Source of the DNA: a virus
IMG/VR virus record: IMGVR_UViG_3300044701_004608
Coordinates: 47,783-111,782 of that record
DNA: 64,000 nt
Strand: one strand, 5' to 3'
Shown: one piece after another, positions 1 through 64,000 of the stretch
How positions within the stretch are numbered: position 1 is the stretch's first letter
How the letters are laid out: each line of letters begins with the position of its first letter
The notes under the pieces: generated by a model
What the model was told of the DNA's origin: nothing
Database searches by the model: none
What the model saw: the letters and a program-made list of their open reading frames with translations, nothing else
Made by a program: the position numbers and the translations under genes

Positions 1-276
1 GTTACGGGCGAGTAGTGTGACTTCGATGCCTTTTTGTTCGGCGATCTCAAAGGGCAACACCGCTACTACAGCAGATCCGTCACTATGGATACGGACGGTG
101 ATGTCTTGGGCCCGGTCTTCGTCGTAATCGAAGATAGCTTTAAGGGTTTCGATGACGAACTCCATTGTAGTTGTCTCGTCATTGATATAGATCACCTTGA
201 AGAAGGGCGGCTCTTTGATGGAAAGGTCTTCGGCGATTCGGGGTCTCACGATAGTTTCAGTTTTTGTGTCTGCCAT
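1..276 (-). CDS. clpS: Clp protease adaptor ClpS (runs off window edge)
   Basis: Not in ORF track. Manual translation from ATG 276 gives MADTKTET...EPPFFKVIYINDETTTMEFVIETLKAIFDYDEDRAQDITVRIHSDGSAVVAVLPFEIAEQK, a ClpS core pattern. TAAATA lies upstream at 288-293. Confidence 0.9.
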   Translation of the reverse strand, partial: MADTKTETIVRPRIAEDLSIKEPPFFKVIYINDETTTMEFVIETLKAIFDYDEDRAQDITVRIHSDGSAVVAVLPFEIAEQKGIEVTLLARN

Positions 277-309
277 GTCATGTCCAGTATTTAATCGAAA
301 GTCAAACAA

Positions 310-326
310 GGGCGGGTCTCCCCGCC
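310..326 (-). terminator. Probable intrinsic terminator after hsp20
   Basis: GGGCGGG/CCCGCCC stem with 3-nt loop, followed by TTGTTT on the minus strand. Confidence 0.55.
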
Positions 327-333
327 CAGGGCA

Positions 334-774
334 TCACTTAGCAAAAGTGATGGCGATCTTTTTAGGCTTCTTCTCCTCGGGAACCACATGCTCGAGTGCT
401 ACACTCAAGATACCATTCTTGACTGTGGCGGCACGCACTTCCACGTTGTCTGCCAGGGTGAATCTGCGAACGAAACTGCGAGCAGAAATACCACGATGCA
501 GATACTCAGGAGTATCTTCCTGCTTGGCACGCTCACCGGCCACGGTCAGCACGCCATCTTTGAGCTCAACGTCGAGTTCTTCTTCGTTGAACCCAGCCAC
601 TGCTACTTCGACCACATAATGTGCGTCGTCGAGCTTGACCACGTTATAAGGAGGATAGTTATCGCCTTTGCTGTTAGCGAAAGTGCGATTCAGTTCCTCA
701 AACATACGGTCGAAGCCGATAGCATGGCGGTGTAATGTAGGAAGATCAAAAGTGGAAAAAGTATATTGTGTCAT
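334..774 (-). CDS. hsp20: Small heat-shock protein (Hsp20/IbpA family)
   Basis: IGFDRMF, YPPYNV, EVAVAGF, YLHRGISARSF, NGILSV alpha-crystallin motifs; AAGGAG RBS. Confidence 0.95.
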   Translation of the reverse strand: MTQYTFSTFDLPTLHRHAIGFDRMFEELNRTFANSKGDNYPPYNVVKLDDAHYVVEVAVAGFNEEELDVELKDGVLTVAGERAKQEDTPEYLHRGISARSFVRRFTLADNVEVRAATVKNGILSVALEHVVPEEKKPKKIAITFAK

Positions 775-840
775 AATATTCTCCTTTATTAAGCAAGTAT
801 GACGTTAATGAAATGTAGCCCGACCATCGGCGCTACATAT
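775..840 (-). promoter_or_regulatory. ROSE-like RNA thermometer 5'UTR
   Basis: CTTGCTT-AATA-AAGGAG hairpin (781-797) pairs UUGCU against the SD with a bulged G; upstream hairpin 814-837; TATAAATA at 842-849. Confidence 0.7.
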
Positions 841-874
841 GTATTTATACAGTTTTATTTGGTGAATGTCAAGA

Positions 875-1222
875 CTATTGTAAGTCTTCGTTGGGATCAT
901 CGTCCAATTCTTCGCGGGCGAGATTCAACATGATTTGGTATTGTTCCCAGGCGTGTTGCACAGCAGGGTGTGTTTCACGGATGCGTTGGTCGGCACGGTG
1001 TTGATCCAAAATCTCGCGATCTTCCAGCCAGCCACTGATTCCATCCCAGTTGGTGCCATCGAGTGTTATGGTATCTACTGTGTTTATGGTGTATGCGGGC
1101 TGTGCAGCGGCGTAATCGGAAATATCGATAGTGATATTGCTATCTGACAGATCGATGACGCAATCTGCGGATTCTGCGCCAGACTCGGCGGTGAAGATGA
1201 AGACGTCTTTATCGTCCATCAA
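875..1222 (-). CDS. Acidic hypothetical protein
   Basis: ORF coupled to rpsU; C-terminal HPAVQHAWEQYQIML motif of small phage proteins. Confidence 0.65.
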   Translation of the reverse strand: MMDDKDVFIFTAESGAESADCVIDLSDSNITIDISDYAAAQPAYTINTVDTITLDGTNWDGISGWLEDREILDQHRADQRIRETHPAVQHAWEQYQIMLNLAREELDDDPNEDLQ

Positions 1223-1467
1223 TATAGACGTTTTGGTAGGCTTTCGTCGCGCAGTTTTTTCTGCCAGCGATTTTTCGCTGCCGCTTTCTTTTTCTTGCGG
1301 GTCACGTTGGGTTTCTCGTAAGTTTCACGATCACGGAGATCTTGTAGTTTTCCGCTTTCCATGATCTTCTTTTTGAATTTCCGGAGAGCTTTTTCCACAT
1401 TACCATCTTGCCCCACGAAAACTGTGGAACCCATAAGCCTGCGATAAGGATCTTTGTTATATGACAT
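1219..1467 (-). CDS. rpsU: 30S ribosomal protein bS21
   Basis: NVEKALRKFKKK...RDRETYEKPNVTRKKKKAAAKNR signature; TAAATA at 1477-1482. Confidence 0.93.
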   Translation of the reverse strand: MSYNKDPYRRLMGSTVFVGQDGNVEKALRKFKKKIMESGKLQDLRDRETYEKPNVTRKKKKAAAKNRWQKKLRDESLPKRLY

Positions 1468-1518
1468 ATCAATAAGTATTTAGCAAAATAATATAGTACT
1501 ATTTAGATTTTCGCAAGA

Positions 1519-1908
1519 CTATTCGGACAAATCAATCTTTTGCTGATTCTGTATATAAAGTAAAAAATATTCTTGTGCCGATTTGATGTGCTTGGCGGTT
1601 GATAGGAATCTTTTTGGGCCATAATGATAGGCTTTTTGGTGTTCAACTAAACGGTCTTTGATGGGAGAAATCTTTGAGGGTTCAGTATTGATCAACACCG
1701 TATCTACTAAATTAAACACAGTTTCCAACCATTTAAGATCGTCAAAGATATCAGCATAGAGATAGACATCAAAGTCTGTTCCGGCAGTTTTACATATCAT
1801 GCCTAAGTCTAATACAGTTTTTTGATTGGGGTCAATAACCAATACTGAATGGTTTTGTCTTTGTTCTAATTCGAGTATGTCTGGGGGGCTGATAAAGTTA
1901 CTATGCAT
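1519..1908 (-). CDS. Hypothetical protein
   Basis: 129-aa ORF overlapping the upstream gene end. Confidence 0.65.
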   Translation of the reverse strand: MHSNFISPPDILELEQRQNHSVLVIDPNQKTVLDLGMICKTAGTDFDVYLYADIFDDLKWLETVFNLVDTVLINTEPSKISPIKDRLVEHQKAYHYGPKRFLSTAKHIKSAQEYFLLYIQNQQKIDLSE

Positions 1909-3574
1909 TTTTTCCCGAAATTTTTAGATATTCATCAACTTGTGCTCGTTCGATATCATTAAGATCATCGCGGTCGTATTCACCGGATTTAATGCGTTCA
2001 ACGAGATGCAGTATATATTGTTCGTTATAGGCATAAGAATCTGTGGATTTTTTATCAACCTCTATCCACTTAGTGCCGTTCCATTTGAAGAGTTTGCTTG
2101 GCAAGTAATCTACTCGAAGATAGAGATCTCCTTTGTTGGGATCGCTAGGGAAGCCGCTACCGAAACTGACCTCACCGCCGGACAGTGGCACATCATTGAC
2201 ATCAGCTACCAACGAAAACTCTTCTTCGAGATTTTTTGGCATCGTTGTTAGCTGTGATTTTTGTTTAAATTGGTTGAGTTCATTGATGGCTTGTTCAGCG
2301 GCTATCAAGGCTTCTTCCATTTGCACATGCAAATCATTTTGTTGCTGTCTTAGGTCTTCAATCTCTTTGTTTTTCTTTTCGATCTCAACCGAGAGCACCG
2401 AATTGCGCTCAGTAATTTCAAAATTTTCTTTCTTTCTTTGATCTGCTATCTCTATAAAAGACGTGAGTTCAGTATCAATAGTCCTGATCGCTGTTTCAAA
2501 TTCTTGGATCTCAGAGTTTAATTTTTCTATATGTTGAGTCTGCTGGCGTATAGTTTCTTCGTAGGCGATCTGTTGTTGTTCGATTTCTTGTATGGATCGT
2601 GCCTGATCAATTATAAGATCAACATCGATTTCGGGTTCGATCTGTTGTGCTAGTTCGTTAGCACGATCAAGGTCGGACAGATCTTCATTCGCCACTGGTG
2701 CTTGCGCCAGTTCGTTACCCTCCTCTTTCTCGATCTCTTTTTTCCTCATCACTTCTCGATGATGGTCTTCGGTTTCAAAGTTTATTCCTTTAGCCCATTC
2801 GATCTGTTTGCTACCGGCAAGGATCAGCACGATAGCCAGTGGGTCGAACACTAGAACGATGAGTATGATCACCCAGCGCACGGCTTTTTCTAGTGTATTG
2901 GTATCAGGATTGTCACCATAGATCAGTGCGGCCACATATTTCACAGGACCCACTTCGGCTTCGATCTTGCGAAGATCTTTGGCTATAGGTGCTTTCTGTT
3001 CTTGTAACTTTACGATATTGGCCTGGGCCTGTTCGACTTGCTTGGTTAGTGCGGCACGATCTCGGGCCTGCTGTCTGCGGATCTGTAATGAGCGTTCAGC
3101 CGCACTATTAAGTTTAGTGGAACCATCTTTTAATTTAACTTCTTGATCCCCACTGGCGATGACACCATTGACGGCGGCGTCCATCTGTTTGATGACTGCT
3201 TGTGCGTTGGCGATATTATCACGCTCGATCTTGATCTTCTCATCGATGAGTGCTACCTGCGCGGCCACATCACCGGTGGGTACAGTCTGATCGAGGTGTG
3301 CCTTGGAAAGGAACCCAAAGATGCCCATGCTGGTGAGTAACATCAAGAAAGCCAGGGCAGGCACTAGATAACATTTATATGTCCAGGTAGCTCGACCCCA
3401 GTTGCGATGCAACCATACAGCAGTCATGAGCTTGCCGGCCTCGAGCGCACCGCCCATGATCACGATGGGCCAGAAAGCCGCCGCGAATATGGCTGTGAGA
3501 CCTAATATGGAGTAATAGGCAGCGACCACAGAAATCACTATGGCCACTGCCAGAGTCGCTATACCTAAAAACAT
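1901..3574 (-). CDS. Membrane-anchored long coiled-coil protein
   Basis: Several N-terminal TM helices, a further TM (VLVFDPLAI) and long heptad-rich segments; TAAATA at 3582-3587. Confidence 0.75.
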   Translation of the reverse strand: MFLGIATLAVAIVISVVAAYYSILGLTAIFAAAFWPIVIMGGALEAGKLMTAVWLHRNWGRATWTYKCYLVPALAFLMLLTSMGIFGFLSKAHLDQTVPTGDVAAQVALIDEKIKIERDNIANAQAVIKQMDAAVNGVIASGDQEVKLKDGSTKLNSAAERSLQIRRQQARDRAALTKQVEQAQANIVKLQEQKAPIAKDLRKIEAEVGPVKYVAALIYGDNPDTNTLEKAVRWVIILIVLVFDPLAIVLILAGSKQIEWAKGINFETEDHHREVMRKKEIEKEEGNELAQAPVANEDLSDLDRANELAQQIEPEIDVDLIIDQARSIQEIEQQQIAYEETIRQQTQHIEKLNSEIQEFETAIRTIDTELTSFIEIADQRKKENFEITERNSVLSVEIEKKNKEIEDLRQQQNDLHVQMEEALIAAEQAINELNQFKQKSQLTTMPKNLEEEFSLVADVNDVPLSGGEVSFGSGFPSDPNKGDLYLRVDYLPSKLFKWNGTKWIEVDKKSTDSYAYNEQYILHLVERIKSGEYDRDDLNDIERAQVDEYLKISGKNA

Positions 3575-3633
3575 GATTATGTATTTAACCCTAGAGTTGT
3601 TAAAAAATATAGTAGCAGAAACTCAGAGATAAA

Positions 3634-3843
3634 TCAACCGAGAATAGTAGGTTTCCACGCCAAACACCAGTATTCTGGACGTACTGGTGCGAACCAGCGA
3701 CGGCACTGCCCAGAATCGAAATAGCCGCAATTACCACAGGCTTGGCTTCCCGGTGTTACACCGGGCACACCCGAAAGCTGATATTCGGGCGGCAGCTTTG
3801 GGCATATAGGTGTGCCATCGGGATACAGCCTCTGGTCACTCAC
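3634..3843 (-). CDS. HiPIP-like small Cys protein (putative 4Fe-4S)
   Basis: CGNC-x7-C-x11-WCLAW resembles the HiPIP C-x2-C-xn-C-xn-WC ligand pattern; no Tat signal. Confidence 0.5.
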   Translation of the reverse strand: MSDQRLYPDGTPICPKLPPEYQLSGVPGVTPGSQACGNCGYFDSGQCRRWFAPVRPEYWCLAWKPTILG

Positions 3844-4618
3844 TGGACGCCTCCGTGAAACGATCTGGGAACTGCAGGACTATGCCTTTGGCGAATATGT
3901 CCGAAAACGCTGGCGTGCCATCATACTGTCCGGCCAGGATGATACGGTGCGCTGTGTCCACCGCTTCGATATCGGCAGGCCAGTTTTTGCTGACGCGGGC
4001 ACGACATTGTTCGATCCAGGCCTGGAGCACTTTGCCAAAGATGGCCTTGACCACATCGGCGGGCCAGTGCTGGGGGTTGGCTTTTTGTGCGAAGTTGGCG
4101 AAATCGTCGAGTTCGGCATCGACTTTCTTGACTAAGGCATCGATGTTGCCGCCTTTCTTGAGCGTCTGCACGATCTCTAGTACTGTGAGTACAAACGATC
4201 TCATGTATTGTGCCAACTGTTTGCTGGCTACTAATCCATAGTAGGGGCGAACCGAGTCACCGATCTCGTCGATGTTTTGGAACAGTTGCTCTTCGACCAC
4301 GGCCAAGTCTTCGCCGTTGTGCAAGGCGCTGGTGATGTAGTTGCGCAGTCTCCACAGGTATCTAGCCCAGATGGTGCGCTGGTCCATGCGCCAAGTCACA
4401 GCGGGTTCTGTGTTGAACACCGATATCGTGCCGGGCACATACATGGCTGTTTCTGTGACCACTACGCCGTTGCCGTTGGGGTTACCGTTGCCGTTGGTGT
4501 AGCCGTTGCCGTTAGTGTAGCCGTTGCCGTTGAGTTTGACGCCGTTGATGGCTTCCAGGGCCAAGGGATGATCAAAGTGTTCTTCTTTGATGGTGTGTGT
4601 TATGAGTTTGTAAACCAT
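3836..4618 (-). CDS. Helical-bundle protein, paralog B, with NGNG repeats
   Basis: Shares MVYK start and W..Y.WR.R...YYG...NP..W...W...FA.GIV.Q.PDRF with 8559-9173. Confidence 0.75.
   Translation of the reverse strand: MVYKLITHTIKEEHFDHPLALEAINGVKLNGNGYTNGNGYTNGNGNPNGNGVVVTETAMYVPGTISVFNTEPAVTWRMDQRTIWARYLWRLRNYITSALHNGEDLAVVEEQLFQNIDEIGDSVRPYYGLVASKQLAQYMRSFVLTVLEIVQTLKKGGNIDALVKKVDAELDDFANFAQKANPQHWPADVVKAIFGKVLQAWIEQCRARVSKNWPADIEAVDTAHRIILAGQYDGTPAFSDIFAKGIVLQFPDRFTEASSE
4466..4531 (-). repeat. 18-bp tandem repeat encoding NGNG(YT/NP) x4
   Basis: Repeated gccgttgccgtt units; protein NGNGYTNGNGYTNGNGNPNGNG. Confidence 0.85.
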
Positions 4619-4633
4619 TTTAAATCTCCTTTG

Positions 4634-5155
4634 TTAAGATTGTTGTACATTGGCGATGACCCACCATGCGCCGTTTTGTCCCAGCAGAGTCACTGACTCA
4701 TAGGGTTGTTGCAATTCAAGTTCTTGATCTCTGCCTTCGAGATCGTTGCCACCTTGTGGGATGATCTTGGTCTTGTAGCCGCCGGGGCCACGCTGGTCCT
4801 TGATGATCAGGATCCTACAGATGGCACCTATCACTGGCAGTTTGATATCCACTGTCTTGCCCACGGATGGTTTGACGACTCCGATGTAGTAGTCATCGCT
4901 TTGTACCGTGTAGTCGGCGTTGACATAGCGTGTGACGCAGTTGTGATTACCCCCGCCACCGTTGGCGCTCAATGTACCATCGGCGGCCACTGTGAGACCT
5001 GTGCCGACCTTGACCACGCCCAGATCAGTGGTGGTGGCGATGTCAGCATCGATTTCAAAGTCCACGTTGCCAGCAGGCGCTGTAGGATCCGGAGGTATGC
5101 TTTGTTTCAAGGCTCGCCCTGCTCGCACTGCGGTGGGTGCGCGGAAGTAACTCAT
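4634..5155 (-). CDS. Mini-fibre protein (fibre repeat + beta head)
   Basis: ATTTDLGVVKVGTGLTVAADGTLS repeat plus DDYYIGV...LP...IIKD...W head domain. Confidence 0.7.
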   Translation of the reverse strand: MSYFRAPTAVRAGRALKQSIPPDPTAPAGNVDFEIDADIATTTDLGVVKVGTGLTVAADGTLSANGGGGNHNCVTRYVNADYTVQSDDYYIGVVKPSVGKTVDIKLPVIGAICRILIIKDQRGPGGYKTKIIPQGGNDLEGRDQELELQQPYESVTLLGQNGAWWVIANVQQS

Positions 5156-5164
5156 GATCGCTCC

Positions 5165-5557
5165 TTAGACCACGTGCCATTCCGTGCCACGGAAGATGAA
5201 ACTCACTGATCCGTAAGTCACGGTGTTGACGAAAGTGGCAGATCCATCGATGGTCTCGCCGCCAGTACCTTGGATGGTGATGTTGCCGGATCCTGGGCCC
5301 AGTTCGTCTTTGATGATGAACATCTTGCCATCGGTGCCAGTGGGCAGCGTGATGGTAGTGGCCACAGCCGAGTTCACTCCGATGTAGTAGTCATCGTTGG
5401 TGGCCGCGTAGTCCACTGTGACCACTGTAGTATTGTAGATGGGATTGCTGGGCGAGCCGCCTGTGACAGAGATCACGCCCCCGGTGATGGTTATTCCTGT
5501 GCCGGCCTGTACTAGGCCGAAATCTGTGGTTGATGCTAAAGGTACTTTGTATGACAT
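5165..5557 (-). CDS. Mini-fibre protein (fibre repeat + beta head)
   Basis: ASTTDFGLVQAGTGITITGGVISV plus DDYYIGVN..TITLP..GKMFIIKDE..TIDG..GTEWHVV; AAGGA RBS. Confidence 0.75.
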   Translation of the reverse strand: MSYKVPLASTTDFGLVQAGTGITITGGVISVTGGSPSNPIYNTTVVTVDYAATNDDYYIGVNSAVATTITLPTGTDGKMFIIKDELGPGSGNITIQGTGGETIDGSATFVNTVTYGSVSFIFRGTEWHVV

Positions 5558-5569
5558 GGTGTTTTCCTT

Positions 5570-6124
5570 TTATAGTTGTATGATGGTGCATCTCACGCTG
5601 GGTGTCGCTGGTCGGATGGGCCCAACTTGTGCAGGTGTAGTCAACAATCGCATGTTGACATCAGTGCTTTGCCAAGCGACCTGTATGTTGTCGCCGGCGT
5701 TTAACGCCACGGTGAAATTCCACGACGCCACCAACACTCCCACGGTGCCTTCCACTGACACCTGAGAGTTGGTATTGGGATAGGCTGTGCCATTGCGTAT
5801 CAGCCATAGGTCTGCGAGATCCGTCCCAGCGTCGGTCTTGTCGATCTGTATCACGAACTGGAAGTTGTAGTTGGCATCCTTGCTCACAGTGATCTGGGAG
5901 CCACCCACCAATGTGATGCCCACGTTGATGGCAGAGTTGTCAAATGTGATGATGTTGACAGCGTTGGCCACTGGGTTGGTCTGTGTCTGTGTGCTGAAAA
6001 AGTAGGCTTGATCCAGCAAGGCCACCGGCACCACGCTGATCACCCCATCAGTGACAGACAGTCCGGAGCCGGACTGTACCACTCCATAGTCACCGGCGGT
6101 GCTGATGGGCTGCTTGTAGGTCAT
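5570..6124 (-). CDS. Mini-fibre with C1q/BclA-C-like head
   Basis: Start revised to MTYKQP (TAATG overlap). Same N-terminal repeat, then ITFD..GITL..SQITV..YNFQF..IRNG..LNAGDNIQV jelly-roll pattern. Confidence 0.65.
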   Translation of the reverse strand: MTYKQPISTAGDYGVVQSGSGLSVTDGVISVVPVALLDQAYFFSTQTQTNPVANAVNIITFDNSAINVGITLVGGSQITVSKDANYNFQFVIQIDKTDAGTDLADLWLIRNGTAYPNTNSQVSVEGTVGVLVASWNFTVALNAGDNIQVAWQSTDVNMRLLTTPAQVGPIRPATPSVRCTIIQL

Positions 6125-6558
6125 TACACCACGTTCCATTCCGTGCCGTTGAACACCAGGGTTATGCTGGCATAGTCGGTGTTGAGCACATAAGTGGCAG
6201 CACCATCTATGGTGTTGCCGTTGCCGGACACTGTTATGTTGTTGGTGTTGGCGTCACCGTCGATGTCCTTGATGATCAAGACCTGTCCCACGATGGGACT
6301 GGCTGGCAGCACCACAGTAGCTGGTGCCGCTATGTTCACGCCCAGATAGTAGTCTCCGGGTTGCACGGCGTAGGGCGTGGAATTCACTATCGTGACATTG
6401 ACCGGGCTGGGACTGCCAGTGAATGTGCCTAGATTGATGAAGTCATTTCCCCAGCCACCAATGCTGTTGTTGAGTTGTGACACTGGCGCAGGGCGTGCTA
6501 CGGGTAAGAGACCCGGGCGGCGTGGGCGGAATATTATCGGGCTGTAGTACTGGAACAT
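6124..6558 (-). CDS. Beta-head paralog with Pro/Arg-rich N-terminus
   Basis: GDYYLGVN..VVLP..GQVLIIKD..TIDG..NGTEWNVV, paralogous to 4634 and 5165. Confidence 0.75.
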   Translation of the reverse strand: MFQYYSPIIFRPRRPGLLPVARPAPVSQLNNSIGGWGNDFINLGTFTGSPSPVNVTIVNSTPYAVQPGDYYLGVNIAAPATVVLPASPIVGQVLIIKDIDGDANTNNITVSGNGNTIDGAATYVLNTDYASITLVFNGTEWNVV

Positions 6559-6948
6559 TTATTTTTCCTTGTTTTCGTCAATGATGTCTTGTGCGGTCAA
6601 CACCTGTTTGACCTTGTTGATTTTTTTGGTCACTTCGTCCAAATTGGAGAATAGTGGGCCGGCCGCGGGTGCTTGTTCCACTGGTTCTTCAACTTCTGAT
6701 TCTTTGTCGTCAACGACGAACTTGAGAAGTTGTTCGGCCCGCTCTAAAATCTGTGCTTCTGTGGGATAAGGTGCGAATGGTGGATATGGCAAGCGTTCCC
6801 GGCGAGTTTTCCACACCAGATCAGCATCTGCCAACCACTTGTTGTGATCTTCGGCGCGCTTGTTGATGTATTCTTCGTTGAGGAGGGTGCGCGCCATCCT
6901 CAAGACCTCCATCCTATGTTTGGCTAGTTCAATGTCCTTGTCTATCAT
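6559..6948 (-). CDS. Hypothetical phage protein
   Basis: Start revised to the ATGA overlap; YPTEAQILERAEQLLKFV motif. Confidence 0.7.
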   Translation of the reverse strand: MIDKDIELAKHRMEVLRMARTLLNEEYINKRAEDHNKWLADADLVWKTRRERLPYPPFAPYPTEAQILERAEQLLKFVVDDKESEVEEPVEQAPAAGPLFSNLDEVTKKINKVKQVLTAQDIIDENKEK

Positions 6949-7148
6949 TGTTGTCCCCAATCACTGCGGTTCCATAATCTTTCATGTATGATATAACTGA
7001 TAGAGTTGATCACCAGTGTGGCAGCTCCTATCGATAGTCCTTTCCAGGGATCTCCAGTCACTACCCAACCCACTGTGCTGTTAGTGATCATCATCCAGAT
7101 CCTCCAGGTCAGAGTTTTGACTGCTGTGCGTGTCAGTGTGTCTGTCAT
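6945..7148 (-). CDS. DUF2061-like small membrane protein
   Basis: RTAVKTLTWR...VTG...YIIHERLWNR..WG. Confidence 0.75.
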   Translation of the reverse strand: MTDTLTRTAVKTLTWRIWMMITNSTVGWVVTGDPWKGLSIGAATLVINSISYIIHERLWNRSDWGQQ

Positions 7149-7396
7149 TGCCAGCGATCTAGCACGATAATCAGCACAGAGATCAAGGCTGTGGCTATTG
7201 AAACTGCTGTACCCACTACCTTGATCGTCTCTTGTCGATGGTGGTCACGATATTCTTTGAGCCGGGCCAGATCGTGTTCGGCCTCATCTATTCGTTTCTC
7301 GAGTGCCTGGTATCGTTCATGGCACAATTCTACATGTGCCTCAAGGTTGTCGCGCTCGATGCCGAGATACTTTTTGGCTGTGACCACAAAACTCAT
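7145..7396 (-). CDS. Coiled-coil + C-terminal TM protein, paralog of 24862-25131
   Basis: IERDNLEAHVELCHERY vs IEKKSLEAHVELCAERY. Confidence 0.75.
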   Translation of the reverse strand: MSFVVTAKKYLGIERDNLEAHVELCHERYQALEKRIDEAEHDLARLKEYRDHHRQETIKVVGTAVSIATALISVLIIVLDRWQ

Positions 7397-7400
7397 TGTG

Positions 7401-7661
7401 TTAACCCACTACAGTTGGTGTAGAAGTCTGCGCAACGGTATCCATGTCGCCGGTGTTTATCAAACGCTGACCTGACACTGCACTACGGTTGTAGTTGCCT
7501 ACAAATGTGTTGTTGGCACTTTGTACCGCGCCTACCCCAGGATAACCGTATCCCACACCGTATCCGCCAAATCCATAATTTGGCCATCCCCAGCCGCCCC
7601 ATGGGTAACGACGGTGAGCAAAGCTACCGTAGAAGGGGTGGTGATGATATAAACTAAACAT
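7401..7661 (-). CDS. Gly/Tyr/Trp-rich small protein
   Basis: Start revised to MFSLY (AAGGAG RBS). WGGWGWPNYGFGGYGVGYGYPG; C-terminus homologous to 7878-8441. Confidence 0.75.
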   Translation of the reverse strand: MFSLYHHHPFYGSFAHRRYPWGGWGWPNYGFGGYGVGYGYPGVGAVQSANNTFVGNYNRSAVSGQRLINTGDMDTVAQTSTPTVVG

Positions 7662-7680
7662 ATTCAATCTCCTTGTTAAA

Positions 7681-7707
7681 AGACGAGCAGGGATCACCCG
7701 CTCGTCT
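7681..7707 (-). terminator. Intra-operon hairpin (attenuator or stability element)
   Basis: AGACGAGC...GCTCGTCT stem followed by a short T run on the minus strand. Confidence 0.55.
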
Positions 7708-7715
7708 ACTCTCAA

Positions 7716-7862
7716 TTACCAGTAATAGGGACCGTAACCCCCACCGTAGTAGGGATAACCGTATCCATATCCCCAATATGGGTAGGCTAAGCCCCCATAG
7801 TAAGGATAACCAATACCGGCTGCCAGGTAAGGCCTGGCGTAACCCCAGGGCCTATAGAACAT
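7716..7862 (-). CDS. 48-aa Tyr/Gly/Pro-rich peptide (not in ORF track)
   Basis: MFYRPWGYARPYLAAGIGYPYYGGLAYPYWGYGYGYPYYGGGYGPYYW; GGAGG RBS. Confidence 0.8.
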   Translation of the reverse strand: MFYRPWGYARPYLAAGIGYPYYGGLAYPYWGYGYGYPYYGGGYGPYYW

Positions 7863-7877
7863 GGTCTCTTCCTCCGA

Positions 7878-8441
7878 TTAAGTGATCGAAGTTGGAGTCG
7901 ATGTCTGTGTAGTACCTGTCATGGTTCCGGTATTGACCAGACCTTGGCTAGAGATTGCACTGTTCAGTGCGTTGATAGCGGCTACGCTGTTAGCGCTCTG
8001 GTAAGCACTGACAGCACCACCGTAGGCTAGACCTAGACCACCATAGAGACCGTTAAGACCTGTCAGAGCTGTGTTGGTATTGATCAGAGCCGTGTTGAGG
8101 TTTTCACGGTTGATGCCGTTGATGAGCTGGCGTGTGAGTTCAGCTTGACCCATCACAGCTTCGCGTGTGCGAGCAGCTTCTTGCATGACGAGTGCGTCAG
8201 TGCGAGCGGCGGCCAACATAGCGGCTGTGTTAGCATCATTTACTGCCTGCTTGGTAGCAGCCAGTGCCTGGTCCGTGTGGAATGCTGTTTGCATAGCACG
8301 GTTGTTGATGTCGTTGCTTTGTGCGACTTGAAGTTTGTAGTTTTCGAAAACGCTGTCAGAAACTTTTGTGTTTACGGCCTGGATCTGTGCGCTCAGGGCG
8401 TAGAAAGGATCTGTTGTGAATGCTCCTGTTACATCTGCCAT
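7878..8441 (-). CDS. Ala/Asn/Gln-rich coiled-coil protein (putative major structural subunit of the cassette)
   Basis: AAGGAG RBS; first gene after a TAAGTA promoter; helical AARTREAVMGQAELTRQLINGINRENLN followed by GLYGGLGLAYGG. Confidence 0.8.
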   Translation of the reverse strand: MADVTGAFTTDPFYALSAQIQAVNTKVSDSVFENYKLQVAQSNDINNRAMQTAFHTDQALAATKQAVNDANTAAMLAAARTDALVMQEAARTREAVMGQAELTRQLINGINRENLNTALINTNTALTGLNGLYGGLGLAYGGAVSAYQSANSVAAINALNSAISSQGLVNTGTMTGTTQTSTPTSIT

Positions 8442-8466
8442 TTTAGTAGTCTCCTTGTAAATGGTG

Positions 8467-8496
8467 TTATACCGGACGTCCCGGTATAATTACTTA
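8467..8496 (-). promoter_or_regulatory. TAAGTA promoter with adjacent inverted repeat
   Basis: TAAGTA at 8491-8496; TTATACCGG-N5-CCGGTATAA at 8467-8489. Confidence 0.5.
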
Positions 8497-8512
8497 GAAG
8501 CAAATGGCCAAG

Positions 8513-8535
8513 AAAAAGCCAGGCTTGAGCCTGGC
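8513..8535 (-). terminator. Intrinsic terminator after the luxR bicistron
   Basis: GCCAGGCT/AGCCTGGC inverted repeat followed by TTTTT on the minus strand. Confidence 0.65.
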
Positions 8536-8558
8536 CTAGTACTTGAGTGATGCGATGA

Positions 8559-9173
8559 TCACGTTGCTATGGCAAATCTATCGGGACTCTGTTGTACTAT
8601 CCCCGAAGCAAACACATGGGCCAATTGTCTAGCTGTGTCGAAGCATCTGTCAGTCGCAGTGAGATCCTCGTTCCAGTTTTTAATCAACCTCATATTGATC
8701 TGCGAAAACCATGTCTCTACTAAATCCATCAATTGATTTTTGATATTGAGCATGTTCCATGCTCCGGGATTGAGTGTAGACATGAGATCAAATAATTCAG
8801 ATGCACTGTTTTTTAATTTAGTCACTAAATCCTGCACGAACATGTCTGTGTTGATATTAAAATTTACCGGAGGTTTCTTGATATAATCTAACAACTGTAT
8901 CATTTCAGTAGTCTGTGCCTCCATGATAGTACGCCATCGCTGTGCTGAATCAGTACCATAGTAATCATTGATGGTATCGAAAAAATCAGAGATGTTAGCC
9001 ATGACCCATTCTCTCGTGACTGGCATCTCAGGCATCCCATTCATTACAGCTACTAGGTGGCTACGATTTCGCCAGACATAATCGTTCCAGAGGTCGCGGG
9101 ACCTGGCATGGAAATTGCCTACTTTGGCAGGATCTTCTTGGAAGTATTGTGTTGTGGTGACTTTGTAAACCAT
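8559..9173 (-). CDS. Helical-bundle protein, paralog A
   Basis: Start revised to MVYKV, just after the luxR stop; aligns with 3836-4618. Confidence 0.75.
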   Translation of the reverse strand: MVYKVTTTQYFQEDPAKVGNFHARSRDLWNDYVWRNRSHLVAVMNGMPEMPVTREWVMANISDFFDTINDYYGTDSAQRWRTIMEAQTTEMIQLLDYIKKPPVNFNINTDMFVQDLVTKLKNSASELFDLMSTLNPGAWNMLNIKNQLMDLVETWFSQINMRLIKNWNEDLTATDRCFDTARQLAHVFASGIVQQSPDRFAIAT

Positions 9174-9175
9174 TT

Positions 9176-9856
9176 TTATAACCTCGCTCCATTGTTGACT
9201 GCCAGGGCCAGTTGTGTACGGTTCCTGACACCGTATCGTTTCAAGATGGCACTGACATGTATTTTCACTGTGCTTTCTGATATGTTGAGTTGGCGTGCGA
9301 TGGCTTTGTTTGACAAGCCTCGTTCGCACAACAGTTTCTGTACTTCTTGCTGACGATCTGTGAGTGTGACTTCGTCGCTGTGCGATTTGGTGTCTGCTTT
9401 AGAAGTCTGCTCCATACATTCACGGGGCCAGAAATCCTGACCTTTGGTGAACATCTCTTCATAGGCTCGCTGATTCAGATAATAGTCGAAATCGTCGATG
9501 TGTGGGATCACTCCCGAGATGCCCATGTCCTTGAATGCTTTGACCTGTTGCCGTGTCAAGGGAGTCCTTAATAATACCAGGAATTTGCTATCCACTTCGC
9601 CGAATCGACAATCAAGGAATATCTTGAAACCCAGCACGAGGTCCCGGAATCGTTCGTTAAATTCATCGACGATGTTTTGATCGATGGAGATGAACTTGGG
9701 GGGCGAGTCGAGATGGGAGATGAACCCAAACGCTTGCCTGACATTGTTGGCCGACAAGGGTTGGAACCCAAACTGTTTGCCTCGGTCATTGAATACCTGT
9801 GATTGTTTTAGATTCGCAGAGATCCTCAATCCCAGTGGTGTGTTTTCCGTGTGCAT
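9176..9856 (-). CDS. LuxR/NarL-family transcription regulator
   Basis: C-terminal [49 protein letters not shown]; degenerate receiver-like N-domain; start revised to 9856 (AAGGA RBS). Confidence 0.9.
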
Positions 9857-9990
9857 TAGAATTCCTTTTCTTACATAGATACTTACATCGTAGAAGCCAA
9901 GGAAAACTAGTACTTGGACGCGGGTCATACTTCATTAGGGTCTCGGTATGACTGTTGTATACAAAGATACACGATATTTTTTCACAGTCA

Positions 9991-10006
9991 ATACTCCCGG
10001 GAGTAT
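9991..10006. promoter_or_regulatory. Perfect 16-bp palindrome upstream of luxR
   Basis: ATACTCCCGGGAGTAT. Confidence 0.45.
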
Positions 10007-10058
10007 GTATTTCGTCGTGCGGCACAACACGCATTAAGATATTTTGACACATCCACCA

Positions 10059-10085
10059 CAAAAAAAAACGGCACCTTAGTGCCGT
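10059..10085 (-). terminator. Intrinsic terminator after GIY-YIG gene
   Basis: ACGGCAC/GTGCCGT stem plus long T run on the minus strand. Confidence 0.75.
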
Positions 10086-10098
10086 CAATAACTATATG

Positions 10099-10431
10099 TC
10101 AGTGTGTGTTGAGACTTGGTGAATATTGCCGAATCAATTCACGCTCACGGGCATGGGCGGGTTTGCGTCCACGCACGATCTCGATGAGACCGTAAGTGTG
10201 AGCTTCGGGGCCATGCTCTCTAATACTTTCGCATAGTGCCCATGACTTGTTTTCGGTGAGTGCTCTGCGGATGTGCTTCTGGATGCGGATTTTAAGAGCG
10301 CGGCGTACTTGGCTACCGCACACAGTGATGCCGATATACTGCTCGCCAGTCTGGGTGTTAGTGATACAGTAGACAGCATGTTTGGTGTCCTGTCTACGGC
10401 GTCTTTTTGGGGTGGGATTTCTCATTTCCAT
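10099..10431 (-). CDS. Free-standing GIY-YIG endonuclease-like protein
   Basis: AVYCITN..TGEQYIG, RIQKH, AHARERELI..LN; start revised to 10431. Confidence 0.8.
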   Translation of the reverse strand: MEMRNPTPKRRRRQDTKHAVYCITNTQTGEQYIGITVCGSQVRRALKIRIQKHIRRALTENKSWALCESIREHGPEAHTYGLIEIVRGRKPAHARERELIRQYSPSLNTH

Positions 10432-10437
10432 AATAAT

Positions 10438-10468
10438 ATTATACGAAAATGGGAATAATTGGTCAACC
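10438..10468 (-). promoter_or_regulatory. Sigma70-type early promoter
   Basis: TTGACC-N17-TATAAT. Confidence 0.85.
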
Positions 10469-10472
10469 AAAA

Positions 10473-10553
10473 GGTTAGTATGCGCTAACCTATTGATTTT
10501 GGGGGGTTAGTGTGTACTAACTTAGTATTACCTCGGGTTAGTACACACTAACC
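10473..10553. repeat. Three phased 18-bp palindromes GGTTAG-N6-CTAAC(C/T)
   Basis: Copies start at 10473, 10505 and 10536. Confidence 0.85.
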
Positions 10554-10592
10554 AATCGCGTTCGCAATATTATTACTATTTGGTCAACCTGT

Positions 10593-10808
10593 TTAATGTA
10601 GTGTCCGTTGTCCACCGAACTCGTCGATGCCAAACATAGCCAGCAGTTCTATCACGGACTCGGGTACTTCTGTCACGTCGGCCGCATGTGGGATGAAGAC
10701 GCTTTTGAGTTCCCCATCTGGACCTAATATAAAACCGTAATCACCTTCGCCTAATTCATCATCGAATGCGTCACCAATGCTGATTTCATTTTCCTGATCT
10801 TTTAACAT
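10593..10808 (-). CDS. Hypothetical protein
   Basis: 71-aa acidic ORF ending RTLH. Confidence 0.6.
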   Translation of the reverse strand: MLKDQENEISIGDAFDDELGEGDYGFILGPDGELKSVFIPHAADVTEVPESVIELLAMFGIDEFGGQRTLH

Positions 10809-11412
10809 GGTCTGGCTCCAGTCGTTTTAGATATTTAACTATTTCTTTTTCGAGTTTTCGTACTATATTTGGATCGGCCACGAAGAGTCCTTCGTAGATT
10901 TTGTACATGGCTGTCTCGTGATAATCGATACCGTGTACTAGAGAATCTGCCGCGATGCTGAATCCGTATGCTTCGATCTCTTCAGTGGCACCTAGATATT
11001 CTTGTTCGTTCTTGGTCGCGGGGTCAGTGTCCTCGCTGATATACGGACGATTTTTTTCTTTCTTGTGATGCTGTTTTTGATGTACATGTTCGTGGCCTAC
11101 GCATTCCGCGACATCAAAGGCTAGTCTCTCCCAATCGATGATGTCAACGAAATATACTTCTTGTTGGGGGTGGTAGCAAAGATCTATATCTATCGATGGC
11201 TCGCCGACTGATTCGTTCCAACAATCATATATCCCTGCCACTAATATCATGTCCGGAGCGACCGCTTCATCTCTCACGGTACGGAAACGGTATTCGTGCC
11301 CGTGTACTGCCCGGCGCAATATCTTCGTGATATCAGACGGTGACTTTTTTTGACCATGATACCTACCAGGGATATCTAGTATCCTGCGGTACAGGTCAAA
11401 AAAGTCGTACAT
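10786..11412 (-). CDS. Putative zincin-like metalloprotein
   Basis: GHEHVHQKQ (HEXXH) with downstream EIEAY. Confidence 0.6.
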   Translation of the reverse strand: MYDFFDLYRRILDIPGRYHGQKKSPSDITKILRRAVHGHEYRFRTVRDEAVAPDMILVAGIYDCWNESVGEPSIDIDLCYHPQQEVYFVDIIDWERLAFDVAECVGHEHVHQKQHHKKEKNRPYISEDTDPATKNEQEYLGATEEIEAYGFSIAADSLVHGIDYHETAMYKIYEGLFVADPNIVRKLEKEIVKYLKRLEPDHVKRSGK

Positions 11413-11419
11413 CTATCTA

Positions 11420-11725
11420 TTATTTGAAAAGTATCAGTGCCATCAACGATGCTTGGATCACGAAACCGATGCTGATAGTGATCATTATCACCAGGTCTTT
11501 GACTAATATAGATCTGATGAAATATAACAGCAATGATGTCCATACGAAAAACACGACATCTATGCTTGGTACTTTATCAGTCAGTCCTTTGAGCACGGCC
11601 AGCAGGCTTGGGATAGTCGCCGCATGTAACATCACGACAGCGAGCCAACCCATGGTGTCTGCGCCCATGCGGCCGAGATTGGTTTTAAGATAATTCTTTG
11701 CGGTATCAAACAATGATTTAAACAT
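11420..11725 (-). CDS. Small 3-TM membrane protein
   Basis: Three hydrophobic helices. Confidence 0.65.
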   Translation of the reverse strand: MFKSLFDTAKNYLKTNLGRMGADTMGWLAVVMLHAATIPSLLAVLKGLTDKVPSIDVVFFVWTSLLLYFIRSILVKDLVIMITISIGFVIQASLMALILFK

Positions 11726-12324
11726 CAGATATCCTTACTTTTATCTTTGTAAAAAATATGTCTACCGATCTTGGTGATCTTTTCTTTGTTCCAGCGAGGG
11801 TTGACATAATCGGCATGATAATACAAGGCGCTATTGAGTCCGGGAAGTCTAAAGTTTTCTAATAGCACACGTTTGGCTACATCATAGCTTTCTTGGTAGA
11901 CCGTATCATTGACTGGTCGCTGGCGATGCGTGCCATCACAGTACCAGCTGAACTGGCAGACCACTTTTTCATAGACGATATTCTTTTGATAAACTACCTG
12001 GCAGATCTCGCTGGGGAATTGTCCCGAAGCGGCCCGGTTCAATGTCACTTGGGCGACTGCTACTTTGCCTTCGAATGATTCATATCCTGCTTCTTTGTAG
12101 ATATTCATCGCCAAGCATGAAAGTTGTTTGTCCCGGTCGGCCATGGTCACGAAATTCTGTTTCCAGGGTGCGCCGGACGATTTGAGTTTGTCGAACTTGT
12201 GATCAGTCACGAAGGTGATCACCGAAACTGCTAATACCACAGAGACGAAGGCCATGAATACTTCTACCAACATCTCCACTACTTTTGAAGTCGACGAATC
12301 ATCTGCTAATGTTACGAATTGCAT
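11725..12324 (-). CDS. Cell wall hydrolase (SleB/Hydrolase_2)
   Basis: CLAMNIYKEAGYES..GKVAVAQVTLNR..CQFSW..ALYYHADYVNPRW..IGRHIFY; N-terminal TM. Confidence 0.92.
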   Translation of the reverse strand: MQFVTLADDSSTSKVVEMLVEVFMAFVSVVLAVSVITFVTDHKFDKLKSSGAPWKQNFVTMADRDKQLSCLAMNIYKEAGYESFEGKVAVAQVTLNRAASGQFPSEICQVVYQKNIVYEKVVCQFSWYCDGTHRQRPVNDTVYQESYDVAKRVLLENFRLPGLNSALYYHADYVNPRWNKEKITKIGRHIFYKDKSKDI

Positions 12325-12465
12325 TGTTTTCGTTCTCCTTTTTTAAGAGTCTAAGTTATGTAGTGCTCTATAGTGATAGAAAAACACCGCTATAACCCAA
12401 TATAATAGTATATTATAGCGGTTTTTTAGTACGAAATCAAGGTTTTCTGGGGTTTTAATCTGGGC

Positions 12466-14451
12466 TTATGTAGCCAGATTACGGCCTTCGTAGAGAGCGG
12501 CGATCACAGCATCACCACCTCTGGAATCTGCGGATAGGCCCAATTCTTCGATGAATCGGCCCAAACCTAAGTTCTGTTTGTCCACACCATATTGATGTAG
12601 TTTTTCAGCGAAACCGGTCACTCCCATATATCCAGTGGGGCCATCGTATTTGAGATTTATGCTGGCGGCGGTGAGTGCGCCTTGCTCTTGATCCAGCGCC
12701 ATTTGTATCTGGGCCAACGCTTTATTGACTTTATCTACATCAACTGGATTTGGTAATGTCTTCGAAACAGAAACTAGATATTGTAGATGCTCGAGTATAG
12801 GGCCCTCTGAGGATATAGATCCCAACATCTGGAATACGCCCGGAGTTCCGTTTGGTGTGGCTGTTGCTGGAACAGGTGGCTCTTCGGGGCGCGGAGAACC
12901 GATAGCCGCCAGATCAGGCAGACCACGATTCAGACGTTCAGTGTTCACACGATCCCAAACGATATGGTCATCACCGGTATAAGTGAGATCCTCGTCAGGT
13001 GTTTTCGTGTACAACGATGTATCGATGGCGCCACCGGCTGCGAATCCGTCCATCTTTAATGGAATGCTAGGGACGCCAGGTATGTTAGGTACCTTGGGTA
13101 TATGTCCGGGCATCGATGGTGCGCTGAGATTTTTAGGAATGCTTATACCCGACAAGGAGAACATCTCCGATAGCCCTTCCCGTGACTCGTCGGGTACCAA
13201 TGCTTCATTCATCGGTGGCAGGGATAACGATGTAAATTTACCTTTGAGAGAATCGCTGAGTTGGCTGAAATCGGGAGGGGCTGCCATGAGATGCTTGAGA
13301 TCAGGGACTTTAGTTCCAGAAAGTTTTTTCCCGATATCCGAGAAATTTCCAGTACCAGCTACTGTTTGTAATCCAGCGCCTAACGACGACATATCTCCGC
13401 CACCGGAAAAACTGGTAGATGATGCTTCTGCATCTTTCTCAGGTTGTGGGGATCCAATCTCTTCTAGCCCGGGCAAGTTTCTTTTAAGACGCTCAGCATT
13501 GACCCTCTCCCATACGATATAATCGTCCCCGGTGTAAGTGAGATCCTCGTCGGCGGTTTTAGCATAAAGTGCTCCTGTAAACGGGACATCAAATTTTGGA
13601 GCGCCGGCTGCTGATGGTGTCGCTGACAACGCGGCCGGAGAAAGTACTTTAGAAGCATCAAGCGCATCGCCAAGATTACCTAGTTTTTCTACTGGGAATC
13701 CGGTCGACCTTCCTACCGCTAAAAGGTCGCTGCCCCCGACTTCCGACAAGACTTTTTTCAAAGTAGTTTCGTCATCGTCTGACAGGTCGTTGATATCAAT
13801 GCCTGCGCTCGATAGTCTTTCAGTGACCGAACTAGGTAATGCTCCTTGGGCACTGAGGTTCTTAATCAATGATGAAGCTTTGCCTAAGTCAGCTAGGGAA
13901 TTAGTATCATACATAGAACCAAATCCCTTGAGGTTGTCCCCCAACTTGGACATAGCAGCGGCTCCGCCGGGGAAAGAACCAGTCTTGCCGCCTGTGACGA
14001 GATCCTGAATATTATTGATGTTGGGACCAAAGTCAGTGAATGATTTAAAAGAGTTTAAGGCCGCGGCCGAATCTAATATACCATTACTAGTGGCAGATGC
14101 CCCGCTCGATGCCTGGAAGATACTGACGAATCTTCGTATCGCTTGTTCATCGGGTACGATCTGATATGTTCCCTGGTCATCGAATTGGACTGTGCCTAAC
14201 AAACGTCCAATACGTGCTCGAAGATTACCTAGAACGACCGACCGTGGTAGATCTGCTAAATCTGATGCTCCAGGCCATAACTCGGTCACTGTTGGTTCTT
14301 CGCCTTCGGCGACAGGAGTACTACTCGTACCAGTCCACTCTTCGAGCTTTTTACAATCCACGATAGCATCTAGTATGTCTCTAGATGGTGCTAGTCCATC
14401 ACCTTTGAGCAGGAAATCCATCGCTAATAAAACTATAGGAGTCTGTGCCAT
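12466..14451 (-). CDS. Large putative baseplate/virion protein with internal 45-aa duplication
   Basis: Coupled to the PAAR gene; two copies of LY.KT.DEDLTYTGDD.IVW.RVN.ERL.R.LP.L..IGSP.PE. Confidence 0.65.
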   Translation of the reverse strand: MAQTPIVLLAMDFLLKGDGLAPSRDILDAIVDCKKLEEWTGTSSTPVAEGEEPTVTELWPGASDLADLPRSVVLGNLRARIGRLLGTVQFDDQGTYQIVPDEQAIRRFVSIFQASSGASATSNGILDSAAALNSFKSFTDFGPNINNIQDLVTGGKTGSFPGGAAAMSKLGDNLKGFGSMYDTNSLADLGKASSLIKNLSAQGALPSSVTERLSSAGIDINDLSDDDETTLKKVLSEVGGSDLLAVGRSTGFPVEKLGNLGDALDASKVLSPAALSATPSAAGAPKFDVPFTGALYAKTADEDLTYTGDDYIVWERVNAERLKRNLPGLEEIGSPQPEKDAEASSTSFSGGGDMSSLGAGLQTVAGTGNFSDIGKKLSGTKVPDLKHLMAAPPDFSQLSDSLKGKFTSLSLPPMNEALVPDESREGLSEMFSLSGISIPKNLSAPSMPGHIPKVPNIPGVPSIPLKMDGFAAGGAIDTSLYTKTPDEDLTYTGDDHIVWDRVNTERLNRGLPDLAAIGSPRPEEPPVPATATPNGTPGVFQMLGSISSEGPILEHLQYLVSVSKTLPNPVDVDKVNKALAQIQMALDQEQGALTAASINLKYDGPTGYMGVTGFAEKLHQYGVDKQNLGLGRFIEELGLSADSRGGDAVIAALYEGRNLAT

Positions 14452-14452
14452 G

Positions 14453-14740
14453 TTAACCTCCTATATCTACATCAGGGCTTCCAGCAGCAACGATGTGACC
14501 ACATTCAAATGGGTCTCCGACTCGCGCGGCGGCACGGCCTTCAATGAATACTGTTGACGATGCCGCCACGATGGGATTAGGCACATGCGGTGGGTGAGGA
14601 GGACCATAAGGCGCATGGTCTACGTCTAAGCTGCCTATAATAGCCGCAGGAAGACCGTTAGTAAACACGGTAGTAGCGACGTCGGCGTTGACCATTCCGT
14701 CACTATTATCTGGGTCTGTTTTTCTTGCGGCCGCCGGCAT
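14453..14740 (-). CDS. PAAR spike-tip protein (gp5.4-like)
   Basis: PAAAR, NGLPAA, EGRAAARVGD, CGH. Confidence 0.9.
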   Translation of the reverse strand: MPAAARKTDPDNSDGMVNADVATTVFTNGLPAAIIGSLDVDHAPYGPPHPPHVPNPIVAASSTVFIEGRAAARVGDPFECGHIVAAGSPDVDIGG

Positions 14741-15030
14741 TATAGTGCGATTCCCGTTGTAGTCTGTATGTAATGATTCTTGATCGCATCGCTGGTCAAT
14801 GCCATCATCATGATATGTTGACGCAGTAATTCGATAGGCTTACCATTGTCCACGCTGAACATCACTGGCATGATTCCCAGACCGTTTTGATTAGGGATTA
14901 CCACGAAGGGTTTTTCGATCTTGAATCCGTCGCTGATTTTTTCCGTGACTTTGGCCACGATCTCGTCACCATTGACGAGCTTGAATGACACGACGTCATT
15001 GACGTCTATAGTTGAAGGGCTGATTAACAT
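14740..15030 (-). CDS. Sm-like fold hypothetical protein
   Basis: VVSFKLVNGDEIVAKV motif. Confidence 0.6.
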   Translation of the reverse strand: MLISPSTIDVNDVVSFKLVNGDEIVAKVTEKISDGFKIEKPFVVIPNQNGLGIMPVMFSVDNGKPIELLRQHIMMMALTSDAIKNHYIQTTTGIAL

Positions 15031-15278
15031 TATCTTCCTAATCTCTCATTGAGTTCTTCTGTGGATAGTTTTGAAAGGCCCATCCAACCGCCTTCTACGA
15101 ATAATTCACCGTCTTTATAGATCTGTGGTACAGTACGATGATTCTGGCTACGCAAAAATTCTCTCGCAGCTTCGTCCTCTTCGATGTTGACTTCCTGGAA
15201 GTCGATACCACGGGCCTTTAGCAAATTCTTGGCGTTGACGCAGTAAGGGCACACGGTTTTTGAATAAACAGTCAGCAT
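15030..15278 (-). CDS. grx: Glutaredoxin
   Basis: CPYC, RTVPQI, GG. Confidence 0.93.
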   Translation of the reverse strand: MLTVYSKTVCPYCVNAKNLLKARGIDFQEVNIEEDEAAREFLRSQNHRTVPQIYKDGELFVEGGWMGLSKLSTEELNERLGR

Positions 15279-15310
15279 TTTTTACCTCTTTGTTATTGTT
15301 TTTCATAGGA

Positions 15311-15353
15311 AAAGCCAGCGCAATATCCTTGTTAGATATTTATCGCTGGCTTT
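15311..15353 (-). terminator. Hairpin/terminator after nrdB containing a TAAATA promoter
   Basis: AAAGCCAGCG...CGCTGGCTTT with TAAATA inside. Confidence 0.55.
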
Positions 15354-15362
15354 CTTGGGGGT

Positions 15363-16487
15363 TTAAAGACTGAAACCTTTAAAGGTGTCGTTGGTGACGT
15401 CCTGTTTGGTTCCGCCTATCACATAGGTGGTGATTTCAGTTTCTTGTGGTGCCACTTGTACTTCGGCACCGGCGATCCACTTAGCGGTCCATGGCAATGG
15501 GTTCGAGCCAGGTTTGATGCCACAGTTGAGTCCCACAGCAGTCATGCGCTTACACAATACCCAGTCCACATAGTCGCAGAGAAGTTGCTTGTTCAAGCCG
15601 ATCATGCTGCCGTCTTTGAACAAATATTCAGCCCAGGACTTTTCCTGCTCGGCGGCTTCGAAATAGATCTGTTCGCATTCTCTCTGGGTCTCTTCGCGGA
15701 TCTCAGCAAACTCCGGGTCATCTTGTGGCAGCAATTTGAGTAAGGTTTGCGTGGACCCTAAATGTATGTTTTCATCCCGGCAGATGAGCTTGATGATCTT
15801 GGCATTGCCTTCCATCTTCTTGAGTTCAGCGAAGGCCCAGGAGCAAGCGAACGAAACATAAAAACGGATGCCTTCTAGGGCATTCACTGATGTCAGTGCC
15901 AACCACAGTTTCTTCTTGAGATCTCTGCGATCGACTACTACTGTTTGACCATTGACAGTGTGAGTACCTTCGCCCAAGACTTGATACCATTGGCTAGCAT
16001 CGATGAGTTCATCATAGTAACGGCTGATGCCAACGGCACAGTCCACGATCTCTTTGGTGTCCAAGAGTTCGTCGAAGATCTTAGAAGGATCCGAATACAC
16101 GTTACGGATGATGTGGGTGTAACTGCGACTGTGGATGGTCTCGTTGAACGCCCAAGTCTCGATCCAAGTCTCTAGTTCAGGTAGGCTGGCCAGTGGCAGG
16201 AATGCCAGATTGGGACTGCGGCCTTGTACCGAGTCCAGGAGGATCTGGCGCTTGAGGTTTGAAGTGAAAATGTGTTGTTCGTGCTCTGTGAGTTCTTTGA
16301 AGTCCTTGGCGTCACGCAAGACGTCGACTTCTTCGGGTCTCCAGAAAAAGCCTAATTGTTTGTCTGTGAGTTTGTCAAATTGTCTGTATTTTAATGTTTC
16401 GTAGCGTTGTATGCCCACTGGACCGTTAGGGTCTAGGAAGGCCAGTGCCTTGGTATGGTCAGATGATTTAGTATTGAATACGGTCAT
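15363..16487 (-). CDS. nrdB: Ribonucleotide reductase class Ia beta
   Basis: FFWRPEE, LDSVQGR, ETIHSRSY, LEGIRFYVSF, RDENIH, VAPQETE. Confidence 0.97.
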   Translation of the reverse strand: MTVFNTKSSDHTKALAFLDPNGPVGIQRYETLKYRQFDKLTDKQLGFFWRPEEVDVLRDAKDFKELTEHEQHIFTSNLKRQILLDSVQGRSPNLAFLPLASLPELETWIETWAFNETIHSRSYTHIIRNVYSDPSKIFDELLDTKEIVDCAVGISRYYDELIDASQWYQVLGEGTHTVNGQTVVVDRRDLKKKLWLALTSVNALEGIRFYVSFACSWAFAELKKMEGNAKIIKLICRDENIHLGSTQTLLKLLPQDDPEFAEIREETQRECEQIYFEAAEQEKSWAEYLFKDGSMIGLNKQLLCDYVDWVLCKRMTAVGLNCGIKPGSNPLPWTAKWIAGAEVQVAPQETEITTYVIGGTKQDVTNDTFKGFSL

Positions 16488-16507
16488 TTTTGTTCAGCCT
16501 TGTTTTT

Positions 16508-18814
16508 TTAAATCACACAGCTCTCGCAATTTTCCTGATCATCAGCTGGTGCCAGTTCAGGTTCTTGCTGTTTAGATACTAATTTATCTACATCAATCTC
16601 GCCTTGGCCGTCATTGGTGTTAAAGTAGTAGAGTTGCTTAGTGCCATACTTATAACACATGATCAGGTGCTTGAGCATTTCACTCATAGGAATCTTTTCG
16701 TCTTCATAGAATCTAGGATTGTATGAAGTGTTGGTACTGATGCCCTGATCTATATACTTCTGGAGGACGGCGCAGATCTTGAGATAACCCTCAGGGCTCT
16801 GCTGATCCCACAGGAGTTCGTATTTATTTTTCAGTTTGCGGAATTCTGGGACTACTTGTTTGAGCACGCCATGTTTGCTTTGTTTCACTGATACATAACT
16901 TCTTGGTGGTTCGATGCCGTTAGTGGCGTTGGAGATCTGTGCCGAAGTTTCTGCTGGCATGATGGCCATGAGTGTGGCATTGCGCTGACCAAACTTCCGT
17001 GTCTCTTCACGCAGTTCTGCCCAAGGCATGCGTTCTTTGTGTGGCACCAGTTCGTCCACTTCGGCTTTGCGAGTGTCGATGGGCAGGATACCGCGGGCAG
17101 ACTTGAGATCGTGCCAGCGATCACAGGCGCCTTGTTCTTTGGCCAGATCCACACTGGCTTTGATGAGATAGTAGCTCCAAGCTTCTGCGTATTCATCGAC
17201 CAAGGCCAGTGCTTCGTGGTCACTGTATCCAAGGTCGTTCTTGGCCAACCAATAAGCGAAATTGATGATACCGATGCCCAGTGGGCGGAATTCTCGTGTA
17301 GAAAGTTCTGCGGCTTTGACTGGGTAGTTCTGATAACTCAGTAGGGCATCTAATCCACGCACCGCTAATGTACACATGTTTTCAAAGTCAGCGGGTGTCT
17401 TGACATTGCCCCAGTTGATGGCGCTCAACGTACAAAGAGCGATACGGCCTTCTTCGTCGTTGATGTCATTGAGTGGTACTGTGGGAAGATCGATCTCACA
17501 GCAGAGGTTGCTCATCTTGATTGGCGCGACTTGTTCATTGAATGGACTGTGTGTATTAGCATGGTCCACATTCTGTAAGTAGATACGACCAGTGTCTTTT
17601 CGTTCCTGCATAAAGCGGCTGAAAAGGTCGATGGCCTTGAGAGTCTTCTTGCGGAGTTTGGTGTTGCGTTCGGCACGTTCGTATAGTTCTTTGAACTTGT
17701 CCTGATCATTGAAGAAGGCATTATACATCTCGGGCACATCGTGCGGTGAGAATAGTGTGATGTCACCACCGGTGATCAAGCGTTCATACATGAGTTTGTT
17801 AAACTGTACACCATAGTCAACATGACGGACACGATTGTCGTCGGTGCCTTTGTTGTTCTTGAGAACTAGCAGGTCTTCGACTTCCAAGTGCCAGATGGGA
17901 TAGTACAGAGTAGCCGCACCGTTACGCACACCGCCTTGGCTGCAACTACGAGTGGCACTCTGGAAATGCTTGTAGAAAGGAACCACACCAGTGTGATAGG
18001 CGTCGCCATTACGGATGGGTGAGCCCAGCGCACGGATGCGTCCGGCGCCAATGCCGATACCAGCCTTCTGCGAAACGTAGCGCACGACTGAGGCGGCGGT
18101 AGCAGAGATAGAGTCCAAAGAATCATCCGATTCGATGAGGACGCATGAACTGAATTGTTTCTGTGGTGTGCGCACGCCGGCCATCACAGGAGTGGGCAGG
18201 CTGATGTCATAGTTGCTGATGCCATCATAGTAACGCTTGACCCAGGTCATTCGTGTGTGTCGGGGATAGGCCATGAATAGCGTGGCAGCGATCAGCATGT
18301 AGGCCACCTGGGGCGTTTCAAAGATCTCGCCAGTGACACGATTCTGTACTAGGTACTTGCCGCGCCATTGTTCCATGGCCACATAAGTGAAGCCTTCGTC
18401 CTTGGAATGATCGAAGTGACGATCCATCTCCGCGAACTCTTCCTCAGTGTAGTTGTCCAGGAGTTCCTGGGTGTAGTAACCGATCTCTACATTTCGCTTG
18501 ACGATGTCATAGAGCGGCCAAGGTTTGTAGTCACCGTAGACTTGTTTGTGGATGTGATAGGTCAACAAGCGACCTGCCACGTATTGATAATTGGGATGTT
18601 CTTCGCTGATGAGATCGGCTGCCGACTTGATCAAAGTCTCTTGGATGTCTTCGGTCTTGATCCCATTGTAAAACTGTATGTGGCTTTTGATTTCTACTTC
18701 GCTGGCGCTGACTCCTGTGATACCCTCAGTCGCCCAAAAAACTACTTTGTGTAGCTTTTCGATATCGAGAAGCTCACGACGGCCGTCTCTTTTTAACACT
18801 AATATTTGACTCAT
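16508..18814 (-). CDS. nrdA: Ribonucleotide reductase class Ia alpha
   Basis: ATP cone, SSCVLI, SNLCCEI, PAETS, C-terminal CESC. Confidence 0.97.
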   Translation of the reverse strand: MSQILVLKRDGRRELLDIEKLHKVVFWATEGITGVSASEVEIKSHIQFYNGIKTEDIQETLIKSAADLISEEHPNYQYVAGRLLTYHIHKQVYGDYKPWPLYDIVKRNVEIGYYTQELLDNYTEEEFAEMDRHFDHSKDEGFTYVAMEQWRGKYLVQNRVTGEIFETPQVAYMLIAATLFMAYPRHTRMTWVKRYYDGISNYDISLPTPVMAGVRTPQKQFSSCVLIESDDSLDSISATAASVVRYVSQKAGIGIGAGRIRALGSPIRNGDAYHTGVVPFYKHFQSATRSCSQGGVRNGAATLYYPIWHLEVEDLLVLKNNKGTDDNRVRHVDYGVQFNKLMYERLITGGDITLFSPHDVPEMYNAFFNDQDKFKELYERAERNTKLRKKTLKAIDLFSRFMQERKDTGRIYLQNVDHANTHSPFNEQVAPIKMSNLCCEIDLPTVPLNDINDEEGRIALCTLSAINWGNVKTPADFENMCTLAVRGLDALLSYQNYPVKAAELSTREFRPLGIGIINFAYWLAKNDLGYSDHEALALVDEYAEAWSYYLIKASVDLAKEQGACDRWHDLKSARGILPIDTRKAEVDELVPHKERMPWAELREETRKFGQRNATLMAIMPAETSAQISNATNGIEPPRSYVSVKQSKHGVLKQVVPEFRKLKNKYELLWDQQSPEGYLKICAVLQKYIDQGISTNTSYNPRFYEDEKIPMSEMLKHLIMCYKYGTKQLYYFNTNDGQGEIDVDKLVSKQQEPELAPADDQENCESCVI

Positions 18815-18839
18815 TGATTCCTCTGTTCACTCAGTACCA

Positions 18840-19277
18840 CTATTCAAACAATCCAGACACATCGTGCCGATATTTCAATTCAAATGTTTTTGGGATATGT
18901 TTGTTATTTAAGACCTCTCCGTCGACCATATTAAGCACATATTTTCCATCATCGATCCAGGCTAAATTGTAGTTTAGTTTTTGTTCGGTGTCATAATATA
19001 TTCTTATTTCACCGTGCAAGCCATGATCAGTCAATAATGCAGTATAAAGCATTCCTAGAGATTTTGCAATATCACAATAATAATTTTCGGAGATCAAAGT
19101 CCACGGATCGGGCCAACTTCTGCTGTCTCGAGGATCGAGATAATAAGGACTAAAAGGCGCAGACTGCCAGAAATCGGAAATTTTTTTTAGGGCTTGCTCG
19201 AGATCTAACTCGTCAAGATTTTTACGAAAAGATCGCCAATACGCGAGGCGTTCGCCCTCGTTGAGTTTCCACATCAA
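18840..19277 (-). CDS. Hypothetical protein
   Basis: 145-aa ORF; WPDPWTLI..YCD motif. Confidence 0.65.
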   Translation of the reverse strand: MMWKLNEGERLAYWRSFRKNLDELDLEQALKKISDFWQSAPFSPYYLDPRDSRSWPDPWTLISENYYCDIAKSLGMLYTALLTDHGLHGEIRIYYDTEQKLNYNLAWIDDGKYVLNMVDGEVLNNKHIPKTFELKYRHDVSGLFE

Positions 19278-20600
19278 TTATTGATAAAATTTAACAGTAT
19301 AAAAAATATCTGCAGAATCTACCGAAGTGTACTTGAGTTGACCAGTAGATGAGTCAACAAAAATTTCCACTCCGGTGTCGGCAGACTCGACATATTCATC
19401 TTGGAAAAAATAGGAACTACCATTGCCTGAAGATGTAAATTTTCCTGTTCGTTGATCTTCGCCTTTTGTAATGACATAATCAATGACAAGATTTTTGTAG
19501 GCCTCGACCTGCAAAGATATATCACCACTGGATCCCGACGGCAATGTTTGCTGCAAGCCGATGGTTTTGTTTTCTGTGCCACGATGTGTGACTAGATTTT
19601 TCGTCTCGTTGTCTGATGTCGAGGTCTCGATTACTGTTCCAATAGTTCCGTCTGAAAAAACAGTATCAACGACTAACTCACGGAATTGGCAACTAGAAAA
19701 TACTATTCCATCGACCTCGCCAATGGTTTCAACACCTCTATTGTGATTATGAAATTCGCAATGATCAAAAAATATTTTTGAAGTTTCAAAAAATTGACTT
19801 TCTGATCTAAAATAGACTGCAGACTTTCCCGACCCCAAATCTTGAGTGCGACTCGCTTGGTTTCCCGAGAAAGATGTACGGACGAAATAAAAATCCGAAC
19901 CACCATCAATGATCACACATGGTTTGTCAGATGCCGATCTATTGTTAATACCGATATCACAGATGATATAATCTCTGGCCCGAGGGGGTATAGTACCGGG
20001 TTGCTGTCCTAGAGACTCGCCGGTTTCTCCATTGCTGTCAGCGAAATGAAAGATTGGGCCGATATCTTGTAAATTACGTATGATGGTATTTTGTTTACCG
20101 TCACCTTGTATTTTAATAAAAGGAGGAACTTTTATAGTGTCTGAAACCAGATAATAACCGGCTGGGAAAAATATAGTCCTACGCATGTCAACGCCGCCGA
20201 TGGTAGTAGAATAAGCATAGGTATTGTTTAAGGCACGAACGATAGCATCAGTATCGTCAGTTTGGCCGTCACCCATTGCACCAAAGTCCCTGACATTAAC
20301 AAAGTCGTCGAGTTTTTCTTGTAGATTTCTTTTAAAACCTTCGTTATCGCCTGATGTATTAGCAACGAAACCTGCAGGTTCGCCTTTGAATTGGAAATTC
20401 TGGAAAAGTGCAAAAAGGTCTGTATGTTCGGTGAGGATTTCTGTACGACCCTCTACTGGTGCTCCTTCTGAGAGAGTTCCGTTACCGATAAAAAGCCGGC
20501 GAGCATCGACGCTCCAGCCTAGTTCAGCCGACGAGAGATTAGGTAGATCCTGTTGCAGACCACGTCGGTGTTGGATACGAGAAATTTGAATAATTGCCAT
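19278..20600 (-). CDS. Fibre/baseplate protein with pectate-lyase-3-like beta-helix
   Basis: ISRIQHRRG..ELGWSVD..LFIGNG N-terminus; VNVRDFGAMGDGQTDDTDAI..FFPAGYY. Confidence 0.8.
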   Translation of the reverse strand: MAIIQISRIQHRRGLQQDLPNLSSAELGWSVDARRLFIGNGTLSEGAPVEGRTEILTEHTDLFALFQNFQFKGEPAGFVANTSGDNEGFKRNLQEKLDDFVNVRDFGAMGDGQTDDTDAIVRALNNTYAYSTTIGGVDMRRTIFFPAGYYLVSDTIKVPPFIKIQGDGKQNTIIRNLQDIGPIFHFADSNGETGESLGQQPGTIPPRARDYIICDIGINNRSASDKPCVIIDGGSDFYFVRTSFSGNQASRTQDLGSGKSAVYFRSESQFFETSKIFFDHCEFHNHNRGVETIGEVDGIVFSSCQFRELVVDTVFSDGTIGTVIETSTSDNETKNLVTHRGTENKTIGLQQTLPSGSSGDISLQVEAYKNLVIDYVITKGEDQRTGKFTSSGNGSSYFFQDEYVESADTGVEIFVDSSTGQLKYTSVDSADIFYTVKFYQ

Positions 20601-20629
20601 CTTTTACAGAATCCTGTGTTTTTTGATAT

Positions 20630-21340
20630 TTATGACAATCTATAGTATTGCTCGACACGCCGCATCCACTGTTCGCTCCAATGGGAGAACTCATCTTCTT
20701 CGACGACGAATTCTAGGTATTCTGGTGTCGAAAACGTGCCGTCTGGTAGTTCTTTTGGCTGGACAGCCATCAAAATCACACCGGTCTTGATGTCAGTGCC
20801 GTGCATGTTGTTATGGGCGGCGGCATAGGCCGCGAGCTGTAGGAAATAATCCTCGATCCACTCGCGCTTCTTGGGCTTGTTGGTCTGCTTGAAGTCCATG
20901 ATAGCCGGCCGGCCTTTCCAGACACCCAAGCAATCAGTGGTACCAGCGTAGAGCCCGCTGTAGTACAAGGGCACTTCTACTCCCCAGAATTCGTCGACGT
21001 TGCCCAGTCCCTTTAGTATGACTTCTGCGGCCATGAACCATGAAGGATGCGCGAAAGGATTGCCAGGCAAGTCTTTCATTTCGTCAGTTTTGACAAAGTG
21101 TTCAAGGTAACTGTGCATCCTGGTGCCACGGTTCGCGGCTTCGGTGACGATCTGCTGGGCTTTAGCTTCGCCCACGCTTTTCTTCCATCGCTCTAATGCG
21201 TCGCGTTTTTCTTGTGGCTTTGTCTTATCCAAGATGGTAGTGACGCTGGGGACTTTGCTACCATCAGGTAAGCAATAGTGTCTCTTGCCATCGATGGTTT
21301 CTCGATCGCAAGGTGTATAGTCATAACGATGTGTGATCAA
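20630..21340 (-). CDS. PD-(D/E)XK exonuclease
   Basis: VPSVTTIL, RGTRMH, YAGTTD, IMDFKQT, YFLQLAAY. Confidence 0.88.
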   Translation of the reverse strand: MITHRYDYTPCDRETIDGKRHYCLPDGSKVPSVTTILDKTKPQEKRDALERWKKSVGEAKAQQIVTEAANRGTRMHSYLEHFVKTDEMKDLPGNPFAHPSWFMAAEVILKGLGNVDEFWGVEVPLYYSGLYAGTTDCLGVWKGRPAIMDFKQTNKPKKREWIEDYFLQLAAYAAAHNNMHGTDIKTGVILMAVQPKELPDGTFSTPEYLEFVVEEDEFSHWSEQWMRRVEQYYRLS

Positions 21341-21664
21341 TTAGATTCCAAAACTACTACCACATCCACAGGTAGTTTGTGCGTTGGGGTTTTTGATAGA
21401 GAAGTTACTGCCCATGATATCTTCTTTGTAGTCAATGACGGCGCCTTGTAGATACTGCATGCTCATGGCATCCACCACTACCTTGGATTCGCCGATGCTG
21501 ATCTCAAAGTCGTCTTCGTTCTGTTCTTCATCGAAGGTGAATCCATACTGGAAGCCCGAACATCCGCCGCCTTGCACGAAGGTGCGCAGGAAGAGACCGG
21601 GATTGTTTTCTTCAGCTAACAAATCCAAGATCTTAGTTTTTGCTGATTCTGTTATTTCGATCAT
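21341..21664 (-). CDS. erpA: A-type Fe-S carrier ErpA
   Basis: [27 protein letters not shown]; start revised to the ATGA overlap. Confidence 0.9.
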
Positions 21665-21984
21665 ACTCGGAAACTTTCTCCGCATCCACAGCGGTCTTTT
21701 TCATTAGGGTTGATGAATTCGAAACCTTCGTTTAACCCGTTCTTTTGCCAATCCATGGTCATACCGTGCATATAGACCATGTGCTTCGAGTCGATATAAA
21801 CACGGATACCACTGATATCATAATGCGGAGCATCTACTAATCTCTCGTCATCGACATATTCTAACACATAAGCGAGTCCAGAGCAACCGGTCGTTTTGAT
21901 TCCGATACGGATGCCGATACCCTTTCCGCGCTGTTCTAGGAAGTATTTTATTTTTTCACTGGCCAGGTTTGTTATCGTGATCAT
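21661..21984 (-). CDS. iscA: A-type Fe-S carrier IscA
   Basis: [38 protein letters not shown]. Confidence 0.92.
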
Positions 21985-22475
21985 CGTTTACGGGCCTTTT
22001 TGGCAGCAGTCTGGAATCGAAGATCACTGACATGATTCTTGAATGTCAGCCCATCTAAATGATCCAGTTCATGTAGGAAACATTTAGCATCTATGCCTTG
22101 GAACATGCGTTCTTGCCAGATACCGTCTCGATCCTGCCATTGTGCCGTAGCATACTTGGGCCTAGCTATCTCGAGTTCAACGCCAGGGAAACTGAGACAT
22201 CCTTCGGGTGCGAACCATTGTTCTTGGCTGGCATGTTTGAGCATGGGATTGTACATCACGATGACTTGACCGTTTTCTTGTATGTGCATGGCCAACACAC
22301 GGAACTGGTATCCGACTTGGTTGGCAGCGAGACCGATCCCGCGTTCTTCTAACATAGTCTCGATCAAGTCAGTCTCAAGTCGATCTATATCGTCGACAGG
22401 AGGTTGGGAGAAATCCCAAGGCGAGCAAGGCTCAAGCAGGACAGGGTCCGGCCAAGTCAGTATAGCGAGTTTCAT
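21981..22475 (-). CDS. def: Peptide deformylase
   Basis: GIGLAANQVG, EGCLS, HELDHLDG; start revised to MKLAIL. Confidence 0.95.
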   Translation of the reverse strand: MKLAILTWPDPVLLEPCSPWDFSQPPVDDIDRLETDLIETMLEERGIGLAANQVGYQFRVLAMHIQENGQVIVMYNPMLKHASQEQWFAPEGCLSFPGVELEIARPKYATAQWQDRDGIWQERMFQGIDAKCFLHELDHLDGLTFKNHVSDLRFQTAAKKARKR

Positions 22476-22849
22476 TGGTGTTTCTTTATATAATCTTCGA
22501 TGGCCGCTTTGATCGCATCTTCGGCCAGTATCGAACAATGTATCTTCACTGGCGGTAGGGCCAGCTCGTTGGCGATCTCTGTGTTCTTGATGGTGGCTGC
22601 TTCGTTGAGTGTCTTGCCTTTGACCCACTCAGTGACTAGGCTGGAGGAAGCGATGGCCGAGCCACAGCCGTAAGTCTTGAATCGTGCGTCAGTGATGATG
22701 CCATCCTCGACTTTGATCTGTAGTTTCATCACATCGCCACAGGCGGGTGCGCCGACCATGCCTGTACCGACATCTGGGTCGTCCTTAGGCAAGGAACCCA
22801 CGTTACGTGGGTTCTCATAATGATCTAATACTTTGTCTGAGTAAGCCAT
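22472..22849 (-). CDS. iscU: Fe-S scaffold IscU
   Basis: HYENPRNVG, GAPACGDVM, YGCGSAIASSS, LPPVKIHC. Confidence 0.97.
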   Translation of the reverse strand: MAYSDKVLDHYENPRNVGSLPKDDPDVGTGMVGAPACGDVMKLQIKVEDGIITDARFKTYGCGSAIASSSLVTEWVKGKTLNEAATIKNTEIANELALPPVKIHCSILAEDAIKAAIEDYIKKHQ

Positions 22850-22873
22850 GAACTAACCTTTCGGTTTAGTTTA

Positions 22874-22990
22874 CTACTTTTTGCTGAACATGTCAACGAG
22901 TTTGGCTTGGATGGCTTTGGCCCAGAAAGGCTGCGGAAAGTTCCAACCAACGAAAGCACCTACTGCTATCCAGAATAGTGTATCCATCAT
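22874..22990 (-). CDS. 38-aa membrane peptide (not in ORF track)
   Basis: MMDTLFWIAVGAFVGWNFPQPFWAKAIQAKLVDMFSKK; AAGGAG RBS. Confidence 0.7.
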   Translation of the reverse strand: MMDTLFWIAVGAFVGWNFPQPFWAKAIQAKLVDMFSKK

Positions 22991-23005
22991 GTCTTGCTCC
23001 TTAGT

Positions 23006-23419
23006 TTATGAACGATTTTTGAGAGCACGCTGGGCCATGGCATCAACGGTCTTCTCGGGATTCATTGCGCGGCTGCCGCCAGCTAATGTCGGGGCATCGT
23101 CAATAGCGTCGTCGCTGAATGTTTTAAGGTACACATACTTGACGCCATGTTCGTCGTCTTTGATGTCTTTGATGAGGTTCTTTACTGACTCGTTAGTCTT
23201 GAAGGCACCTAGCAGACTGTCGAGGTTGAACTCTTCGTGGCCTGTGCCTTTGACCATACCAATCAGGCTGTCAACACGCACCTTGGGAACAAGGTGCTTG
23301 TCATGGCTGCGATTGCGCAGGAACTCTAGAGCAGTGATGAGGTTGGCATCACCGCGAGCATCGGCTTCATCTTCGATGATATCGTCAGCTAACTTATCGT
23401 TAAACTCGCGGAGTCTCAT
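23006..23419 (-). CDS. Hypothetical probable head-associated protein
   Basis: MRLREF N-terminus typical of T4-like internal head proteins. Confidence 0.6.
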   Translation of the reverse strand: MRLREFNDKLADDIIEDEADARGDANLITALEFLRNRSHDKHLVPKVRVDSLIGMVKGTGHEEFNLDSLLGAFKTNESVKNLIKDIKDDEHGVKYVYLKTFSDDAIDDAPTLAGGSRAMNPEKTVDAMAQRALKNRS

Positions 23420-24120
23420 TATCTGCGCTCACGTCCGATTTCTTCGTCGCCGCCGGCTGCTGCGTCTGTGGCAGCGAATTCGTCAGCTGGTTCTTCGGTG
23501 TCAAGGTCGCTAGTCGGAGCTGGAAGCTCGCCGGCAACTTCGGCACCAGGAAGTGCCATATCAGTAGGAGCTACTTGTTCTCCGGCTAGAGCACGAGCGG
23601 CCTGGTCGGCACCTTCACGGCTTTGTTGTAGGCTCTGTGCTAGTGTGTCTAGCATAGGAGCCACGGCTGCTTTGAAAGCATCAGCTTGTTCCATACCAAT
23701 CTGGTCACGGATAGCATCTAGTAGAGCAGGCATCTGCTCGTTTTGCATCTTGCCAACACGTTCCATCATGTCTTGCATGCTGTCAACGATATCACGAGCA
23801 GCCAGGATGGCCTCGCTCTTGGCAGTTTCTGATTCAGTTACCACTGTCTCCTCAGCGACGATTTCTGCCGAAGCATTGGAGAGCCAACTGTCGAGTCCTT
23901 CTTTGACCAATAGCATTTCCATATACTTAGGATTTTTCTCTGCTGTATGTACTCCGTGGCTAGCACGGATCGTAGCAAGGCTTTCACCGATGGCTTTAAC
24001 CAGGCGCTGAGCTTTTTCTGTGGTAAGATTAGCGTAGTCGATGGCAAAACCAAAACGGCTTTCCATGACACGATTTAGTTTTTTTGTGCGGCTTGCGCCA
24101 CCAATTTCTGTAAGTTTCAT
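23419..24120 (-). CDS. Putative prohead core/scaffold-like protein
   Basis: MKLTEI start; helical; acidic C-terminus ending GRERR. Confidence 0.55.
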   Translation of the reverse strand: MKLTEIGGASRTKKLNRVMESRFGFAIDYANLTTEKAQRLVKAIGESLATIRASHGVHTAEKNPKYMEMLLVKEGLDSWLSNASAEIVAEETVVTESETAKSEAILAARDIVDSMQDMMERVGKMQNEQMPALLDAIRDQIGMEQADAFKAAVAPMLDTLAQSLQQSREGADQAARALAGEQVAPTDMALPGAEVAGELPAPTSDLDTEEPADEFAATDAAAGGDEEIGRERR

Positions 24121-24683
24121 GATTTAGGGTCCCAAACTTTCAAGTATTTAGTTGACTTTAGGCTTTTTTCGAGATTGTTTTTGACGTTGTCAAACTGTGC
24201 TTTTGCTTGTAAATAACGATTCCAGATAAACTCAGTTTTCACGACATCTTTTTTACGAATACTATTTTCGATGCTTTTTTTATAAAAAGTCAGATCGATG
24301 AACAACTTCGTCATTTTATTGTCTAACAACAAAATCTGATGAGCTTCACGGAATTTACCGAGATGCTCGAGTACACAATAAGCGACAGCCGCGCTTTTCC
24401 ATAGAAAAAATCCCTTGGCATCTTTTGCTTGGTCAGACACTTTCCAGGTATCATTTGGTAGATGTTCTACTAAAAATCGCCCCACACGATATCCATCCCC
24501 GCGAGGTATTATCAACGGTTCTCGACGTGTGATTAGTGCTTGGTTAGCTTCTTCCCGGGCCCAGTGTTTGATATATGCTGCGGCGAGATCGGCGGCGATC
24601 TCTACGTCTCTTACATCAGATTTATTGGCAGTTTTGCGAGATGATCGCTTACGAGATTTTTTTGGTGTAGATGATCCTACCAT
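24117..24683 (-). CDS. Hypothetical protein
   Basis: 188-aa ORF in operon. Confidence 0.65.
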   Translation of the reverse strand: MVGSSTPKKSRKRSSRKTANKSDVRDVEIAADLAAAYIKHWAREEANQALITRREPLIIPRGDGYRVGRFLVEHLPNDTWKVSDQAKDAKGFFLWKSAAVAYCVLEHLGKFREAHQILLLDNKMTKLFIDLTFYKKSIENSIRKKDVVKTEFIWNRYLQAKAQFDNVKNNLEKSLKSTKYLKVWDPKS

Positions 24684-24858
24684 TTTGATTCGTTCTCAAC
24701 AAGACGTCCTTGTTGACTAGTTGATTTGCTACAACGACTTGACGCTCTGTCAAGTCCGCTTTGTGTACTTCGTTATCGTCTTCAAACACACCCAACAGAT
24801 CGCTTTCCTCATTGCTGATGGGAAGTTGGATCTTGTTGAGCAGTTCTACTATCTTCAT
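24649..24858 (-). CDS. Hypothetical protein
   Basis: 69-aa ORF. Confidence 0.6.
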   Translation of the reverse strand: MKIVELLNKIQLPISNEESDLLGVFEDDNEVHKADLTERQVVVANQLVNKDVLLRTNQNGRIIYTKKIS

Positions 24859-24861
24859 TGA

Positions 24862-25131
24862 TTAATACGGTGTTGATTTGATGAGATGGACTAGCAGTCC
24901 GATTATGGCGGTTATACCCACGCCCAATAATGTTGTACCAATGGTTATCAGTTGTTTGGACTGTGCCAACGACGATCTACCGATCGCCTGTTTGATGTCA
25001 TCGATGCCGTGCTCGATCTTGGCCACGCGATTGTCCAACGAATTAAGTTTATGTTCCAATTGTTCATACCTTTCCGCGCAAAGTTCTACGTGCGCCTCAA
25101 GGCTTTTCTTTTCAATATCAGTAGAAGACAT
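24862..25131 (-). CDS. Coiled-coil + C-terminal TM protein
   Basis: LEAHVELCAERY and a TM helix; paralog at 7145-7396. Confidence 0.75.
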   Translation of the reverse strand: MSSTDIEKKSLEAHVELCAERYEQLEHKLNSLDNRVAKIEHGIDDIKQAIGRSSLAQSKQLITIGTTLLGVGITAIIGLLVHLIKSTPY

Positions 25132-25219
25132 CGACTTCTGTTCCTCGCTCTTTCAAATAGGGCGATGCTGTGAATGTGCCAAAATGTGCCTTAAGAGGTG
25201 CCTGTGTATGCCTATCGCA

Positions 25220-25657
25220 TCAAAGTATATTTAAGTCAAATGCTGTAGGTTTAAAATATATGTTTTTGATACTTCCGTGCGGATAGAAAATCGGAAGCAT
25301 GAATTTAGCTGTTTCGGTGAGCCCGGTGATCACAGGAACCTGTTCGAAGTCGCGTTTTAGTCCGTCGACTGGATCAGATTCTGATGCCCACACATCATCG
25401 TGTTCCACAGAGAAGTTCATGACCCATACACGGTGAGATCCTTGGTATAGATCCCCGAACTCCAACGAGTCCAGCGGACCTTCGAGGATCATTGGTCCTT
25501 GTATATTCATTGGTTGAGCACAGAGTCCGATGGTTTGTAAAATCGTCTCCCAGTTCCTTTGCTGATCTCTCTCTAGGCCGCTACCGTGCGTCACTTTGGT
25601 GTTTGTGATGTCCACTAAAGTGAGTAACGTGTATTCTCTAGTATGCTTGGATCCCAT
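25220..25657 (-). CDS. Hypothetical protein
   Basis: TLVDIT..RDQQRNWET motif; start revised to 25657, TAAGTA at 25663-25668. Confidence 0.65.
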   Translation of the reverse strand: MGSKHTREYTLLTLVDITNTKVTHGSGLERDQQRNWETILQTIGLCAQPMNIQGPMILEGPLDSLEFGDLYQGSHRVWVMNFSVEHDDVWASESDPVDGLKRDFEQVPVITGLTETAKFMLPIFYPHGSIKNIYFKPTAFDLNIL

Positions 25658-25677
25658 GCTAATACTTATGGCCATAA

Positions 25678-25705
25678 AAAAAGCACTTCCGGAGAAGTGC
25701 TTTTT
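25678..25705. terminator. Intrinsic terminator (bidirectional form)
   Basis: AAAAAGCACTT-N6-AAGTGCTTTTT. Confidence 0.8.
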
Positions 25706-25723
25706 GATTTTGCTAGACTAAAA

Positions 25724-26002
25724 TTAGTTAGCGAATGTAGCTTCGATTGTTGCAACTACGCCTGTAACGCCGAAAGCGTCACTGGAGTCAGCGGCAACTG
25801 TTGTGCCTTCTACTAGCAGGAAAGCGGCGCCTGTTTGCAGGTCGATCGCGCTAACTGTGCCTGTTGCTTGGATAGCAGCAACACACGATGTCACTTCAGC
25901 AGCTGTCAGACCGGACTTAGCCAGCTTGACTACTTGCATTGTGCGACCAATTGCGTTGTTGTCGGCAACTACTGTGCCATTTACTTTTGTTACGTCAGCC
26001 AT
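25724..26002 (-). CDS. Small virion structural protein (putative)
   Basis: Ala/Thr/Val-rich; own TAAATA promoter, AAGGAG RBS and terminator. Confidence 0.6.
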   Translation of the reverse strand: MADVTKVNGTVVADNNAIGRTMQVVKLAKSGLTAAEVTSCVAAIQATGTVSAIDLQTGAAFLLVEGTTVAADSSDAFGVTGVVATIEATFAN

Positions 26003-26069
26003 TTTATTTCTCCTTAGAATGTTGGACGCTCAGGGCGTCTCACAAATATATTTACCATCTCGGAAAAAA

Positions 26070-27188
26070 TTAAGGGTTCTTAGCGAAGTTGGCCGCCGAG
26101 AAGCCAGCGCGATTGACTAGTTTCACCAGCCCTTCCGGGGTGCTGAAAACATACCCCTCCCCACCCGCGGCATCACCTATAGAAGCTTTTATGCTAGATT
26201 GCTGGCTATCTAACTGCTGTATATAACTGAGCTTGACTTGTGTTATAGCATCAAATAGCGCGAATGCGGCATTCACCCCTGTTCCGTTCTGGAACAGATA
26301 ACCGTCTTGATTTTCGCCCAACAGAGTCTTTAATTTACCAGCAGATGTACCCGATGTTCCGAGCCAATCAGCGAAATTACGCTGTTCTCCCTTGACCCTA
26401 GCATTGACATATCGTTGCATCAGTGCCGGTAAGTCAGTGATACGATTCTGTCTTAATGTGATAGGATCCAACAATGTAGCGATATCATTGCCGCGCTGAT
26501 TGAGTATACGTTTAGCGGCGTCGATCAACCGCACCGGTTTCTTGAGAGCAGGTGTGTCGGGCAATTCTGGGGACATGATGACCGCTGGACCGCTTGCGCC
26601 TAAGTCACCTAGATTACCGTTCAATGGCTGAGCCGGGACATCAAAGTCTTCGAACCATTGATGTACCACTATACCTACGACGCTATTGGCTATGCGTTTG
26701 CCCAATGCGCTGTCGGCTGCTACACGATATGTCACGGTGTTAGGCTTGAAGACGAATTCGCCGCGGATAGGAGAAAGTCGTCCTGTCCACAGCAGATCAC
26801 CCCAATAATATCCCTTTGATGTTTTAGGGACGGTTTGCTCCAGAGCAGGCCAGATGACTGATAACTTTTCGTACAGGTCACCGCGATTGACTCCGCGATT
26901 CGCGTCATACTGTAAGAACGCTTCGGGGCTCGTGATGTTACGACCCGACCCGTCTTTTTTAAGGAACATGTGTTTGTCCACGATCACTAACTGTCCATCG
27001 TGGTTGCGACCGAAGATCAAAGCAGGATATCCGTCCCACTTTACTGTGATATTCTTTTCGTTATCGGGTATAGATTCTAAAGCAGACAATGCTGACGCGG
27101 CACCATTTACTCCATCAGAAAACAACAGATCCTCTGGGTGGGCTATACGGATGCCTTCCGTCAGCGTGGAAATAAATTCTAACAACAT
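26070..27188 (-). CDS. DUF6267-like conserved phage protein
   Basis: HPED, TVKWDGYPA, GDLL, FKPNT, GEGYV..KLVNR..FSAANF. Confidence 0.7.
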   Translation of the reverse strand: MLLEFISTLTEGIRIAHPEDLLFSDGVNGAASALSALESIPDNEKNITVKWDGYPALIFGRNHDGQLVIVDKHMFLKKDGSGRNITSPEAFLQYDANRGVNRGDLYEKLSVIWPALEQTVPKTSKGYYWGDLLWTGRLSPIRGEFVFKPNTVTYRVAADSALGKRIANSVVGIVVHQWFEDFDVPAQPLNGNLGDLGASGPAVIMSPELPDTPALKKPVRLIDAAKRILNQRGNDIATLLDPITLRQNRITDLPALMQRYVNARVKGEQRNFADWLGTSGTSAGKLKTLLGENQDGYLFQNGTGVNAAFALFDAITQVKLSYIQQLDSQQSSIKASIGDAAGGEGYVFSTPEGLVKLVNRAGFSAANFAKNP

Positions 27189-28084
27189 CACCACTTGCGG
27201 CAGCTCCAATAACGTGCTTTGGTGCGTGGCCCGGGGTTGGCGCAGTTGTGTCTTGCGCGGAAACTCTTGCGGGCCTTGGGATTGCTTTTACGGATCTTCA
27301 TGTCGGGGTCACCAAAGTTGACTTTTTTGACATTGCCGGTCTTGGGATCTTTGACATAGACCTTGAACTTCTTGACGTCACCACGCATGGGTTTACCCAG
27401 CGGGACTTTGCGACCTTGGTATTCGGCTTCTTCTAATGTCTCTTCTACTTCACCGTAGGCTTCGTAGAAAGAATCACCTTCGTATGTTTCTTCGAGGCTC
27501 TCGGGAACACAGTTAGGCACAGTGCGACCGTCTTTTTTCTTAGTACCTACTGGATGATACCCTTTCCAGCAGGGATTATCTGTGCGCAGGCTTTCCCGGG
27601 CTGGCTGATATCCTCCTAGTCCCATTGGGTCTCCGGCGTTTTTGCCGGCTGATGCGAGGCCGGCTGCGATTCCTTTGGCAGCTCCGCCCAAGGCCTGCCC
27701 CACAGCACTTTTGGTCACTGTGTCATAAGCTGTAACCGCTTTTTGCGCGACGGTTTTAACACCTTGACGGAATTTAAATTTTGAAGCGAGTTTGGCCGCT
27801 ATATCCTTAGAAGCTATACGACCTTGTCCGCCACGCTGGCCAGGTTTTTGCACCCATTGTTGACCTTGGAATTGATACCATAACCCATCTGGCCCCCATA
27901 CTTCAGTGCCAACTGGGATCGTTCCTGGAGCCGCAGGTTGCTGAGGCTGTGCGGGTTGTGCTGGGGGTGTCGCTTGCGTGGCGGCCTGTTGTCGTTGTTG
28001 TATAGCTTGTCTACGTTGCTTCAGGGCGGCTACTTGTGCTGGTACCTCTCCTCGAGCCTCTCGCATGATCTCATCGATTTTCAT
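27188..28084 (-). CDS. Modular internal head-type protein (DUF6321-like C-terminus)
   Basis: CWKGY..GTKKK..VPNCV module and AEYQGRKV...RKSFRARHNC..ARYWSC module. Confidence 0.7.
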   Translation of the reverse strand: MKIDEIMREARGEVPAQVAALKQRRQAIQQRQQAATQATPPAQPAQPQQPAAPGTIPVGTEVWGPDGLWYQFQGQQWVQKPGQRGGQGRIASKDIAAKLASKFKFRQGVKTVAQKAVTAYDTVTKSAVGQALGGAAKGIAAGLASAGKNAGDPMGLGGYQPARESLRTDNPCWKGYHPVGTKKKDGRTVPNCVPESLEETYEGDSFYEAYGEVEETLEEAEYQGRKVPLGKPMRGDVKKFKVYVKDPKTGNVKKVNFGDPDMKIRKSNPKARKSFRARHNCANPGPRTKARYWSCRKW

Positions 28085-28325
28085 TTTTAGTCCTTTTAAT
28101 ACCGCGGGAGAACTTAGAGGAATTTTGGGATTTGATGCTGTTTAGCAAGCGGCGTTCAAGATCGCCGGCTGTTTCTTCATCAAAACTTTCTCGTATGTAG
28201 TTGATCAGATTAATAGCGCCTTGTATGACATGAACGGCGCGACTTTCGACGATAGCAGATCTGTCGCGGCGAGTGGATGCAAAGGAATCCAATTCATCTA
28301 GGATACTGCGTGTATTTTTCTGCAA
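28071..28325 (-). CDS. Hypothetical protein
   Basis: TRSILDEL..ERRLLNSIK. Confidence 0.65.
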   Translation of the reverse strand: MQKNTRSILDELDSFASTRRDRSAIVESRAVHVIQGAINLINYIRESFDEETAGDLERRLLNSIKSQNSSKFSRGIKRTKNENR

Positions 28326-28367
28326 GATCTAATCTCCGTGGCAATCGTAGTGTTTTATATTTATGGC

Positions 28368-29372
28368 TTAACAGCCACAAACATCATCACAGATCAACAG
28401 GCGCCCGTCCACGTGTTTTTCTATGTTCCAGGATTGTTTAACAGCAGAAAACCATTGTATGCAGTGCTCCAAAGGATATTCTAGGGCATTATTTTCCCGT
28501 ATCAACGGGGCGATCTGATCGTTAGTGATCTGTCCATAGTTGTTATGACCATAGGTCTTTGGATACATGCCTGTGAAACAGCAAGGAAAAACATCGCCGG
28601 TAGCAGAAACATAGATAGATCGTTTTTCTATAGTTTCACATGTATGCCCGGTTATGTTGGACTTACGTGGATGATAATTTTTGATATCTTGGCGTTCCGA
28701 GCGATAGTCATAAAATACCACCTGGAAATCAGTTGATCCTCGGTAATCTCCTAACACATGAGTGAGATTACCATTTTTGTCAAATACCGGCCCAGTGTCT
28801 CTACCATGGTCAACGAGTTCAAACCAACTGAACCCCATTTCTTGAGAAAGTCTGCGGCAGGCATCAATCTGATGTTCGTTATGCCGGAATTTTATCATCT
28901 TCCAAGTGGCATTGCCACCAGCATCAATGAATGTCTGTGCGTTCTTGATCACTGTGCTCCAAGATGTATTTTGTCGATAAAGATGATGTGTGTCTTCGAG
29001 ACCGTCTAAGCAAAAGAGTACTGTAGAATTGGTCTCGGCTAATGCCTTCCAAAATTCTCGATTGCGAGCACCGCCATTAGTGCTGATCACTATTTTTAAA
29101 TTGGGTGCCTGTTGTTTGAAATAACGCACGATGTCTAAAGTTTCGGGATTCATGACCATATCGCCGAAGTTGCCATTGATCAATATGCGATTCAGCCTGG
29201 ACAGGAATTCTTGTGGGAAGATCCGCTTGACCATTTCCAAGGTCATATTGACTTCAGGGTAGCCATCATTTTGTGGATAGCCATTAAAATTCCTAGGGCA
29301 TTGTGGGCAAGCGGCGTTGCATAAGGTGGAGATCTCTAGATGTACCTCACGTATGTCTTGATAGGCTATCAT
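28368..29372 (-). CDS. Radical SAM protein with SPASM/twitch domain
   Basis: CNAACPQC; C-terminal C..IYVSATGDVFPCC. Confidence 0.9.
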   Translation of the reverse strand: MIAYQDIREVHLEISTLCNAACPQCPRNFNGYPQNDGYPEVNMTLEMVKRIFPQEFLSRLNRILINGNFGDMVMNPETLDIVRYFKQQAPNLKIVISTNGGARNREFWKALAETNSTVLFCLDGLEDTHHLYRQNTSWSTVIKNAQTFIDAGGNATWKMIKFRHNEHQIDACRRLSQEMGFSWFELVDHGRDTGPVFDKNGNLTHVLGDYRGSTDFQVVFYDYRSERQDIKNYHPRKSNITGHTCETIEKRSIYVSATGDVFPCCFTGMYPKTYGHNNYGQITNDQIAPLIRENNALEYPLEHCIQWFSAVKQSWNIEKHVDGRLLICDDVCGC

Positions 29373-30766
29373 TCTGAACGAGATTTCAATGAAGCTAACA
29401 TGTTATGTAGTTTAGCCGATTGCACCGAGGCTGTGACCTTGGGCGTGTCTTCTGCAGGAGTATCAGTGAGGTTGCTCTTAGGCTTGATCTGCCCCAGTAT
29501 CGAAGACCCCATGCTTCGTGGTGCATCTTCGCCATCAGTCTGTTCCAAGGTGTCAGTGATGCGCATGGTCTCGATGTCATAGGCTAGATCGATCTTCTGC
29601 CCCACGCCGTTACTGGAACGAGTCTTCATAGCTTGGATCTGATAACGTCCACGCTCACGCATGGCACGGCTAGTGAAGATACCAAACACGTTGTCTGCTG
29701 TATTGATCTTAGAGATACCACCGGAGATGTGGCTGTGGTCAAACTCGATCTCTTCTACGGCACTACGGTTCAACTGCGAAGCTGTCACTAACAAGATGTT
29801 GAGTTCATCACTCAAGTTACGCAGTTCTTCTGAAACATACTTGTCTTTGACGAACAAGTCGTTAGGTGATACTTTAGCACTCACGGGCATCAGCAAGTCC
29901 AAGTAGTCCACCATCACGAAGTCTACCTTCATGCCAGTCTGGATCTGTACTTCTTTCAAATAAGCACGGATGTCATTGATGTTTGATTGTGCTGGCAAGG
30001 CTTTGATCTGATAGCGGCCTGACTTCTTGCCCACGAGGTTGACCTTCATAGTGGCCGTGTCGAGATCCTTCCGGATGTCTTTGGTGCCCATGGATGCCAG
30101 CATGGCCGTGGTGCGTAAGGTACATAGTTCTTCTGACAGCTCTAGACTGATGTAGACACCACTGAGTCCTTGTTGTAGCCAATTGAGTGCCATGTTCATC
30201 ATGACCAATGATTTGCCTGATCCCGAACCACCTGCGAAGATGTTCAACTGCCCACGGCTGAATCCACCATATAACACTTTGTCAAGGCTGGGCCAGCCTG
30301 TGCTGACTTGCCCGCCATTGTCGTAGTAACTCTCGATCGCACCACGGGCATCATGGAAATAGTTGGTACCCATGTCTTTGGTCAGGGAAATCTGTACAGC
30401 ATCCTTGACCAGTTTCTCTACGGGATCATACTCGCCTTTTTCGATCATGTCCGCGGCTTTGAGGATAGCCCGTTCCAGTTCCTGCCGTTTAGAGAAACCT
30501 TCGAACTCTTTCAAGAACCACTCGTTGTGTCCTTCGCCCACATCGGGCACTTCTCGTAACTCTACGCCACATGCGGCTTTGACTTGCTCTCTCGTAGGCA
30601 AGGTCTTGTGGTCAGTGGCATGCTCGCGGAAAAACTCGGCCGCGCTTCTCAGACTGCGATCAAAGTTTTCGGGGTTGTAGATGTTTTGCACACGGATGAA
30701 GTTCTGTGCGTCCTGGAGCATCATCTCCAGGAATAGTTTCTGTAGATCTGGGGAATAGTCTTTCAT
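29369..30766 (-). CDS. Replicative DnaB-like helicase (gp41-like)
   Basis: GGSGSGKS, ISLELSE, VDYLDL, TASQLNR. Confidence 0.93.
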   Translation of the reverse strand: MKDYSPDLQKLFLEMMLQDAQNFIRVQNIYNPENFDRSLRSAAEFFREHATDHKTLPTREQVKAACGVELREVPDVGEGHNEWFLKEFEGFSKRQELERAILKAADMIEKGEYDPVEKLVKDAVQISLTKDMGTNYFHDARGAIESYYDNGGQVSTGWPSLDKVLYGGFSRGQLNIFAGGSGSGKSLVMMNMALNWLQQGLSGVYISLELSEELCTLRTTAMLASMGTKDIRKDLDTATMKVNLVGKKSGRYQIKALPAQSNINDIRAYLKEVQIQTGMKVDFVMVDYLDLLMPVSAKVSPNDLFVKDKYVSEELRNLSDELNILLVTASQLNRSAVEEIEFDHSHISGGISKINTADNVFGIFTSRAMRERGRYQIQAMKTRSSNGVGQKIDLAYDIETMRITDTLEQTDGEDAPRSMGSSILGQIKPKSNLTDTPAEDTPKVTASVQSAKLHNMLASLKSRSE

Positions 30767-30769
30767 AGG

Positions 30770-31801
30770 TTAATTATATAGCCTCTTTTTGTGTAACTCG
30801 ATCTTTAATCGTCCGCGCACCCGTGCCGCCAATATGCTTTTGAGCACGAACAGTTGGCCCAACTCGGCCACTGCCTCTGATATGTCTTTGTAGTCTTTCT
30901 GCCATATGGGGTAACTCACGGTCCAACCATATTCGATGGCGGCATCTATGAGCGCAGAGCCCGCACGGTCCGCGTCGGGCACCACTATGACTTCGCGATC
31001 CAGGTCTTCGATGATCTCGGCTTGCCGCAATGATATCCTGTTACTTAAAACAGCCACGCCACCGATGGCTAAGGCATCAAAGGGTCCTTCTGACACGATG
31101 ACGAACTTGCTGTCGGCTCGCTGATGATCCACGCCATACACATAGTCGGGTTCGTAGTTCGAGTGATACTTGGGCTTGACATCGTCGTCGATGCCGCGAG
31201 CCGTGTAGCCTATGATCTCGCCCCGCCAAGTGAACGGGATTATGATGCGCCGATGTAGATTGTAAGCAGTCTCGGGTGTCCAGTAAAAGTCCTGCGAGGA
31301 CAAGTCCAGGCCTCGTTCAGCGGCATATATCACAGCGGCATGGAACTCACGGGGCACATCCCGGTCCGCGTTGAGCGTGTAGAAGTTGCTGAGTGCCTGG
31401 AATGTCTGTGCTTCCTCGGGCAAGCTCCGTTTTTTAAATGTGATCTCTTCGCGGGGCTCGTCGGGGATAGCTTCGGGATTGACCAAGTCCTTGATGCGTA
31501 GTGCTTCGATGCCTAGTCGCTGGATGGTGTTTTCGTCGGCGCCCAACCAACCCAGCAATCGTTTGAAACGGAAGTTGAGATTGCGGCCGGGAGTGTAGTT
31601 GGCCTTGTAGCCGCAGTTGAAGCAGTGATAGTTGATGGCGCCTGACTCGTTGATGATGTAGCCACCTCTGCCTCGACGGTCCGCGCTTTCGCCGTTGTGT
31701 GCGCAACAGGGTGCGTTGAAACTGGTCCAGCCCGAAGCCGAAGTCTTTTTTCGGGCAGGAGTCAGTGATTGGAAAGCGTCTCGGATCGCATCTAGCATCA
31801 C
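30770..31801 (-). CDS. DNA primase (gp61-like)
   Basis: Zn finger (CC..HCFNC); TOPRIM EGPFDA and PDAD. Confidence 0.9.
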   Translation of the reverse strand: MMLDAIRDAFQSLTPARKKTSASGWTSFNAPCCAHNGESADRRGRGGYIINESGAINYHCFNCGYKANYTPGRNLNFRFKRLLGWLGADENTIQRLGIEALRIKDLVNPEAIPDEPREEITFKKRSLPEEAQTFQALSNFYTLNADRDVPREFHAAVIYAAERGLDLSSQDFYWTPETAYNLHRRIIIPFTWRGEIIGYTARGIDDDVKPKYHSNYEPDYVYGVDHQRADSKFVIVSEGPFDALAIGGVAVLSNRISLRQAEIIEDLDREVIVVPDADRAGSALIDAAIEYGWTVSYPIWQKDYKDISEAVAELGQLFVLKSILAARVRGRLKIELHKKRLYN

Positions 31802-31843
31802 GCTAGTATACAGGATTTTTTGAAGAAATCAAAGAGATTTTGG

Positions 31844-33205
31844 TTATGCTAGACCGTAAATGGATTTGGTAGCATTGTAGTTCTGTGCCACTTGGCTGGC
31901 TGTGAGTGCGGCGTTGTACAATCTGGTGATGCCTATTCGACCGTTCATATATTGGCTATACTCACCGCCGTTATACGAGCCTATGTACAAGTTGGATGAT
32001 GTGTTGAGTATGTCGGAGAAACTGTGTGACTTACTACTTACACTGACTCCATCGATATAGGCTTCCAGTGAGTTGGTGGCCGCATTTGTCCAGACATAAG
32101 CTACATGCGTCCAAGTGTTCAGGGGCAATGTATAAAGAGCGGTGTCTACTACGGTGCTGCCGTTGCCTAGTTGAGCATAAATGCCGGCCCCTTGGATACG
32201 GATACTGTATGACACATCTTGTGAAGCACCACCGGGATCAAACTTGCCCAATACCACTTTACTGCCGGTACCGCTGCTCAAATATACCCAGGCTTCCATA
32301 GTCCAGTCACCCGACCCAGGTTCCAATGCAGCCGCATCAGCGATGGTGATCTGGCTGCTGGTGCCGTTGTAGGCGAAGTAAGGATCGGTGTAGGTGATGT
32401 TGCTCATGGTGCCATTCAGGGAGGAACTGGCCAAGTTAGAGATGGCAGTGCCTGTGCCGGGATAACTCACTGGATCGCTGGGATCATACCACAAGACCAG
32501 ATTAGAGGTCACGATCTCAGACTCAACGAATCTATCACGCAGGGCATAGTAGTTCTGCTGTATCTGTTCCTGTGTGAGTTTCGTGGTATACAGGAATGTA
32601 TTGGCGACGTAGCCAAATGGTTGACCATTGCTGACGCTACCTATATACCAATGGCTATTACCTGCGGCTGAGGCCGTGGTAGAACCCACCAGCACACCAT
32701 TGATGTAGAACTGCTGTCCTAAACCGTCGCCGACCACAGCCCATTGTGCCCATACACCAGCGAGATCACTGACATCATAGTTGGCAGTAACGAAACTAAG
32801 TCCATCATTGTCCCACATACCTAAATCGTCGGTGTTTATGTTGGTCAACAATGGGTGATCATTGGGACTGGTGCGGAATAGTGTACGGAAGGTCGAGTCG
32901 ATGGTATTCATCCGTGCCCAGGCGATATATGTGAAGCCTGTGGTGGGCAGCACTGGTCCTATGACATTGGCCGTGATTTGTCCTGTGGTCGTACAATCAA
33001 AACATTTCACACCATCCAGTACTGTATAGATACCAGCACTTGATAGATTCTGTGTCCGGCCATTGCCCGATAGATCAAAAACACTTGTGCCGGTACCGGA
33101 ATAACTGGCTGCATCGTTGGCATCGATCCAGATAGCGAGATTGTCTGTGACAATGCTGGCATCTACTACACGCACACCCTGTAATCTCACACCCGATATG
33201 ATCAT
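31844..33205 (-). CDS. Tandem LamG/concanavalin-like domain protein
   Basis: Two LxxxxDxxxxxSY.GTGT...QNY LamG domains. Confidence 0.85.
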   Translation of the reverse strand: MIISGVRLQGVRVVDASIVTDNLAIWIDANDAASYSGTGTSVFDLSGNGRTQNLSSAGIYTVLDGVKCFDCTTTGQITANVIGPVLPTTGFTYIAWARMNTIDSTFRTLFRTSPNDHPLLTNINTDDLGMWDNDGLSFVTANYDVSDLAGVWAQWAVVGDGLGQQFYINGVLVGSTTASAAGNSHWYIGSVSNGQPFGYVANTFLYTTKLTQEQIQQNYYALRDRFVESEIVTSNLVLWYDPSDPVSYPGTGTAISNLASSSLNGTMSNITYTDPYFAYNGTSSQITIADAAALEPGSGDWTMEAWVYLSSGTGSKVVLGKFDPGGASQDVSYSIRIQGAGIYAQLGNGSTVVDTALYTLPLNTWTHVAYVWTNAATNSLEAYIDGVSVSSKSHSFSDILNTSSNLYIGSYNGGEYSQYMNGRIGITRLYNAALTASQVAQNYNATKSIYGLA

Positions 33206-34959
33206 TAGTACAATCTTTCGATGCTGATGAAGTTGTTGAGATAGGCAGGACCTATCATCAGTGTCACACGATACATCCTGTTGTTGGTTTTGTCATAGAT
33301 GGTGTATTGTGCGGTATTGGCTTCGGCCACAAAGTTCCAATCAAACAGAGAAACGGACGGTGTGGTAGTGACTTCCAAGTTGTTGACTGAACTGCCACCT
33401 GTTCCGCCCGACCCGCCGTACCAGGCACCTATGTTAGCGAAGAATGATCCGGATACTGCGGCCACGCTCAATCCACGATTGCCGGTCGTTGGCACAGTGA
33501 CTTTGAGATTGTCCAGAGTTACGAATGTGCCAGCATCAACTACACCACTGGCTTTCCACAGTAGTTCGCCGCCCACGCCAGCAGGTGCCTTGGCTAAATC
33601 TACATAAACACCTCTAGCATCGCCGCCCTGGAATATTCTTACTTGATCTCGATATACATCAACAGTTACCATTCCACTAAGTGTAGTATTGGCCGCTGGT
33701 AAAGAAAGGTTTATCTCACCACCTTCGTCACCCACAGAGTTGGTCGAAACCAATACCGGTGCTGAGAACGATCCAGTGTCGTCCATGGTCGCTGTATAAC
33801 TACCGGCCACCAGTTCTACATTGGCCGATGTGCCGACCACATCTCCGGTGATGGTGATGTTGCCTTCGAAGTTGCTGGCTGTGACTGTGCCCGATACTGT
33901 GAGATTGCCAGTGACAGTATTGGTTATGTATCCGGCATCGTTGGTGAGTTCGCTGATGTTTGTTGGGACATCGGCTGGTGTGTATTCTACAGCGATCGCG
34001 CTGCCTACGGTGCTTACTGAAAGGGCTCCGTTACCGCTGGGCAAGTTCGTGATTTGGCTTACGCTGGTCGTGCCGGTCCAAGCAGTGGTTTGTACTGTGC
34101 TGTCTGGGAATGTCACGGTGCCATCGACACCAAATGTCCAGACATTATTGCTGCCTTCCATACCACTGTCTGTGGTGAGATTTATACCTAACCCGATTGG
34201 AGCATCGATCCTAAACACTGGCGTACCTGCTCCACCTTCGTCGCCGATGAAACTTCCATCTTTGAAGTTGATGTAGTTTGGAACGGTCAGGTCGCCATTC
34301 GTGTCAAATGTCCATTCCTTGCCGGCATTGGTACTATCGGTGCGCAGGTTGATGTCGCCGATCGCTGCCAGTTGAGCCCTATTGCTGTTATCGGTATCAT
34401 ACAATACTAATCCAGCATTGTCGTCTACAGGATGTAATGCGCCCTTGACAGGTAGATAGATCGCGCCATCTGTGCCAAGCGTCCATTGATTGTCGTTGGC
34501 TTTGAGGTACAAGGGAGGATTCAAACCTGCGCCAACACTGAAGTGACTGATTTCGCCGCCCAGGAACAGTTGGGCATTGCTTTCGTCTTGTGTGCCACCA
34601 GCACGGATGTGTATGTGGTTGGGTAATGTAGGATCTACTATCAGATACTGATCGTTGCCGTAACTGCCACCGTTGTAATGTAAGGTGATGTCGGGTATGA
34701 GTTTGATGGTGTCAAGACCATAACCATCGCCACTGTCGGCGTTCGATCCGTAAAAGATACCAGGACTCAGGACTTTGCTTTTTAAGTGGACTCTCTTGCC
34801 GTCGAATATCAAGAGTTCTAAGCGATCAGCGTCGATGTTTTGATTATAATCGCCCGCGAACAAGCCAATCTCACCATATGGGCGTATTTCATCCTGATCA
34901 TCGTTATTGGCACTGTTGCCTTCGACTTGACTTACATTGATTCTGCGTATTCTTGCCAT
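33205..34959 (-). CDS. Tail-fibre-like protein
   Basis: Repeated W.F..DG.L..P and TFPDSTVQTTAW fibre motifs. Confidence 0.7.
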   Translation of the reverse strand: MARIRRINVSQVEGNSANNDDQDEIRPYGEIGLFAGDYNQNIDADRLELLIFDGKRVHLKSKVLSPGIFYGSNADSGDGYGLDTIKLIPDITLHYNGGSYGNDQYLIVDPTLPNHIHIRAGGTQDESNAQLFLGGEISHFSVGAGLNPPLYLKANDNQWTLGTDGAIYLPVKGALHPVDDNAGLVLYDTDNSNRAQLAAIGDINLRTDSTNAGKEWTFDTNGDLTVPNYINFKDGSFIGDEGGAGTPVFRIDAPIGLGINLTTDSGMEGSNNVWTFGVDGTVTFPDSTVQTTAWTGTTSVSQITNLPSGNGALSVSTVGSAIAVEYTPADVPTNISELTNDAGYITNTVTGNLTVSGTVTASNFEGNITITGDVVGTSANVELVAGSYTATMDDTGSFSAPVLVSTNSVGDEGGEINLSLPAANTTLSGMVTVDVYRDQVRIFQGGDARGVYVDLAKAPAGVGGELLWKASGVVDAGTFVTLDNLKVTVPTTGNRGLSVAAVSGSFFANIGAWYGGSGGTGGSSVNNLEVTTTPSVSLFDWNFVAEANTAQYTIYDKTNNRMYRVTLMIGPAYLNNFISIERLY

Positions 34960-34974
34960 TTTGTTAGGTCCGTG

Positions 34975-37104
34975 TTAATCGTAGTATTCTTCGCCATAGA
35001 AGACCTTGGCGGTCCAATGGATCTTGAGTGTTTTGGCTTCGCCGTCGATCCTGCGATAACTGATGGTTCCTTCGTTCTGTACCAACCACAGGTCATCGTT
35101 TTCGCTGTCGGTGCTGCCACTGGAGACTTCGGTGTGTGCGATATTTTCATCGCCGCTGTCGTCGACTATGTGTATGGTACCGATCCAAGTGGCCTCGCCT
35201 GTGTAAGCGTGGTAGTCGATGACTGCTCCGCGGAAGTTCGCTCCGCCACTGGGAAGATCGTTCCGATCCCACCACACCTGAGGAGTTCCGCCGGTTTCGT
35301 ACTTGAAGTAGACGGTGTCACCTTGATTGTAGGCGAAAGGGCCTCCGGTTACACTGATGTTCATCTCAACACCGTTGTTGCCGTAGCCACCGTAGGTGTG
35401 CCAGTTCAAGTTGTCTAGGCTGAATTGTATAGTCGAAGTATCAGTGATGCCAAACGAAGCAGGATCGTTGAGTATCTCATCGATGTTGGTGTCAGCATTG
35501 ACTATCCAGATGCTATAATCGCCTGTGACGGTCCTGCCTGCTGTGGTAGTGAGGTAGTTCGTGATCACTGAAGTCACGCTCACGGTGCTTTCACCTGACA
35601 CTTCTTCGATCCTGCGGCCGGCCGACGCTGTGGATTTGACTCGACCAATACCATCGGCTGATGTCAACACCGTGCCGTCAGGAAATGTGATGCCTTGTTG
35701 CAGTTGGGTGATATCTAGTTCGCGGCGTGTGTAACTGAAACCGCCGCCGGCGTTATTTTGTGTCCAACTCAACCATTCTATGGCATAGTATTTGCCCGTA
35801 TCAGGCACATACATCACTGCGCGGGATCCTGGAACCACGTTTCCTAGGTTGCCGCCATAGGCCGCATAGAAATTGGTGTAGACTCTAGTTTCAACATCGC
35901 TCAGATCATCCCAACCACCTGTATTCCACTGAGTACCACCGGGACTGGTAGCACTATTCCACGATCCTTCTCGATATGGGTTGTAGATGCCTTGGTTGTT
36001 GCCACGAGTGATGGCAACACCAGAACCCGCACCGTCGTCAGGAACGATGACATCAACTTGACTGCCGTAGTCGGTTTTCACAAAGTAGTTGGGATCTGTG
36101 ACCTGTGTCCTGGTATAGGCAAAGCTGCCACCGTTGTTCTGCCCCCAGTCTGAGAATTCAAACTTGTAGTATTTGTCATTGAGGGTGTCGTGCATGATCA
36201 ACTGGGCACCAATGATGTTGTTGCCAATCGCACCACCAAGAGCAGATCTCAGAGTGGTGTAACTTCTGGTGCCTAATCCCAATAGATCGCCCCAGCCATC
36301 ACTGTTCCACTCGGTGCCTGCAGGACTGGTGTGATTAGTATTGTCGTAACCAACCTCAGAGTCCATGTTGTAAAGTGCATATTGACTGCCTCGAGCCAAT
36401 GTCAAACCTTCGTCGATGGCGTCGGTTTCTGTGCCGCTTGCTGTGCGGACAAACTCGACTGGTGTGCCTAGCACCGCCGGGGCAGTAATGAATGGATAAT
36501 TGGTCAGTTCTAGATAACCGACTTCGTTGCTACTAGCAACAGCCTCGTCCACGTAAGCCTCGGTAGCTAGACCAGTTAAGTCTGGGGAAGGGATAGCAGC
36601 GATGGCCGAATCAACATAACTAATATCTGCTTTGAGTGCCAGCAACGATGCCGTGGCACTGTCTAAGTCTCCGATTGATGTGTCAACATAGGCTTCGGTG
36701 GCCAGCCCAGTGGGATCAAATGCCGCGGGCTTATCTGTCAAGTCATCGTAACTGCCCGATGTGGCTACAGTAGCAAGGTCTGCGGAGTTGGCTTTGTTGG
36801 CCAGCGTGGTCAGGATATCTGTGATGGAATCGGAGTTTTCTCCGAAAGCATCTGCTAGTTCTTTGAGTGTGTCTAGGGCTTCGGGAGCACCATTGAGCAG
36901 ATCAGCTATGGCCTGTTCGATCAGTACTTGTGTAGTTGTAGCAGTGACCGCAACGATCTCGCCGCCGGGTGTTTCTCCGTCGTGTATGCGCAGGCAGTTT
37001 AAATCCGTATCAATGGTGACTTCGCCCAGGAGTCCAGTGTAGGCTTCGCTCTGGGCCGTGTTGCCGCGCTTCAGTAATACTTTCTTAATCTCAATGGTAT
37101 TCAT
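34975..37104 (-). CDS. Tail-fibre protein with tandem duplicated domain
   Basis: LKRGNT..GEVTIDTD..RIHDG.TPGG N-terminus; GAPEALDTLKEL; ATEAYVD repeats. Confidence 0.8.
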   Translation of the reverse strand: MNTIEIKKVLLKRGNTAQSEAYTGLLGEVTIDTDLNCLRIHDGETPGGEIVAVTATTTQVLIEQAIADLLNGAPEALDTLKELADAFGENSDSITDILTTLANKANSADLATVATSGSYDDLTDKPAAFDPTGLATEAYVDTSIGDLDSATASLLALKADISYVDSAIAAIPSPDLTGLATEAYVDEAVASSNEVGYLELTNYPFITAPAVLGTPVEFVRTASGTETDAIDEGLTLARGSQYALYNMDSEVGYDNTNHTSPAGTEWNSDGWGDLLGLGTRSYTTLRSALGGAIGNNIIGAQLIMHDTLNDKYYKFEFSDWGQNNGGSFAYTRTQVTDPNYFVKTDYGSQVDVIVPDDGAGSGVAITRGNNQGIYNPYREGSWNSATSPGGTQWNTGGWDDLSDVETRVYTNFYAAYGGNLGNVVPGSRAVMYVPDTGKYYAIEWLSWTQNNAGGGFSYTRRELDITQLQQGITFPDGTVLTSADGIGRVKSTASAGRRIEEVSGESTVSVTSVITNYLTTTAGRTVTGDYSIWIVNADTNIDEILNDPASFGITDTSTIQFSLDNLNWHTYGGYGNNGVEMNISVTGGPFAYNQGDTVYFKYETGGTPQVWWDRNDLPSGGANFRGAVIDYHAYTGEATWIGTIHIVDDSGDENIAHTEVSSGSTDSENDDLWLVQNEGTISYRRIDGEAKTLKIHWTAKVFYGEEYYD

Positions 37105-37598
37105 TCTAGTGTCCCTGCGTCTAGGATAGCGTCGTCCACTGTGGGAGCAGGCTGGCTGGCAGCATAGTAGGCTTCGCGCACTTCCATGGGGATGGGAGCA
37201 CCAAAGTTGTCGTCCATGTACATGGGCTGTTCGCTATTATCTGATGTTTTAATGGCCTTGAAAGTGATGTGATAGAAACGCTGGTCCAGGGCTAAAGCAG
37301 TGGTCTTGTCGATTACGAAACTACCCAACCCTTTGGTGGCGTCTGACATTGTCACAGCAAAACTCTCTACAGTGACACGGTTCAAGGGATCTTGTATGTC
37401 GGCTTGCACAGCATAACCTGTGACGTTAAAGGGTCGTTGTTCTTGGTTTTTTATCACCACTTGTATGGGATTATCTATTCCTTGATAGATGGTCACGGGT
37501 CTTGAGTACACTCGTCTGCTCCTTGGGCCATTGGAGGAGTCGTCCAAAAATTGGACCTCCAATCTGTTAGCATATAAATAAGTCTGGATGCGTTGCAT
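37101..37598 (-). CDS. Putative baseplate/fibre adaptor protein
   Basis: IYQGIDNPIQVVIKNQEQRP pattern; TAAATA at 37606-37611. Confidence 0.55.
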   Translation of the reverse strand: MQRIQTYLYANRLEVQFLDDSSNGPRSRRVYSRPVTIYQGIDNPIQVVIKNQEQRPFNVTGYAVQADIQDPLNRVTVESFAVTMSDATKGLGSFVIDKTTALALDQRFYHITFKAIKTSDNSEQPMYMDDNFGAPIPMEVREAYYAASQPAPTVDDAILDAGTLE

Positions 37599-37620
37599 TA
37601 TTTGATATTTATCGGAAACC

Positions 37621-38001
37621 GTGGAAGATCAAGATTACCTCAGAAACCTTTTACAACAGTACCCATTCTTGAGTTACCTCGTCTACGGCGGTAACGAATA
37701 TATCGGTATAATACAGAACTGCGACGAGCAGATCACTACACTTTATGATTTTGGTTTGCTTAAAGATGTAGAGCAGAAACGCCGTTACCTAGAGTTAGGC
37801 GAAGCATGGTGGTGGGAAAGTAATAGGATAATCCCCATCAATGTGTTTTTAAAGCAGGATTGGGGAGTGTTTAAATTCTGCATCCGCACCATGAACAGCA
37901 AGGATGTGGATGTAAAGATGGGCCCTCAGATCAATCTCAAAGACATCGGTGCCAAGCGCAGCAAGCGTCGATCGATCACACTAGTCCGTAGGACTTCTTA
38001 A
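37621..38001 (+). CDS. Conserved hypothetical phage protein
   Basis: YPFLS..EYIGIIQN..WWWESNR.IPIN.FL. Confidence 0.7.
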   Translation: MEDQDYLRNLLQQYPFLSYLVYGGNEYIGIIQNCDEQITTLYDFGLLKDVEQKRRYLELGEAWWWESNRIIPINVFLKQDWGVFKFCIRTMNSKDVDVKMGPQINLKDIGAKRSKRRSITLVRRTS

Positions 38002-38591
38002 CTATACCCCTGGCTGATCGATTCGCAGATCAGATTCATATGTACTGCTACTAGATGCGCATACGCCACGGCGTGGCTTTTCTTGAAATAATACCCATCA
38101 TCAGCGGGACGTTCCCATACTGTTTCAGCTACTTCAGCCCATGTCTTTCCTATGAGATGACGTTTAGCTGGTCGTATCACGCTCAGGAACATGGCCATGC
38201 GTGGGATACTGTCCACCGGCTCGGGCATCTTCATCAGCGTTTCGTGATGATCCCCGATGTGTATGACGAGGCTACAAAAACCCGGGTCTCGCAGTAGATC
38301 CCATAATGGTTCTGTGGCCATCAACTCCTGCAAGTGATCACGATTCCTTACTTGCTGATAGACTCCCACATTCAAGAGATCCAGTTTGACATAACCACGG
38401 TCTTCGGCTTCGCGGTGATCGATAGTTGACAGTCCCGTAAATGGGTCTACGGGGATATCAGTGACATAGACACCAGTGTTATGACGTACTATTTGCCCGT
38501 CACGATCGATGCTGGCAGGATGATGTTTTATCAATTCCAAGGCCCGATTCCGATCACCAAAGTCGATGTCGATGTCTGATTTAAATTTCAT
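37998..38591 (-). CDS. Miniature DNA polymerase III alpha (DnaE) catalytic fragment
   Basis: DIDIDF, HNTGV, VKLDLL, FKKSHAVAYA; start revised to MKFKSDID (197 aa). Confidence 0.8.
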   Translation of the reverse strand: MKFKSDIDIDFGDRNRALELIKHHPASIDRDGQIVRHNTGVYVTDIPVDPFTGLSTIDHREAEDRGYVKLDLLNVGVYQQVRNRDHLQELMATEPLWDLLRDPGFCSLVIHIGDHHETLMKMPEPVDSIPRMAMFLSVIRPAKRHLIGKTWAEVAETVWERPADDGYYFKKSHAVAYAHLVAVHMNLICESISQGYS

Positions 38592-38842
38592 CGTATGAAA
38601 TGTAAGTAATGATTGATGAATCCGGCAAGCCATGATAATCCCATGATCACGAAAACCGACGCCGCGGCCCATTCTCGCATCTTGATCAGTATCAGCGCCC
38701 AGAACGAATTTCCTGCGACCAGGAACACGAACCCCGCATAAGGATGTAATTTCAATCCTGTGATCAACGATCCGCATAACATGAATCCTGTACAGATCCA
38801 TTTGATCGAATCGGCGTTATTCTTTAAAAAATTTACTACCAT
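38588..38842 (-). CDS. Small membrane protein
   Basis: Three hydrophobic helices; AAGGAG RBS. Confidence 0.65.
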   Translation of the reverse strand: MVVNFLKNNADSIKWICTGFMLCGSLITGLKLHPYAGFVFLVAGNSFWALILIKMREWAAASVFVIMGLSWLAGFINHYLHFIR

Positions 38843-38960
38843 GTTACTCCTTTTGATACTTTGATCGCATCCATGTATGTCTGCGATGGGAAAAGTACCG
38901 GCAACGATGCTATCAGTATCAATAGTATCGTCACTAATAATAAAATCAAAAAATCTTTTT

Positions 38961-39653
38961 TCATAGTCCTGCGTCTGCGAGTATCTTTTTTGCCCATTCT
39001 GTATCTGCCAGATAGTCCACGAATTTCTTAGACCAAAAGTCAGGATCGATCCATGGCATGACTATCTCTAGTTGTTCTTCGTTGAGTGTCTCCAAGAACG
39101 CCAAGCCTGTCTCGCAGTTGAATACCACCCACGGACTAATCCTACCATTGACAATATGGAAGCAAACACTATTAGCAGGGGCAAGCCTAAAGTAATCACG
39201 AAAACCATTCCTAAGATCTGGATGATCTCCGGAATATCGTTCCATTTCTTCCAACGCTCTCGCCAGTGCATCTTGTACGTTCTCCTTGCGTATGTATTGG
39301 TGAAGCCATTCTAGATACATAGCCTCATGGTGCCAATGATCTAGTTTCTTGTTGTTCTTCAGCAGCCAATCAGTGAAACTAGCGTAGTTCACGCACCGTA
39401 TGCTTTGACAATGCCTTCCAAATTTCACGAACGCATTATAAAAACCGCTGTCGACGAAATCCTCGTAAGTCTTTAATTTAGCCGACCCTTGTGTGATCTC
39501 ATAGAATCTCAGATAGGCCCGGAATCCCATCTGGACTCTTGTTTCTTTTTCCTGTTGCCATCGTCGTTTGGGCTCACAGAGATGTGCCAACAAGGTGCTC
39601 TCCTTGCGGAACTCTTTTTTACAATAGCGACAAACAAAAAACTCTGTTTCCAT
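38961..39653 (-). CDS. Zinc-finger-containing hypothetical protein
   Basis: CRYCKKEFRKESTLLAHLC; GRISPW. Confidence 0.7.
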   Translation of the reverse strand: METEFFVCRYCKKEFRKESTLLAHLCEPKRRWQQEKETRVQMGFRAYLRFYEITQGSAKLKTYEDFVDSGFYNAFVKFGRHCQSIRCVNYASFTDWLLKNNKKLDHWHHEAMYLEWLHQYIRKENVQDALARALEEMERYSGDHPDLRNGFRDYFRLAPANSVCFHIVNGRISPWVVFNCETGLAFLETLNEEQLEIVMPWIDPDFWSKKFVDYLADTEWAKKILADAGL

Positions 39654-39654
39654 T

Positions 39655-40761
39655 TTATCCCGATATTGAACGACACAGAGCGATCGCGGCTGCGTTGGCT
39701 TCTTCCTCTGTGATCCTGGAATAACTCATTCTAATCGAAAAAAGATCAGGATCCTGCACATAAAATTCTCGTCCAGGTACGATGCTAACTCCTTCGGCTA
39801 ACGCTCGATCTCTCAATGACAAAGAAGATATCGTACTATGAGCCCAAAGAAAAATACCCCCTGTCGGAACGGGAAATTTTAGTTCCGGACAATGCCGAGA
39901 CAATGCGTCCACTAGGAAATCTCTTTTCCTGTGATACGATTTCCTTAGTTTTGATAGATGCACATTGATGTCTATTTTATGCAACATTTCGGCCGTCACT
40001 GATTGCAAAAAATACGAAGAGGCCATGTCAGTGATTTTTTTAGCTTCTACGAGTTTATTAATGATTTTGGGCTCTGCGATCACATAGGATAATCTTATTC
40101 CAGGGTTAAGAATTTTGGAAAAAGATCCCAGATAAATGACTCGTGTGGCATCAATGTCTCTCAATGGAGTACTGGTTTCGTCGAAGAAAATATCAGCATA
40201 AGCCGCATCTTCGACTACCAAGATGTCACGCTTTTGTGCTTCGCTCATAAAAGATTTTCTTTGGTCTAGAGTCCAACAACGACCAGTGGGATTTTGATAG
40301 GATGGCTCGACGTAGGCTATTTTAAAAACACCATCGGGTATCTCTGCAACATCTGGCATAGGTGTGATATCGGCTTGCACCCACGAAAATACATCTAGAG
40401 CGCCGCTGTAAGCGGGAGTTTCGACCAGCACTGGATCTCTTTGATCGATGAAAACTTTAGAGATAAGATCGATGCTCTGCTGGCTGCCACTAGTTATCAT
40501 CACTTGATTGACTTCTACTCCATGATACTGAGCGAGCCATTCCAACAATTCAGTACACCCTTGTGCAGGGCCATACTGGAAAGAAAGATATTTTTTATCC
40601 TGTAAAACTCTGGTCATGGCCGTCTGGAAATCATCGATAGGCATCAACCCCAATGCTGGGCTACCGCTGGAAAGATTCATGGTGCCGGGCGGAAGATCAC
40701 TGGAAAATTCTGAAACCGGACGACGATTAAAACAACGAGCGCGACTAGAAAACTCTGTCAT
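39655..40761 (-). CDS. PLP-dependent class I aminotransferase (MocR/LysN-like, no HTH)
   Basis: QYG, ITSGSQQ, YQNPTG, VEDAAY, GSFSKILNPGIR. Confidence 0.9.
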   Translation of the reverse strand: MTEFSSRARCFNRRPVSEFSSDLPPGTMNLSSGSPALGLMPIDDFQTAMTRVLQDKKYLSFQYGPAQGCTELLEWLAQYHGVEVNQVMITSGSQQSIDLISKVFIDQRDPVLVETPAYSGALDVFSWVQADITPMPDVAEIPDGVFKIAYVEPSYQNPTGRCWTLDQRKSFMSEAQKRDILVVEDAAYADIFFDETSTPLRDIDATRVIYLGSFSKILNPGIRLSYVIAEPKIINKLVEAKKITDMASSYFLQSVTAEMLHKIDINVHLSKLRKSYHRKRDFLVDALSRHCPELKFPVPTGGIFLWAHSTISSLSLRDRALAEGVSIVPGREFYVQDPDLFSIRMSYSRITEEEANAAAIALCRSISG

Positions 40762-41225
40762 TTAAGATATTCCTTGATCTTTTTGTCATCCCAGCCATGT
40801 TGCTTTGCGAGATCCTTGATCTCATCGTCAGAATTGATTGATGCTAATGTTTCGATTTCCGATTCCCTGAGATCCGGTCTCAGTTCTCTGAGTATCTTGA
40901 CTATCTTGTTATTCTTTTCTTTCTTCTTAGGAGAGATCCATTGATGATACTGACTACCCATGCCGGGGCTGACGGTCGTCGCTAACAGCCACAAGAATTT
41001 CTTGTGCTGGCTAGCGGATATGTCAAAGAAGTTCTTATTTAATCTCTCATTGGCACTCATGAGATAGTAGCTCTGTAACATGGGATCGCCACCAACGCAG
41101 GAACTCCAGCGTACCATCAGATAAGGAGAAAACTTTTTCTTTTCTTCGTCAGTCATGGCATCGTAGTAATCTCGATCCTTGCGATCCACCGCGGCCATTT
41201 CATTCTTGATGTTAAGTCTGTCCAT
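40758..41225 (-). CDS. Clamp-loader small subunit-like (gp62-like)
   Basis: FSPYLMVRWSS..ANE..HQWI pattern; replication context. Confidence 0.55.
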   Translation of the reverse strand: MDRLNIKNEMAAVDRKDRDYYDAMTDEEKKKFSPYLMVRWSSCVGGDPMLQSYYLMSANERLNKNFFDISASQHKKFLWLLATTVSPGMGSQYHQWISPKKKEKNNKIVKILRELRPDLRESEIETLASINSDDEIKDLAKQHGWDDKKIKEYLK

Positions 41226-41460
41226 TTTGTTTACTTAATTCGTAGATTATTATAGCACGATCCAAGGCTTCTTGTAAAGCAGGATTGGTTTTGGCTGCTG
41301 CCAAAATGTCGTGCCAGAGTTGTTGTTCTCGCAATCTCGCTCTCGTACCGTGTTGGTCAGTTCCGATCAGTATACGTTCGGATTTACCGATCTCTCGGGC
41401 GTAGATATCGCCGTCGGCGTTTTCATAGATATAAGTCGCGCCCGGAGTCAGTCTACCCAT
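41212..41460 (-). CDS. Hypothetical protein
   Basis: Start revised to MGRLTPG; YIYE..IYARE..NPALQEAL. Confidence 0.6.
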   Translation of the reverse strand: MGRLTPGATYIYENADGDIYAREIGKSERILIGTDQHGTRARLREQQLWHDILAAAKTNPALQEALDRAIIIYELSKQNGQT

Positions 41461-41987
41461 CCTAATATCTCCATCGCTTCTTTTTCGACACAGTATCTTC
41501 CAATGAACCGATCCACGAATCCTTCGATCACTTCTTGATGTAAAGGTAAACACGAAGAGTCGTACTGTTCTTTACACTCTATCTCCAGATTGTTATTGAA
41601 TGTGCTGGCAAAATATATCTTTGGTATAGGACACGGGATCACACACATGTTCACGAACTTATGATGTGGGTGCCCGTAATCGCCATCTTGATTATGAGTC
41701 AGTAATAGATCAAAGTCACGACAATGATCTTGTATATCCAACCTAGCAGACTCAGCATCGAAACTCAAGTTACCACTTTCAATGTCTCGATAGTCATCCA
41801 CATATCCCAAGAATATCGTTTTTACTTCGTGTCGATCCCAGAATCGTTTTATCTCTTGGGCACGAGGTTCAGCTTCAGTGTAGGTAAGATAAATTATCGT
41901 CCAGTCTAGTTGTTTTAGTTTCCGCATCAGCGGCCAAGCGAATATTACGCAATCGTCGGGATGAGCCACGATCACTCCCGCTCGCAT
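41448..41987 (-). CDS. PIG-L/LmbE-family deacetylase
   Basis: VAHPDD and THNQDGDYGHPHH. Confidence 0.85.
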   Translation of the reverse strand: MRAGVIVAHPDDCVIFAWPLMRKLKQLDWTIIYLTYTEAEPRAQEIKRFWDRHEVKTIFLGYVDDYRDIESGNLSFDAESARLDIQDHCRDFDLLLTHNQDGDYGHPHHKFVNMCVIPCPIPKIYFASTFNNNLEIECKEQYDSSCLPLHQEVIEGFVDRFIGRYCVEKEAMEILGWVD

Positions 41988-42491
41988 TTACCACACCTTC
42001 GAATAATTGATCACTTCGTTTTGGCGACCGATATCCTTGACAAAAAACACACACATGGGCTTTTCTTTGTTGCTTTCTAATGGCACGGCCAACAGTTGCC
42101 CGGACTTGAGTTTAGGAAAATACCATTTGACATCTTGATAGATGTCCACTATCTCTACGGGATGAAACTCAGGGCGGAAACTACTAATGGGATTAAAGGC
42201 AAACACATTGAACCCACGGTCATTGATCGAGGTGAGTGGTACTACTTCAAGATCGCCGAGATCGGGTTCGCCGATCAATATCTGCCAGTCCACCGGCATC
42301 TTAACTGTATGCTCTCCGATCTTTAGAACCAAAGCCGGACTATTAAAACTTTCAAGGAAGATCAATGGTATGTAAAAATAATCGGGATTCTTGGGGTCGG
42401 AGTTATCGAGGACACAGAATCGTAAATCGTCGACTTCCTCGGGTATCTCATTCATTTCGAAACTATGATTATCTAGGGTCAATATCCTCAT
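41988..42491 (-). CDS. Conserved hypothetical phage protein
   Basis: 167-aa ORF in operon. Confidence 0.65.
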   Translation of the reverse strand: MRILTLDNHSFEMNEIPEEVDDLRFCVLDNSDPKNPDYFYIPLIFLESFNSPALVLKIGEHTVKMPVDWQILIGEPDLGDLEVVPLTSINDRGFNVFAFNPISSFRPEFHPVEIVDIYQDVKWYFPKLKSGQLLAVPLESNKEKPMCVFFVKDIGRQNEVINYSKVW

Positions 42492-43306
42492 GGGGTGATT
42501 CCAAACCTTTCTGTTATTATTTTGTAGTAGACGTCAGCTAGGTATTCTTGGCTCTTGGGGTCGCCATGATACCCAGGGTCTTCGCCTTTGAACGGCCATT
42601 CGTTAGTGGCATACGCTGGTGTTTCTTCGTAGTCTAGAGTCATGTATCGATCCGGAAGAACAGACGGAAACGCTTCTCTCACTGTATTGCTGTTCCATAC
42701 ATTACAAGCGATATGTAGGAAAGGGATACCGGCATAGAAAAGTTCCATGATACCGTCGCGGATGATCCATTCGTCCTGCTGTCGTTTCCACTCGCTGTCA
42801 TAGAGATAATTGATCCAAGACTTGACAGCCTTCTGTGTATCTCGATCTATCTTGCTAGAGCGGTATGGGTGGTCATAGTTTTCTGCGAGGCTGAAGATCG
42901 TTTCACAGATCATGCGATAAGGATTGTTACCGTAGTTGACGTTGTTGATCCCGGCTTCTCGATCATACCCATTCAGATGGGCCTTCTGTAGATGTTGCTG
43001 TAGTTCGCTGTTCCAACCCTTCCAATCATTGTCGCGGAAGTCATAAGGAGCAGACCTTGCTGGGATTTCTGTGCGGTCGTGGAATGTAGGTGCGATGATC
43101 GCGAAGTCGGGTCGCTGTCGGATCACTTCGTCGATCTGTATGCGTATGCCGCCATTGGAACAGCCCTGGCGTGCTAGTATCTCTACGTCCCATCCTAGTT
43201 TCTTGGCCAGCACTTCGCCATAAGAAGTTCCTGCTAGTTCAGGGAATCTACTACTCGCTGGTGCGCTGAAGCTACATCCGCATACTATGAGTTTTTTCTT
43301 TTTCAT
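42488..43306 (-). CDS. SGNH-hydrolase-like protein
   Basis: GCSFS, ARQGCSN, C-terminal DPGYH..SQEYLAD. Confidence 0.65.
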   Translation of the reverse strand: MKKKKLIVCGCSFSAPASSRFPELAGTSYGEVLAKKLGWDVEILARQGCSNGGIRIQIDEVIRQRPDFAIIAPTFHDRTEIPARSAPYDFRDNDWKGWNSELQQHLQKAHLNGYDREAGINNVNYGNNPYRMICETIFSLAENYDHPYRSSKIDRDTQKAVKSWINYLYDSEWKRQQDEWIIRDGIMELFYAGIPFLHIACNVWNSNTVREAFPSVLPDRYMTLDYEETPAYATNEWPFKGEDPGYHGDPKSQEYLADVYYKIITERFGITP

Positions 43307-44760
43307 TTCCAATCTACCTTCTCCAAAGTGAACGGGTAGTTCGCTTCTCGGTAAAATTGCTTCCGTTTGGTAAGATGTCGTTTTGAAAACTTACATGTCG
43401 ATGTGATGTCCCAGATCTGTACAAAGTCTTTGTCCTCTGCCTTCCTAATACCTCGCCCAATAGATTGAATAACGCGGACAAAGCTCTTTCCGGGTTCCAT
43501 AAGAACCAGATTAAAGATCCTAGGAATATTAATGCCCACAGCGGCCACACCATAAGTCGCCACAATAATCTTCCCATCTGATATAGCCACTTCATCGTAC
43601 TCTTCCTTCCTATCTTTGGCCTTGGTGGCACCCGACACGAATACCGATCGGTCACCAAGTCTATTAACTAATTCTTTTCCTGTGCTGATACGATCTACCA
43701 ACACCAAGGTGTTGCCTGTTTCATTCACAGAGGCGATTAGTTTAGAAATATAATCCAGTCGCTCTCCGGTCTCTACTAGATACTTGAGCTCGCTCTGATA
43801 ATTCGTATACTCAACGTGATCTACTAATTGAACTATATTTACGTGACAATTCGCCAGGTGGCCAGCTTCTTGCAATTCGCTGGCACTGAGTTTTCCTACC
43901 ACGTTGCCTAGGCTACAGAAGATGCTGATCTTCTCGAAATCCTCTTTAGGGATAGTGCCAGTAAGTCCCCAGCGGATAGGGATATGACTCATGATTCCTG
44001 TGAGTAGAGTCTTGAGTGCGTCAGCCTTGGCCATGTGTACTTCGTCTACGATGATACACACTACATCCTCGATGAACTCACCGATAGTACAATCCGCTAC
44101 GCCGTTCTTGGTGTTCTTGAGCAGTACGTTCAGAGACTGCCAAGTACAGATCGTGTGTTGGCGACCCCACTCTTTCCTGTCACCGAAATACACACCTACA
44201 TCTAGGCCTAGGTTCTTATAATCATCCTCGGTCTGTGTGACCAAGCTCTTGTTAGGAACGATGACTATGCTCCGTCCTAGATGCTCTACGCTCTGGCTCA
44301 AGGCCGCTGTCATGATAGTCTTGCCAGCACCGGTAGCCACTTCTTGTACGCTCTGCGGATTGGCCAAGAAGTTGTTGATGATCTCTACCTGGTAGTCACG
44401 CAACAATATCGGTTCACCGGCTTTAGGATGGCCAGCAGGCCATTTCGTCTCAGCAAACGTGGTCTCGCACACTTGACGGAACTCGAAGTTCGTAGAGTAT
44501 TCACGCAGATCTTCTACTTCGAGATCGTACCCAGCACTCTCGAGCATAGGGATGATCTCAGGTAGCAAGTTGATATAAGTGCTACCGCCCAGCTGGAAGA
44601 ACGCTACACGGCCGTCCCAACGTCCCAGACGCACCGCAGGCAAGTATCTCGCCCCCGGGATCTCAAACTTAAACTTGTCTACTAGACGTTTCCGTGTGGT
44701 GAGATCAAGCCCTTCGATCTTCACATTCACTTCATCGCGTATATAGAGTTTGGCTAACAT
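43303..44760 (-). CDS. uvsW: UvsW-like SF2 helicase
   Basis: WDG, LRDYQ, ATGAGKT, DEVH, GLTGT, QSIGRGIR. Confidence 0.92.
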   Translation of the reverse strand: MLAKLYIRDEVNVKIEGLDLTTRKRLVDKFKFEIPGARYLPAVRLGRWDGRVAFFQLGGSTYINLLPEIIPMLESAGYDLEVEDLREYSTNFEFRQVCETTFAETKWPAGHPKAGEPILLRDYQVEIINNFLANPQSVQEVATGAGKTIMTAALSQSVEHLGRSIVIVPNKSLVTQTEDDYKNLGLDVGVYFGDRKEWGRQHTICTWQSLNVLLKNTKNGVADCTIGEFIEDVVCIIVDEVHMAKADALKTLLTGIMSHIPIRWGLTGTIPKEDFEKISIFCSLGNVVGKLSASELQEAGHLANCHVNIVQLVDHVEYTNYQSELKYLVETGERLDYISKLIASVNETGNTLVLVDRISTGKELVNRLGDRSVFVSGATKAKDRKEEYDEVAISDGKIIVATYGVAAVGINIPRIFNLVLMEPGKSFVRVIQSIGRGIRKAEDKDFVQIWDITSTCKFSKRHLTKRKQFYREANYPFTLEKVDWK

Positions 44761-45923
44761 TATAGGTGTGGTACCTTTGACTTTTTCTTGCTATTATACA
44801 CGCCCGGCGAAAGGAAAACAACCTTTTCAGAATTTTGCACCATCATCTGTCGCTCTCCCCCGGTTATTATGCCAGCTGAAGTGATTAACAACGGTATAGC
44901 GTGTCGAGTTATGGGTTTGATCGAGTGTACCACTTTCGCGCCGGGCAAGAAATCTCGGTTTTTCTTTGAGTTACCAATGACATCTATTTCATTTTCATCG
45001 AACACTTGTCTTAATACTTGTAGTAGTCGATTGGAAAGGTCGGGTTCATAGACCACGATCGGGTATCGTTTCGTCACTGAAGAATAGTCCTTGATTAGCA
45101 AAGCCAATGGAAGCAAATCGTCGGAATTGTGCTGTGATTCTCGGTTTAGCATCAATGACATTAGATTTTTTCCAAATCTTTTTTCGAAATCTTCTACTAT
45201 CTCATTGCTAACTGTGTAGCCCAATAATGACGAACTGTCTACTAATTCAACAATGTTTTCTAGGTCTAGTTTTCCTATATTGTCATTGATGTAATACATC
45301 AATGAATCATGGGCATTGGTGATTTCAAATACTTCCCCAACTTGTCTCAACTTGATATCATAAGGGTGAAGTTCAATACTCTTGATAGCTTCTGCGAAGG
45401 ATCTCGCATGTGCAGAGATTTCAAAAACATTTAGTTCTCCCCAAGTTACTGCCCAATTGATGTTGTATTCAGTTAATGCCATCTTCCATACCCGTGCTTC
45501 AGCGTCCCAATAGCAGTACCCTTGGCTTTTCTTTGAGAACTCACGTATCTCCTCGATGCTGGATTTTTCGTAACAGAACTTCAGCACTATCTCTCCATCA
45601 ACGACATCGATGCTCTTAGTAGTGTCGACTACTCGAAAAGGTTGTCGGAACTGGTTGAGATTTTCACGACGTGAATCAATTCCCATAGAGGCCAGTTGTC
45701 GGTGATACTTGTCGATGATTTTAACCAACAATTCACCTTGTCGCTCAGTGAGGGCATTACCGCCGATGGTAGTTTCGCTCATGTTTTGCAATACCGACAC
45801 ATCATAACGGGCTAAATTGATGATGGGGTTGAACCAGTTTAGGCCAGACGTCTTGAGTGTAGTAGGATCACGCAGCCCGGAAATCACTTCAAGATAGTCC
45901 TCAACATATTCGTATTTCTTCAT
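44760..45923 (-). CDS. Hypothetical protein
   Basis: Long ORF; start revised to MKKYEY. Confidence 0.7.
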   Translation of the reverse strand: MKKYEYVEDYLEVISGLRDPTTLKTSGLNWFNPIINLARYDVSVLQNMSETTIGGNALTERQGELLVKIIDKYHRQLASMGIDSRRENLNQFRQPFRVVDTTKSIDVVDGEIVLKFCYEKSSIEEIREFSKKSQGYCYWDAEARVWKMALTEYNINWAVTWGELNVFEISAHARSFAEAIKSIELHPYDIKLRQVGEVFEITNAHDSLMYYINDNIGKLDLENIVELVDSSSLLGYTVSNEIVEDFEKRFGKNLMSLMLNRESQHNSDDLLPLALLIKDYSSVTKRYPIVVYEPDLSNRLLQVLRQVFDENEIDVIGNSKKNRDFLPGAKVVHSIKPITRHAIPLLITSAGIITGGERQMMVQNSEKVVFLSPGVYNSKKKSKVPHL

Positions 45924-45960
45924 CCTGTAAGTATATGCTAACCGAGAACAAAAAGTCAAT

Positions 45961-45991
45961 AAAAAAACCCCGGACTGTTACCAATCCGGGG
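45961..45991 (-). terminator. Intrinsic terminator after AAA ATPase
   Basis: CCCCGGA/TCCGGGG stem plus T7 on the minus strand. Confidence 0.7.
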
Positions 45992-46044
45992 CAAAAACAG
46001 GTCGGGGCTAGGAGCTAGACAAGGGATGCCACGACCCGAACGGC

Positions 46045-47100
46045 TTACGCCGATTTCATACAAGTCACTGACGCCATCGACTTCCACTTCAGTGGGAAGG
46101 ATTTACGCAAGTCAGCGATCTTGATAGCCATACGCAACGACATCTCACGCATCTTGTTCTTGTTCTCGTCCAAGAAGTTCAAGATCTCGTCTTTGGCACA
46201 CTCGTCGAAGTCATACTCTTCGAACAGTTGACCGTCACCAGCGATCTGCTTGATTCGCAGGATCTTGTCACGCATGGTGTCCAGTGTGAGATCCAGATAG
46301 TGACAACGGCTTTGGAGAGCGTCCAAGTGGTCACGGAGTTTCTGGGATTTCATCTGATCGAACTTCAAGTTGGTGATGAAGATCACGGAGCCTTTGAACT
46401 CGAAACTGTCAGGCACACCTTCACGACGGAGCATGTGGCTGTCCGACAACCAGGAAATCTTGCGCTTCTTGCCTGAGTCCAGAGCACCTTTGAGCAGGTT
46501 CAACGAAGTGTCGTCCAGCAATACGCTGTCACAGTCGTCAAACACCAGGACGCAATTGGGGTCGGAATACTTGTAGAGGGTACAGTATAAGCCCAGAGCA
46601 GAAGTGCTACCTTTGACCACTTCGGCACGGAGACGCTTACCGGCTACTTGATCGAACAGGCAAGCCTTTTCCACGATGCGCTCGACACCGTATGACTTAC
46701 CAACTCCGGGAGGGCCCGAAACGATCATAGCACGGATCTCGCCATTGGTAGCGGCAGTGGCCATTTCGTCTAGGATTTCAAAACGCTCACGGATACGAGC
46801 CATGATCTCTTCGTCAGTCTCGGCAGATTTGGCTTCGGCACCTTTAGACTCAACCACGGGTTCGTTGCCGGCTTCGACGAACTCGGCTTCAGAAACGAAC
46901 TCGTATGCTGTCATGGAATCTACCTTTACGCGGATCTCATCGGGGAAGCCAGGAAACTGGCCGGAATTCTTCACTGTCACATACCCGCCTTTGGCAGTCA
47001 TTTTAAACTGCTCAACGAGTTGGAACACTTGACCCGACACATCGTTGGTGCGATAAGCGCCGGATTTGATACGAACGAAAGTGCTTTGTTTTGACATCAT
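46045..47100 (-). CDS. Early AAA+ ATPase
   Basis: GPPGVGKS, LVFDDCD, IFITN, ALQSR. Confidence 0.88.
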   Translation of the reverse strand: MMSKQSTFVRIKSGAYRTNDVSGQVFQLVEQFKMTAKGGYVTVKNSGQFPGFPDEIRVKVDSMTAYEFVSEAEFVEAGNEPVVESKGAEAKSAETDEEIMARIRERFEILDEMATAATNGEIRAMIVSGPPGVGKSYGVERIVEKACLFDQVAGKRLRAEVVKGSTSALGLYCTLYKYSDPNCVLVFDDCDSVLLDDTSLNLLKGALDSGKKRKISWLSDSHMLRREGVPDSFEFKGSVIFITNLKFDQMKSQKLRDHLDALQSRCHYLDLTLDTMRDKILRIKQIAGDGQLFEEYDFDECAKDEILNFLDENKNKMREMSLRMAIKIADLRKSFPLKWKSMASVTCMKSA

Positions 47101-47160
47101 CTGCTCCTGTTTTTTTACTGTATGTCTATATTATATAGAAATGGGAAATATCGGTCAACC
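47095..47160 (-). promoter_or_regulatory. Early promoter + conserved leader cassette
   Basis: TTGACC-N17-TATAAT, then ATAGACATACAGTAAAAAAACAGGAGCAGA. Confidence 0.85.
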
Positions 47161-47183
47161 ACCCCAAAATCCCCCAAATTCTA

Positions 47184-47205
47184 GGTGTTGTTTTTACGCA
47201 ACACC
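47184..47205. promoter_or_regulatory. Palindromic operator candidate (type 2)
   Basis: GGTGTTG-N8-CAACACC; similar site at 50808-50831. Confidence 0.55.
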
Positions 47206-47234
47206 CCAAAATCCCTTGTTTTTATTATGCGTTT

Positions 47235-47265
47235 ATTTTACGAAATCACGAAATATTGGTCAACC
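47235..47265 (-). promoter_or_regulatory. Sigma70 early promoter
   Basis: TTGACC-N17-TAAAAT. Confidence 0.7.
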
Positions 47266-47678
47266 TCTTTGGCACGGACATAGGCCTCGATGAGTTGGGT
47301 GTTTGGGACACCATGTTGGGCGTAGCCCTTGGTGACCATGAAATAGTAGGAAGTAGAGGGTATCGCTGGGATCTGATTTTCGGGGTTCATCTGGTAAGTG
47401 ATAGCCCGCACGGTCTCCCCGTTCCATTCCACATCCACTTCGAATCGTGTGTAGTAGAGAGGATACCCTTCCAAGGCATCCAACGCCATCAAACAATCCT
47501 CGGTGATCTCCCACAGCACACCATCACAGTATTCGTCGCCCATGTTCATGAGATCGGCGTGGCGGTTGAATGTGAACTTGTAGCCGGGCAATCGGGCGTG
47601 GCCCAGGCTCCGGGCATCGGGGCAACGATGTGCCATCTCCCCCACGTTGGTGTTCATACCATAAGCGAAATATTTCAT
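47238..47678 (-). CDS. Gamma-glutamylcyclotransferase family protein
   Basis: YFAYGMN, GVLWEI, LDALEGYP..Y. Confidence 0.85.
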   Translation of the reverse strand: MKYFAYGMNTNVGEMAHRCPDARSLGHARLPGYKFTFNRHADLMNMGDEYCDGVLWEITEDCLMALDALEGYPLYYTRFEVDVEWNGETVRAITYQMNPENQIPAIPSTSYYFMVTKGYAQHGVPNTQLIEAYVRAKEVDQYFVIS

Positions 47679-47986
47679 GACTGTCGCATACTCTCCATAG
47701 TGATCATTTTACCCAACTCGGCGTTGAAATCCTGCTCGTCGGTGATGATGTAGGCCCGATCATCTGTGCGATCTGTTTTTCGATCATAGACCCGGAAACT
47801 AACAACGAACCCGCCGATCATCTTTTTCACGTTGATGCGGAGTCCATCGTTCCATGGTGTCACATCCTCTTCTACTGTGGCATATTTCGCCGAACTGAGA
47901 CGCGATGTCTCTGCCACATCGGCGATATCTCGATTATCCCAGGCCCACTTACACTTGCGGACAAACCATCGATCAAACCATTTCAT
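47675..47986 (-). CDS. Hypothetical protein
   Basis: Translationally coupled ORF. Confidence 0.65.
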   Translation of the reverse strand: MKWFDRWFVRKCKWAWDNRDIADVAETSRLSSAKYATVEEDVTPWNDGLRINVKKMIGGFVVSFRVYDRKTDRTDDRAYIITDEQDFNAELGKMITMESMRQS

Positions 47987-48372
47987 ACTGCGATCCTTTC
48001 TGTTTCTTTCTTTGTTTTGTTGGCCAGCACGCCAAACACTTCTCGTTTCTCGGCGTTGAGTTTGGCCACACGCTGGCGCTCACGTTCAGCATCTTCAAAC
48101 TTTTTTCGACGCTTGTCATCGGTCATGCGCAACATAGCATCATACTGATGGGCTTTGGCCCAGCCGGTCAAGAATCGTTCCACGTCCGCGAATGTGCCTG
48201 TGTAGATCTCAGCATCTCGGCTGTAGACAGGCAAGGCATCGTCCAAGGGATACAACGACACTACGTCGCCGGTCTCTTTGTAATAGTGTCGGGGTTGATC
48301 CAATCGGAAGCCTAAACCGCGGGCTTGCGATTCTACCCGCTGATACCATTGATAGGTAGCGTAACCGCTCAT
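47983..48372 (-). CDS. Hypothetical protein
   Basis: Translationally coupled ORF. Confidence 0.65.
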   Translation of the reverse strand: MSGYATYQWYQRVESQARGLGFRLDQPRHYYKETGDVVSLYPLDDALPVYSRDAEIYTGTFADVERFLTGWAKAHQYDAMLRMTDDKRRKKFEDAERERQRVAKLNAEKREVFGVLANKTKKETERIAV

Positions 48373-48935
48373 AGATCTTCCTCGTTATTCTTGTTTCGGC
48401 GATGGCTCTTGAGACCTGTCTCTTCAACACCATCTTCATACCATACAGTGACTTCGTCACGCTCTGCGTCTTCCCACTCGGCCATGCTCTCTGATATTCC
48501 AAACATGTCGTCGAGGTCTGCGCCGATCACATCTCGCACGGTGTCAGATTTTTCTCCCGAATACTCGTAATACTCGTCGTCGCCATTGTCATATCGTCCC
48601 ACGAAACACATGCCGGGTTCGTAGTAATATGCCACGACTTCAAAACCTTGCGCCAGCAGTGCTTCATACACTCCCATGGGCGGTGACCATGCTGAGTTAA
48701 ACACCAGTTGTAGTTCATGGGCATCGATGCGATCATCGTTGCCATCGTCCCCACCCACGTCCCACTTGGTGCCCCAGTTTGATACGCAGAAGTCATACCA
48801 TTCGTCTTCTTTATCTTTGGGTAACGGGACGAACTCGCGACAGAACTCGCCGCGCTTGAACGCCGCTTGAGCACGATCCACTTGTGTGGGGTCTTCGTGT
48901 CTCAGTGTCACTGAATTGTCGCACCAATTAGGCAT
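48369..48935 (-). CDS. DUF1281/YubB-like ferredoxin-fold protein
   Basis: MPNWCDN, NWGTKWD, FNSAWSPP, YYEPGM. Confidence 0.75.
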   Translation of the reverse strand: MPNWCDNSVTLRHEDPTQVDRAQAAFKRGEFCREFVPLPKDKEDEWYDFCVSNWGTKWDVGGDDGNDDRIDAHELQLVFNSAWSPPMGVYEALLAQGFEVVAYYYEPGMCFVGRYDNGDDEYYEYSGEKSDTVRDVIGADLDDMFGISESMAEWEDAERDEVTVWYEDGVEETGLKSHRRNKNNEEDL

Positions 48936-48957
48936 CTCTATCTCCAAAAGTTAAAAA

Positions 48958-49177
48958 CTGCTCTGACGGCTCCGTCGCGGTGCATTACTTGTCGACCTAC
49001 CAACGCCTGGTTAGTTCCCACGGGCGGCCATCGCCCCCGTGAACCCCTCAGCAGGACAAATAAGGTGGTAGGATCCTCCGCTCGCCACAGGCCCGTTTAC
49101 GCATTGCCAGCGCCAGTTCGGTTGGACTGGGACCACCCGTGGCCACCACGGCCACTTCATCCTCTGGGTCAGAGTAG
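48958..49177. ncRNA. Candidate structured ncRNA (~220 nt)
   Basis: Intergenic, GC-rich; closing stem CTGCTCTGAC/GTCAGAGTAG and several internal hairpins. Confidence 0.5.
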
Positions 49178-49203
49178 GGGGCGGTTAGTCCCCCGCGCAT
49201 GGT

Positions 49204-49461
49204 TCATCGATGGCGGATGCCGTCGATATAATCTTTGACTTCTTCGCTCACTGTGTCAATCTCGTCGATAGTGGCCAACACCATCATCGTCATAAGTGTG
49301 CGGCATTCTTGCTGATCTCGTTCGGGCAAACTGGCAACGAATGTCTGTGCCTGCTCCATGGTTTCCATGCCCCAGAGTATCTCGCACAGGGCTTTCTGCC
49401 GTTTGTTCAAGCCACCGATCTCAATCACGTTGGATCCTTTGTTGCTCAAGGGCATCGGCAC
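49204..49461 (-). CDS. Hypothetical protein
   Basis: GLNKRQKALCEILW motif; true start may be GTG ~49428. Confidence 0.6.
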   Translation of the reverse strand: MPMPLSNKGSNVIEIGGLNKRQKALCEILWGMETMEQAQTFVASLPERDQQECRTLMTMMVLATIDEIDTVSEEVKDYIDGIRHR

Positions 49462-49597
49462 CCCACCACATGATCGCGAGTCCCACGAACGCCACTAATG
49501 CTTGGATGCCAAGATCAGCATGTGGGTCATAGTCCATAGTGCCAACGGCACCGGCAGTGATCAAAAAACCTACCATGAATCGTATAGTGCCTTTCAT
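49421..49597 (-). CDS. 58-aa membrane protein (not in ORF track)
   Basis: MKGTIRFMVGFLITAGAVGTMD...; GGAGG RBS. Confidence 0.6.
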   Translation of the reverse strand: MKGTIRFMVGFLITAGAVGTMDYDPHADLGIQALVAFVGLAIMWWGADALEQQRIQRD

Positions 49598-49749
49598 CGT
49601 TGTTCCTCCTGTGCCTGTAGGCGCAAGTATTCTTGATTGAGCTCGGCGATACGCTTTTCGTTGCGAGCGTTAGACTCTAGATCCAGTTCGCCGCGGATTT
49701 CAGAAAGATAGATCAACTCTTCTACCACATCGTTCAGGGTCTTAGCCAC
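49594..49749 (-). CDS. 51-aa hypothetical protein (not in ORF track)
   Basis: GTG start with GGAGG RBS; MAKTLNDVVEELIYLSEIRGEL... Confidence 0.55.
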   Translation of the reverse strand: MAKTLNDVVEELIYLSEIRGELDLESNARNEKRIAELNQEYLRLQAQEEQR

Positions 49750-50137
49750 GGATATTGCCTCCTTGTTCGATCAATTGATTGGCTTCGTCGATACACATCT
49801 TGGCACGGACGATGTCGTCATACTCCATGAGGTGCTGGGCATCCGAAAGGATCGAGTATGCTTGGCCTTCGGGTTCAAAGAAGAAGCCACGCTCCTCGCC
49901 GGAATAGAATCGCTGGATAGTGATCTTCACGCGGTTCAGGGTCTGGCGGGCATCTTCGGCTTCGCCCCAGTTCAACTCCTTCCAGGCCGCCATCAGCATC
50001 TCAGTCACGACTTCCTTGGGCGACTTCTGTGCGAGGTAACTGGTCACTGCTTCTTCCACTTGCTCACGGGTGGCACCAAACATGCGGACTTCGCGTTTTT
50101 GGGCGTCTGTGAGTTCTTCGTAAATCGCTGTAGACAT
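49742..50137 (-). CDS. Early hypothetical protein
   Basis: Directly behind an early promoter cassette. Confidence 0.7.
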   Translation of the reverse strand: MSTAIYEELTDAQKREVRMFGATREQVEEAVTSYLAQKSPKEVVTEMLMAAWKELNWGEAEDARQTLNRVKITIQRFYSGEERGFFFEPEGQAYSILSDAQHLMEYDDIVRAKMCIDEANQLIEQGGNIRG

Positions 50138-50200
50138 CGTCTGCTCCTTGTTTTTTACTGTATGTCTATATTGTACGAAAATGGGAATTTCGGGTCAACC
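50135..50200 (-). promoter_or_regulatory. Early promoter + conserved leader cassette
   Basis: TTGACC-N17-TACAAT; near-identical to 47095-47160. Confidence 0.85.
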
Positions 50201-50205
50201 GCTTT

Positions 50206-50250
50206 GGTTAGTGCTCACTTACCTTTGGGCACGGTAAGCAGCCACTAACT
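50206..50250. repeat. Two GGT(T/A)AG-N6-CT(T/A)AC palindromes
   Basis: 50206-50223 and 50233-50250; same family as 10473-10553. Confidence 0.7.
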
Positions 50251-50374
50251 TATCAGTGAGTTCGTCCTGGATCTTGTGCTGGCGCCGTGCTTCACGCACT
50301 TCGCCCAGTAGATAGGCCATATACATGGCATTGCCAAAAGTCAGGATGAACAGGATGGTGTTGAGGGTCGTCAT
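50219..50374 (-). CDS. 51-aa membrane peptide (not in ORF track)
   Basis: MTTLNTILFILTFGNAMYMAYLLGEVRE...; AAGGA RBS; promoter 50411-50442. Confidence 0.55.
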   Translation of the reverse strand: MTTLNTILFILTFGNAMYMAYLLGEVREARRQHKIQDELTDKLVAAYRAQR

Positions 50375-50441
50375 TTTTTGGTCCTTTCAGTGCTTTGTTT
50401 GATTGTTGCTATAATACAACAGAACGTATTTTTTGGTCAAC

Positions 50442-50741
50442 CTACATGCTCCAGTAGGATTCACTGCTAGGTGAGCAATAGTGCGGGGTGTTCACTCGCT
50501 CCTGGAACTCCTCGCCGCTCATGAGGTTGGTCTTGGTCACATGCTTTTCGATCAGCATGTGGAACAGTTCGCTGTCAGCGATGCTCCACTCTGACTCGTT
50601 GATCTCACCTTTTTTGACTAAGCGAGTGAAGGCGGCTTTCACGGCAGCCAAGGTAGCATATGACTCCACTCTCTTCCAGGGATTGTGGCGAGTGTAAGTG
50701 TAGATCCTGGTCGATTCTTTATGGTAAATGACGAAACTCAT
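50442..50741 (-). CDS. Early hypothetical protein
   Basis: Start revised to MSFVIY; C-terminal NLMSG..NTPHYCSPSSESYWSM. Confidence 0.7.
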   Translation of the reverse strand: MSFVIYHKESTRIYTYTRHNPWKRVESYATLAAVKAAFTRLVKKGEINESEWSIADSELFHMLIEKHVTKTNLMSGEEFQERVNTPHYCSPSSESYWSM

Positions 50742-50803
50742 TGCCTTGCTCCTTTTTTTACTATATGTCATTATTTTAGCAAAATGGGAATTTCGGGTCA
50801 ACC
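50739..50803 (-). promoter_or_regulatory. Early promoter + leader cassette
   Basis: TTGACC-N17-TAAAAT; leader ACATATAGTAAAAAAAGGAGCA. Confidence 0.8.
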
Positions 50804-50838
50804 ATTATTTTGTGGCAAAAAAGCCACAAAAAACCCCG

Positions 50839-51051
50839 CTATCTGCGGGGTTCTAGTGCTTGTAGGCTCTGGCGTTTTTGCTCACGCTGTAAGTGATGCC
50901 GATACTCGCGGCGCAACCACCAGCGGAACTTTTGGAAATACTCCCGTTCGCTCAACACCGGTTCGGCCAGAGAGAAATGCTCCTCGCAGTTCTCTACCCA
51001 AAGGTTGTGTACCCAACCGCGGAATGGTCCCCAGGGCCGGGTGCTACTCAT
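50839..51051 (-). CDS. Hypothetical protein
   Basis: FRGWVHNLWVENCEE..YFQKFRWWLRREY. Confidence 0.65.
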   Translation of the reverse strand: MSSTRPWGPFRGWVHNLWVENCEEHFSLAEPVLSEREYFQKFRWWLRREYRHHLQREQKRQSLQALEPRR

Positions 51052-51200
51052 TCTTCTTTGCCCCGGGGGTCTAGATATTGCTTGAGTGCCCGCATGGCCT
51101 TGCGGGCGGTGTCAAACACGAATTCTTGATCTTCATCTTCCATATGCACCACTAGGATGAAGCCATTAGCCGCTTTGCGGATTTCGATCGATTCAAACAT
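51048..51200 (-). CDS. 50-aa hypothetical protein (not in ORF track)
   Basis: MFESIEIRKAANGFILVV..EFVF; GAGG RBS. Confidence 0.6.
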   Translation of the reverse strand: MFESIEIRKAANGFILVVHMEDEDQEFVFDTARKAMRALKQYLDPRGKEE

Positions 51201-51268
51201 CACTTTACCTCACTTTGATTGACGATAGTGATATGTTAGCAGGTCTAGACTTTGTTGTCAATGACATA

Positions 51269-52432
51269 TCATTCCAAAAAGTATGGTGGCGAGATCATAC
51301 CTTTGAGTCCTGCTTCGATATTGTTAGTGTTCTGATACCAATATTTGTCAAGGCTAGCTAGATGTTCTGTTAACCGTTGGAAAGGTTGATCGAAGATGAC
51401 GTCTTTCCTCCAATATTCATCACGTAGACTACGCAATACGCTCATTGGTTTGCCCATGCTGAACGTATATGGATTAAAGCCTGGATAGATCAGCCAATTC
51501 AATATCTCACGATAACTGAGTCCGTCGCTGGTTCCTGGCTTGCAAAAAGTCTCCTCGATCATCGGTATACGGATTCGTCGATTATCGTCACGTATGTCCT
51601 CGTTGATCTGCATGATCTCTCGATTCTTTTTAAGGAACCTCATCAGGACATGTCCTTGCTTACAAATTAAATCACAAGATTCAGGCGCCCAATAAAATAA
51701 TTCATCATGTTCCCAGTCTCGAGCTAGTATCTGTGTCCGTATGCTCGGTCCAGTGTCAATCATGTCAACGAAACGAATACAATATTTTCCATCGACGATA
51801 TAAATTCGTGGCTTTTCTATACCAAATATAAACGCATGTGTCAATGACTGTTCGGCCAGTCGAAGATAGTCGGGATCTGACTCTCTCACGAAACCCAGCG
51901 CAAGATGAGTGATTCCAAACGCCGAATTAGTCCAATATGCTAGATTATTTTGAAGGGATGGGTTCAACAGTATTTTATAAACGATGTCGCTAAGATCGAT
52001 CACTTTGTGTTTGAAAGATACTCCACGCTTTTTGAGTTCTTCTAACTTAGGATAGCTGACTTGGTATTGTTCGGCATGGAAAAAATTGTCCCGGCGCGGA
52101 TCTAGTGCGTGGAAGTTGTAAGTGACGATCTCATCTATCTTCAACCCATTGTCGACGAATGTGTTGACTATGTTACCCGAGTCGGCACCGCCACTGTAGA
52201 AGATCGAAACGTAGTCGTACTTTTCTCTGATCTCTTTCGCCCGGCGAGCATAAAGGTCTTCCAATGATTCGGTGGGCTCGACACGCCAGTTGTATGATTT
52301 AAAAACCTCTTCATTGAAATGCCAATGGGGATGTATCCCGGTCCTGGCATGCGCTTCGATGGCTTCGACCTTGCTGTAGGTTTTAAATTCCCCCACACGA
52401 TAGTAGCCGAGTTTATCTTTTTCTGGATTCAT
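51269..52432 (-). CDS. PP-loop (adenine nucleotide alpha-hydrolase-like) protein
   Basis: YSGGADS; paralog of 55135-56394. Confidence 0.7.
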   Translation of the reverse strand: MNPEKDKLGYYRVGEFKTYSKVEAIEAHARTGIHPHWHFNEEVFKSYNWRVEPTESLEDLYARRAKEIREKYDYVSIFYSGGADSGNIVNTFVDNGLKIDEIVTYNFHALDPRRDNFFHAEQYQVSYPKLEELKKRGVSFKHKVIDLSDIVYKILLNPSLQNNLAYWTNSAFGITHLALGFVRESDPDYLRLAEQSLTHAFIFGIEKPRIYIVDGKYCIRFVDMIDTGPSIRTQILARDWEHDELFYWAPESCDLICKQGHVLMRFLKKNREIMQINEDIRDDNRRIRIPMIEETFCKPGTSDGLSYREILNWLIYPGFNPYTFSMGKPMSVLRSLRDEYWRKDVIFDQPFQRLTEHLASLDKYWYQNTNNIEAGLKGMISPPYFLE

Positions 52433-52445
52433 CGTTATATAAGAA

Positions 52446-52480
52446 AACACCGAGACCGGTCCCTAAACCGACTCGGTGTT
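52446..52480 (-). terminator. Hairpin downstream of tRNA-Thr
   Basis: AACACCGAG...CTCGGTGTT followed by TTCTT on the minus strand. Confidence 0.6.
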
Positions 52481-52485
52481 GTGTT

Positions 52486-52560
52486 TGGTGCTGGTTGTCG
52501 GATTTGAACTGACGACCTACCGCTTACAAGGCGGTTGCTCTACCCCTGAGCTAAACCAGC
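52486..52560 (-). tRNA. tRNA-Thr(TGT)
   Basis: Cloverleaf; CT-TGT-AA loop; encoded CCA. Confidence 0.93.
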
Positions 52561-52583
52561 GTTTACTTCAATCAAGTTATATT

Positions 52584-52766
52584 TTAGCCTAAGCCGACGT
52601 TGTTGTCAACTTCTTCGAGCTCTTTAGTGATGTCAATGTCACCGTCTTCAGTGACGATTGTCTCGACTACGTTTTGTTTCTTCTTGCTGAAGATACGATC
52701 GAAGTTGTTGGAGAACTCTTCCTGGCTAACAGAAAAAGGTCTTGGAGAGGATCCTTTGCCTGACAT
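52584..52766 (-). CDS. Hypothetical protein
   Basis: GKGSSPRP..F.NNFDRIF motif; AAGGAG RBS. Confidence 0.65.
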   Translation of the reverse strand: MSGKGSSPRPFSVSQEEFSNNFDRIFSKKKQNVVETIVTEDGDIDITKELEEVDNNVGLG

Positions 52767-52780
52767 CGTTACTTATCTCC

Positions 52781-53353
52781 TTAATCAAACCAGATATTAT
52801 TATTTACACTCACTTGGAAACTCACACGCACGTTTTCGATGTCTTGTACACCATGTAGGACCATGGTGTTGAGCAGCACCCATTGTCCCAGTGGAAATTG
52901 GACCTTTTCTAGTACGCGGAGCTTGCTGAAATCATTACAGACATCTTGTCGATTCGTCCTCACGATGGGCTTGCCTTCTTCCTCATAGAAGTAAGTAGCG
53001 GTATTTGGGCCGCCGGGCTCGATTAAGTATAGCATGGTAAAATCTCGGGTCAAGTCCGTGTGTGGGCCTTGATGCCGTCCTAGCTTACCGTTTGTGAAGC
53101 TCACTCCACAGTCGAAGCCTTCGGGGTGGATGTTCTCATGCACCCAATCATAGAACTCACGATTGATGTCCAAGCGAGTCTGATACGTGACAGGTTCTTC
53201 TTTACCGTCGATGATGAGCTTGCGGCTCTTATACCAGTCATCAAGATTGTCCTCGGGCTTGTCTGTGTCTACGAACTGTTTCAAATCTAGTGCCGAGTCG
53301 ATGAAATGCTGTGGCACAGGAGGGAGATTTTTTAGTACGACATAAGTGAACAT
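52781..53353 (-). CDS. Cupin/2OG-Fe(II)-oxygenase-like protein
   Basis: PHTD...LHGV facial triad; paralogs at 53986 and 56419. Confidence 0.7.
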   Translation of the reverse strand: MFTYVVLKNLPPVPQHFIDSALDLKQFVDTDKPEDNLDDWYKSRKLIIDGKEEPVTYQTRLDINREFYDWVHENIHPEGFDCGVSFTNGKLGRHQGPHTDLTRDFTMLYLIEPGGPNTATYFYEEEGKPIVRTNRQDVCNDFSKLRVLEKVQFPLGQWVLLNTMVLHGVQDIENVRVSFQVSVNNNIWFD

Positions 53354-53364
53354 TTGATTTTCCT

Positions 53365-53646
53365 TTAAAACCAGCCCATAGCTCGGCTGAATCCTAATAT
53401 ATTAGCGGCCACGAAGTAAGCTGTCAATAGCATCGGCCATGCTAACTTCCTGCGATAGTAGGAGATCACAGCACAGATCGATCCAACGAAGAACCCAGGA
53501 TAAACGACTCGCATGTCTGGGGCCGCGGCCGACCATGCCAGTGTCAAGCTCGCTCCTACTGTGAACACGAAGCTAACTATCTCAAGGTAGAACGCTATGC
53601 GATCACTATGATAGCTTTGCTTCCAAAAATTTATGATGGTTTGCAA
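53365..53646 (-). CDS. Small membrane protein
   Basis: Three TM helices. Confidence 0.65.
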   Translation of the reverse strand: MQTIINFWKQSYHSDRIAFYLEIVSFVFTVGASLTLAWSAAAPDMRVVYPGFFVGSICAVISYYRRKLAWPMLLTAYFVAANILGFSRAMGWF

Positions 53647-53717
53647 TCTAAGTATCTCATTGTGGGTAGGTATTTTAGTGCCGATAATAAATACAAAAAA
53701 TAACAGGATTCGGTGCC

Positions 53718-53885
53718 ATGGACTATAAAATTTACATTAACGATCAGCTTTACAAGACGGTTACTACGTCTGACGGTTATAACTATGTTGAAATCATGCA
53801 AGACATCCAGCGTGACAAAGATGCTGGTGAATTGAATGCTTTTGGTATCAATGCCGGAATGTCTGTCAAAGTCGAACAACAGTAA
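53718..53885 (+). CDS. 55-aa protein (not in ORF track)
   Basis: MDYKIYINDQLYKTVTTSDGYNYVEIMQDIQRDKDAGELNAFGINAGMSVKVEQQ; TAAATA and AGGA upstream. Confidence 0.65.
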   Translation: MDYKIYINDQLYKTVTTSDGYNYVEIMQDIQRDKDAGELNAFGINAGMSVKVEQQ

Positions 53886-53985
53886 TCTACTACTTTTATT
53901 TAGCATTTCGAGTTTGGTTGGGAATTATCCCAGCCAAATTCATAACGATTAAATATCGTTATATCCTTCAAATTTAAAATCACCA

Positions 53986-54561
53986 ATGGAAAAAAATTTC
54001 ACCTATAGGTTACTTCCTGACCTTCCTGCTCCTCCAAAAGCCCTCATCGATCAGATCGATCGTTCTTTTCGCCCCGAGGTCAATGATATTGGGGCCATGG
54101 GGAAACGGACTTTAACAAACTGGAACGGAAATTATACAGGCCCGGCGACAAGAAATATAAGGCGCCAGTTCAATGAAGAATACTTGGAATGGGTCCGAAC
54201 GCATATTACCCCTAATTTCCAGAACGCCAGTCTTATGTATTGCTGGGGTTCAAAAGATATTCCTAGCACCGGGGCACATACCGACTATACAAGAGATTAT
54301 GTATTACTCTATAATCTTTCTGTTGGTGGGCCCAATGCAAAGTTGTGCTTTTGGAAACAAGAGGGCCAAGAGCTTATAAGAGACCGCGGGGCAGAAGTCG
54401 GCGAATTTGAGGGCCTCGACTTAGTTGACAGCATCATCGGTCCCGAAAACGTGTGGTATCTTACCAATACAAGAATACTCCACAGCACAGAAAACGTAGA
54501 TAGCCTCAGGCTCAATCTACAAGTAAGTTTCGACACAAAACTTCCCAAGGAAATATTATGA
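53986..54561 (+). CDS. Cupin/2OG-Fe(II)-oxygenase-like protein
   Basis: TGAHTD...LHS..R. Confidence 0.7.
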   Translation: MEKNFTYRLLPDLPAPPKALIDQIDRSFRPEVNDIGAMGKRTLTNWNGNYTGPATRNIRRQFNEEYLEWVRTHITPNFQNASLMYCWGSKDIPSTGAHTDYTRDYVLLYNLSVGGPNAKLCFWKQEGQELIRDRGAEVGEFEGLDLVDSIIGPENVWYLTNTRILHSTENVDSLRLNLQVSFDTKLPKEIL

Positions 54562-55109
54562 AAGTCGGTATAACCGGTTCGACATGGGGCATTGGCGCTT
54601 CGATAAGAGAACGACTCGAAGAACTAGGACACGAAGTCCAGGACTTCAGCCGTAGCGGAGGTTGGGATATTTCTGATCCCGGGACTCGTAAACGCATCGT
54701 GGAAGCACTCGCCGACTGCGACATGTTCGTCAACAACGCACACTCGGGGTTCGCACAAGTAGAGATGTTGTTTGAAGCACAAGAAGCCTGGCGTGGCCAA
54801 AAGAAACTCATAGTCAACATCGGTTCCAGCATCACCATGCGCTGGGATACCAAGAATCGAGACAGCAGATATCGCAACGAAAAGCTGGCCTTAGACGATG
54901 CTTGTGAATTCCTATGGAATCGTGATGCTTGGCCTCACATCATGCTGTTCAAACCCTGTGCCACTGACACCGCTCGCATGGCACACTGGTCGGGTGCCAA
55001 GGTAGATCCCGCAGACATCGCGGACTTCCTGGTCTATTGCGCTGGCCAAAAAAAATTCAGGATACAACAGGTTGGCATAGCCATCAATCCTGCTGATCCT
55101 GAAGAATAA
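54558..55109 (+). CDS. Short-chain dehydrogenase/reductase
   Basis: TGSTWGIG, FVNNA, NIGSS, YRNEK (YxxxK). Confidence 0.85.
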   Translation: MKVGITGSTWGIGASIRERLEELGHEVQDFSRSGGWDISDPGTRKRIVEALADCDMFVNNAHSGFAQVEMLFEAQEAWRGQKKLIVNIGSSITMRWDTKNRDSRYRNEKLALDDACEFLWNRDAWPHIMLFKPCATDTARMAHWSGAKVDPADIADFLVYCAGQKKFRIQQVGIAINPADPEE

Positions 55110-55134
55110 AAATTCTATCTGACATCATTCAATT

Positions 55135-56394
55135 ATGACCGACATCACTAATCCCAAAGATAAATTTGGTTATCATACCATGGGAGATCTCAGAGTCTAC
55201 AATAAAATCGAGACTATTAAACCACCGTTTCAACTTAATTCCAAAGATAAATTTGGGTATTATACTGTAGACGATTTCAAAACCTATAGTAAAATCGAGG
55301 CCGTTGAAACCGCCGATCGAACGAAACGACTTGTTAAATGGCATTTTAACGATTTCGAATATTCCAATTACAATTGGAAGATTGAGCCAACAGAGACATT
55401 AGATGAACTGTACGCTCGCCGGGCATGGCAGATACGGAAAGACTATGATTATGTAGTGATTTTATACAGCGGCGGTATCGACTCACAGAACATCGTTGAC
55501 ACATTTATCAAAAATAACATACCCATCGACGAGTTGGCTACCTTAGACTATCATCAACTCGACCCTCGTCCCGATAGCCATTTCCATGCCGAGCATACTT
55601 ATGTCACTTATCCGGCAATCAAGATGCTTAAAGACAAAGGAATAAGATTCCGACATCGTGCGATCGACCTTTCTGAAATATCAAGAGATGTCTTACTAGA
55701 TCCCAAATGGGATGCGGATCGACCATACTATGGAAATACACATTCCTCTGTGATGCACATATCAAAAACTTATATACGAGAGAGAACTAAAGATTACATG
55801 GATATCATTGATTCCGGGAAAAAACTAGTTCTCGTATGGGGGTGTGATAAACCACGCCTCAAAATTGGATCTGCAGGAAATCTAGAGGTTGAGTTTGTCG
55901 ATACAGTAGGATCGGCTGTTGGTATACGAACTCAGATGTTGAATCGAGAATGGGAACACGACGAATGCTTTTATTGGGCCCCCGAGACTTGTGACATAAT
56001 CTGTAAACAGATACATATACTTAAACGATTCATCCAAACCAATCAGTTTTTTTCCCTTGTTCCAAAATTGTTATTAGACGATAAGATCGATGACCCTGTG
56101 TTATTAAAGTTCCTCGGTGATCGAGGCATCAACAAAGGGTTAGTATACCGAAACATATTAAACTGGCTGATATATACAAATTTCAACTGGGGCATGTTTA
56201 GTACCGGAAAACCACCACTAACGATAGCCAATGTATATAGCCCCAGGGACGAATGCTGGCACAAAGACATAGTTTTTCGCAGACAGTCCGACTTGGTCGC
56301 TCAGTATTATCATACTATCGGAAAACACTGGCTCAGGAATCCCGATACCCCTGCTGCTGGAATGAAAATATTTGGAATCAGATATCCAATCTGA
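55135..56394 (+). CDS. PP-loop protein with duplicated N-terminal module
   Basis: YSGGIDS; KDKFGY..YxKIE occurs twice. Confidence 0.7.
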   Translation: MTDITNPKDKFGYHTMGDLRVYNKIETIKPPFQLNSKDKFGYYTVDDFKTYSKIEAVETADRTKRLVKWHFNDFEYSNYNWKIEPTETLDELYARRAWQIRKDYDYVVILYSGGIDSQNIVDTFIKNNIPIDELATLDYHQLDPRPDSHFHAEHTYVTYPAIKMLKDKGIRFRHRAIDLSEISRDVLLDPKWDADRPYYGNTHSSVMHISKTYIRERTKDYMDIIDSGKKLVLVWGCDKPRLKIGSAGNLEVEFVDTVGSAVGIRTQMLNREWEHDECFYWAPETCDIICKQIHILKRFIQTNQFFSLVPKLLLDDKIDDPVLLKFLGDRGINKGLVYRNILNWLIYTNFNWGMFSTGKPPLTIANVYSPRDECWHKDIVFRRQSDLVAQYYHTIGKHWLRNPDTPAAGMKIFGIRYPI

Positions 56395-56418
56395 CCAAAA
56401 AGAAGGTTAAATATCTAT

Positions 56419-57012
56419 ATGAATGAAAAAAATTGGTTGTTTAAAAAAGTTTCCTTGCCACATGTCCCCGAGTATCTAATAGAAATGGCCAGCGAAGAGT
56501 CTGCGCCCGGCATCGGAGACCAAGGCGGAATATACTCAACTCCATACCAACTCGATGGTTGGAAAGGACAATCCTATGCAGCTCCTAGAATAGTGCGGAA
56601 GTCATTCGATGAGAGATTCACTGAATGGGTAAAAGAAAATATCACAGAAAACTTCCAAATTGCAGGAATCATGGTGTGCGAAGGAACACCGGATACGCCG
56701 AGCACCGGAGCACACTCTGATCTCACTAGAGATTTCGCATTGATCTACACGGCTACTCCAGGTGGCGATCACACAGACATTTCATTCTGGAAAGAAGAAA
56801 ATAATCCTGTGTGGAGAGGGAGGGGAGTGCGAGTATCTGATTTTAGCTCTCTTGAGTTTGTCGAATCATTCCCAACGCCGGTAAGGCATTGGTATCTTCT
56901 TAATGTAGGCGTACTACATAGCGTAGAAAATTTATCTGGCAAGAGAGTCAATTTTCAAGTCAGCTTCGAGGGAGAGCTCCCCGAAGAAATACAAAATCTG
57001 TTGACGTCTTAA
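56419..57012 (+). CDS. Cupin/2OG-Fe(II)-oxygenase-like protein
   Basis: TGAHSD...LHSVEN..R. Confidence 0.7.
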   Translation: MNEKNWLFKKVSLPHVPEYLIEMASEESAPGIGDQGGIYSTPYQLDGWKGQSYAAPRIVRKSFDERFTEWVKENITENFQIAGIMVCEGTPDTPSTGAHSDLTRDFALIYTATPGGDHTDISFWKEENNPVWRGRGVRVSDFSSLEFVESFPTPVRHWYLLNVGVLHSVENLSGKRVNFQVSFEGELPEEIQNLLTS

Positions 57013-57016
57013 TTTT

Positions 57017-57101
57017 TGGTGCCTCGGGCCGGACTCGAACCGGCACACCTTGCGGCGAGGGATTTTAAGTCCCTTGTGTCTACCTATTTCACCACCGAGG
57101 C
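57017..57101 (-). tRNA. tRNA-Leu(TAA)
   Basis: Cloverleaf with variable arm; CCA. Confidence 0.93.
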
Positions 57102-57111
57102 GCCTTTCAAT

Positions 57112-57717
57112 TTACATACACGGCCCATTGCCGTTGCGGAAACCCACTACCCCACCTTCCTCTTCGATTCTTTTGATCACATCTTCAAAAAGGATGGGGG
57201 CGAAATCGGGTGTCTGTTCCACGCACACACAATGGTAACGAGTATCAATCTCGTTTGAGTATAGCACTTCGCCTGTTCTAGCGTCAACTCCTCTGGCTTT
57301 CATAACACGGTTGGCATGTAAGTGCCCATGGATGTTCACACCAAAACGGCCAAGGCTTGCTTCATGGACGGGAATATGGCTGAGTATCATTCCGTTCATC
57401 ACATGGTAAGCACGAAGTTCACGGAAATACTGACCGTATTCGACGTCACGGAAGATGTCATGATTGCCGCGGATAAGAACTTTGTCACCGTTGAGGCGGC
57501 TGAGCGTTTGCAATGCTCGTCTATTGATAACGACATCGCCTAGGTGATAGACTTTGTCGTTGGGCCTCACACGGGCGTTCCACGCGGCAATCATGGCTTC
57601 GTCCATTTCATCCGGGTCGTCCCAGGGACGCAGTTTGGTCACACCATCATTGCGTGTAAAGCGACATACGCCTGCGTGACCGAAGTGCGTGTCGCTGACT
57701 AAAAATACTGCGGGCAT
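57112..57717 (-). CDS. Calcineurin-like metallophosphoesterase
   Basis: SDTHFGH, HLGD, GNHD, HGHLH. Confidence 0.9.
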   Translation of the reverse strand: MPAVFLVSDTHFGHAGVCRFTRNDGVTKLRPWDDPDEMDEAMIAAWNARVRPNDKVYHLGDVVINRRALQTLSRLNGDKVLIRGNHDIFRDVEYGQYFRELRAYHVMNGMILSHIPVHEASLGRFGVNIHGHLHANRVMKARGVDARTGEVLYSNEIDTRYHCVCVEQTPDFAPILFEDVIKRIEEEGGVVGFRNGNGPCM

Positions 57718-57731
57718 AGTCTCCTCCTTTC

Positions 57732-58295
57732 TTAAACGTCTTCGTTGTTATTAAAACGATACTTACGTCTCGCGTCAGCAAGTGTAAACACCTTTTCGTT
57801 ATCGTTAGTCCAATCTTCTGCTAAAGGAACCCCATTGATTGAATGAGGCTCCTGTTCGTCGTAGGTCCAACCTAGCGACTTCATCATCAGATGCTTGACT
57901 AATAAGTTAGGACTGCGGAATACTTCTGTGTCGTTGAAGCCCATCATCACCCCTACTTCGCAGACAGCGCCACTACGGCAAACACCTGCGTGACAATGTA
58001 CTACAACATTCATCCTCTTGTCTAGTGCGTGTTGTAACAATCGTACAAGTTGCTCTGCCTGCGCTTCGGTGATTGCAAATTCACTAACGTCAGACCACTC
58101 GCCTTCACCGTTGTTAGTCAAGCCGTCGGCTTCTACGTCAAGGAACTCGAATTGATGGATTTCTTTGAACTGCTTTAGCGGAATAGGAAACTCGTATGCT
58201 GGATCGACGATCTGTATCAGCATAGAATTTTCTCCAGCTTCGAAGTGACGAGCAGACTTGATATCGCTCATCGATACGTTTTGGATCCAAGGCAT
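57732..58295 (-). CDS. Dual-specificity/tyrosine phosphatase family protein
   Basis: HCHAGVCRS (CX5R). Confidence 0.85.
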   Translation of the reverse strand: MPWIQNVSMSDIKSARHFEAGENSMLIQIVDPAYEFPIPLKQFKEIHQFEFLDVEADGLTNNGEGEWSDVSEFAITEAQAEQLVRLLQHALDKRMNVVVHCHAGVCRSGAVCEVGVMMGFNDTEVFRSPNLLVKHLMMKSLGWTYDEQEPHSINGVPLAEDWTNDNEKVFTLADARRKYRFNNNEDV

Positions 58296-58312
58296 GATTT
58301 ACTCCTGATTGT

Positions 58313-58388
58313 TGGTTGCGGGGGGAGGATTCGAACCTCCGGCTTCCAGGTTATGAGCCTGGCGGTCTGACCACTGACGTACCCCGCG
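58313..58388 (-). tRNA. Initiator-type tRNA-fMet(CAT)
   Basis: CAT anticodon; C1:A72 mismatch; CGCGGGG acceptor. Confidence 0.88.
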
Positions 58389-58394
58389 GCAGAA

Positions 58395-58582
58395 ATATAG
58401 TTAAAAGCACCGTCTCATGTTTAAGAGGGTCCTTCACGAGTCGTCCCTCCCCCACGACATACTCATCCTGTAGCCAACAGGCTCGCCCGGATATCGGGTG
58501 TAGGAGTCTGGGGTGGAGTCATTCCCTGACGGTTAGGAGGTGGCCGGCTAAGCCTTTCTTTCGCTCACGCTTTTAACTATAT
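58395..58582. ncRNA. Candidate structured ncRNA bounded by a 14-bp inverted repeat
   Basis: ATATAGTTAAAAGC...GCTTTTAACTATAT enclosing a GC-rich non-coding core between two tRNAs. Confidence 0.5.
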
Positions 58583-58589
58583 ATTGTAT

Positions 58590-58672
58590 TGGTGCCCCAG
58601 GACGGACTCGAACCGTCACTCCGAAGAACTAGTTCCTAAGACTAGCGTGTCTACCAATTCCACCACCAGGGC
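58590..58672 (-). tRNA. tRNA-Leu(TAG)
   Basis: Cloverleaf; CCA. Confidence 0.93.
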
Positions 58673-58684
58673 ATGATTACCGAA

Positions 58685-58837
58685 TCAACTCGGAACGATA
58701 TGCGGTATGTAAGGCACTGCTCTAGGGCCACCGTACAGTTGCTCGAAAAGTTTTTTGGCTTCTTGCGGGGTGTCCGCATAGATCCTTTTCTTTTCTTCAC
58801 CCTGTGGTGTCCTTACAGTAGTTTCATACATCGGCAT
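58685..58837 (-). CDS. 50-aa hypothetical protein (not in ORF track)
   Basis: MPMYETTVRTPQGEEKKRIYADTPQEAKKLFEQLYG...; AGGA RBS. Confidence 0.6.
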   Translation of the reverse strand: MPMYETTVRTPQGEEKKRIYADTPQEAKKLFEQLYGGPRAVPYIPHIVPS

Positions 58838-58854
58838 ATCAATTTCCTAAATAT

Positions 58855-58931
58855 TGGTCGGAGTACAAGGATTCGAACCTTGGACCCCCTGGTCCCAAAC
58901 CAGGTGCGCTACCAGACTGCGCCACACTCCG
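58855..58931 (-). tRNA. tRNA-Pro(TGG)
   Basis: Cloverleaf; CCA. Confidence 0.93.
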
Positions 58932-58944
58932 ATAAACTAACACT

Positions 58945-59021
<77 letters not shown>

Positions 59022-59028
59022 AGATCGT

Positions 59029-59103
59029 TGGTGCGGGATCACGGTTTCGAACCGCGGACCCACGGCGTGTAAAGCCGTTGCTCTACCCCTGAGCTAATCC
59101 CGC
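59029..59103 (-). tRNA. tRNA-Val(TAC)
   Basis: Cloverleaf; CCA. Confidence 0.92.
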
Positions 59104-59535
59104 CTTATATTCTTGAAGATACAAATTTCTTTTTGTATTCTTCCTGTACCTACTACCTTGTCCCTTGCTGCCAAAGTTTTCTGTCTGTGTATGGCAATTC
59201 GGGCAAAGTAATCTTAAATTTTTTGGATAATTGTTATCGCTATCCCCATCTATATGATCTACTTGTAATACTAAAGGTTTATTATTCCAGGTACTTTCTT
59301 GACCGCACTCAAAGCATCGATCTCCGAACTTTTCTATTAGATATTTTTTTAAAGCAGGTGAACCGTCGGGGACTTCACCTCGCTCGATTCTTCCCATTGT
59401 TTCGTTGACCCATTTGTAATTTCCCTGGCAGACATTGTCACAAAATTTATTGATTTTGCTACTGCCCCACAAATTCTCTTTATTACAATGTAGGCAATTA
59501 TATCTTTTAGTACTTCCTTTTATCCCTTTTGGCAT
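59083..59535 (-). mobile_element. HNH homing endonuclease gene
   Basis: CFECG..LQVDHIDGD..NN..NLRLLCPNCH; start revised to MPKG; stop lies inside tRNA-Val. Confidence 0.88.
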
Positions 59536-59537
59536 AT

Positions 59538-59570
59538 ATAGACCTCCACATATATTTAGTGTAGGTCTAT
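59538..59570 (-). promoter_or_regulatory. SD-sequestering hairpin with late promoter in its loop
   Basis: ATAGACCT-A-CAC-TAAATATAT-GTG-G-AGGTCTAT then AT-ATG. Confidence 0.75.
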
Positions 59571-59576
59571 GTTTTT

Positions 59577-59597
59577 TACCAACTGAGCTAACGACCC
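59577..59597 (-). pseudogene. Orphan tRNA 5' fragment
   Basis: GGGTCGTTAGCTCAGTTGGTA with no matching 3' half. Confidence 0.65.
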
Positions 59598-59603
59598 GGA
59601 ATC

Positions 59604-59678
59604 TGGAGCGGGTGAGGAGATTCGAACTCCTGACATTCACTTTGGCAAAGTGACATTCTACCCCTGAATTACACCCGC
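59604..59678 (-). tRNA. tRNA-Gly(GCC)
   Basis: Cloverleaf; TCCA end. Confidence 0.93.
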
Positions 59679-59685
59679 AGACTCT

Positions 59686-59913
59686 TTATTTAACTTTCCT
59701 GAGATACTCTCGGCCGATTTGTTCATTCTGTAATTCTAACAAAGCCGAAACTACTGGATAAGATCCTTTGCTGGGATCTGTTTCTCGATCACGTTTAGAA
59801 ATTTCTCGTGCCCTTGCGGCCAACATCAGTATCATATCAAATCTGTTGTTGCCGGCATTTTCCACACAGCGTTCGACATCAATTTCTTGTGTGCGACTTA
59901 GTGATTTAGTCAT
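59686..59913 (-). CDS. rpoZ: RNA polymerase omega subunit homolog
   Basis: VERCVEN..NRFDMILMLAARAREI..PVVSALLEL. Confidence 0.75.
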   Translation of the reverse strand: MTKSLSRTQEIDVERCVENAGNNRFDMILMLAARAREISKRDRETDPSKGSYPVVSALLELQNEQIGREYLRKVK

Positions 59914-59931
59914 ATCTTTCCTTTATGAAAT

Positions 59932-60005
59932 TGGAGCGGCGAGCGGGAATCGAACCCGCGGCTCTAGCTTGGAAGGCTAGGGTATTACCATTATACGACC
60001 GCCGC
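59932..60005 (-). tRNA. tRNA-Gly(TCC)
   Basis: Cloverleaf; TCCA end. Confidence 0.93.
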
Positions 60006-60007
60006 AT

Positions 60008-60580
60008 CTATTTAAATCGTGGGCCAGCGACCCATCCTACTAAACTCAATCTATTCCCCGAGGTTACTGGCGTGACTTCGTGTAACACCCAACTTGGGAA
60101 AAATATCAATTTTCCTTTTTCTCTTGGTGCTACTGTCGCTTCCTCACCAAAATACAACTTTAAATCTCCGCCTGTGTAATCATCATCATTTGATAATTGT
60201 AACACGAAACTTAATTTCCTACAACCGCCGATTCGCTCACCTATGTCGATATGTGTTCCATATTTTCCTTGGATTTCACCAGAATATCGAGTAAATTGGA
60301 GATCCTCAATATGAGTGAGATCGTAATGAAAATATTTGTCATTGACTGCTTTGACGTTCCAGGTCAAGGTATTATAGATCCACTGGTACTCTACGTTGCT
60401 GTGTTCGAACCATGATATATCACTGACACGATGACCTGGGGAAGACTTGACGGCTTCCCCAGGCACCATTGGTGCCGACAGTCCTAGTTTGATAATTTTA
60501 TCAAGTTCGTCGTTGGAGAACATATCTGCTCTCCAGGTCCAGAATTTGTTATCATGTGGCGGATCTAGTAACCAACTCAT
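60008..60580 (-). CDS. 2OG-Fe(II) oxygenase (prolyl-4-hydroxylase-like)
   Basis: HID..RKLS..YTGGDL..FPSWVLHEVTPV..R.SLVGW..GP. Confidence 0.9.
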   Translation of the reverse strand: MSWLLDPPHDNKFWTWRADMFSNDELDKIIKLGLSAPMVPGEAVKSSPGHRVSDISWFEHSNVEYQWIYNTLTWNVKAVNDKYFHYDLTHIEDLQFTRYSGEIQGKYGTHIDIGERIGGCRKLSFVLQLSNDDDYTGGDLKLYFGEEATVAPREKGKLIFFPSWVLHEVTPVTSGNRLSLVGWVAGPRFK

Positions 60581-60581
60581 A

Positions 60582-61055
60582 CTAAGCTGCCTTCGTGATG
60601 CTCTTTAGGCGATCTGCGGCATAGCTGGCGGCAAAGGCACGTGGTTTCACCATCGGGATCACGTTACAAGTACCACGGATATAACCGATCGCTTGGTTGA
60701 TCACACACGAACTGCCGTGCATTTCATTCGGGTTGATGTCCAGATGTACTTCCACTTCTCGATCTACTAGTGCTGGTTGTAATCGTTGGAACATTTCTGA
60801 TACGCGATACACTTCGTTCATGAGTCGCATAGATGGACGATCGACCTTTTGATCATAATCTCGTTCCCGAGACACTTCACCAAAAATCTTACACCCATGC
60901 CGGCCACCGATATGTATCACTATCGCTACAGTATACTCGGCCCACCATACATTTTTTTCTAGATATCTTTCCGAATCGGCACCAAGATAGACCCGTGTGT
61001 TGGGTGGTTGTGCCTCGATAAATGCGACGATTTCGTCGATATTGAGCAACTTCAA
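60582..61055 (-). CDS. RNase H-like (YkuK/DUF458) protein
   Basis: YLGADS, RLMNEV, EVHLDIN, KPRAFAASYAAD. Confidence 0.8.
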   Translation of the reverse strand: MKLLNIDEIVAFIEAQPPNTRVYLGADSERYLEKNVWWAEYTVAIVIHIGGRHGCKIFGEVSRERDYDQKVDRPSMRLMNEVYRVSEMFQRLQPALVDREVEVHLDINPNEMHGSSCVINQAIGYIRGTCNVIPMVKPRAFAASYAADRLKSITKAA

Positions 61056-61094
61056 GTTACCTCCGATGTTTTGATATTTATAAGTCAGGATGGG

Positions 61095-61185
61095 TGGCAG
61101 AGAGTAAGGGATTCGAACCCTTGATACGCTTTTGGCGTATACTCACTTAGCAGGCGAGCACCTTCGGCCTCTCGGTCAACTCTCT
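61095..61185 (-). tRNA. tRNA-Ser(GCT)
   Basis: Long variable arm; GCCA end. Confidence 0.92.
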
Positions 61186-61190
61186 AAAGA

Positions 61191-61267
61191 TGGCGATGCG
61201 TAGGGGACTCGAACCCCTGACCACCGGCGTGACAGGCCGGTATTCTAACCAACTGAACTAACGCACC
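61191..61267 (-). tRNA. tRNA-Asp(GTC)
   Basis: Cloverleaf. Confidence 0.93.
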
Positions 61268-61272
61268 ACATT

Positions 61273-61348
61273 TGGTGGAGATGGACGGGATCGAACCGAC
61301 GACATCCAGCTTGCAAAGCTGGCGCTCTCCCAACTGAGCTACATCCCC
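61273..61348 (-). tRNA. tRNA-Ala(TGC)
   Basis: Cloverleaf; G3:U70. Confidence 0.93.
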
Positions 61349-61355
61349 AAAAACT

Positions 61356-61430
61356 TGGTACACCGTAGGGGAATCGAACCCCTCTTACCTGCGTGAAAGG
61401 CGGGTGTCCTAACCGATAGACGAACGGTGC
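61356..61430 (-). tRNA. tRNA-Glu(TTC)
   Basis: Cloverleaf. Confidence 0.92.
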
Positions 61431-61472
61431 CTAACTAATACTTCCGTACTACCCGATCGGTAAATACGAAAG

Positions 61473-62078
61473 ATGGAACTACACTTCAATAGAATACGAG
61501 ATTTCGTTTATAAAGTCAACCTCGATCTAGGATATACTCACGACGAAATCATCCAAGACTTATCAAACGAATCGTGGACTCCCGATCGTGGCGCTTATGG
61601 CCAGGGCGATCTCGTCGAACGATATTATATCGGATGGGATCAGATCAAAAGTCCCAGATTACAGCAGATACAAGACTATGCCTGTGGCGACAAGTTCCGT
61701 AGATCAGTGATCGATCGTCTTTATAGCGAACCAACATTCGCTGGTTACTGGAGCATCGGCCCCGACGAAATGTTCCACGCTACCGCAAGTTCTGGTCGTT
61801 TCCTACGTGATCGACCAGGATACCACTGCGGCTTACACCTAGACAACAGACTACAAGTCGCCAGTGGCATGATCTACTTCGCTGACAGCGACGACGAATC
61901 TATATCCACTACATTTTATACTACAGAGACCCGACTCAATCCTGTGCGCATACCAACTGGGTTTGGCGCAGGATGGATCTCAGCCAACATGCACGATAGC
62001 TGGCATGATGGATGGAATCGCAGTGATCATGACCGTTATAGCATGATACTGAGTCTGGGACTCAAACTAAATCGATGA
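61473..62078 (+). CDS. 2OG-Fe(II)-oxygenase-like protein
   Basis: HLD...WH..N..R; TAAATA 6 nt upstream of the ATG. Confidence 0.7.
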   Translation: MELHFNRIRDFVYKVNLDLGYTHDEIIQDLSNESWTPDRGAYGQGDLVERYYIGWDQIKSPRLQQIQDYACGDKFRRSVIDRLYSEPTFAGYWSIGPDEMFHATASSGRFLRDRPGYHCGLHLDNRLQVASGMIYFADSDDESISTTFYTTETRLNPVRIPTGFGAGWISANMHDSWHDGWNRSDHDRYSMILSLGLKLNR

Positions 62079-62154
62079 TGGCTCCGAAACCTGGGCTCGA
62101 ACCAGGGACCCACGGATTAACAGTCCGTTGCTCTACCGACTGAGCTATTTCGGA
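62079..62154 (-). tRNA. tRNA-Asn(GTT)
   Basis: Cloverleaf. Confidence 0.93.
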
Positions 62155-62196
62155 ACGGTAAACTACTTATCAATCAAAATGACCGACAAAAAATCT

Positions 62197-62273
62197 TGGT
62201 GCCTGTTCGTGGGTTCGAACCACGGACCCCCGCGTTATCAACACGGTGCTCTAACCGACTGAGCTAAACAGGC
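62197..62273 (-). tRNA. tRNA-Ile(GAT)
   Basis: Cloverleaf. Confidence 0.93.
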
Positions 62274-62275
62274 AT

Positions 62276-62365
62276 TGGCGGAAGCGGTGAGATTCGAACT
62301 CACGGAACATTTCTGTTCGTCTGTTTTCAAGACAGGTGCAATCAACCGGGCTCTGCCACACTTCC
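62276..62365 (-). tRNA. tRNA-Ser(TGA)
   Basis: Long variable arm. Confidence 0.92.
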
Positions 62366-62368
62366 TAT

Positions 62369-62476
62369 TCAGTCACACCATGTCTTGTGAGGATTCACAA
62401 GCATGACGCAATCTAATACTTCTCCGGTGCCGATCAGGATCACCGCGAATAAAAATAAACCGATAACTATCTTCAT
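62369..62476 (-). CDS. 35-aa membrane peptide (not in ORF track)
   Basis: MKIVIGLFLFAVILIGTGEVLDCVMLVNPHKTWCD; AAGGA RBS. Confidence 0.45.
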   Translation of the reverse strand: MKIVIGLFLFAVILIGTGEVLDCVMLVNPHKTWCD

Positions 62477-62492
62477 ACAGCGTCCTTTATCT

Positions 62493-62568
62493 TGGTGGTG
62501 ATGGAGGGAATCGAGCCCCCGACAGCCTCCGTATGAAGGAGGTGCTCTACCAACTGAGCTACATCACC
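62493..62568 (-). tRNA. tRNA(CAT), elongator Met or lysidine Ile2
   Basis: TT-CAT-AC loop; T-loop CTCGATT (C at position 54). Confidence 0.85.
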
Positions 62569-62576
62569 TTATTTCA

Positions 62577-62660
62577 TGGTGCCTCAGACGGGATTCGAAC
62601 CCGCACAGGGTCTGTCTCTTGAACAGATGCGTCTACCATTTGCGATTGCGCCACTGAGGC
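62577..62660 (-). tRNA. Atypical Leu-like tRNA (loop TCAAGAG)
   Basis: Perfect acceptor stem, canonical T arm, expanded D-loop, short variable region, C33. Confidence 0.65.
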
Positions 62661-62666
62661 ATTGTT

Positions 62667-62742
62667 TGGTGCCGAAGACCGGGATCGAACCAGTGACACA
62701 CGGATTTTCAATCCGCTGCTCTACCATCTGAGCTACATCGGC
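62667..62742 (-). tRNA. tRNA-Phe(GAA)
   Basis: Cloverleaf. Confidence 0.93.
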
Positions 62743-62743
62743 T

Positions 62744-62819
62744 TGGGGTGAAGGATGGGATTCGAACCCACGACAACTGGAATCACAATCCAGGATTCTA
62801 CCGCTGAACTACCCTCACC
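62744..62819 (-). tRNA. tRNA-His(GTG)
   Basis: G-1/C73; cloverleaf. Confidence 0.93.
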
Positions 62820-62826
62820 ACTGACT

Positions 62827-62902
62827 TGGCCCGTCCTGAGAGACTCGAACTCCCAACCGCTGGTTTCGAAGACCAGAACTCTATCCATTGAGCTAAGGAC
62901 GG
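62827..62902 (-). tRNA. tRNA-Arg(TCG)
   Basis: CT-TCG-AA loop. Confidence 0.9.
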
Positions 62903-62903
62903 A

Positions 62904-62978
62904 TGGTGGGAGCACCAGGGATCGAACCTGGGACCAATAGATTAAAAGTCTACTGCTCTACCTCTGAGCTATACTCCC
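62904..62978 (-). tRNA. tRNA-Lys(TTT)
   Basis: Cloverleaf. Confidence 0.93.
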
Positions 62979-63099
62979 GCTGATTTTGTTGCCGTCGCAG
63001 AGCCTTGTTGCTCTTGCGATGTGATCCGGCTTTCCTAAAATGCGCCAGGACAGCGAATGCGTTACGCTGTCTTGGCATAGTAAGTCGACGCTTCTTCAT
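62950..63099 (-). CDS. 49-aa basic protein, weakly ArfA-like
   Basis: MKKRR..RNAFAVLAHFRKAGSHRKSNKALRR; AAGGA RBS; stop lies inside tRNA-Lys. Confidence 0.5.
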   Translation of the reverse strand: MKKRRLTMPRQRNAFAVLAHFRKAGSHRKSNKALRRQQNQREYSSEVEQ

Positions 63100-63121
63100 T
63101 GCTGTTCCTTTCAGAGTTAAA

Positions 63122-63198
63122 TGGCTGGGGATCGAGGATTCGAACCTCGGAATGTCGGAATCAAAATCCGATGCCTTGACCAACTTGGCGAATCCCCA
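63122..63198 (-). tRNA. tRNA-Gln(TTG)
   Basis: Cloverleaf. Confidence 0.93.
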
Positions 63199-63199
63199 A

Positions 63200-63277
63200 T
63201 GGAGTGCGGGGTCGGATTCGAACCGACGGTTTTACGGATTTGCAGTCCGTTGCCTTGGGCCACTCGGCCACCCACAC
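63200..63277 (-). tRNA. tRNA-Cys(GCA)
   Basis: Cloverleaf; U73. Confidence 0.9.
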
Positions 63278-63324
63278 ATTGAATATTTGTGGAACTGAAC
63301 TCCACCTTAGGTATAAATAATATT

Positions 63325-63792
63325 ATGAAATGCCTTACTTGTCAGTCTGATTTACTAAAAAGAGATCAAAAAAAATTCTGTTCTCGATCTTGTGCCGCTA
63401 CTTTCAATAATACAGGAAGAAGAAGGCATTCTAAGCCCGAATCTAAATATAGTATTGTTAAGAGTTGCTTCACTTGTGGTAAACCATCGGGTCATAGAAA
63501 ATATTGCTCGGATGTATGTAATCCGAAAAGATTGAGTCTCACTCCCGAAGAAAAGATTGCAAGACACAAAGCAATTCATAACGAAGCATGGCATCGCTAT
63601 ATGGCCAAGAGAAAAAATCAAACGCCTGCTGGGGTCGATATTAAAGCCCTACAACAGTTCTATCTAAACTGCCCCGAAGGTTATGAAGTTGATCATATTA
63701 TTCCAATTTCTAAGGGAGGGTTGCATACTTTAGAAAATCTGCAATATTTGACCGTTAGCGAAAACCGTAAAAAATCGAATAAAATATTATAA
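63325..63792 (+). mobile_element. HNH homing endonuclease gene
   Basis: Zn fingers (KFCSRSC, KYCSDVC); EVDHIIPISKGGLH..NLQYL..ENR.KSN; TATAAATA at 63312-63319. Confidence 0.88.
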
Positions 63793-63867
63793 TGGCATCC
63801 CGGGAGGGCCACGATCCCCCAACGCCAGTTTTGGAGACTGGAATGTTGCCAATTACACCACCGAGAC
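63793..63867 (-). tRNA. tRNA-Trp(CCA), non-canonical T-loop
   Basis: CT-CCA-AA loop; T-loop ATCGTGG. Confidence 0.82.
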
Positions 63868-63873
63868 ATTGTT

Positions 63874-63968
63874 TGGTACTCCCACTAGGATTCGAACCTA
63901 GATCATCCCCTCATCTAGAGGCATCGCCGAGGTATAAGCTCGGAGCTTTACCATTAAGCTATGGGAGC
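63874..63968 (-). tRNA. tRNA-Ile(TAT) with long variable arm
   Basis: CCGAG-CTTATAC-CTCGG; ~25-nt variable region; 95 nt total. Confidence 0.8.
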
Positions 63969-63975
63969 GAAATCA

Positions 63976-64000
63976 TGGTGGAGACGGCTGGAGTCGAACC
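63976..64000 (-). ncRNA. 3' end of probable tmRNA (or a second tRNA-Ala), truncated by window
   Basis: GGTTCGACTCCAGCCGTCTCCACCA carries the Ala-type acceptor end. Confidence 0.5.

Follow-up and report, generated by a model that had tools for sequence, protein, structure and literature searches.

A block of 14 genes on the minus strand of the window (the whole stretch of viral DNA analysed here, 64 kb) is real, and its gene order is constant in uncultured T4-like giant phages that form a widespread freshwater group. Its most likely product is a fibrous structure of several subunits, built from hitherto uncharacterised parts. As the best reading, held with a probability of about 40%, we suggest a structural module that a clade of freshwater T4-like jumbo phages expresses late and whose fibrous, multi-subunit product would be an appendage or decoration, most likely of the virion.

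Organization and expression signals

An earlier note on this DNA had placed 14 ORFs, a terminator, a promoter-like box and hairpins here; all were found at those positions, and most gene junctions overlap or abut. The first unit comprises luxR (ORF 9176..9928; likely start at 9853, i.e., 9176-9853) and helA (8559-9173) and ends at an intrinsic terminator (8508..8537; 9-bp stem with six G-C pairs and a T run; the segment 8516-8537 folds with -19.9 kcal/mol, z -4.4). It is followed by the late-promoter-like box TAAGTAAT (8489..8496), the sole TAAGTAA site in the window with such a hairpin behind it, namely a 5′ leader stem-loop with 9-bp arms (8468..8488; -11.7 kcal/mol, z -2.6) that is unique in the window. 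The second unit consists of this T4-late-type promoter, the 5′ hairpin, the genes cc187 (7878..8441) and YG48 (7716..7862), and a terminator-like attenuator hairpin with a U tract (7681..7707; -20.2 kcal/mol, z -4.1). The remaining genes, YG86 to Cys69, lie downstream on the same strand.

A box of this type (TAAGTA, TAACTA, TAAATA or TATAAATA) stands 55-112 nt upstream of cc187 in 24 of the 26 relatives' loci with a result; it is the canonical TATAAATA in the L035-L037 clade and a close variant in the other loci. In the relatives a hairpin always follows the box at the same position, with unrelated sequence. The Hsp20 gene of the same phage, near the cassette, shows the same promoter-hairpin design with a strong late promoter. 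Since a hairpin of -16 to -26 kcal/mol, mostly followed by a T run, lies 3′ of the peptide gene in all 22 loci examined, cc187 and the Tyr/Gly peptide of the YG-A family look like the major subunits. In pilus and fimbrial operons, too, the major-subunit gene comes first and the minor subunits come after an attenuating terminator, with a dedicated regulator in control. The cassette shares this layout of major genes, hairpin, minor subunits and regulator, but it is devoid of signal peptides, usher and secretion genes.

Conservation among relatives

About 28 viral contigs, with differing flanks, contain the block in this gene order. A synteny search had been proposed earlier; run on IMG/VR loci reached via cc187, with partner genes detected by tblastn (E<=1e-4), it found that the genes co-occur across genomes with their order kept. 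luxR lies directly upstream of cc187 in 25 of 29 loci. Among the 21 loci with at least 4.5 kb of downstream sequence, a beta-sandwich fibre gene was present in 20, a hel gene in 19, hyp133 in 18, a C1q-like fibre gene in 13, TMcc83 in 11 and Cys69 in 8. Flanking genes are common only to the two closest relatives, and helA after luxR (L010 and L011) as well as the DUF2061 gene are likewise confined to the closest relatives. The fibre genes differ in number and type between loci, whereas cc187 and the YG genes are constant. Because partner genes recur at cc187 loci, their linkage exceeds chance; however, all loci belong to a single phage lineage and include near-duplicates, which means that the co-occurrence does not amount to many independent events. 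The relatives encode a gp23-type major capsid protein (MCP) and a gp21-type protease, with one separate gene between the two. They lie about 30-85 kb away from the block, which agrees with the earlier statement that it stands apart from the head genes.

cc187 was not found in any cultured phage. Its Atlas clusters are 94-100% viral, and a scan of 185,579 species genomes returned a single match, on a 10-kb MAG contig. Judged by these searches, the protein families of the cassette are phage-only. This lends no support to the earlier suggestion that the helical family resembles proteins of spore-forming Firmicutes, nor do the 29 homologues found for that family, all from metagenomes and without a Pfam domain. 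Another part of that interpretation held: the cassette is probably a single conserved, co-transcribed module whose paralogous subunits probably co-assemble, with major and minor products.

A predicted rod and Tyr/Gly-rich proteins

cc187 combines a long helix with a Gly/Tyr segment and a C-terminal tag (C-tag). It has 768 homologues, the best 120 of which are 65-99% identical. Between G001 and G004 it is conserved to the same degree as the MCP (66-68% and 68%, respectively). AF2 predicted residues 12-165 as one helix. In the trimer prediction the chains run parallel and in register across residues 12-121, with an ipSAE of 0.50 against 0.00 for the best control; among proteins of solved structure, 20 of 30 pairs but only 1 of 23 single chains attained that mark. 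Runs agreed in at least 61% of the contacts, and partner pLDDT was 64 or higher. Contacts are spaced 3-4 and 3-4-4, in keeping with the 3.6-residue periodicity of the sequence. According to this model, cc187 would be a parallel, in-register trimeric helical rod.

T4 fibritin (wac) and the phi29 head fibres are parallel trimeric helical rods in which an N-terminal attachment region and a short C-terminal element are conserved and the middle varies more. The modelled rod of cc187, its conserved ends, its variable middle and its presumed late expression in a T4-like phage correspond to this, although no sequence similarity to either was found. It differs from them in its length of 187 aa, the missing foldon, the Gly/Tyr segment, its genome position and the apparently large excess in which it is made.

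In nearly all loci, cc187 is followed by a gene for a Tyr/Gly-rich peptide. Here this is YG48, a Tyr/Gly/Pro/Trp peptide with 33% Tyr and 25% Gly. Most loci share the core G-Y-L-G/A-A-G-I-G-Y-P-Y; the peptides of the L035-L037 clade are Tyr/Pro-rich without it. The YG-B family, represented by the Tyr/Gly-rich YG86 (7401..7661), is present in most loci. YG86 ends in the C-tag: its C terminus and that of cc187 are 49% identical over 55 aa (blastp, E 5e-12). N-terminal or C-terminal tags are common to otherwise unrelated cassette proteins, being distributed over hel, Cys69, YG-B and cc187, and the N-terminal part of fib144 holds a C-tag-like stretch (blastp, E 0.04).

Small fibre proteins

Four genes encode small fibre proteins: fib144 (6124..6558) with a beta-sandwich head, fib189 (5570..6139) with a C1q/TNF-like head, and the paralogues fib130 (5165..5557) and fib173 (4634..5155). 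The internal paralogy noticed earlier was confirmed by blastp for both the hel pair and the fib set (E 1e-23 to 4e-10). fib144 and fib130 are 46% identical (E 2e-23), fib130 and fib173 36% (E 1e-18), and fib189 shares an N-terminal motif with fib130 (E 4e-10). fib144 matched Pfam Phage_depo_C (27.7 bits, cut-off 25) and phrog_972, the long tail fibre proximal subunit (E 6e-13); tblastn matched it to 105 phage records, most annotated as tail fibre. Collagen-like repeats occur in relatives' fibre genes. By these matches the small fibre proteins bear true phage tail-fibre or tailspike domains, ordinary ones that argue against the earlier spore-coat reading. Large myoviruses with branched multi-fibre or tailspike sets, and T4 gp34, offer a parallel: paralogous small proteins there join an N-terminal adaptor motif to a variable head, and gp34-type proximal fibres (phrog_972) have the same beta-sandwich domain in their N-terminal region. 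The cassette proteins differ in having only 130-190 aa and in standing beside non-fibre components and a regulator.

The profile of fib189 reached only three PDB sequences, 9H38 (F-BclA-CTD, E 0.025), 7R1M (an exosporium protein, E 0.1) and 9H3D (ExsF, E 0.34)(PMC12357932). The C1q/BclA likeness claimed earlier is therefore consistent but weak and sub-threshold. fib189 homologues in GenBank phages are annotated as C1q/cerebellin-like, and the head occurs also in small Limnohabitans and Acinetobacter phages. In the Bacillus exosporium nap and endospore appendages, BclA, F-Anchor and F-BclA dock on ExsF (PMC12357932). The nap resembles the cassette in its varied head domains, each linked through a collagen-like or low-complexity stalk to a short N-terminal leader that is conserved, in the C1q/TNF-like trimer, in the small Tyr/Gly-rich proteins alongside, and in being the source of the fib189 matches. 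However, the leader sequences are unrelated, the cassette genes are phage-only and sit in T4-like phages without sporulation context, and C1q-like heads are common on phage fibres too. We regard the resemblance as analogy, not membership.

Regulator, helical and membrane proteins

luxR matched Pfam GerE (57.9 bits), and its family profile aligned to NarL residues 67-207, VraR, and VpsT residues 82-215, hence past the helix-turn-helix (HTH). By these alignments it is an atypical receiver-like domain with a GerE/LuxR HTH, of the NarL/VpsT class. The receiver-like N-terminal domain led us to reject a quorum-sensing receptor. Unlike VpsT/CsgD/NarL-class regulators, the family has no conserved acceptor Asp; a nearly invariant W-P motif occupies the position of W-[FLM]-[TS]-R, the c-di-GMP motif of VpsT. 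Some relatives' luxR proteins contain 2-4 tandem receiver-like domains.

helB (3836..4618) consists of a nearly invariant N-terminal tag (N-tag), a disordered Asn/Gly linker and a predicted 7-helix bundle (AF2 pLDDT mostly >90 for residues 64-260). helA is a helical-bundle paralogue (25% identity, blastp E 1e-23) with a truncated N-tag. The fold gave no specific match in the PDB and is a generic helical bundle. TMcc83 (7145..7396) is helical with a C-terminal membrane anchor (19-residue Kyte-Doolittle maximum 2.56 at residue 60). The small membrane protein encoded at 6945..7148 is, as assigned earlier, a DUF2061 protein (Pfam, 54.3 bits). The helical, adaptor-like hyp133 (6559..6960) has an N-terminal domain that also heads a 307-aa protein in L037. 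Cys69 (3634..3843) is a mini-domain with four invariant Cys; its best PDB match was the HiPIP PioC (E 0.045), and Pfam HIPIP was the only family matched (4 of 11 members, best E 0.017). The HiPIP likeness noted earlier is consistent across searches but sub-threshold.

Possible functions

In the preferred reading, luxR and helA would form a terminator-ended unit of their own and supply an atypical, probably phosphorylation-independent receiver-GerE regulator. The T4-late-type promoter would drive an mRNA that is stabilised by the stem-loop at its start and specifies both major subunits, the Tyr/Gly peptide and cc187, the latter a trimeric, parallel helical rod of ~16-23 nm with its Gly/Tyr segment and C-tag. 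The terminator-like hairpin would pass only part of the transcription into the minor subunits, i.e., the Tyr/Gly protein with cc187's C-tag, a membrane-anchored helper, helical-bundle and HiPIP-like heads on flexible or collagen-like linkers with a shared N-tag, and four small trimeric fibres whose heads are of the tail-fibre beta-sandwich or the C1q-like type. Shared tags may direct these different subunits to common docking sites. The analysis itself shows the order and conservation of the genes, the domain homologies and the predicted RNA elements, and the trimer comes from a model; virion location, docking by the tags and control by the regulator are what we infer.

This reading is favoured by synteny despite differing flanks, the relatives' MCP and protease, the promoter-hairpin design and the hairpin behind the peptide gene, the MCP-level conservation and the helix and trimer models of cc187, the tail-fibre/tailspike and C1q-like domains, the tags across unrelated proteins and the phage-only families. 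Against it speak a regulator of its own and membrane proteins (TMcc83, DUF2061), both uncommon for a virion module, the distance from head, neck or baseplate genes, the absence of cc187 from cultured phages and the origin of all loci in one lineage. To our knowledge, one-third-tyrosine peptides are not known as virion parts, a further point against it, and a very high output of cc187 and YG-A would suit a bulk matrix as well as a capsid decoration.

Such a matrix leads to the idea of the earlier note, a non-virion coat, matrix, inclusion or condensate in the infected cell, in which the regulator would switch on helical rods, aromatic Gly/Tyr peptides and tagged minor components. Points in its favour are the two major products (a rod and an aggregation-prone Tyr/Gly peptide), the membrane proteins, a regulator of the same broad class as the matrix regulator VpsT, the nearby late-promoted Hsp20 gene and the nap-like architecture (leader tag, linker, head, ExsF/BclA-like trimer); in addition, genes for CsgF, CsgG, a CHASE2 cyclase and a protein with curlin repeats lie about 6 kb away in the same phage. 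We nevertheless consider it unlikely: no signal peptides were seen in the block's proteins, hence no evident export route, a cross-linking enzyme is absent from the block, CsgG was not found in the (fragmentary) contigs of five relatives, the fibre domains are typical virion parts, and the conservation of cc187 fits a virion core part.

Similarly improbable is a block of at least two sets of genes that have separate functions and share no more than collinearity, e.g., accessory tail-fibre or receptor-binding genes behind unrelated, abundant late cc187 and YG peptides. The attenuator does divide the block into two expression classes, with varying fibre genes beside constant cc187 and YG genes in a single lineage, but the order is retained despite differing flanks, the tags span the supposed boundary (as does the fib144 stretch, at only E 0.04), and L037 has fusions of the hyp133 domain to other head domains. 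Least probable are capsid-internal or scaffold-like proteins, with the N-tag, whose I-K-E may resemble the L/I-x-E sites of the T4 gp21 protease, as capsid-targeting leader and the C-tag as shell-binding tail as in scaffolding proteins: the relatives' gp21-type protease, the nearly invariant N-tag before a disordered linker, and the predicted elongated, helical, abundant cc187 would agree, but scaffolds are seldom conserved at MCP level, the block is distant from the head genes, a separate gene lies between protease and MCP, and fibre genes share the operon.

Conservation and distribution of the cassette

The cassette occupies positions 3634-9928 on the minus strand, in the order luxR, helA, cc187, YG48, YG86, TMcc83, DUF2061, hyp133, fib144, fib189, fib130, fib173, helB and Cys69. 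All 14 minus-strand genes proposed in an earlier note were recovered in the ORF list, mostly abutting or overlapping, and the internal paralogy claimed there was borne out by blastp, which paired the helical-bundle proteins helA and helB and linked the small fibre proteins fib144, fib130 and fib173 with one another. Further paralogy was detected between the N-termini of fib189 and fib130, and between the C-termini of the rod-like protein cc187 and the Tyr/Gly-rich protein YG86. Good folding was obtained for three RNA elements: the terminator downstream of helA, the palindrome, and the hairpin that follows the 48-aa gene.

We found 36 loci by scanning viral contigs and metagenome contigs. The check suggested at that time, a search for the same synteny elsewhere, was carried out by tblastn of the window's proteins and revealed one and the same order in nearly all relatives' loci: luxR, one or two cc187 genes, Tyr/Gly peptides, hel, TMcc83, hyp133, fibre paralogues, Cys69 and hel. 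luxR lies directly upstream of cc187 in 25 of 29 loci. Among the 21 loci with enough downstream sequence, 20 carry a beta-sandwich fibre gene, 19 hel, 18 hyp133 and 13 a C1q-like fibre gene. Apart from a GIY-YIG gene, the genes flanking the cassette in the window recur in its two closest relatives only; therefore, the block is conserved beyond general synteny.

For cc187 alone, 768 homologues were found at E ≤ 0.001, on contigs of up to 332 kb from freshwater metagenomes, and the best 120 of these 768 share 65-99% identity with it. Its Atlas clusters are 94-100% viral and all unnamed. A scan of prokaryotes (one genome per species, 185,579 species) gave a single cc187 match, 90% identical, on a 10-kb contig of a Chitinophagales MAG (CAZXGO010000088.1). 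This contig is probably a piece of phage genome that was sorted into the bin, and it hints at the host faintly at best. The GenBank phage collection gave no DNA or protein match for the block, for cc187 or for one distant cc187 relative. The module is widespread in freshwater metagenomes and missing from cultured phages, and its core components each lack a described family.

The source record, of which the window covers positions 47783-111782, comprises 111,782 bp and was judged 32% complete by CheckV; it is therefore a fragment of a genome of about 350 kb. Two cassette-bearing relatives, G001 and G004 (each likewise complete to roughly one-third), have genes for a gp23-type major capsid protein (MCP; PF07068, E 1e-78 to 1e-99) and for a gp21-type prohead protease (PF03420), and because of these genes we treat the clade as T4-like jumbo phages. 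Neither gene was found within the window's own genome fragment. The 'Moraphage' (PMC12619734) represents a different, non-T4 lineage.

A predicted late-type promoter and two hairpins frame the cc187 unit

A box reading TAAGTA, TAACTA or TAAATA lies upstream of cc187 in 24 of the 26 relatives' loci that gave a result; L035-L037, the loci that diverge most, have the canonical T4 late box TATAAATA here. This late-type box stands 55-112 nt ahead of the cc187 start codon, and a hairpin begins within a few bases downstream. Between loci the hairpin differs in sequence and loop while its position is kept, a pattern that points to a stem-loop at the 5′ end of the mRNA and speaks against a conserved protein operator. 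The palindrome at 8468-8488 was ruled out as a LuxR operator, as the relatives' hairpin at this place has an unrelated sequence and loop length; inspection by eye revealed no conserved operator upstream of the cc187 promoter. A second hairpin (-16 to -26 kcal/mol) is located directly 3′ of the Tyr/Gly peptide gene in all 22 loci examined, is followed by a T run in most of them, and has stems that vary yet remain paired. The retained box and both hairpins thus delimit a conserved unit consisting of promoter, leader hairpin, cc187 (one or two copies), YG-A peptide gene and terminator-like hairpin, and we infer that the output of cc187 and YG-A exceeds that of the genes further downstream.

The same promoter-plus-leader design was seen at an Hsp20 gene (window 334-849; phrog_432, E 2e-43), which is preceded by TATAAATA and a GC-rich hairpin.

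cc187 is a predicted trimeric rod

The AF2 monomer of cc187 (187 aa, 7878-8441) is one continuous helix over residues 12-165, followed by a disordered tail. Its Fourier power was 1.0 at 3.5 versus 29.7 at 3.6 residues, i.e., the heptad periodicity of a canonical left-handed coiled coil was not found. Predicted with three copies, the protein formed a parallel, in-register bundle over residues 12-121, in which a contact spacing of 3-4 was mixed with 3-4-4. The ipSAE of this model was 0.50 (best of three controls, 0.00), a value attained by 20 of 30 proteins solved as pairs and by 1 of 23 solved as single chains, although our run, unlike that calibration set, used its own alignment and three copies. 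Contact agreement among the runs was at least 61% and partner pLDDT at least 64. The modelling supports self-association of cc187 as a prediction.

Between G001 and G004, cc187 is 66-68% identical, compared with 68% for the MCP and 40% for a neighbouring head-region protein; the main protein of the cassette is thus conserved like a capsid protein. cc187 itself had no Pfam match. Longer relatives emerged when 1.8 billion proteins were searched with a profile; they end in the cc187 tail and carry, as read by eye, 11-residue repeats in their N-terminal parts. Distant relatives showed no informative Pfam domain, and the name 'ComE-like', used by one source, looks spurious. The phage record contained nothing that matched the R-body protein RebB (PF11747) at E ≤ 10, but the control genomes were equally silent, so that this negative is uninformative; a literature search on R-bodies revealed no connection with LuxR.

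Fibre, helical-bundle and HiPIP-like proteins

The product of fib144 belongs to the tail-fibre/tailspike beta-sandwich family Phage_depo_C (PF25692, 27.7 bits, cut-off 25; phrog_972, E 6e-13). fib130 matches this family more weakly (17.3 bits), and fib173 is tied to it through paralogy only. Gp34-type fibres likewise contain the domain in their N-terminal part, as do tail fibres of Pelagibacter, Pseudomonas and other phages. By PHROGs, fib144 and fib130 fall into the long-tail-fibre proximal subunit family and fib189 into that of a minor tail protein C-terminus. Collagen-like runs of Gly-Pro-Pro or Gly-Pro-Thr are encoded in fibre genes of relatives; in the cassettes that diverge most, such repeats sit between the helical N-terminal part and the beta-sandwich head of one paralogue (L035:4814-5587, L036:5013-5690, L037:10167-10814).

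The profile of fib189 reached just three PDB sequences, all from the Bacillus exosporium: 9H38 (F-BclA-CTD, E 0.025), 7R1M (E 0.1) and 9H3D (ExsF, E 0.34). Its head is also present in small Limnohabitans and Acinetobacter phages, and some GenBank records annotate it as C1q/cerebellin-like. The likeness to Bacillus spore coat and exosporium put forward in the earlier note holds as a useful architectural analogy. It finds no support as homology apart from this weak C1q-type signal, and such heads are common on phage fibres too.

The helical family had been compared with proteins of spore-forming Firmicutes and their coats, a comparison that gained no support: starting from helB, we obtained 29 homologues, all metagenome-derived and none with a Pfam domain, and the family had no PDB sequence match. 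The helB model is a confident seven-helix bundle behind a disordered Asn/Gly linker. Foldseek gave no PDB match at E ≤ 0.001, and VIA-align returned generic helical bundles and rhodopsins at Z 7-9.6, which is within the noise for helical models. Used as a single sequence against viral contigs, helB retrieved nothing; an alignment query was needed.

The DUF2061 protein is a clear member of its family (54.3 bits, cut-off 23.1). Cys69 has four invariant cysteines (C36, C39, C47 and C60) and an almost invariant W59, which reproduces the HiPIP (PF01355) spacing C-x2-C...C...C with an aromatic residue before the last Cys. The best PDB match was the HiPIP PioC (E 0.045), with all four Cys aligned, followed by 1HLQ at E 0.93. 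HIPIP was also the only Pfam family matched within the Cys69 family (4 of 11 members, best E 0.017), the window protein not being among the four. HiPIPs bind a [4Fe-4S] cluster and reside in the periplasm (Tat route); no signal peptide is evident in the Cys69 sequence.

Tyr/Gly peptides and shared terminal tags

Composition and regex scans identified two conserved Tyr/Gly families after cc187. The first, YG-A, to which the 48-aa peptide (7716-7862) belongs, has the core G-Y-L-G/A-A-G-I-G-Y-P-Y in most loci; the Tyr/Pro-rich peptides of the L035-L037 clade lack this core. The second, YG-B, is the family of the 86-aa protein (7401-7661) and terminates in a C-tag of about 25-30 aa that is common to cc187 and reads S-A-I-x-x-Q, then V/I-N-T-G, then Q-x-x-T-P-T. 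A similar ending is found in some hel proteins, and fib144 has a related stretch ahead of its head, with an E of only 0.04. An N-tag, M-x-Y-K-x-I-T-H-x-I-x-E-E-H-F-x-H-P, starts one to three hel proteins per locus, and in L017, L024 and L034 the Cys69 protein begins with it as well. The presence of these sequences on unrelated bodies suggests that their carriers may dock at common sites. One-third-tyrosine peptides and a HiPIP-like domain make for unusual chemistry within one module; a literature search on Tyr/Gly-rich phage virion proteins found nothing relevant.

An atypical response-regulator-like factor

The luxR product contains a GerE helix-turn-helix (HTH; PF00196, 57.9 bits, cut-off 23.5; NarL C-terminal domain, E 7e-10). 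It lacked the Autoind_bind match (Pfam, E ≤ 0.1) that a quorum-sensing receptor would give, and LasR, RhlR, SdiA and CviR aligned to it over the HTH only. The family profile aligned to NarL 67-207, VraR 68-199 and VpsT 82-215, covering the latter half of the receiver domain and the HTH; the regulator joins a receiver to a GerE HTH, as NarL/FixJ proteins do. Atlas proposed a VpsT-like REC at 0.88, which is to be taken as a lead only. The phospho-acceptor Asp is present in the window regulator and some relatives and replaced in others (e.g., L014, L017, L019), lying outside the conserved columns of the alignment as judged by eye, in departure from the NarL/FixJ pattern. A W-P motif is nearly invariant in the family. 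If the regulator gates the structural module, virion make-up would be conditional.

In four loci, the regulator homologue has two to four tandem receiver-like domains ahead of a single GerE HTH (L015:5862-7007, L020:5951-7849, L022:6693-7841, L024:6688-7809).

Possible roles of the cassette

Because of the true fibre domains, the collagen-like linkers, the late promoter, the MCP-level conservation of the rod and the phage-only distribution, we tentatively read the cassette as a virion fibre or decoration module, with a probability of roughly 0.4. This conservative reading alone would add a new fibre or decoration system to T4-like phages, and the module is a concrete case of a way in which giant phages may use tagged subunits to assemble additional structures. 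The membrane proteins within the cassette, its dedicated regulator, the bulk production of an aromatic peptide and the curli-like genes nearby would also fit a coat or matrix outside the virion, which we consider unlikely. It is similarly doubtful that the genes serve separate functions and are simply collinear.

Rather unlikely, too, is a more elaborate variant, drawn by analogy with the Bacillus exosporium, of a phage-encoded, tag-addressed and conditionally made 'nap' or coat. Here, the platform would consist of trimeric rods together with C1q trimers of the ExsF/BclA type, helical-bundle and HiPIP-like iron-sulfur heads would dock via the shared leader, the Tyr/Gly peptides would act as cement, and the atypical response-regulator-like factor would make production conditional. 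If this were true, one phage could release differently dressed virions or wrap virions in matrix. A role of the tags inside the head is improbable.

Genes in the neighbourhood

A curli-like secretion set is encoded on one strand about 2.7-8 kb before the window start (L044:9792-15077, corresponding to 39791-45076 of the source record). It comprises CsgF (61 bits), CsgG plus an SH3 domain (162 bits), a curlin-repeat protein (36 bits), a FecR-domain protein and a discoidin-domain protein. The contigs of five relatives, which are fragments, showed no CsgG, and a functional tie between the cassette and this operon is accordingly not supported. L044 further encodes a 709-aa phage protein with a CHASE2 sensor domain and an adenylate/guanylate cyclase domain (L044:4302-6431).

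Within the window, the GIY-YIG protein (10099-10470) scored 20.3 bits in Pfam, below the cut-off of 22.6, and matched homing-endonuclease PHROGs. In 16 loci, a homologue with 44-53% identity precedes the cassette at a distance of no more than a few kb, a placement that is unusually stable for a homing endonuclease. On the other side, a 557-aa protein (1901-3574) combines membrane segments at its N-terminus with a long helical region; its C-terminal part matched a 'virion structural protein' PHROG (E 3e-7) and weakly resembled the fibre N-terminal motif (E 5e-4). It recurs in L013 only, on the opposite strand. Adjoining the cassettes of two relatives, we noted by eye a possible radical-SAM enzyme that bears a C-x3-C-x2-C motif (L013:5681-6556), and one whose N-terminus resembles an NAD-dependent sugar epimerase (L037:15035-15853); both might modify cassette proteins.

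Follow-up and report, generated by a model that had tools for sequence, protein, structure and literature searches.

What are three small minus-strand genes of a giant phage doing together, and why should two of their products, a 187-aa and an 86-aa protein that are otherwise different, end in the same short C-terminal tail? The genes lie within a 64-kb window (the whole stretch of DNA analysed here), which is part of a 111.8-kb IMG/VR virus record, itself a fragment estimated to be about 32% complete. The record encodes a ribonucleotide reductase, a UvsW-type and a DnaB-type helicase and several Mtd_N-type fibre genes. Two related records rated as complete, of 258 and 400 kb, contain gp23-type capsid genes; judged by another gene, Methylophilales phage Melnitz and Pelagibacter phage HTVC008M are the closest cultured relatives. 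The window's phage is an uncultured giant T4-type phage, and the phages that carry the trio, likewise T4-type giants, form a large, uncultured freshwater group.

Organization of the cassette

The three open reading frames, for 187, 48 and 86 residues, are located exactly where the original prediction had placed them (Table 1). An intrinsic terminator isolates the trio from the upstream gene. On the other side, the 83-aa gene starts 4 nt past the stop of the 86-aa gene, and in the window the trio continues through overlapping or 4-nt junctions into the mini-fibre genes; it is co-transcribed with the membrane proteins and the mini-fibres. The mini-fibre genes match the Phage_depo_C β-sandwich (E 3.8e-6) and have Mtd_N-type N-termini. 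A paralogue of helical protein A is encoded at 3836-4618; compared with the PDB, the model of helical protein A returned generic matches only, none of them informative. A gene for a 133-aa protein lies between the DUF2061 gene and the mini-fibre genes.

Table 1. Genes and signals of the cassette, listed in the direction of transcription (window positions)
Feature	Position	Strand	Remarks
LuxR/GerE-type regulator, first gene of the cassette	9176..9856	minus	PF00196, E 8e-16; own TAAGTA box at 9885
Helical protein A, 204 aa	8559..9173	minus	AF2 pLDDT 92.4, six-helix bundle
Intrinsic terminator of the upstream helical protein A gene	8516..8537	minus	9-bp stem, 6 GC pairs, T-run
TAAGTA promoter-like box	8491..8496	minus	55 nt 5′ of the 187-aa gene start
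Perfect 21-nt palindrome, read as 5′ leader hairpin	8468..8488	minus	unique in the window
187-aa rod protein	7878..8441	minus	AAGGAG upstream; helix ~12-163, short Gly/Tyr/Leu stretch, C-terminal tail
Tail-coding part of the 187-aa gene, final 27 codons	7881..7961	minus	
48-aa Gly/Tyr/Pro/Trp peptide gene, without tail	7716..7862	minus	GGAGG SD, conservation, pN/pS
Stem-loop then UUUU, read as leaky terminator and/or 3′ stabiliser	7681..7707	minus	after genes 1 and 2
86-aa protein	7401..7661	minus	AAGGAG SD; Tyr/Gly/Trp-rich N-terminal half and 45-residue tail
Tail-coding part of the 86-aa gene, final 27 codons	7404..7484	minus	
83-aa coiled-coil protein, C-terminal membrane anchor	7145..7396	minus	homologues in related loci
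67-aa DUF2061 membrane protein	6945..7148	minus	PF09834, E 1.8e-14; start overlaps the preceding stop
Four mini-fibre genes in the same orientation, further along the gene string	4634..6558	minus	

A conserved tail shared by two otherwise different proteins

BLASTP aligns the 187-aa protein (the rod) with the 86-aa protein at their C-termini only, with 21 of 41 residues identical (51%, E 1e-8). The motif had been predicted for all three proteins; it holds for this pair, and the 48-aa peptide lacks it. The Gly/Tyr-rich stretch said to precede each tail is present too, albeit only about 15 residues long in the rod. A tail HMM searched against the six-frame ORFs of the 111.8-kb record, a check proposed along with the motif itself, matches convincingly the rod and the 86-aa protein only (E 9e-18 and 3e-16). 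A 51-codon ORF at 3600-3755, considered as a third carrier, reached no better than E 1e-3 and is without a conserved counterpart; the pre-collagen G-N-D motif of the mini-fibres was likewise rejected as a relative of the tail (E 1.1, not significant). No longer proteins bearing the tail, such as a fusion to a known domain, were found.

The tail common to both proteins spans 27-45 residues, is uncharged and rich in Q, N, T and G, and follows the pattern Q-x3-N-T-G-x6-Q-T-x-T-P-T. Its conservation, on which the prediction depended, is evident from at least 25 loci in which both protein types bear it. Moreover, the tails vary together. When rods were compared with small proteins over 20 distinct genomes, tail identity was 15.4/27 within the same genome versus 11.2/27 across genomes. 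The permutation test gives p ~5e-5 for this difference, a value to be read in the light of the genomes being related and of the co-variation resting on few independent switches. The switches are discrete and affect both proteins together: in three loci (L006, L009 and L017) both proteins have changed from an NTG-type to a GAG-type tail, in another (L069) both have NFG-type tails ending in R, and in L028 both have a QTQT variant.

Could such matching simply reflect copying of one gene end onto the other? In the window, 15 of 27 residues are identical between the two tails, only 7 of these 15 being specified by the same codon. In general, within a genome, only about half of the identical residues share a codon, and nucleotide identity is 55-65%. 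Since about half of the identical residues differ in codon, the match is kept by selection on the protein rather than by recent gene conversion. Two rod paralogues, whose tails differ slightly, are present in many genomes; the window's lineage has a single rod. The tail of the 86-aa protein is nearest to that of a "variant" rod paralogue (28/46, L008:3220) compared with its own rod (22/46), and is less close to the usual small-protein tails than to this paralogue. Because the 86-aa protein thus joins a Tyr-rich arm to the tail of a variant rod paralogue, the tail behaves as a portable module.

The tail is a conserved, selected element common to two otherwise different proteins, and its co-variation within genomes is what a docking or co-polymerisation element predicts. 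To this extent the polymerisation or docking motif originally proposed has gained ground. The most economical reading of the data is that the rod and the tailed arm protein would assemble together by way of the tail, giving a fibrous structural module, a reading to which, judging from sequence and models, we would give an even chance. Irrespective of the reading, a short tail co-evolving in two unrelated proteins of one genome represents a clean, testable case, and nature has supplied NTG, GAG and NFG variants that could be swapped between the proteins.

A Tyr/Gly-rich microprotein overlooked by gene callers

The small ORF between the two tailed proteins, absent from the gene track and proposed as a gene because of its G/Y/P/W composition and GGAGG ribosome-binding site, turned out to be conserved. 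Gly, Tyr, Pro and Trp make up 77% of the peptide and 58% to 79% of its homologues, and the GGAGG lies 7 nt 5′ of the ATG. Wherever a related IMG/VR locus reaches beyond the rod gene, a G/Y-rich ORF occupies this position, the ORF of L007 stopping at the contig edge and that of L019 turning unrelated after 42 codons. Compared with locus L004, pS is 0.53 and pN is 0.075 (pN/pS ~0.14), and other pairs give ratios of 0.07-0.3. The ORF is a real gene under purifying selection in this frame. Tyr-rich microproteins that gene callers overlook are, accordingly, conserved phage genes. As for the 86-aa protein, the ATG at 7661, preceded by an AAGGAG SD, is its likely start, because the alternative 104-aa reading from a TTG crosses the hairpin.

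As the 48-aa peptide has no tail, a place for it in a common assembly may be envisaged only from its position and composition. Like dityrosine-type proteins, it combines a high Tyr/Gly content with a structural context. Collagen-like fibres with globular heads and Tyr-rich proteins occur together in Bacillus, in the BclA nap of the exosporium and the Tyr-rich coat proteins, and dityrosine-linked cuticles and eggshells are further Tyr-rich matrix systems. The phage cassette resembles these in combining collagen-like fibres with small Tyr/Gly-rich proteins and in being headed by a GerE/LuxR-type regulator; however, there is no homology, the setting is that of a phage, the gene products identified include no oxidase or peroxidase, and the likeness is drawn from general knowledge.

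Candidate signals for strong and graded expression

A TAAGTA box 49-108 nt 5′ of the rod gene is present in 32 of 86 distinct upstream regions, as against ~3% expected by chance. In the 111.8-kb record, just four ORFs with an SD are preceded by TAAGTA, two of them being the LuxR gene and the rod gene. The late promoter TATAAATA, considered for the trio, is absent upstream. We also considered the palindrome at 8468-8488 as a LuxR operator and rejected this in favour of the simpler leader hairpin, since related loci retain a hairpin and not the sequence: a different hairpin is found at the same place after TAAGTA, and the mean leader MFE in these loci is -14.1 kcal/mol versus -6.0 for shuffles. 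The ENC of the rod gene (39.4) is the lowest of the 38 window genes; the rod gene's unit has the strongest codon bias in the window.

The second hairpin, at 7681-7707, has an 11-bp G+C stem (-20 kcal/mol, z -2.3) followed by UUUU, and because there are only four U residues, a consensus terminator scan passed over it. About 20 distinct loci have a stem-loop with a T4-T7 run in the interval from gene 2 to gene 3. As the position is kept while the stem sequences are unrelated, this hairpin is conserved as a structure. It fits a leaky terminator. The suggestion that it could make the first two genes more abundant than the rest thus becomes plausible, given a conserved hairpin with compensatory stems and a T-run. 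The SD sites of the trio are strong as well. Collectively, the signals would point to a message of two genes that is stabilised and strongly translated, from which read-through extends into the tailed arm and the remainder of the cassette; the trio is apparently among the most strongly expressed small gene units of these phages.

The rod protein and its family

AlphaFold2, given a 28-sequence alignment, predicts the rod to be a single helix (residues 12-163), with pLDDT above 90 at ~25-115 and below 50 in the tail; confidence drops over the short Gly/Tyr/Leu stretch before the tail. At ~150 residues, the predicted rod would be roughly 20 nm long when straight. Within the family, indels of 11 and 18 residues preserve the phase of the helix. 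We considered coiled-coil heptads and rejected them: hydrophobic periodicity is at 3.6 and 4.4, not 3.5, and a steady a/d register is absent. The term "coiled-coil fibre" is not established, since there is no heptad pattern and AF2 leaves the tail unmodelled.

A search of a 5.8-billion-protein set retrieved 768 relatives of the rod, mostly of 184-187 aa, 65-99% identical and all unnamed, on contigs reaching 332 kb. The family amounts to ~1,000-1,800 clusters at 90% identity, again all unnamed, in T4-type phages of 258-400 kb, and an exhaustive search yielded 26 representatives at 50% identity. Some of these lead to another subfamily, which is larger (more than 1000 proteins) and in which the N-terminal helical parts range from ~100 to 250 residues and vary in sequence, and the last ~25 residues are almost invariant. 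The tail is the best-conserved part of this wider superfamily of more than 1000 proteins.

Known families offer no counterpart. Pfam (no family at E<=1 for the trio), PHROGs, NCBIfam and PADLOC gave no match to any member of the trio or to distant relatives in the rod family, a sequence profile search of the PDB gave chance matches only (E>0.4), and the ESM Atlas returned unnamed viral clusters and no named one. Among cultured phages there was no tblastn match to the rod or to a distant member and no megablast match to the region, and a literature search on the rod family found nothing. One of the best-conserved small gene units of these phages, apparently also strongly expressed, is thus without a known family or fold match. 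There is a likeness to T4 fibritin (wac) with its C-terminal foldon: there, too, an elongated helical rod of a T4-type phage ends in a C-terminal element of ~27 residues, presumed to drive assembly. However, the rod described here has no sequence or Pfam (Fibritin_C) similarity to fibritin and no heptads, it is far shorter, and its tail is also found on a non-helical Tyr-rich protein.

Gene neighbourhood and the probable site of assembly

Counts over 80 distinct loci, covering both rod subfamilies, show what accompanies the rod. A collagen-like or β-sandwich fibre gene is near it in 65 loci, and directly 3′ of it in the distant subfamily; a Tyr-rich small ORF occurs in 57, the tailed small protein in 34, helical protein A in 27, and a LuxR-type gene adjoining the rod in 14, including the 400-kb record. 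The phage of this record, with a very diverged rod, has the same set, arranged as LuxR gene, rod, collagen fibre, Tyr-rich ORF, helical protein A and Mtd_N fibre. A role as T4-type prohead scaffold or core proteins was considered for the trio and rejected, since the genes are not in the head cluster, and the gp23-type capsid gene is 30 kb (G004), 60 kb (G002) or more than 230 kb (G001) from the cassette.

These distances bear on one alternative explanation of the tail, namely that it is an address tag bringing unrelated cargoes, the rod and the Tyr-rich arm, to a single acceptor with which it co-evolves; the capsid interior, the portal, the neck or the baseplate are candidate acceptors. In favour of this, the tail is short, sits at the terminus and can be combined with different N-terminal parts; its changes in the two carriers are concerted, and a Gly-rich linker of low model confidence precedes it. 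Encapsulin cargo-loading peptides and the T4 capsid targeting sequence are comparable in being short terminal tags, portable between unrelated proteins of one genome, although the phage tail is longer, unrelated in sequence and flanked by fibre genes, with no linked gene for a shell or acceptor. We consider an address tag unlikely: in all three records the capsid gene lies 30-230 kb away, the tail was not found fused to a known domain in any longer protein, and no acceptor candidate is linked, the constant neighbours being fibre genes.

For the preferred co-assembly of rod and arm, the fibre genes next door suggest that the product is likely located in a fibrous appendage or coat of the virion. 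Nevertheless, two small membrane proteins are encoded between the trio and the fibres, and an assembly at the cell membrane fits at least as well as a part of the virion. The cassette sits in the variable region between replication and structural genes, a region that holds host-surface genes in relatives (PMC7029224). The dedicated LuxR-type regulator and a rare promoter box in place of a general late promoter speak against a virion part.

Taken further, the same observations would have the proteins build a structure inside the infected cell, either a scaffold, free in the cytoplasm or attached to a membrane, or a Tyr-rich condensate, under the LuxR-type regulator. Its own regulator and rare promoter would suit such a structure, as would the co-transcribed genes for tail-anchored and DUF2061 membrane proteins, the microproteins rich in Tyr/Gly and Tyr/Arg (typical "sticker" compositions), and the location among what are host-surface genes in relatives (PMC7029224). 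It is harder to explain why the trio is so tightly and widely linked to collagen-like and Mtd_N/β-sandwich fibre genes, which elsewhere are virion parts, or why the rod is 65-99% identical over hundreds of phages, as is typical of abundant structural parts. On balance, we regard an infected-cell structure as quite unlikely.

Curli, amyloid signalling and the nature of the tail

Just beyond the edge of the window, 11 kb from the trio, this phage has a curli operon with genes for CsgF, a CsgG-SH3 fusion and a true curlin-repeat protein. Curli operons have been described for pelagimyophages (PMC7029224). Two other phages with the close rod subfamily have CsgG ~10 kb from the cassette, and CsgG is absent from the complete 258-kb and 400-kb phages with the distant subfamily; in view of the latter, a requirement of the rod family for a curli operon was rejected. 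The curlin repeat PF07012 is not detected in the trio by the Pfam library that does detect it in another protein of this phage (L095:14977-15642, E 4.9e-9), and by inspection the N-termini of the trio have no hydrophobic signal segment. Without signal peptides or curlin repeats, the trio is not the missing curli subunit pair.

There is a likeness to CsgA/CsgB all the same. Two proteins, one predicted to be abundant and one scarcer, have a common Q/N/G-rich strand-turn element, in a phage that itself encodes CsgG, CsgF and a curlin-repeat protein nearby. On the other hand, the phage pair lacks Curlin_rpt and a signal peptide, has a single copy of the motif and, in the rod, a long helical body. 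The labels "major" and "minor" subunit, used in the original prediction, would hold by analogy only. A second likeness is to fungal HET-s/NWD2 and to bacterial BASS (Bell-domain/NLR) pairs. As in amyloid signalling, a charge-poor, N/Q/G-rich motif of ~25 residues is found in adjacent genes and is matched per pair, one carrier being a helical domain with the motif at its C-terminus. In contrast to these systems, the phage pair is without an NLR/STAND ATPase (there are no NACHT/NB-ARC matches in the cassette, and the partner is the 86-aa Tyr-rich protein), both copies of the motif are C-terminal, and the setting is a structural-type cassette of a phage with very high expression signals and no profile match.

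These likenesses suggest another alternative, in which the tail would be an amyloid-type templating motif, akin to HET-s/NWD2, BASS or CsgB/CsgA nucleation. A cross-β fold, nucleated by the scarce tailed Tyr-rich protein, would convert or polymerise the abundant helical protein, either building fibres or triggering a membrane-active state at lysis. The short N/Q/G/T-rich motif with its N-x-G turn, occurring in adjacent genes and matched within each genome, is in line with this, and the build of a helical domain plus a motif at the C-terminus recalls Bell/HeLo effectors (10.1101/2020.01.06.895854). A rare nucleator with an abundant subunit would agree with the stoichiometry that the hairpin suggests; membrane proteins adjoin, and a true curli operon is 11 kb away. 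Yet that operon has a curlin-repeat protein of its own, and the complete 258-kb and 400-kb phages do without CsgG. Furthermore, the NLR/STAND partner is missing, both motifs are C-terminal and present in one copy rather than as repeats, no match to Pfam, PADLOC or the curlin repeat was obtained, and no signal peptide is visible in the N-termini. We therefore assign templating a decidedly low probability. In mechanism it overlaps with the co-assembly reading, to which it adds a putative amyloid.

A model of the proposed assembly

If rod and arm do co-assemble, T4-type giant phages would possess a structural cassette under separate regulation, with the trio as its highly expressed front part. 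In this model, the 187-aa protein would be an elongated α-helical rod, variable in length across the family, that ends in a constant association strand; the 86-aa protein would present the same tail on a disordered Tyr/Gly-rich arm, and the 48-aa peptide would be a free Tyr/Gly-rich partner. Acting as a strand-type association element, the tail would join rod and arm to each other or to the same acceptor site, with the Tyr/Gly segments serving as a sticky, possibly cross-linkable filler, and the assembly would work together with the adjacent collagen-like or β-sandwich mini-fibres. The TAAGTA promoter, the leader hairpin and the leaky terminator after gene 2 would fix the stoichiometry, with rod and peptide presumably outnumbering the tailed arm protein and the products of the genes downstream.

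In a bolder version of this model, the tail would be a self-complementary β-arch strand, and the rod, the Tyr-rich microproteins and the collagen-like fibres would co-polymerise by amyloid-like templating, possibly with tyrosine cross-links, the scarce tailed arm being the nucleator. We think this version rather unlikely. Were it true, a structural module of a bacteriophage would for the first time be seen to use an assembly code of the functional-amyloid type, one matched genome by genome. More generally, if the tail is a self-templating or docking code, it would explain how variable fibres are placed on a constant base, and would provide a portable assembly tag.

Small tyrosine-rich proteins and the C-terminal tail

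In the lineage of the window, the 86-aa Tyr-rich protein looks like a chimera, in which the N-terminus corresponds to the Tyr-rich arm of the usual small protein, and the C-terminus to the final stretch (~45 residues) of the 'variant' rod paralogue, the second copy of the tail-bearing helical rod protein found in other genomes. As a separate gene, this paralogue has been lost in the window's lineage.

In the distant rod subfamily (IMG/VR loci L032-L087), the small ORFs encode 42-63 aa rich in Tyr, Pro, Arg and Asp, as opposed to the Gly/Tyr-rich type, and carry two conserved Cys residues. They lie ~2 kb 3′ of the rod gene, past the collagen gene. At another locus, L019, a Gly/Tyr ORF turns into unrelated sequence past codon 42 and the remainder of the cassette is absent, which marks a recombination breakpoint or else an assembly chimera. 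A further candidate ORF in the window encodes a hydrophobic N-terminus and matches the tail profile weakly (E 1e-3); a search of the other loci turned up no conserved counterpart.

Other cassette components

In both subfamilies, a TAAGTA box and, behind it, a leader hairpin are found repeatedly 5′ of the rod gene (upstream regions of L003-L093). Since the box also precedes the LuxR-type gene in the window's own record, it represents a promoter type specific to the cassette, with the LuxR/GerE-type protein possibly acting as a co-reader.

The fibre proteins of the cassette have a motif in common immediately ahead of their collagen repeats (the pre-collagen motif: G-G-x-G-N-D, two hydrophobic residues, N, G); it is retained in the 144-aa mini-fibre of the window, which lacks the repeats. 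The resemblance between this motif and the tail is loose and not significant. Homologues of helical A come after the trio of rod, Gly/Tyr peptide and 86-aa protein in most of the close loci. Helical A was confidently modeled as a six-helix bundle (AF2, pLDDT 92), and comparison with the PDB gave no informative match.

Features of the window and related loci
Feature	Location	Remarks
86-aa protein	window 7401-7661	minus
Candidate 45-codon ORF	window 3600-3737	minus; GTG start; overlaps stop of preceding gene
Distant-subfamily small ORFs (examples)	L038:6224-6355; L065:5345-5536	
Gly/Tyr ORF	L019:3213-3437	
TAAGTA box	window 8491-8496	upstream of rod gene
TAAGTA box	window 9880-9885	upstream of LuxR-type gene
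Fibre proteins with pre-collagen motif	window 6124-6558; L008:5736-6227; L065:4614-5336; others	
Helical A paralogues	window 8559-9173; 3836-4618	flank cassette on both sides
Curli operon	L095:13928-17294	G000:C1 ~41.7-45.1 kb
CsgF	curli operon	PF10614, E 2e-16
CsgG-SH3 domain fusion	curli operon	PF03783, E 1.5e-47
True curlin-repeat protein	curli operon	PF07012, E 5e-9
FecR-domain protein	curli operon	
709-aa protein	L095:6519-8648	minus

Upstream region and cultured relatives

The same viral record (G000:C1) encodes a phage curli/type VIII secretion operon 2.7-6 kb ahead of the window start, in the stretch designated L095, adjoined by an F5/8-type-C protein and a MotA/ExbB-like protein. Curli operons have been described in pelagimyophages (PMC7029224), where the subunits were said to be absent. 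The 709-aa protein, also encoded in L095, shares 44% identity with a Methylophilales phage Melnitz protein that bears the annotation adenylate/guanylate cyclase domain protein, and 37% with one from Pelagibacter phage HTVC008M; on account of these matches, the two phages are considered the nearest cultured relatives.
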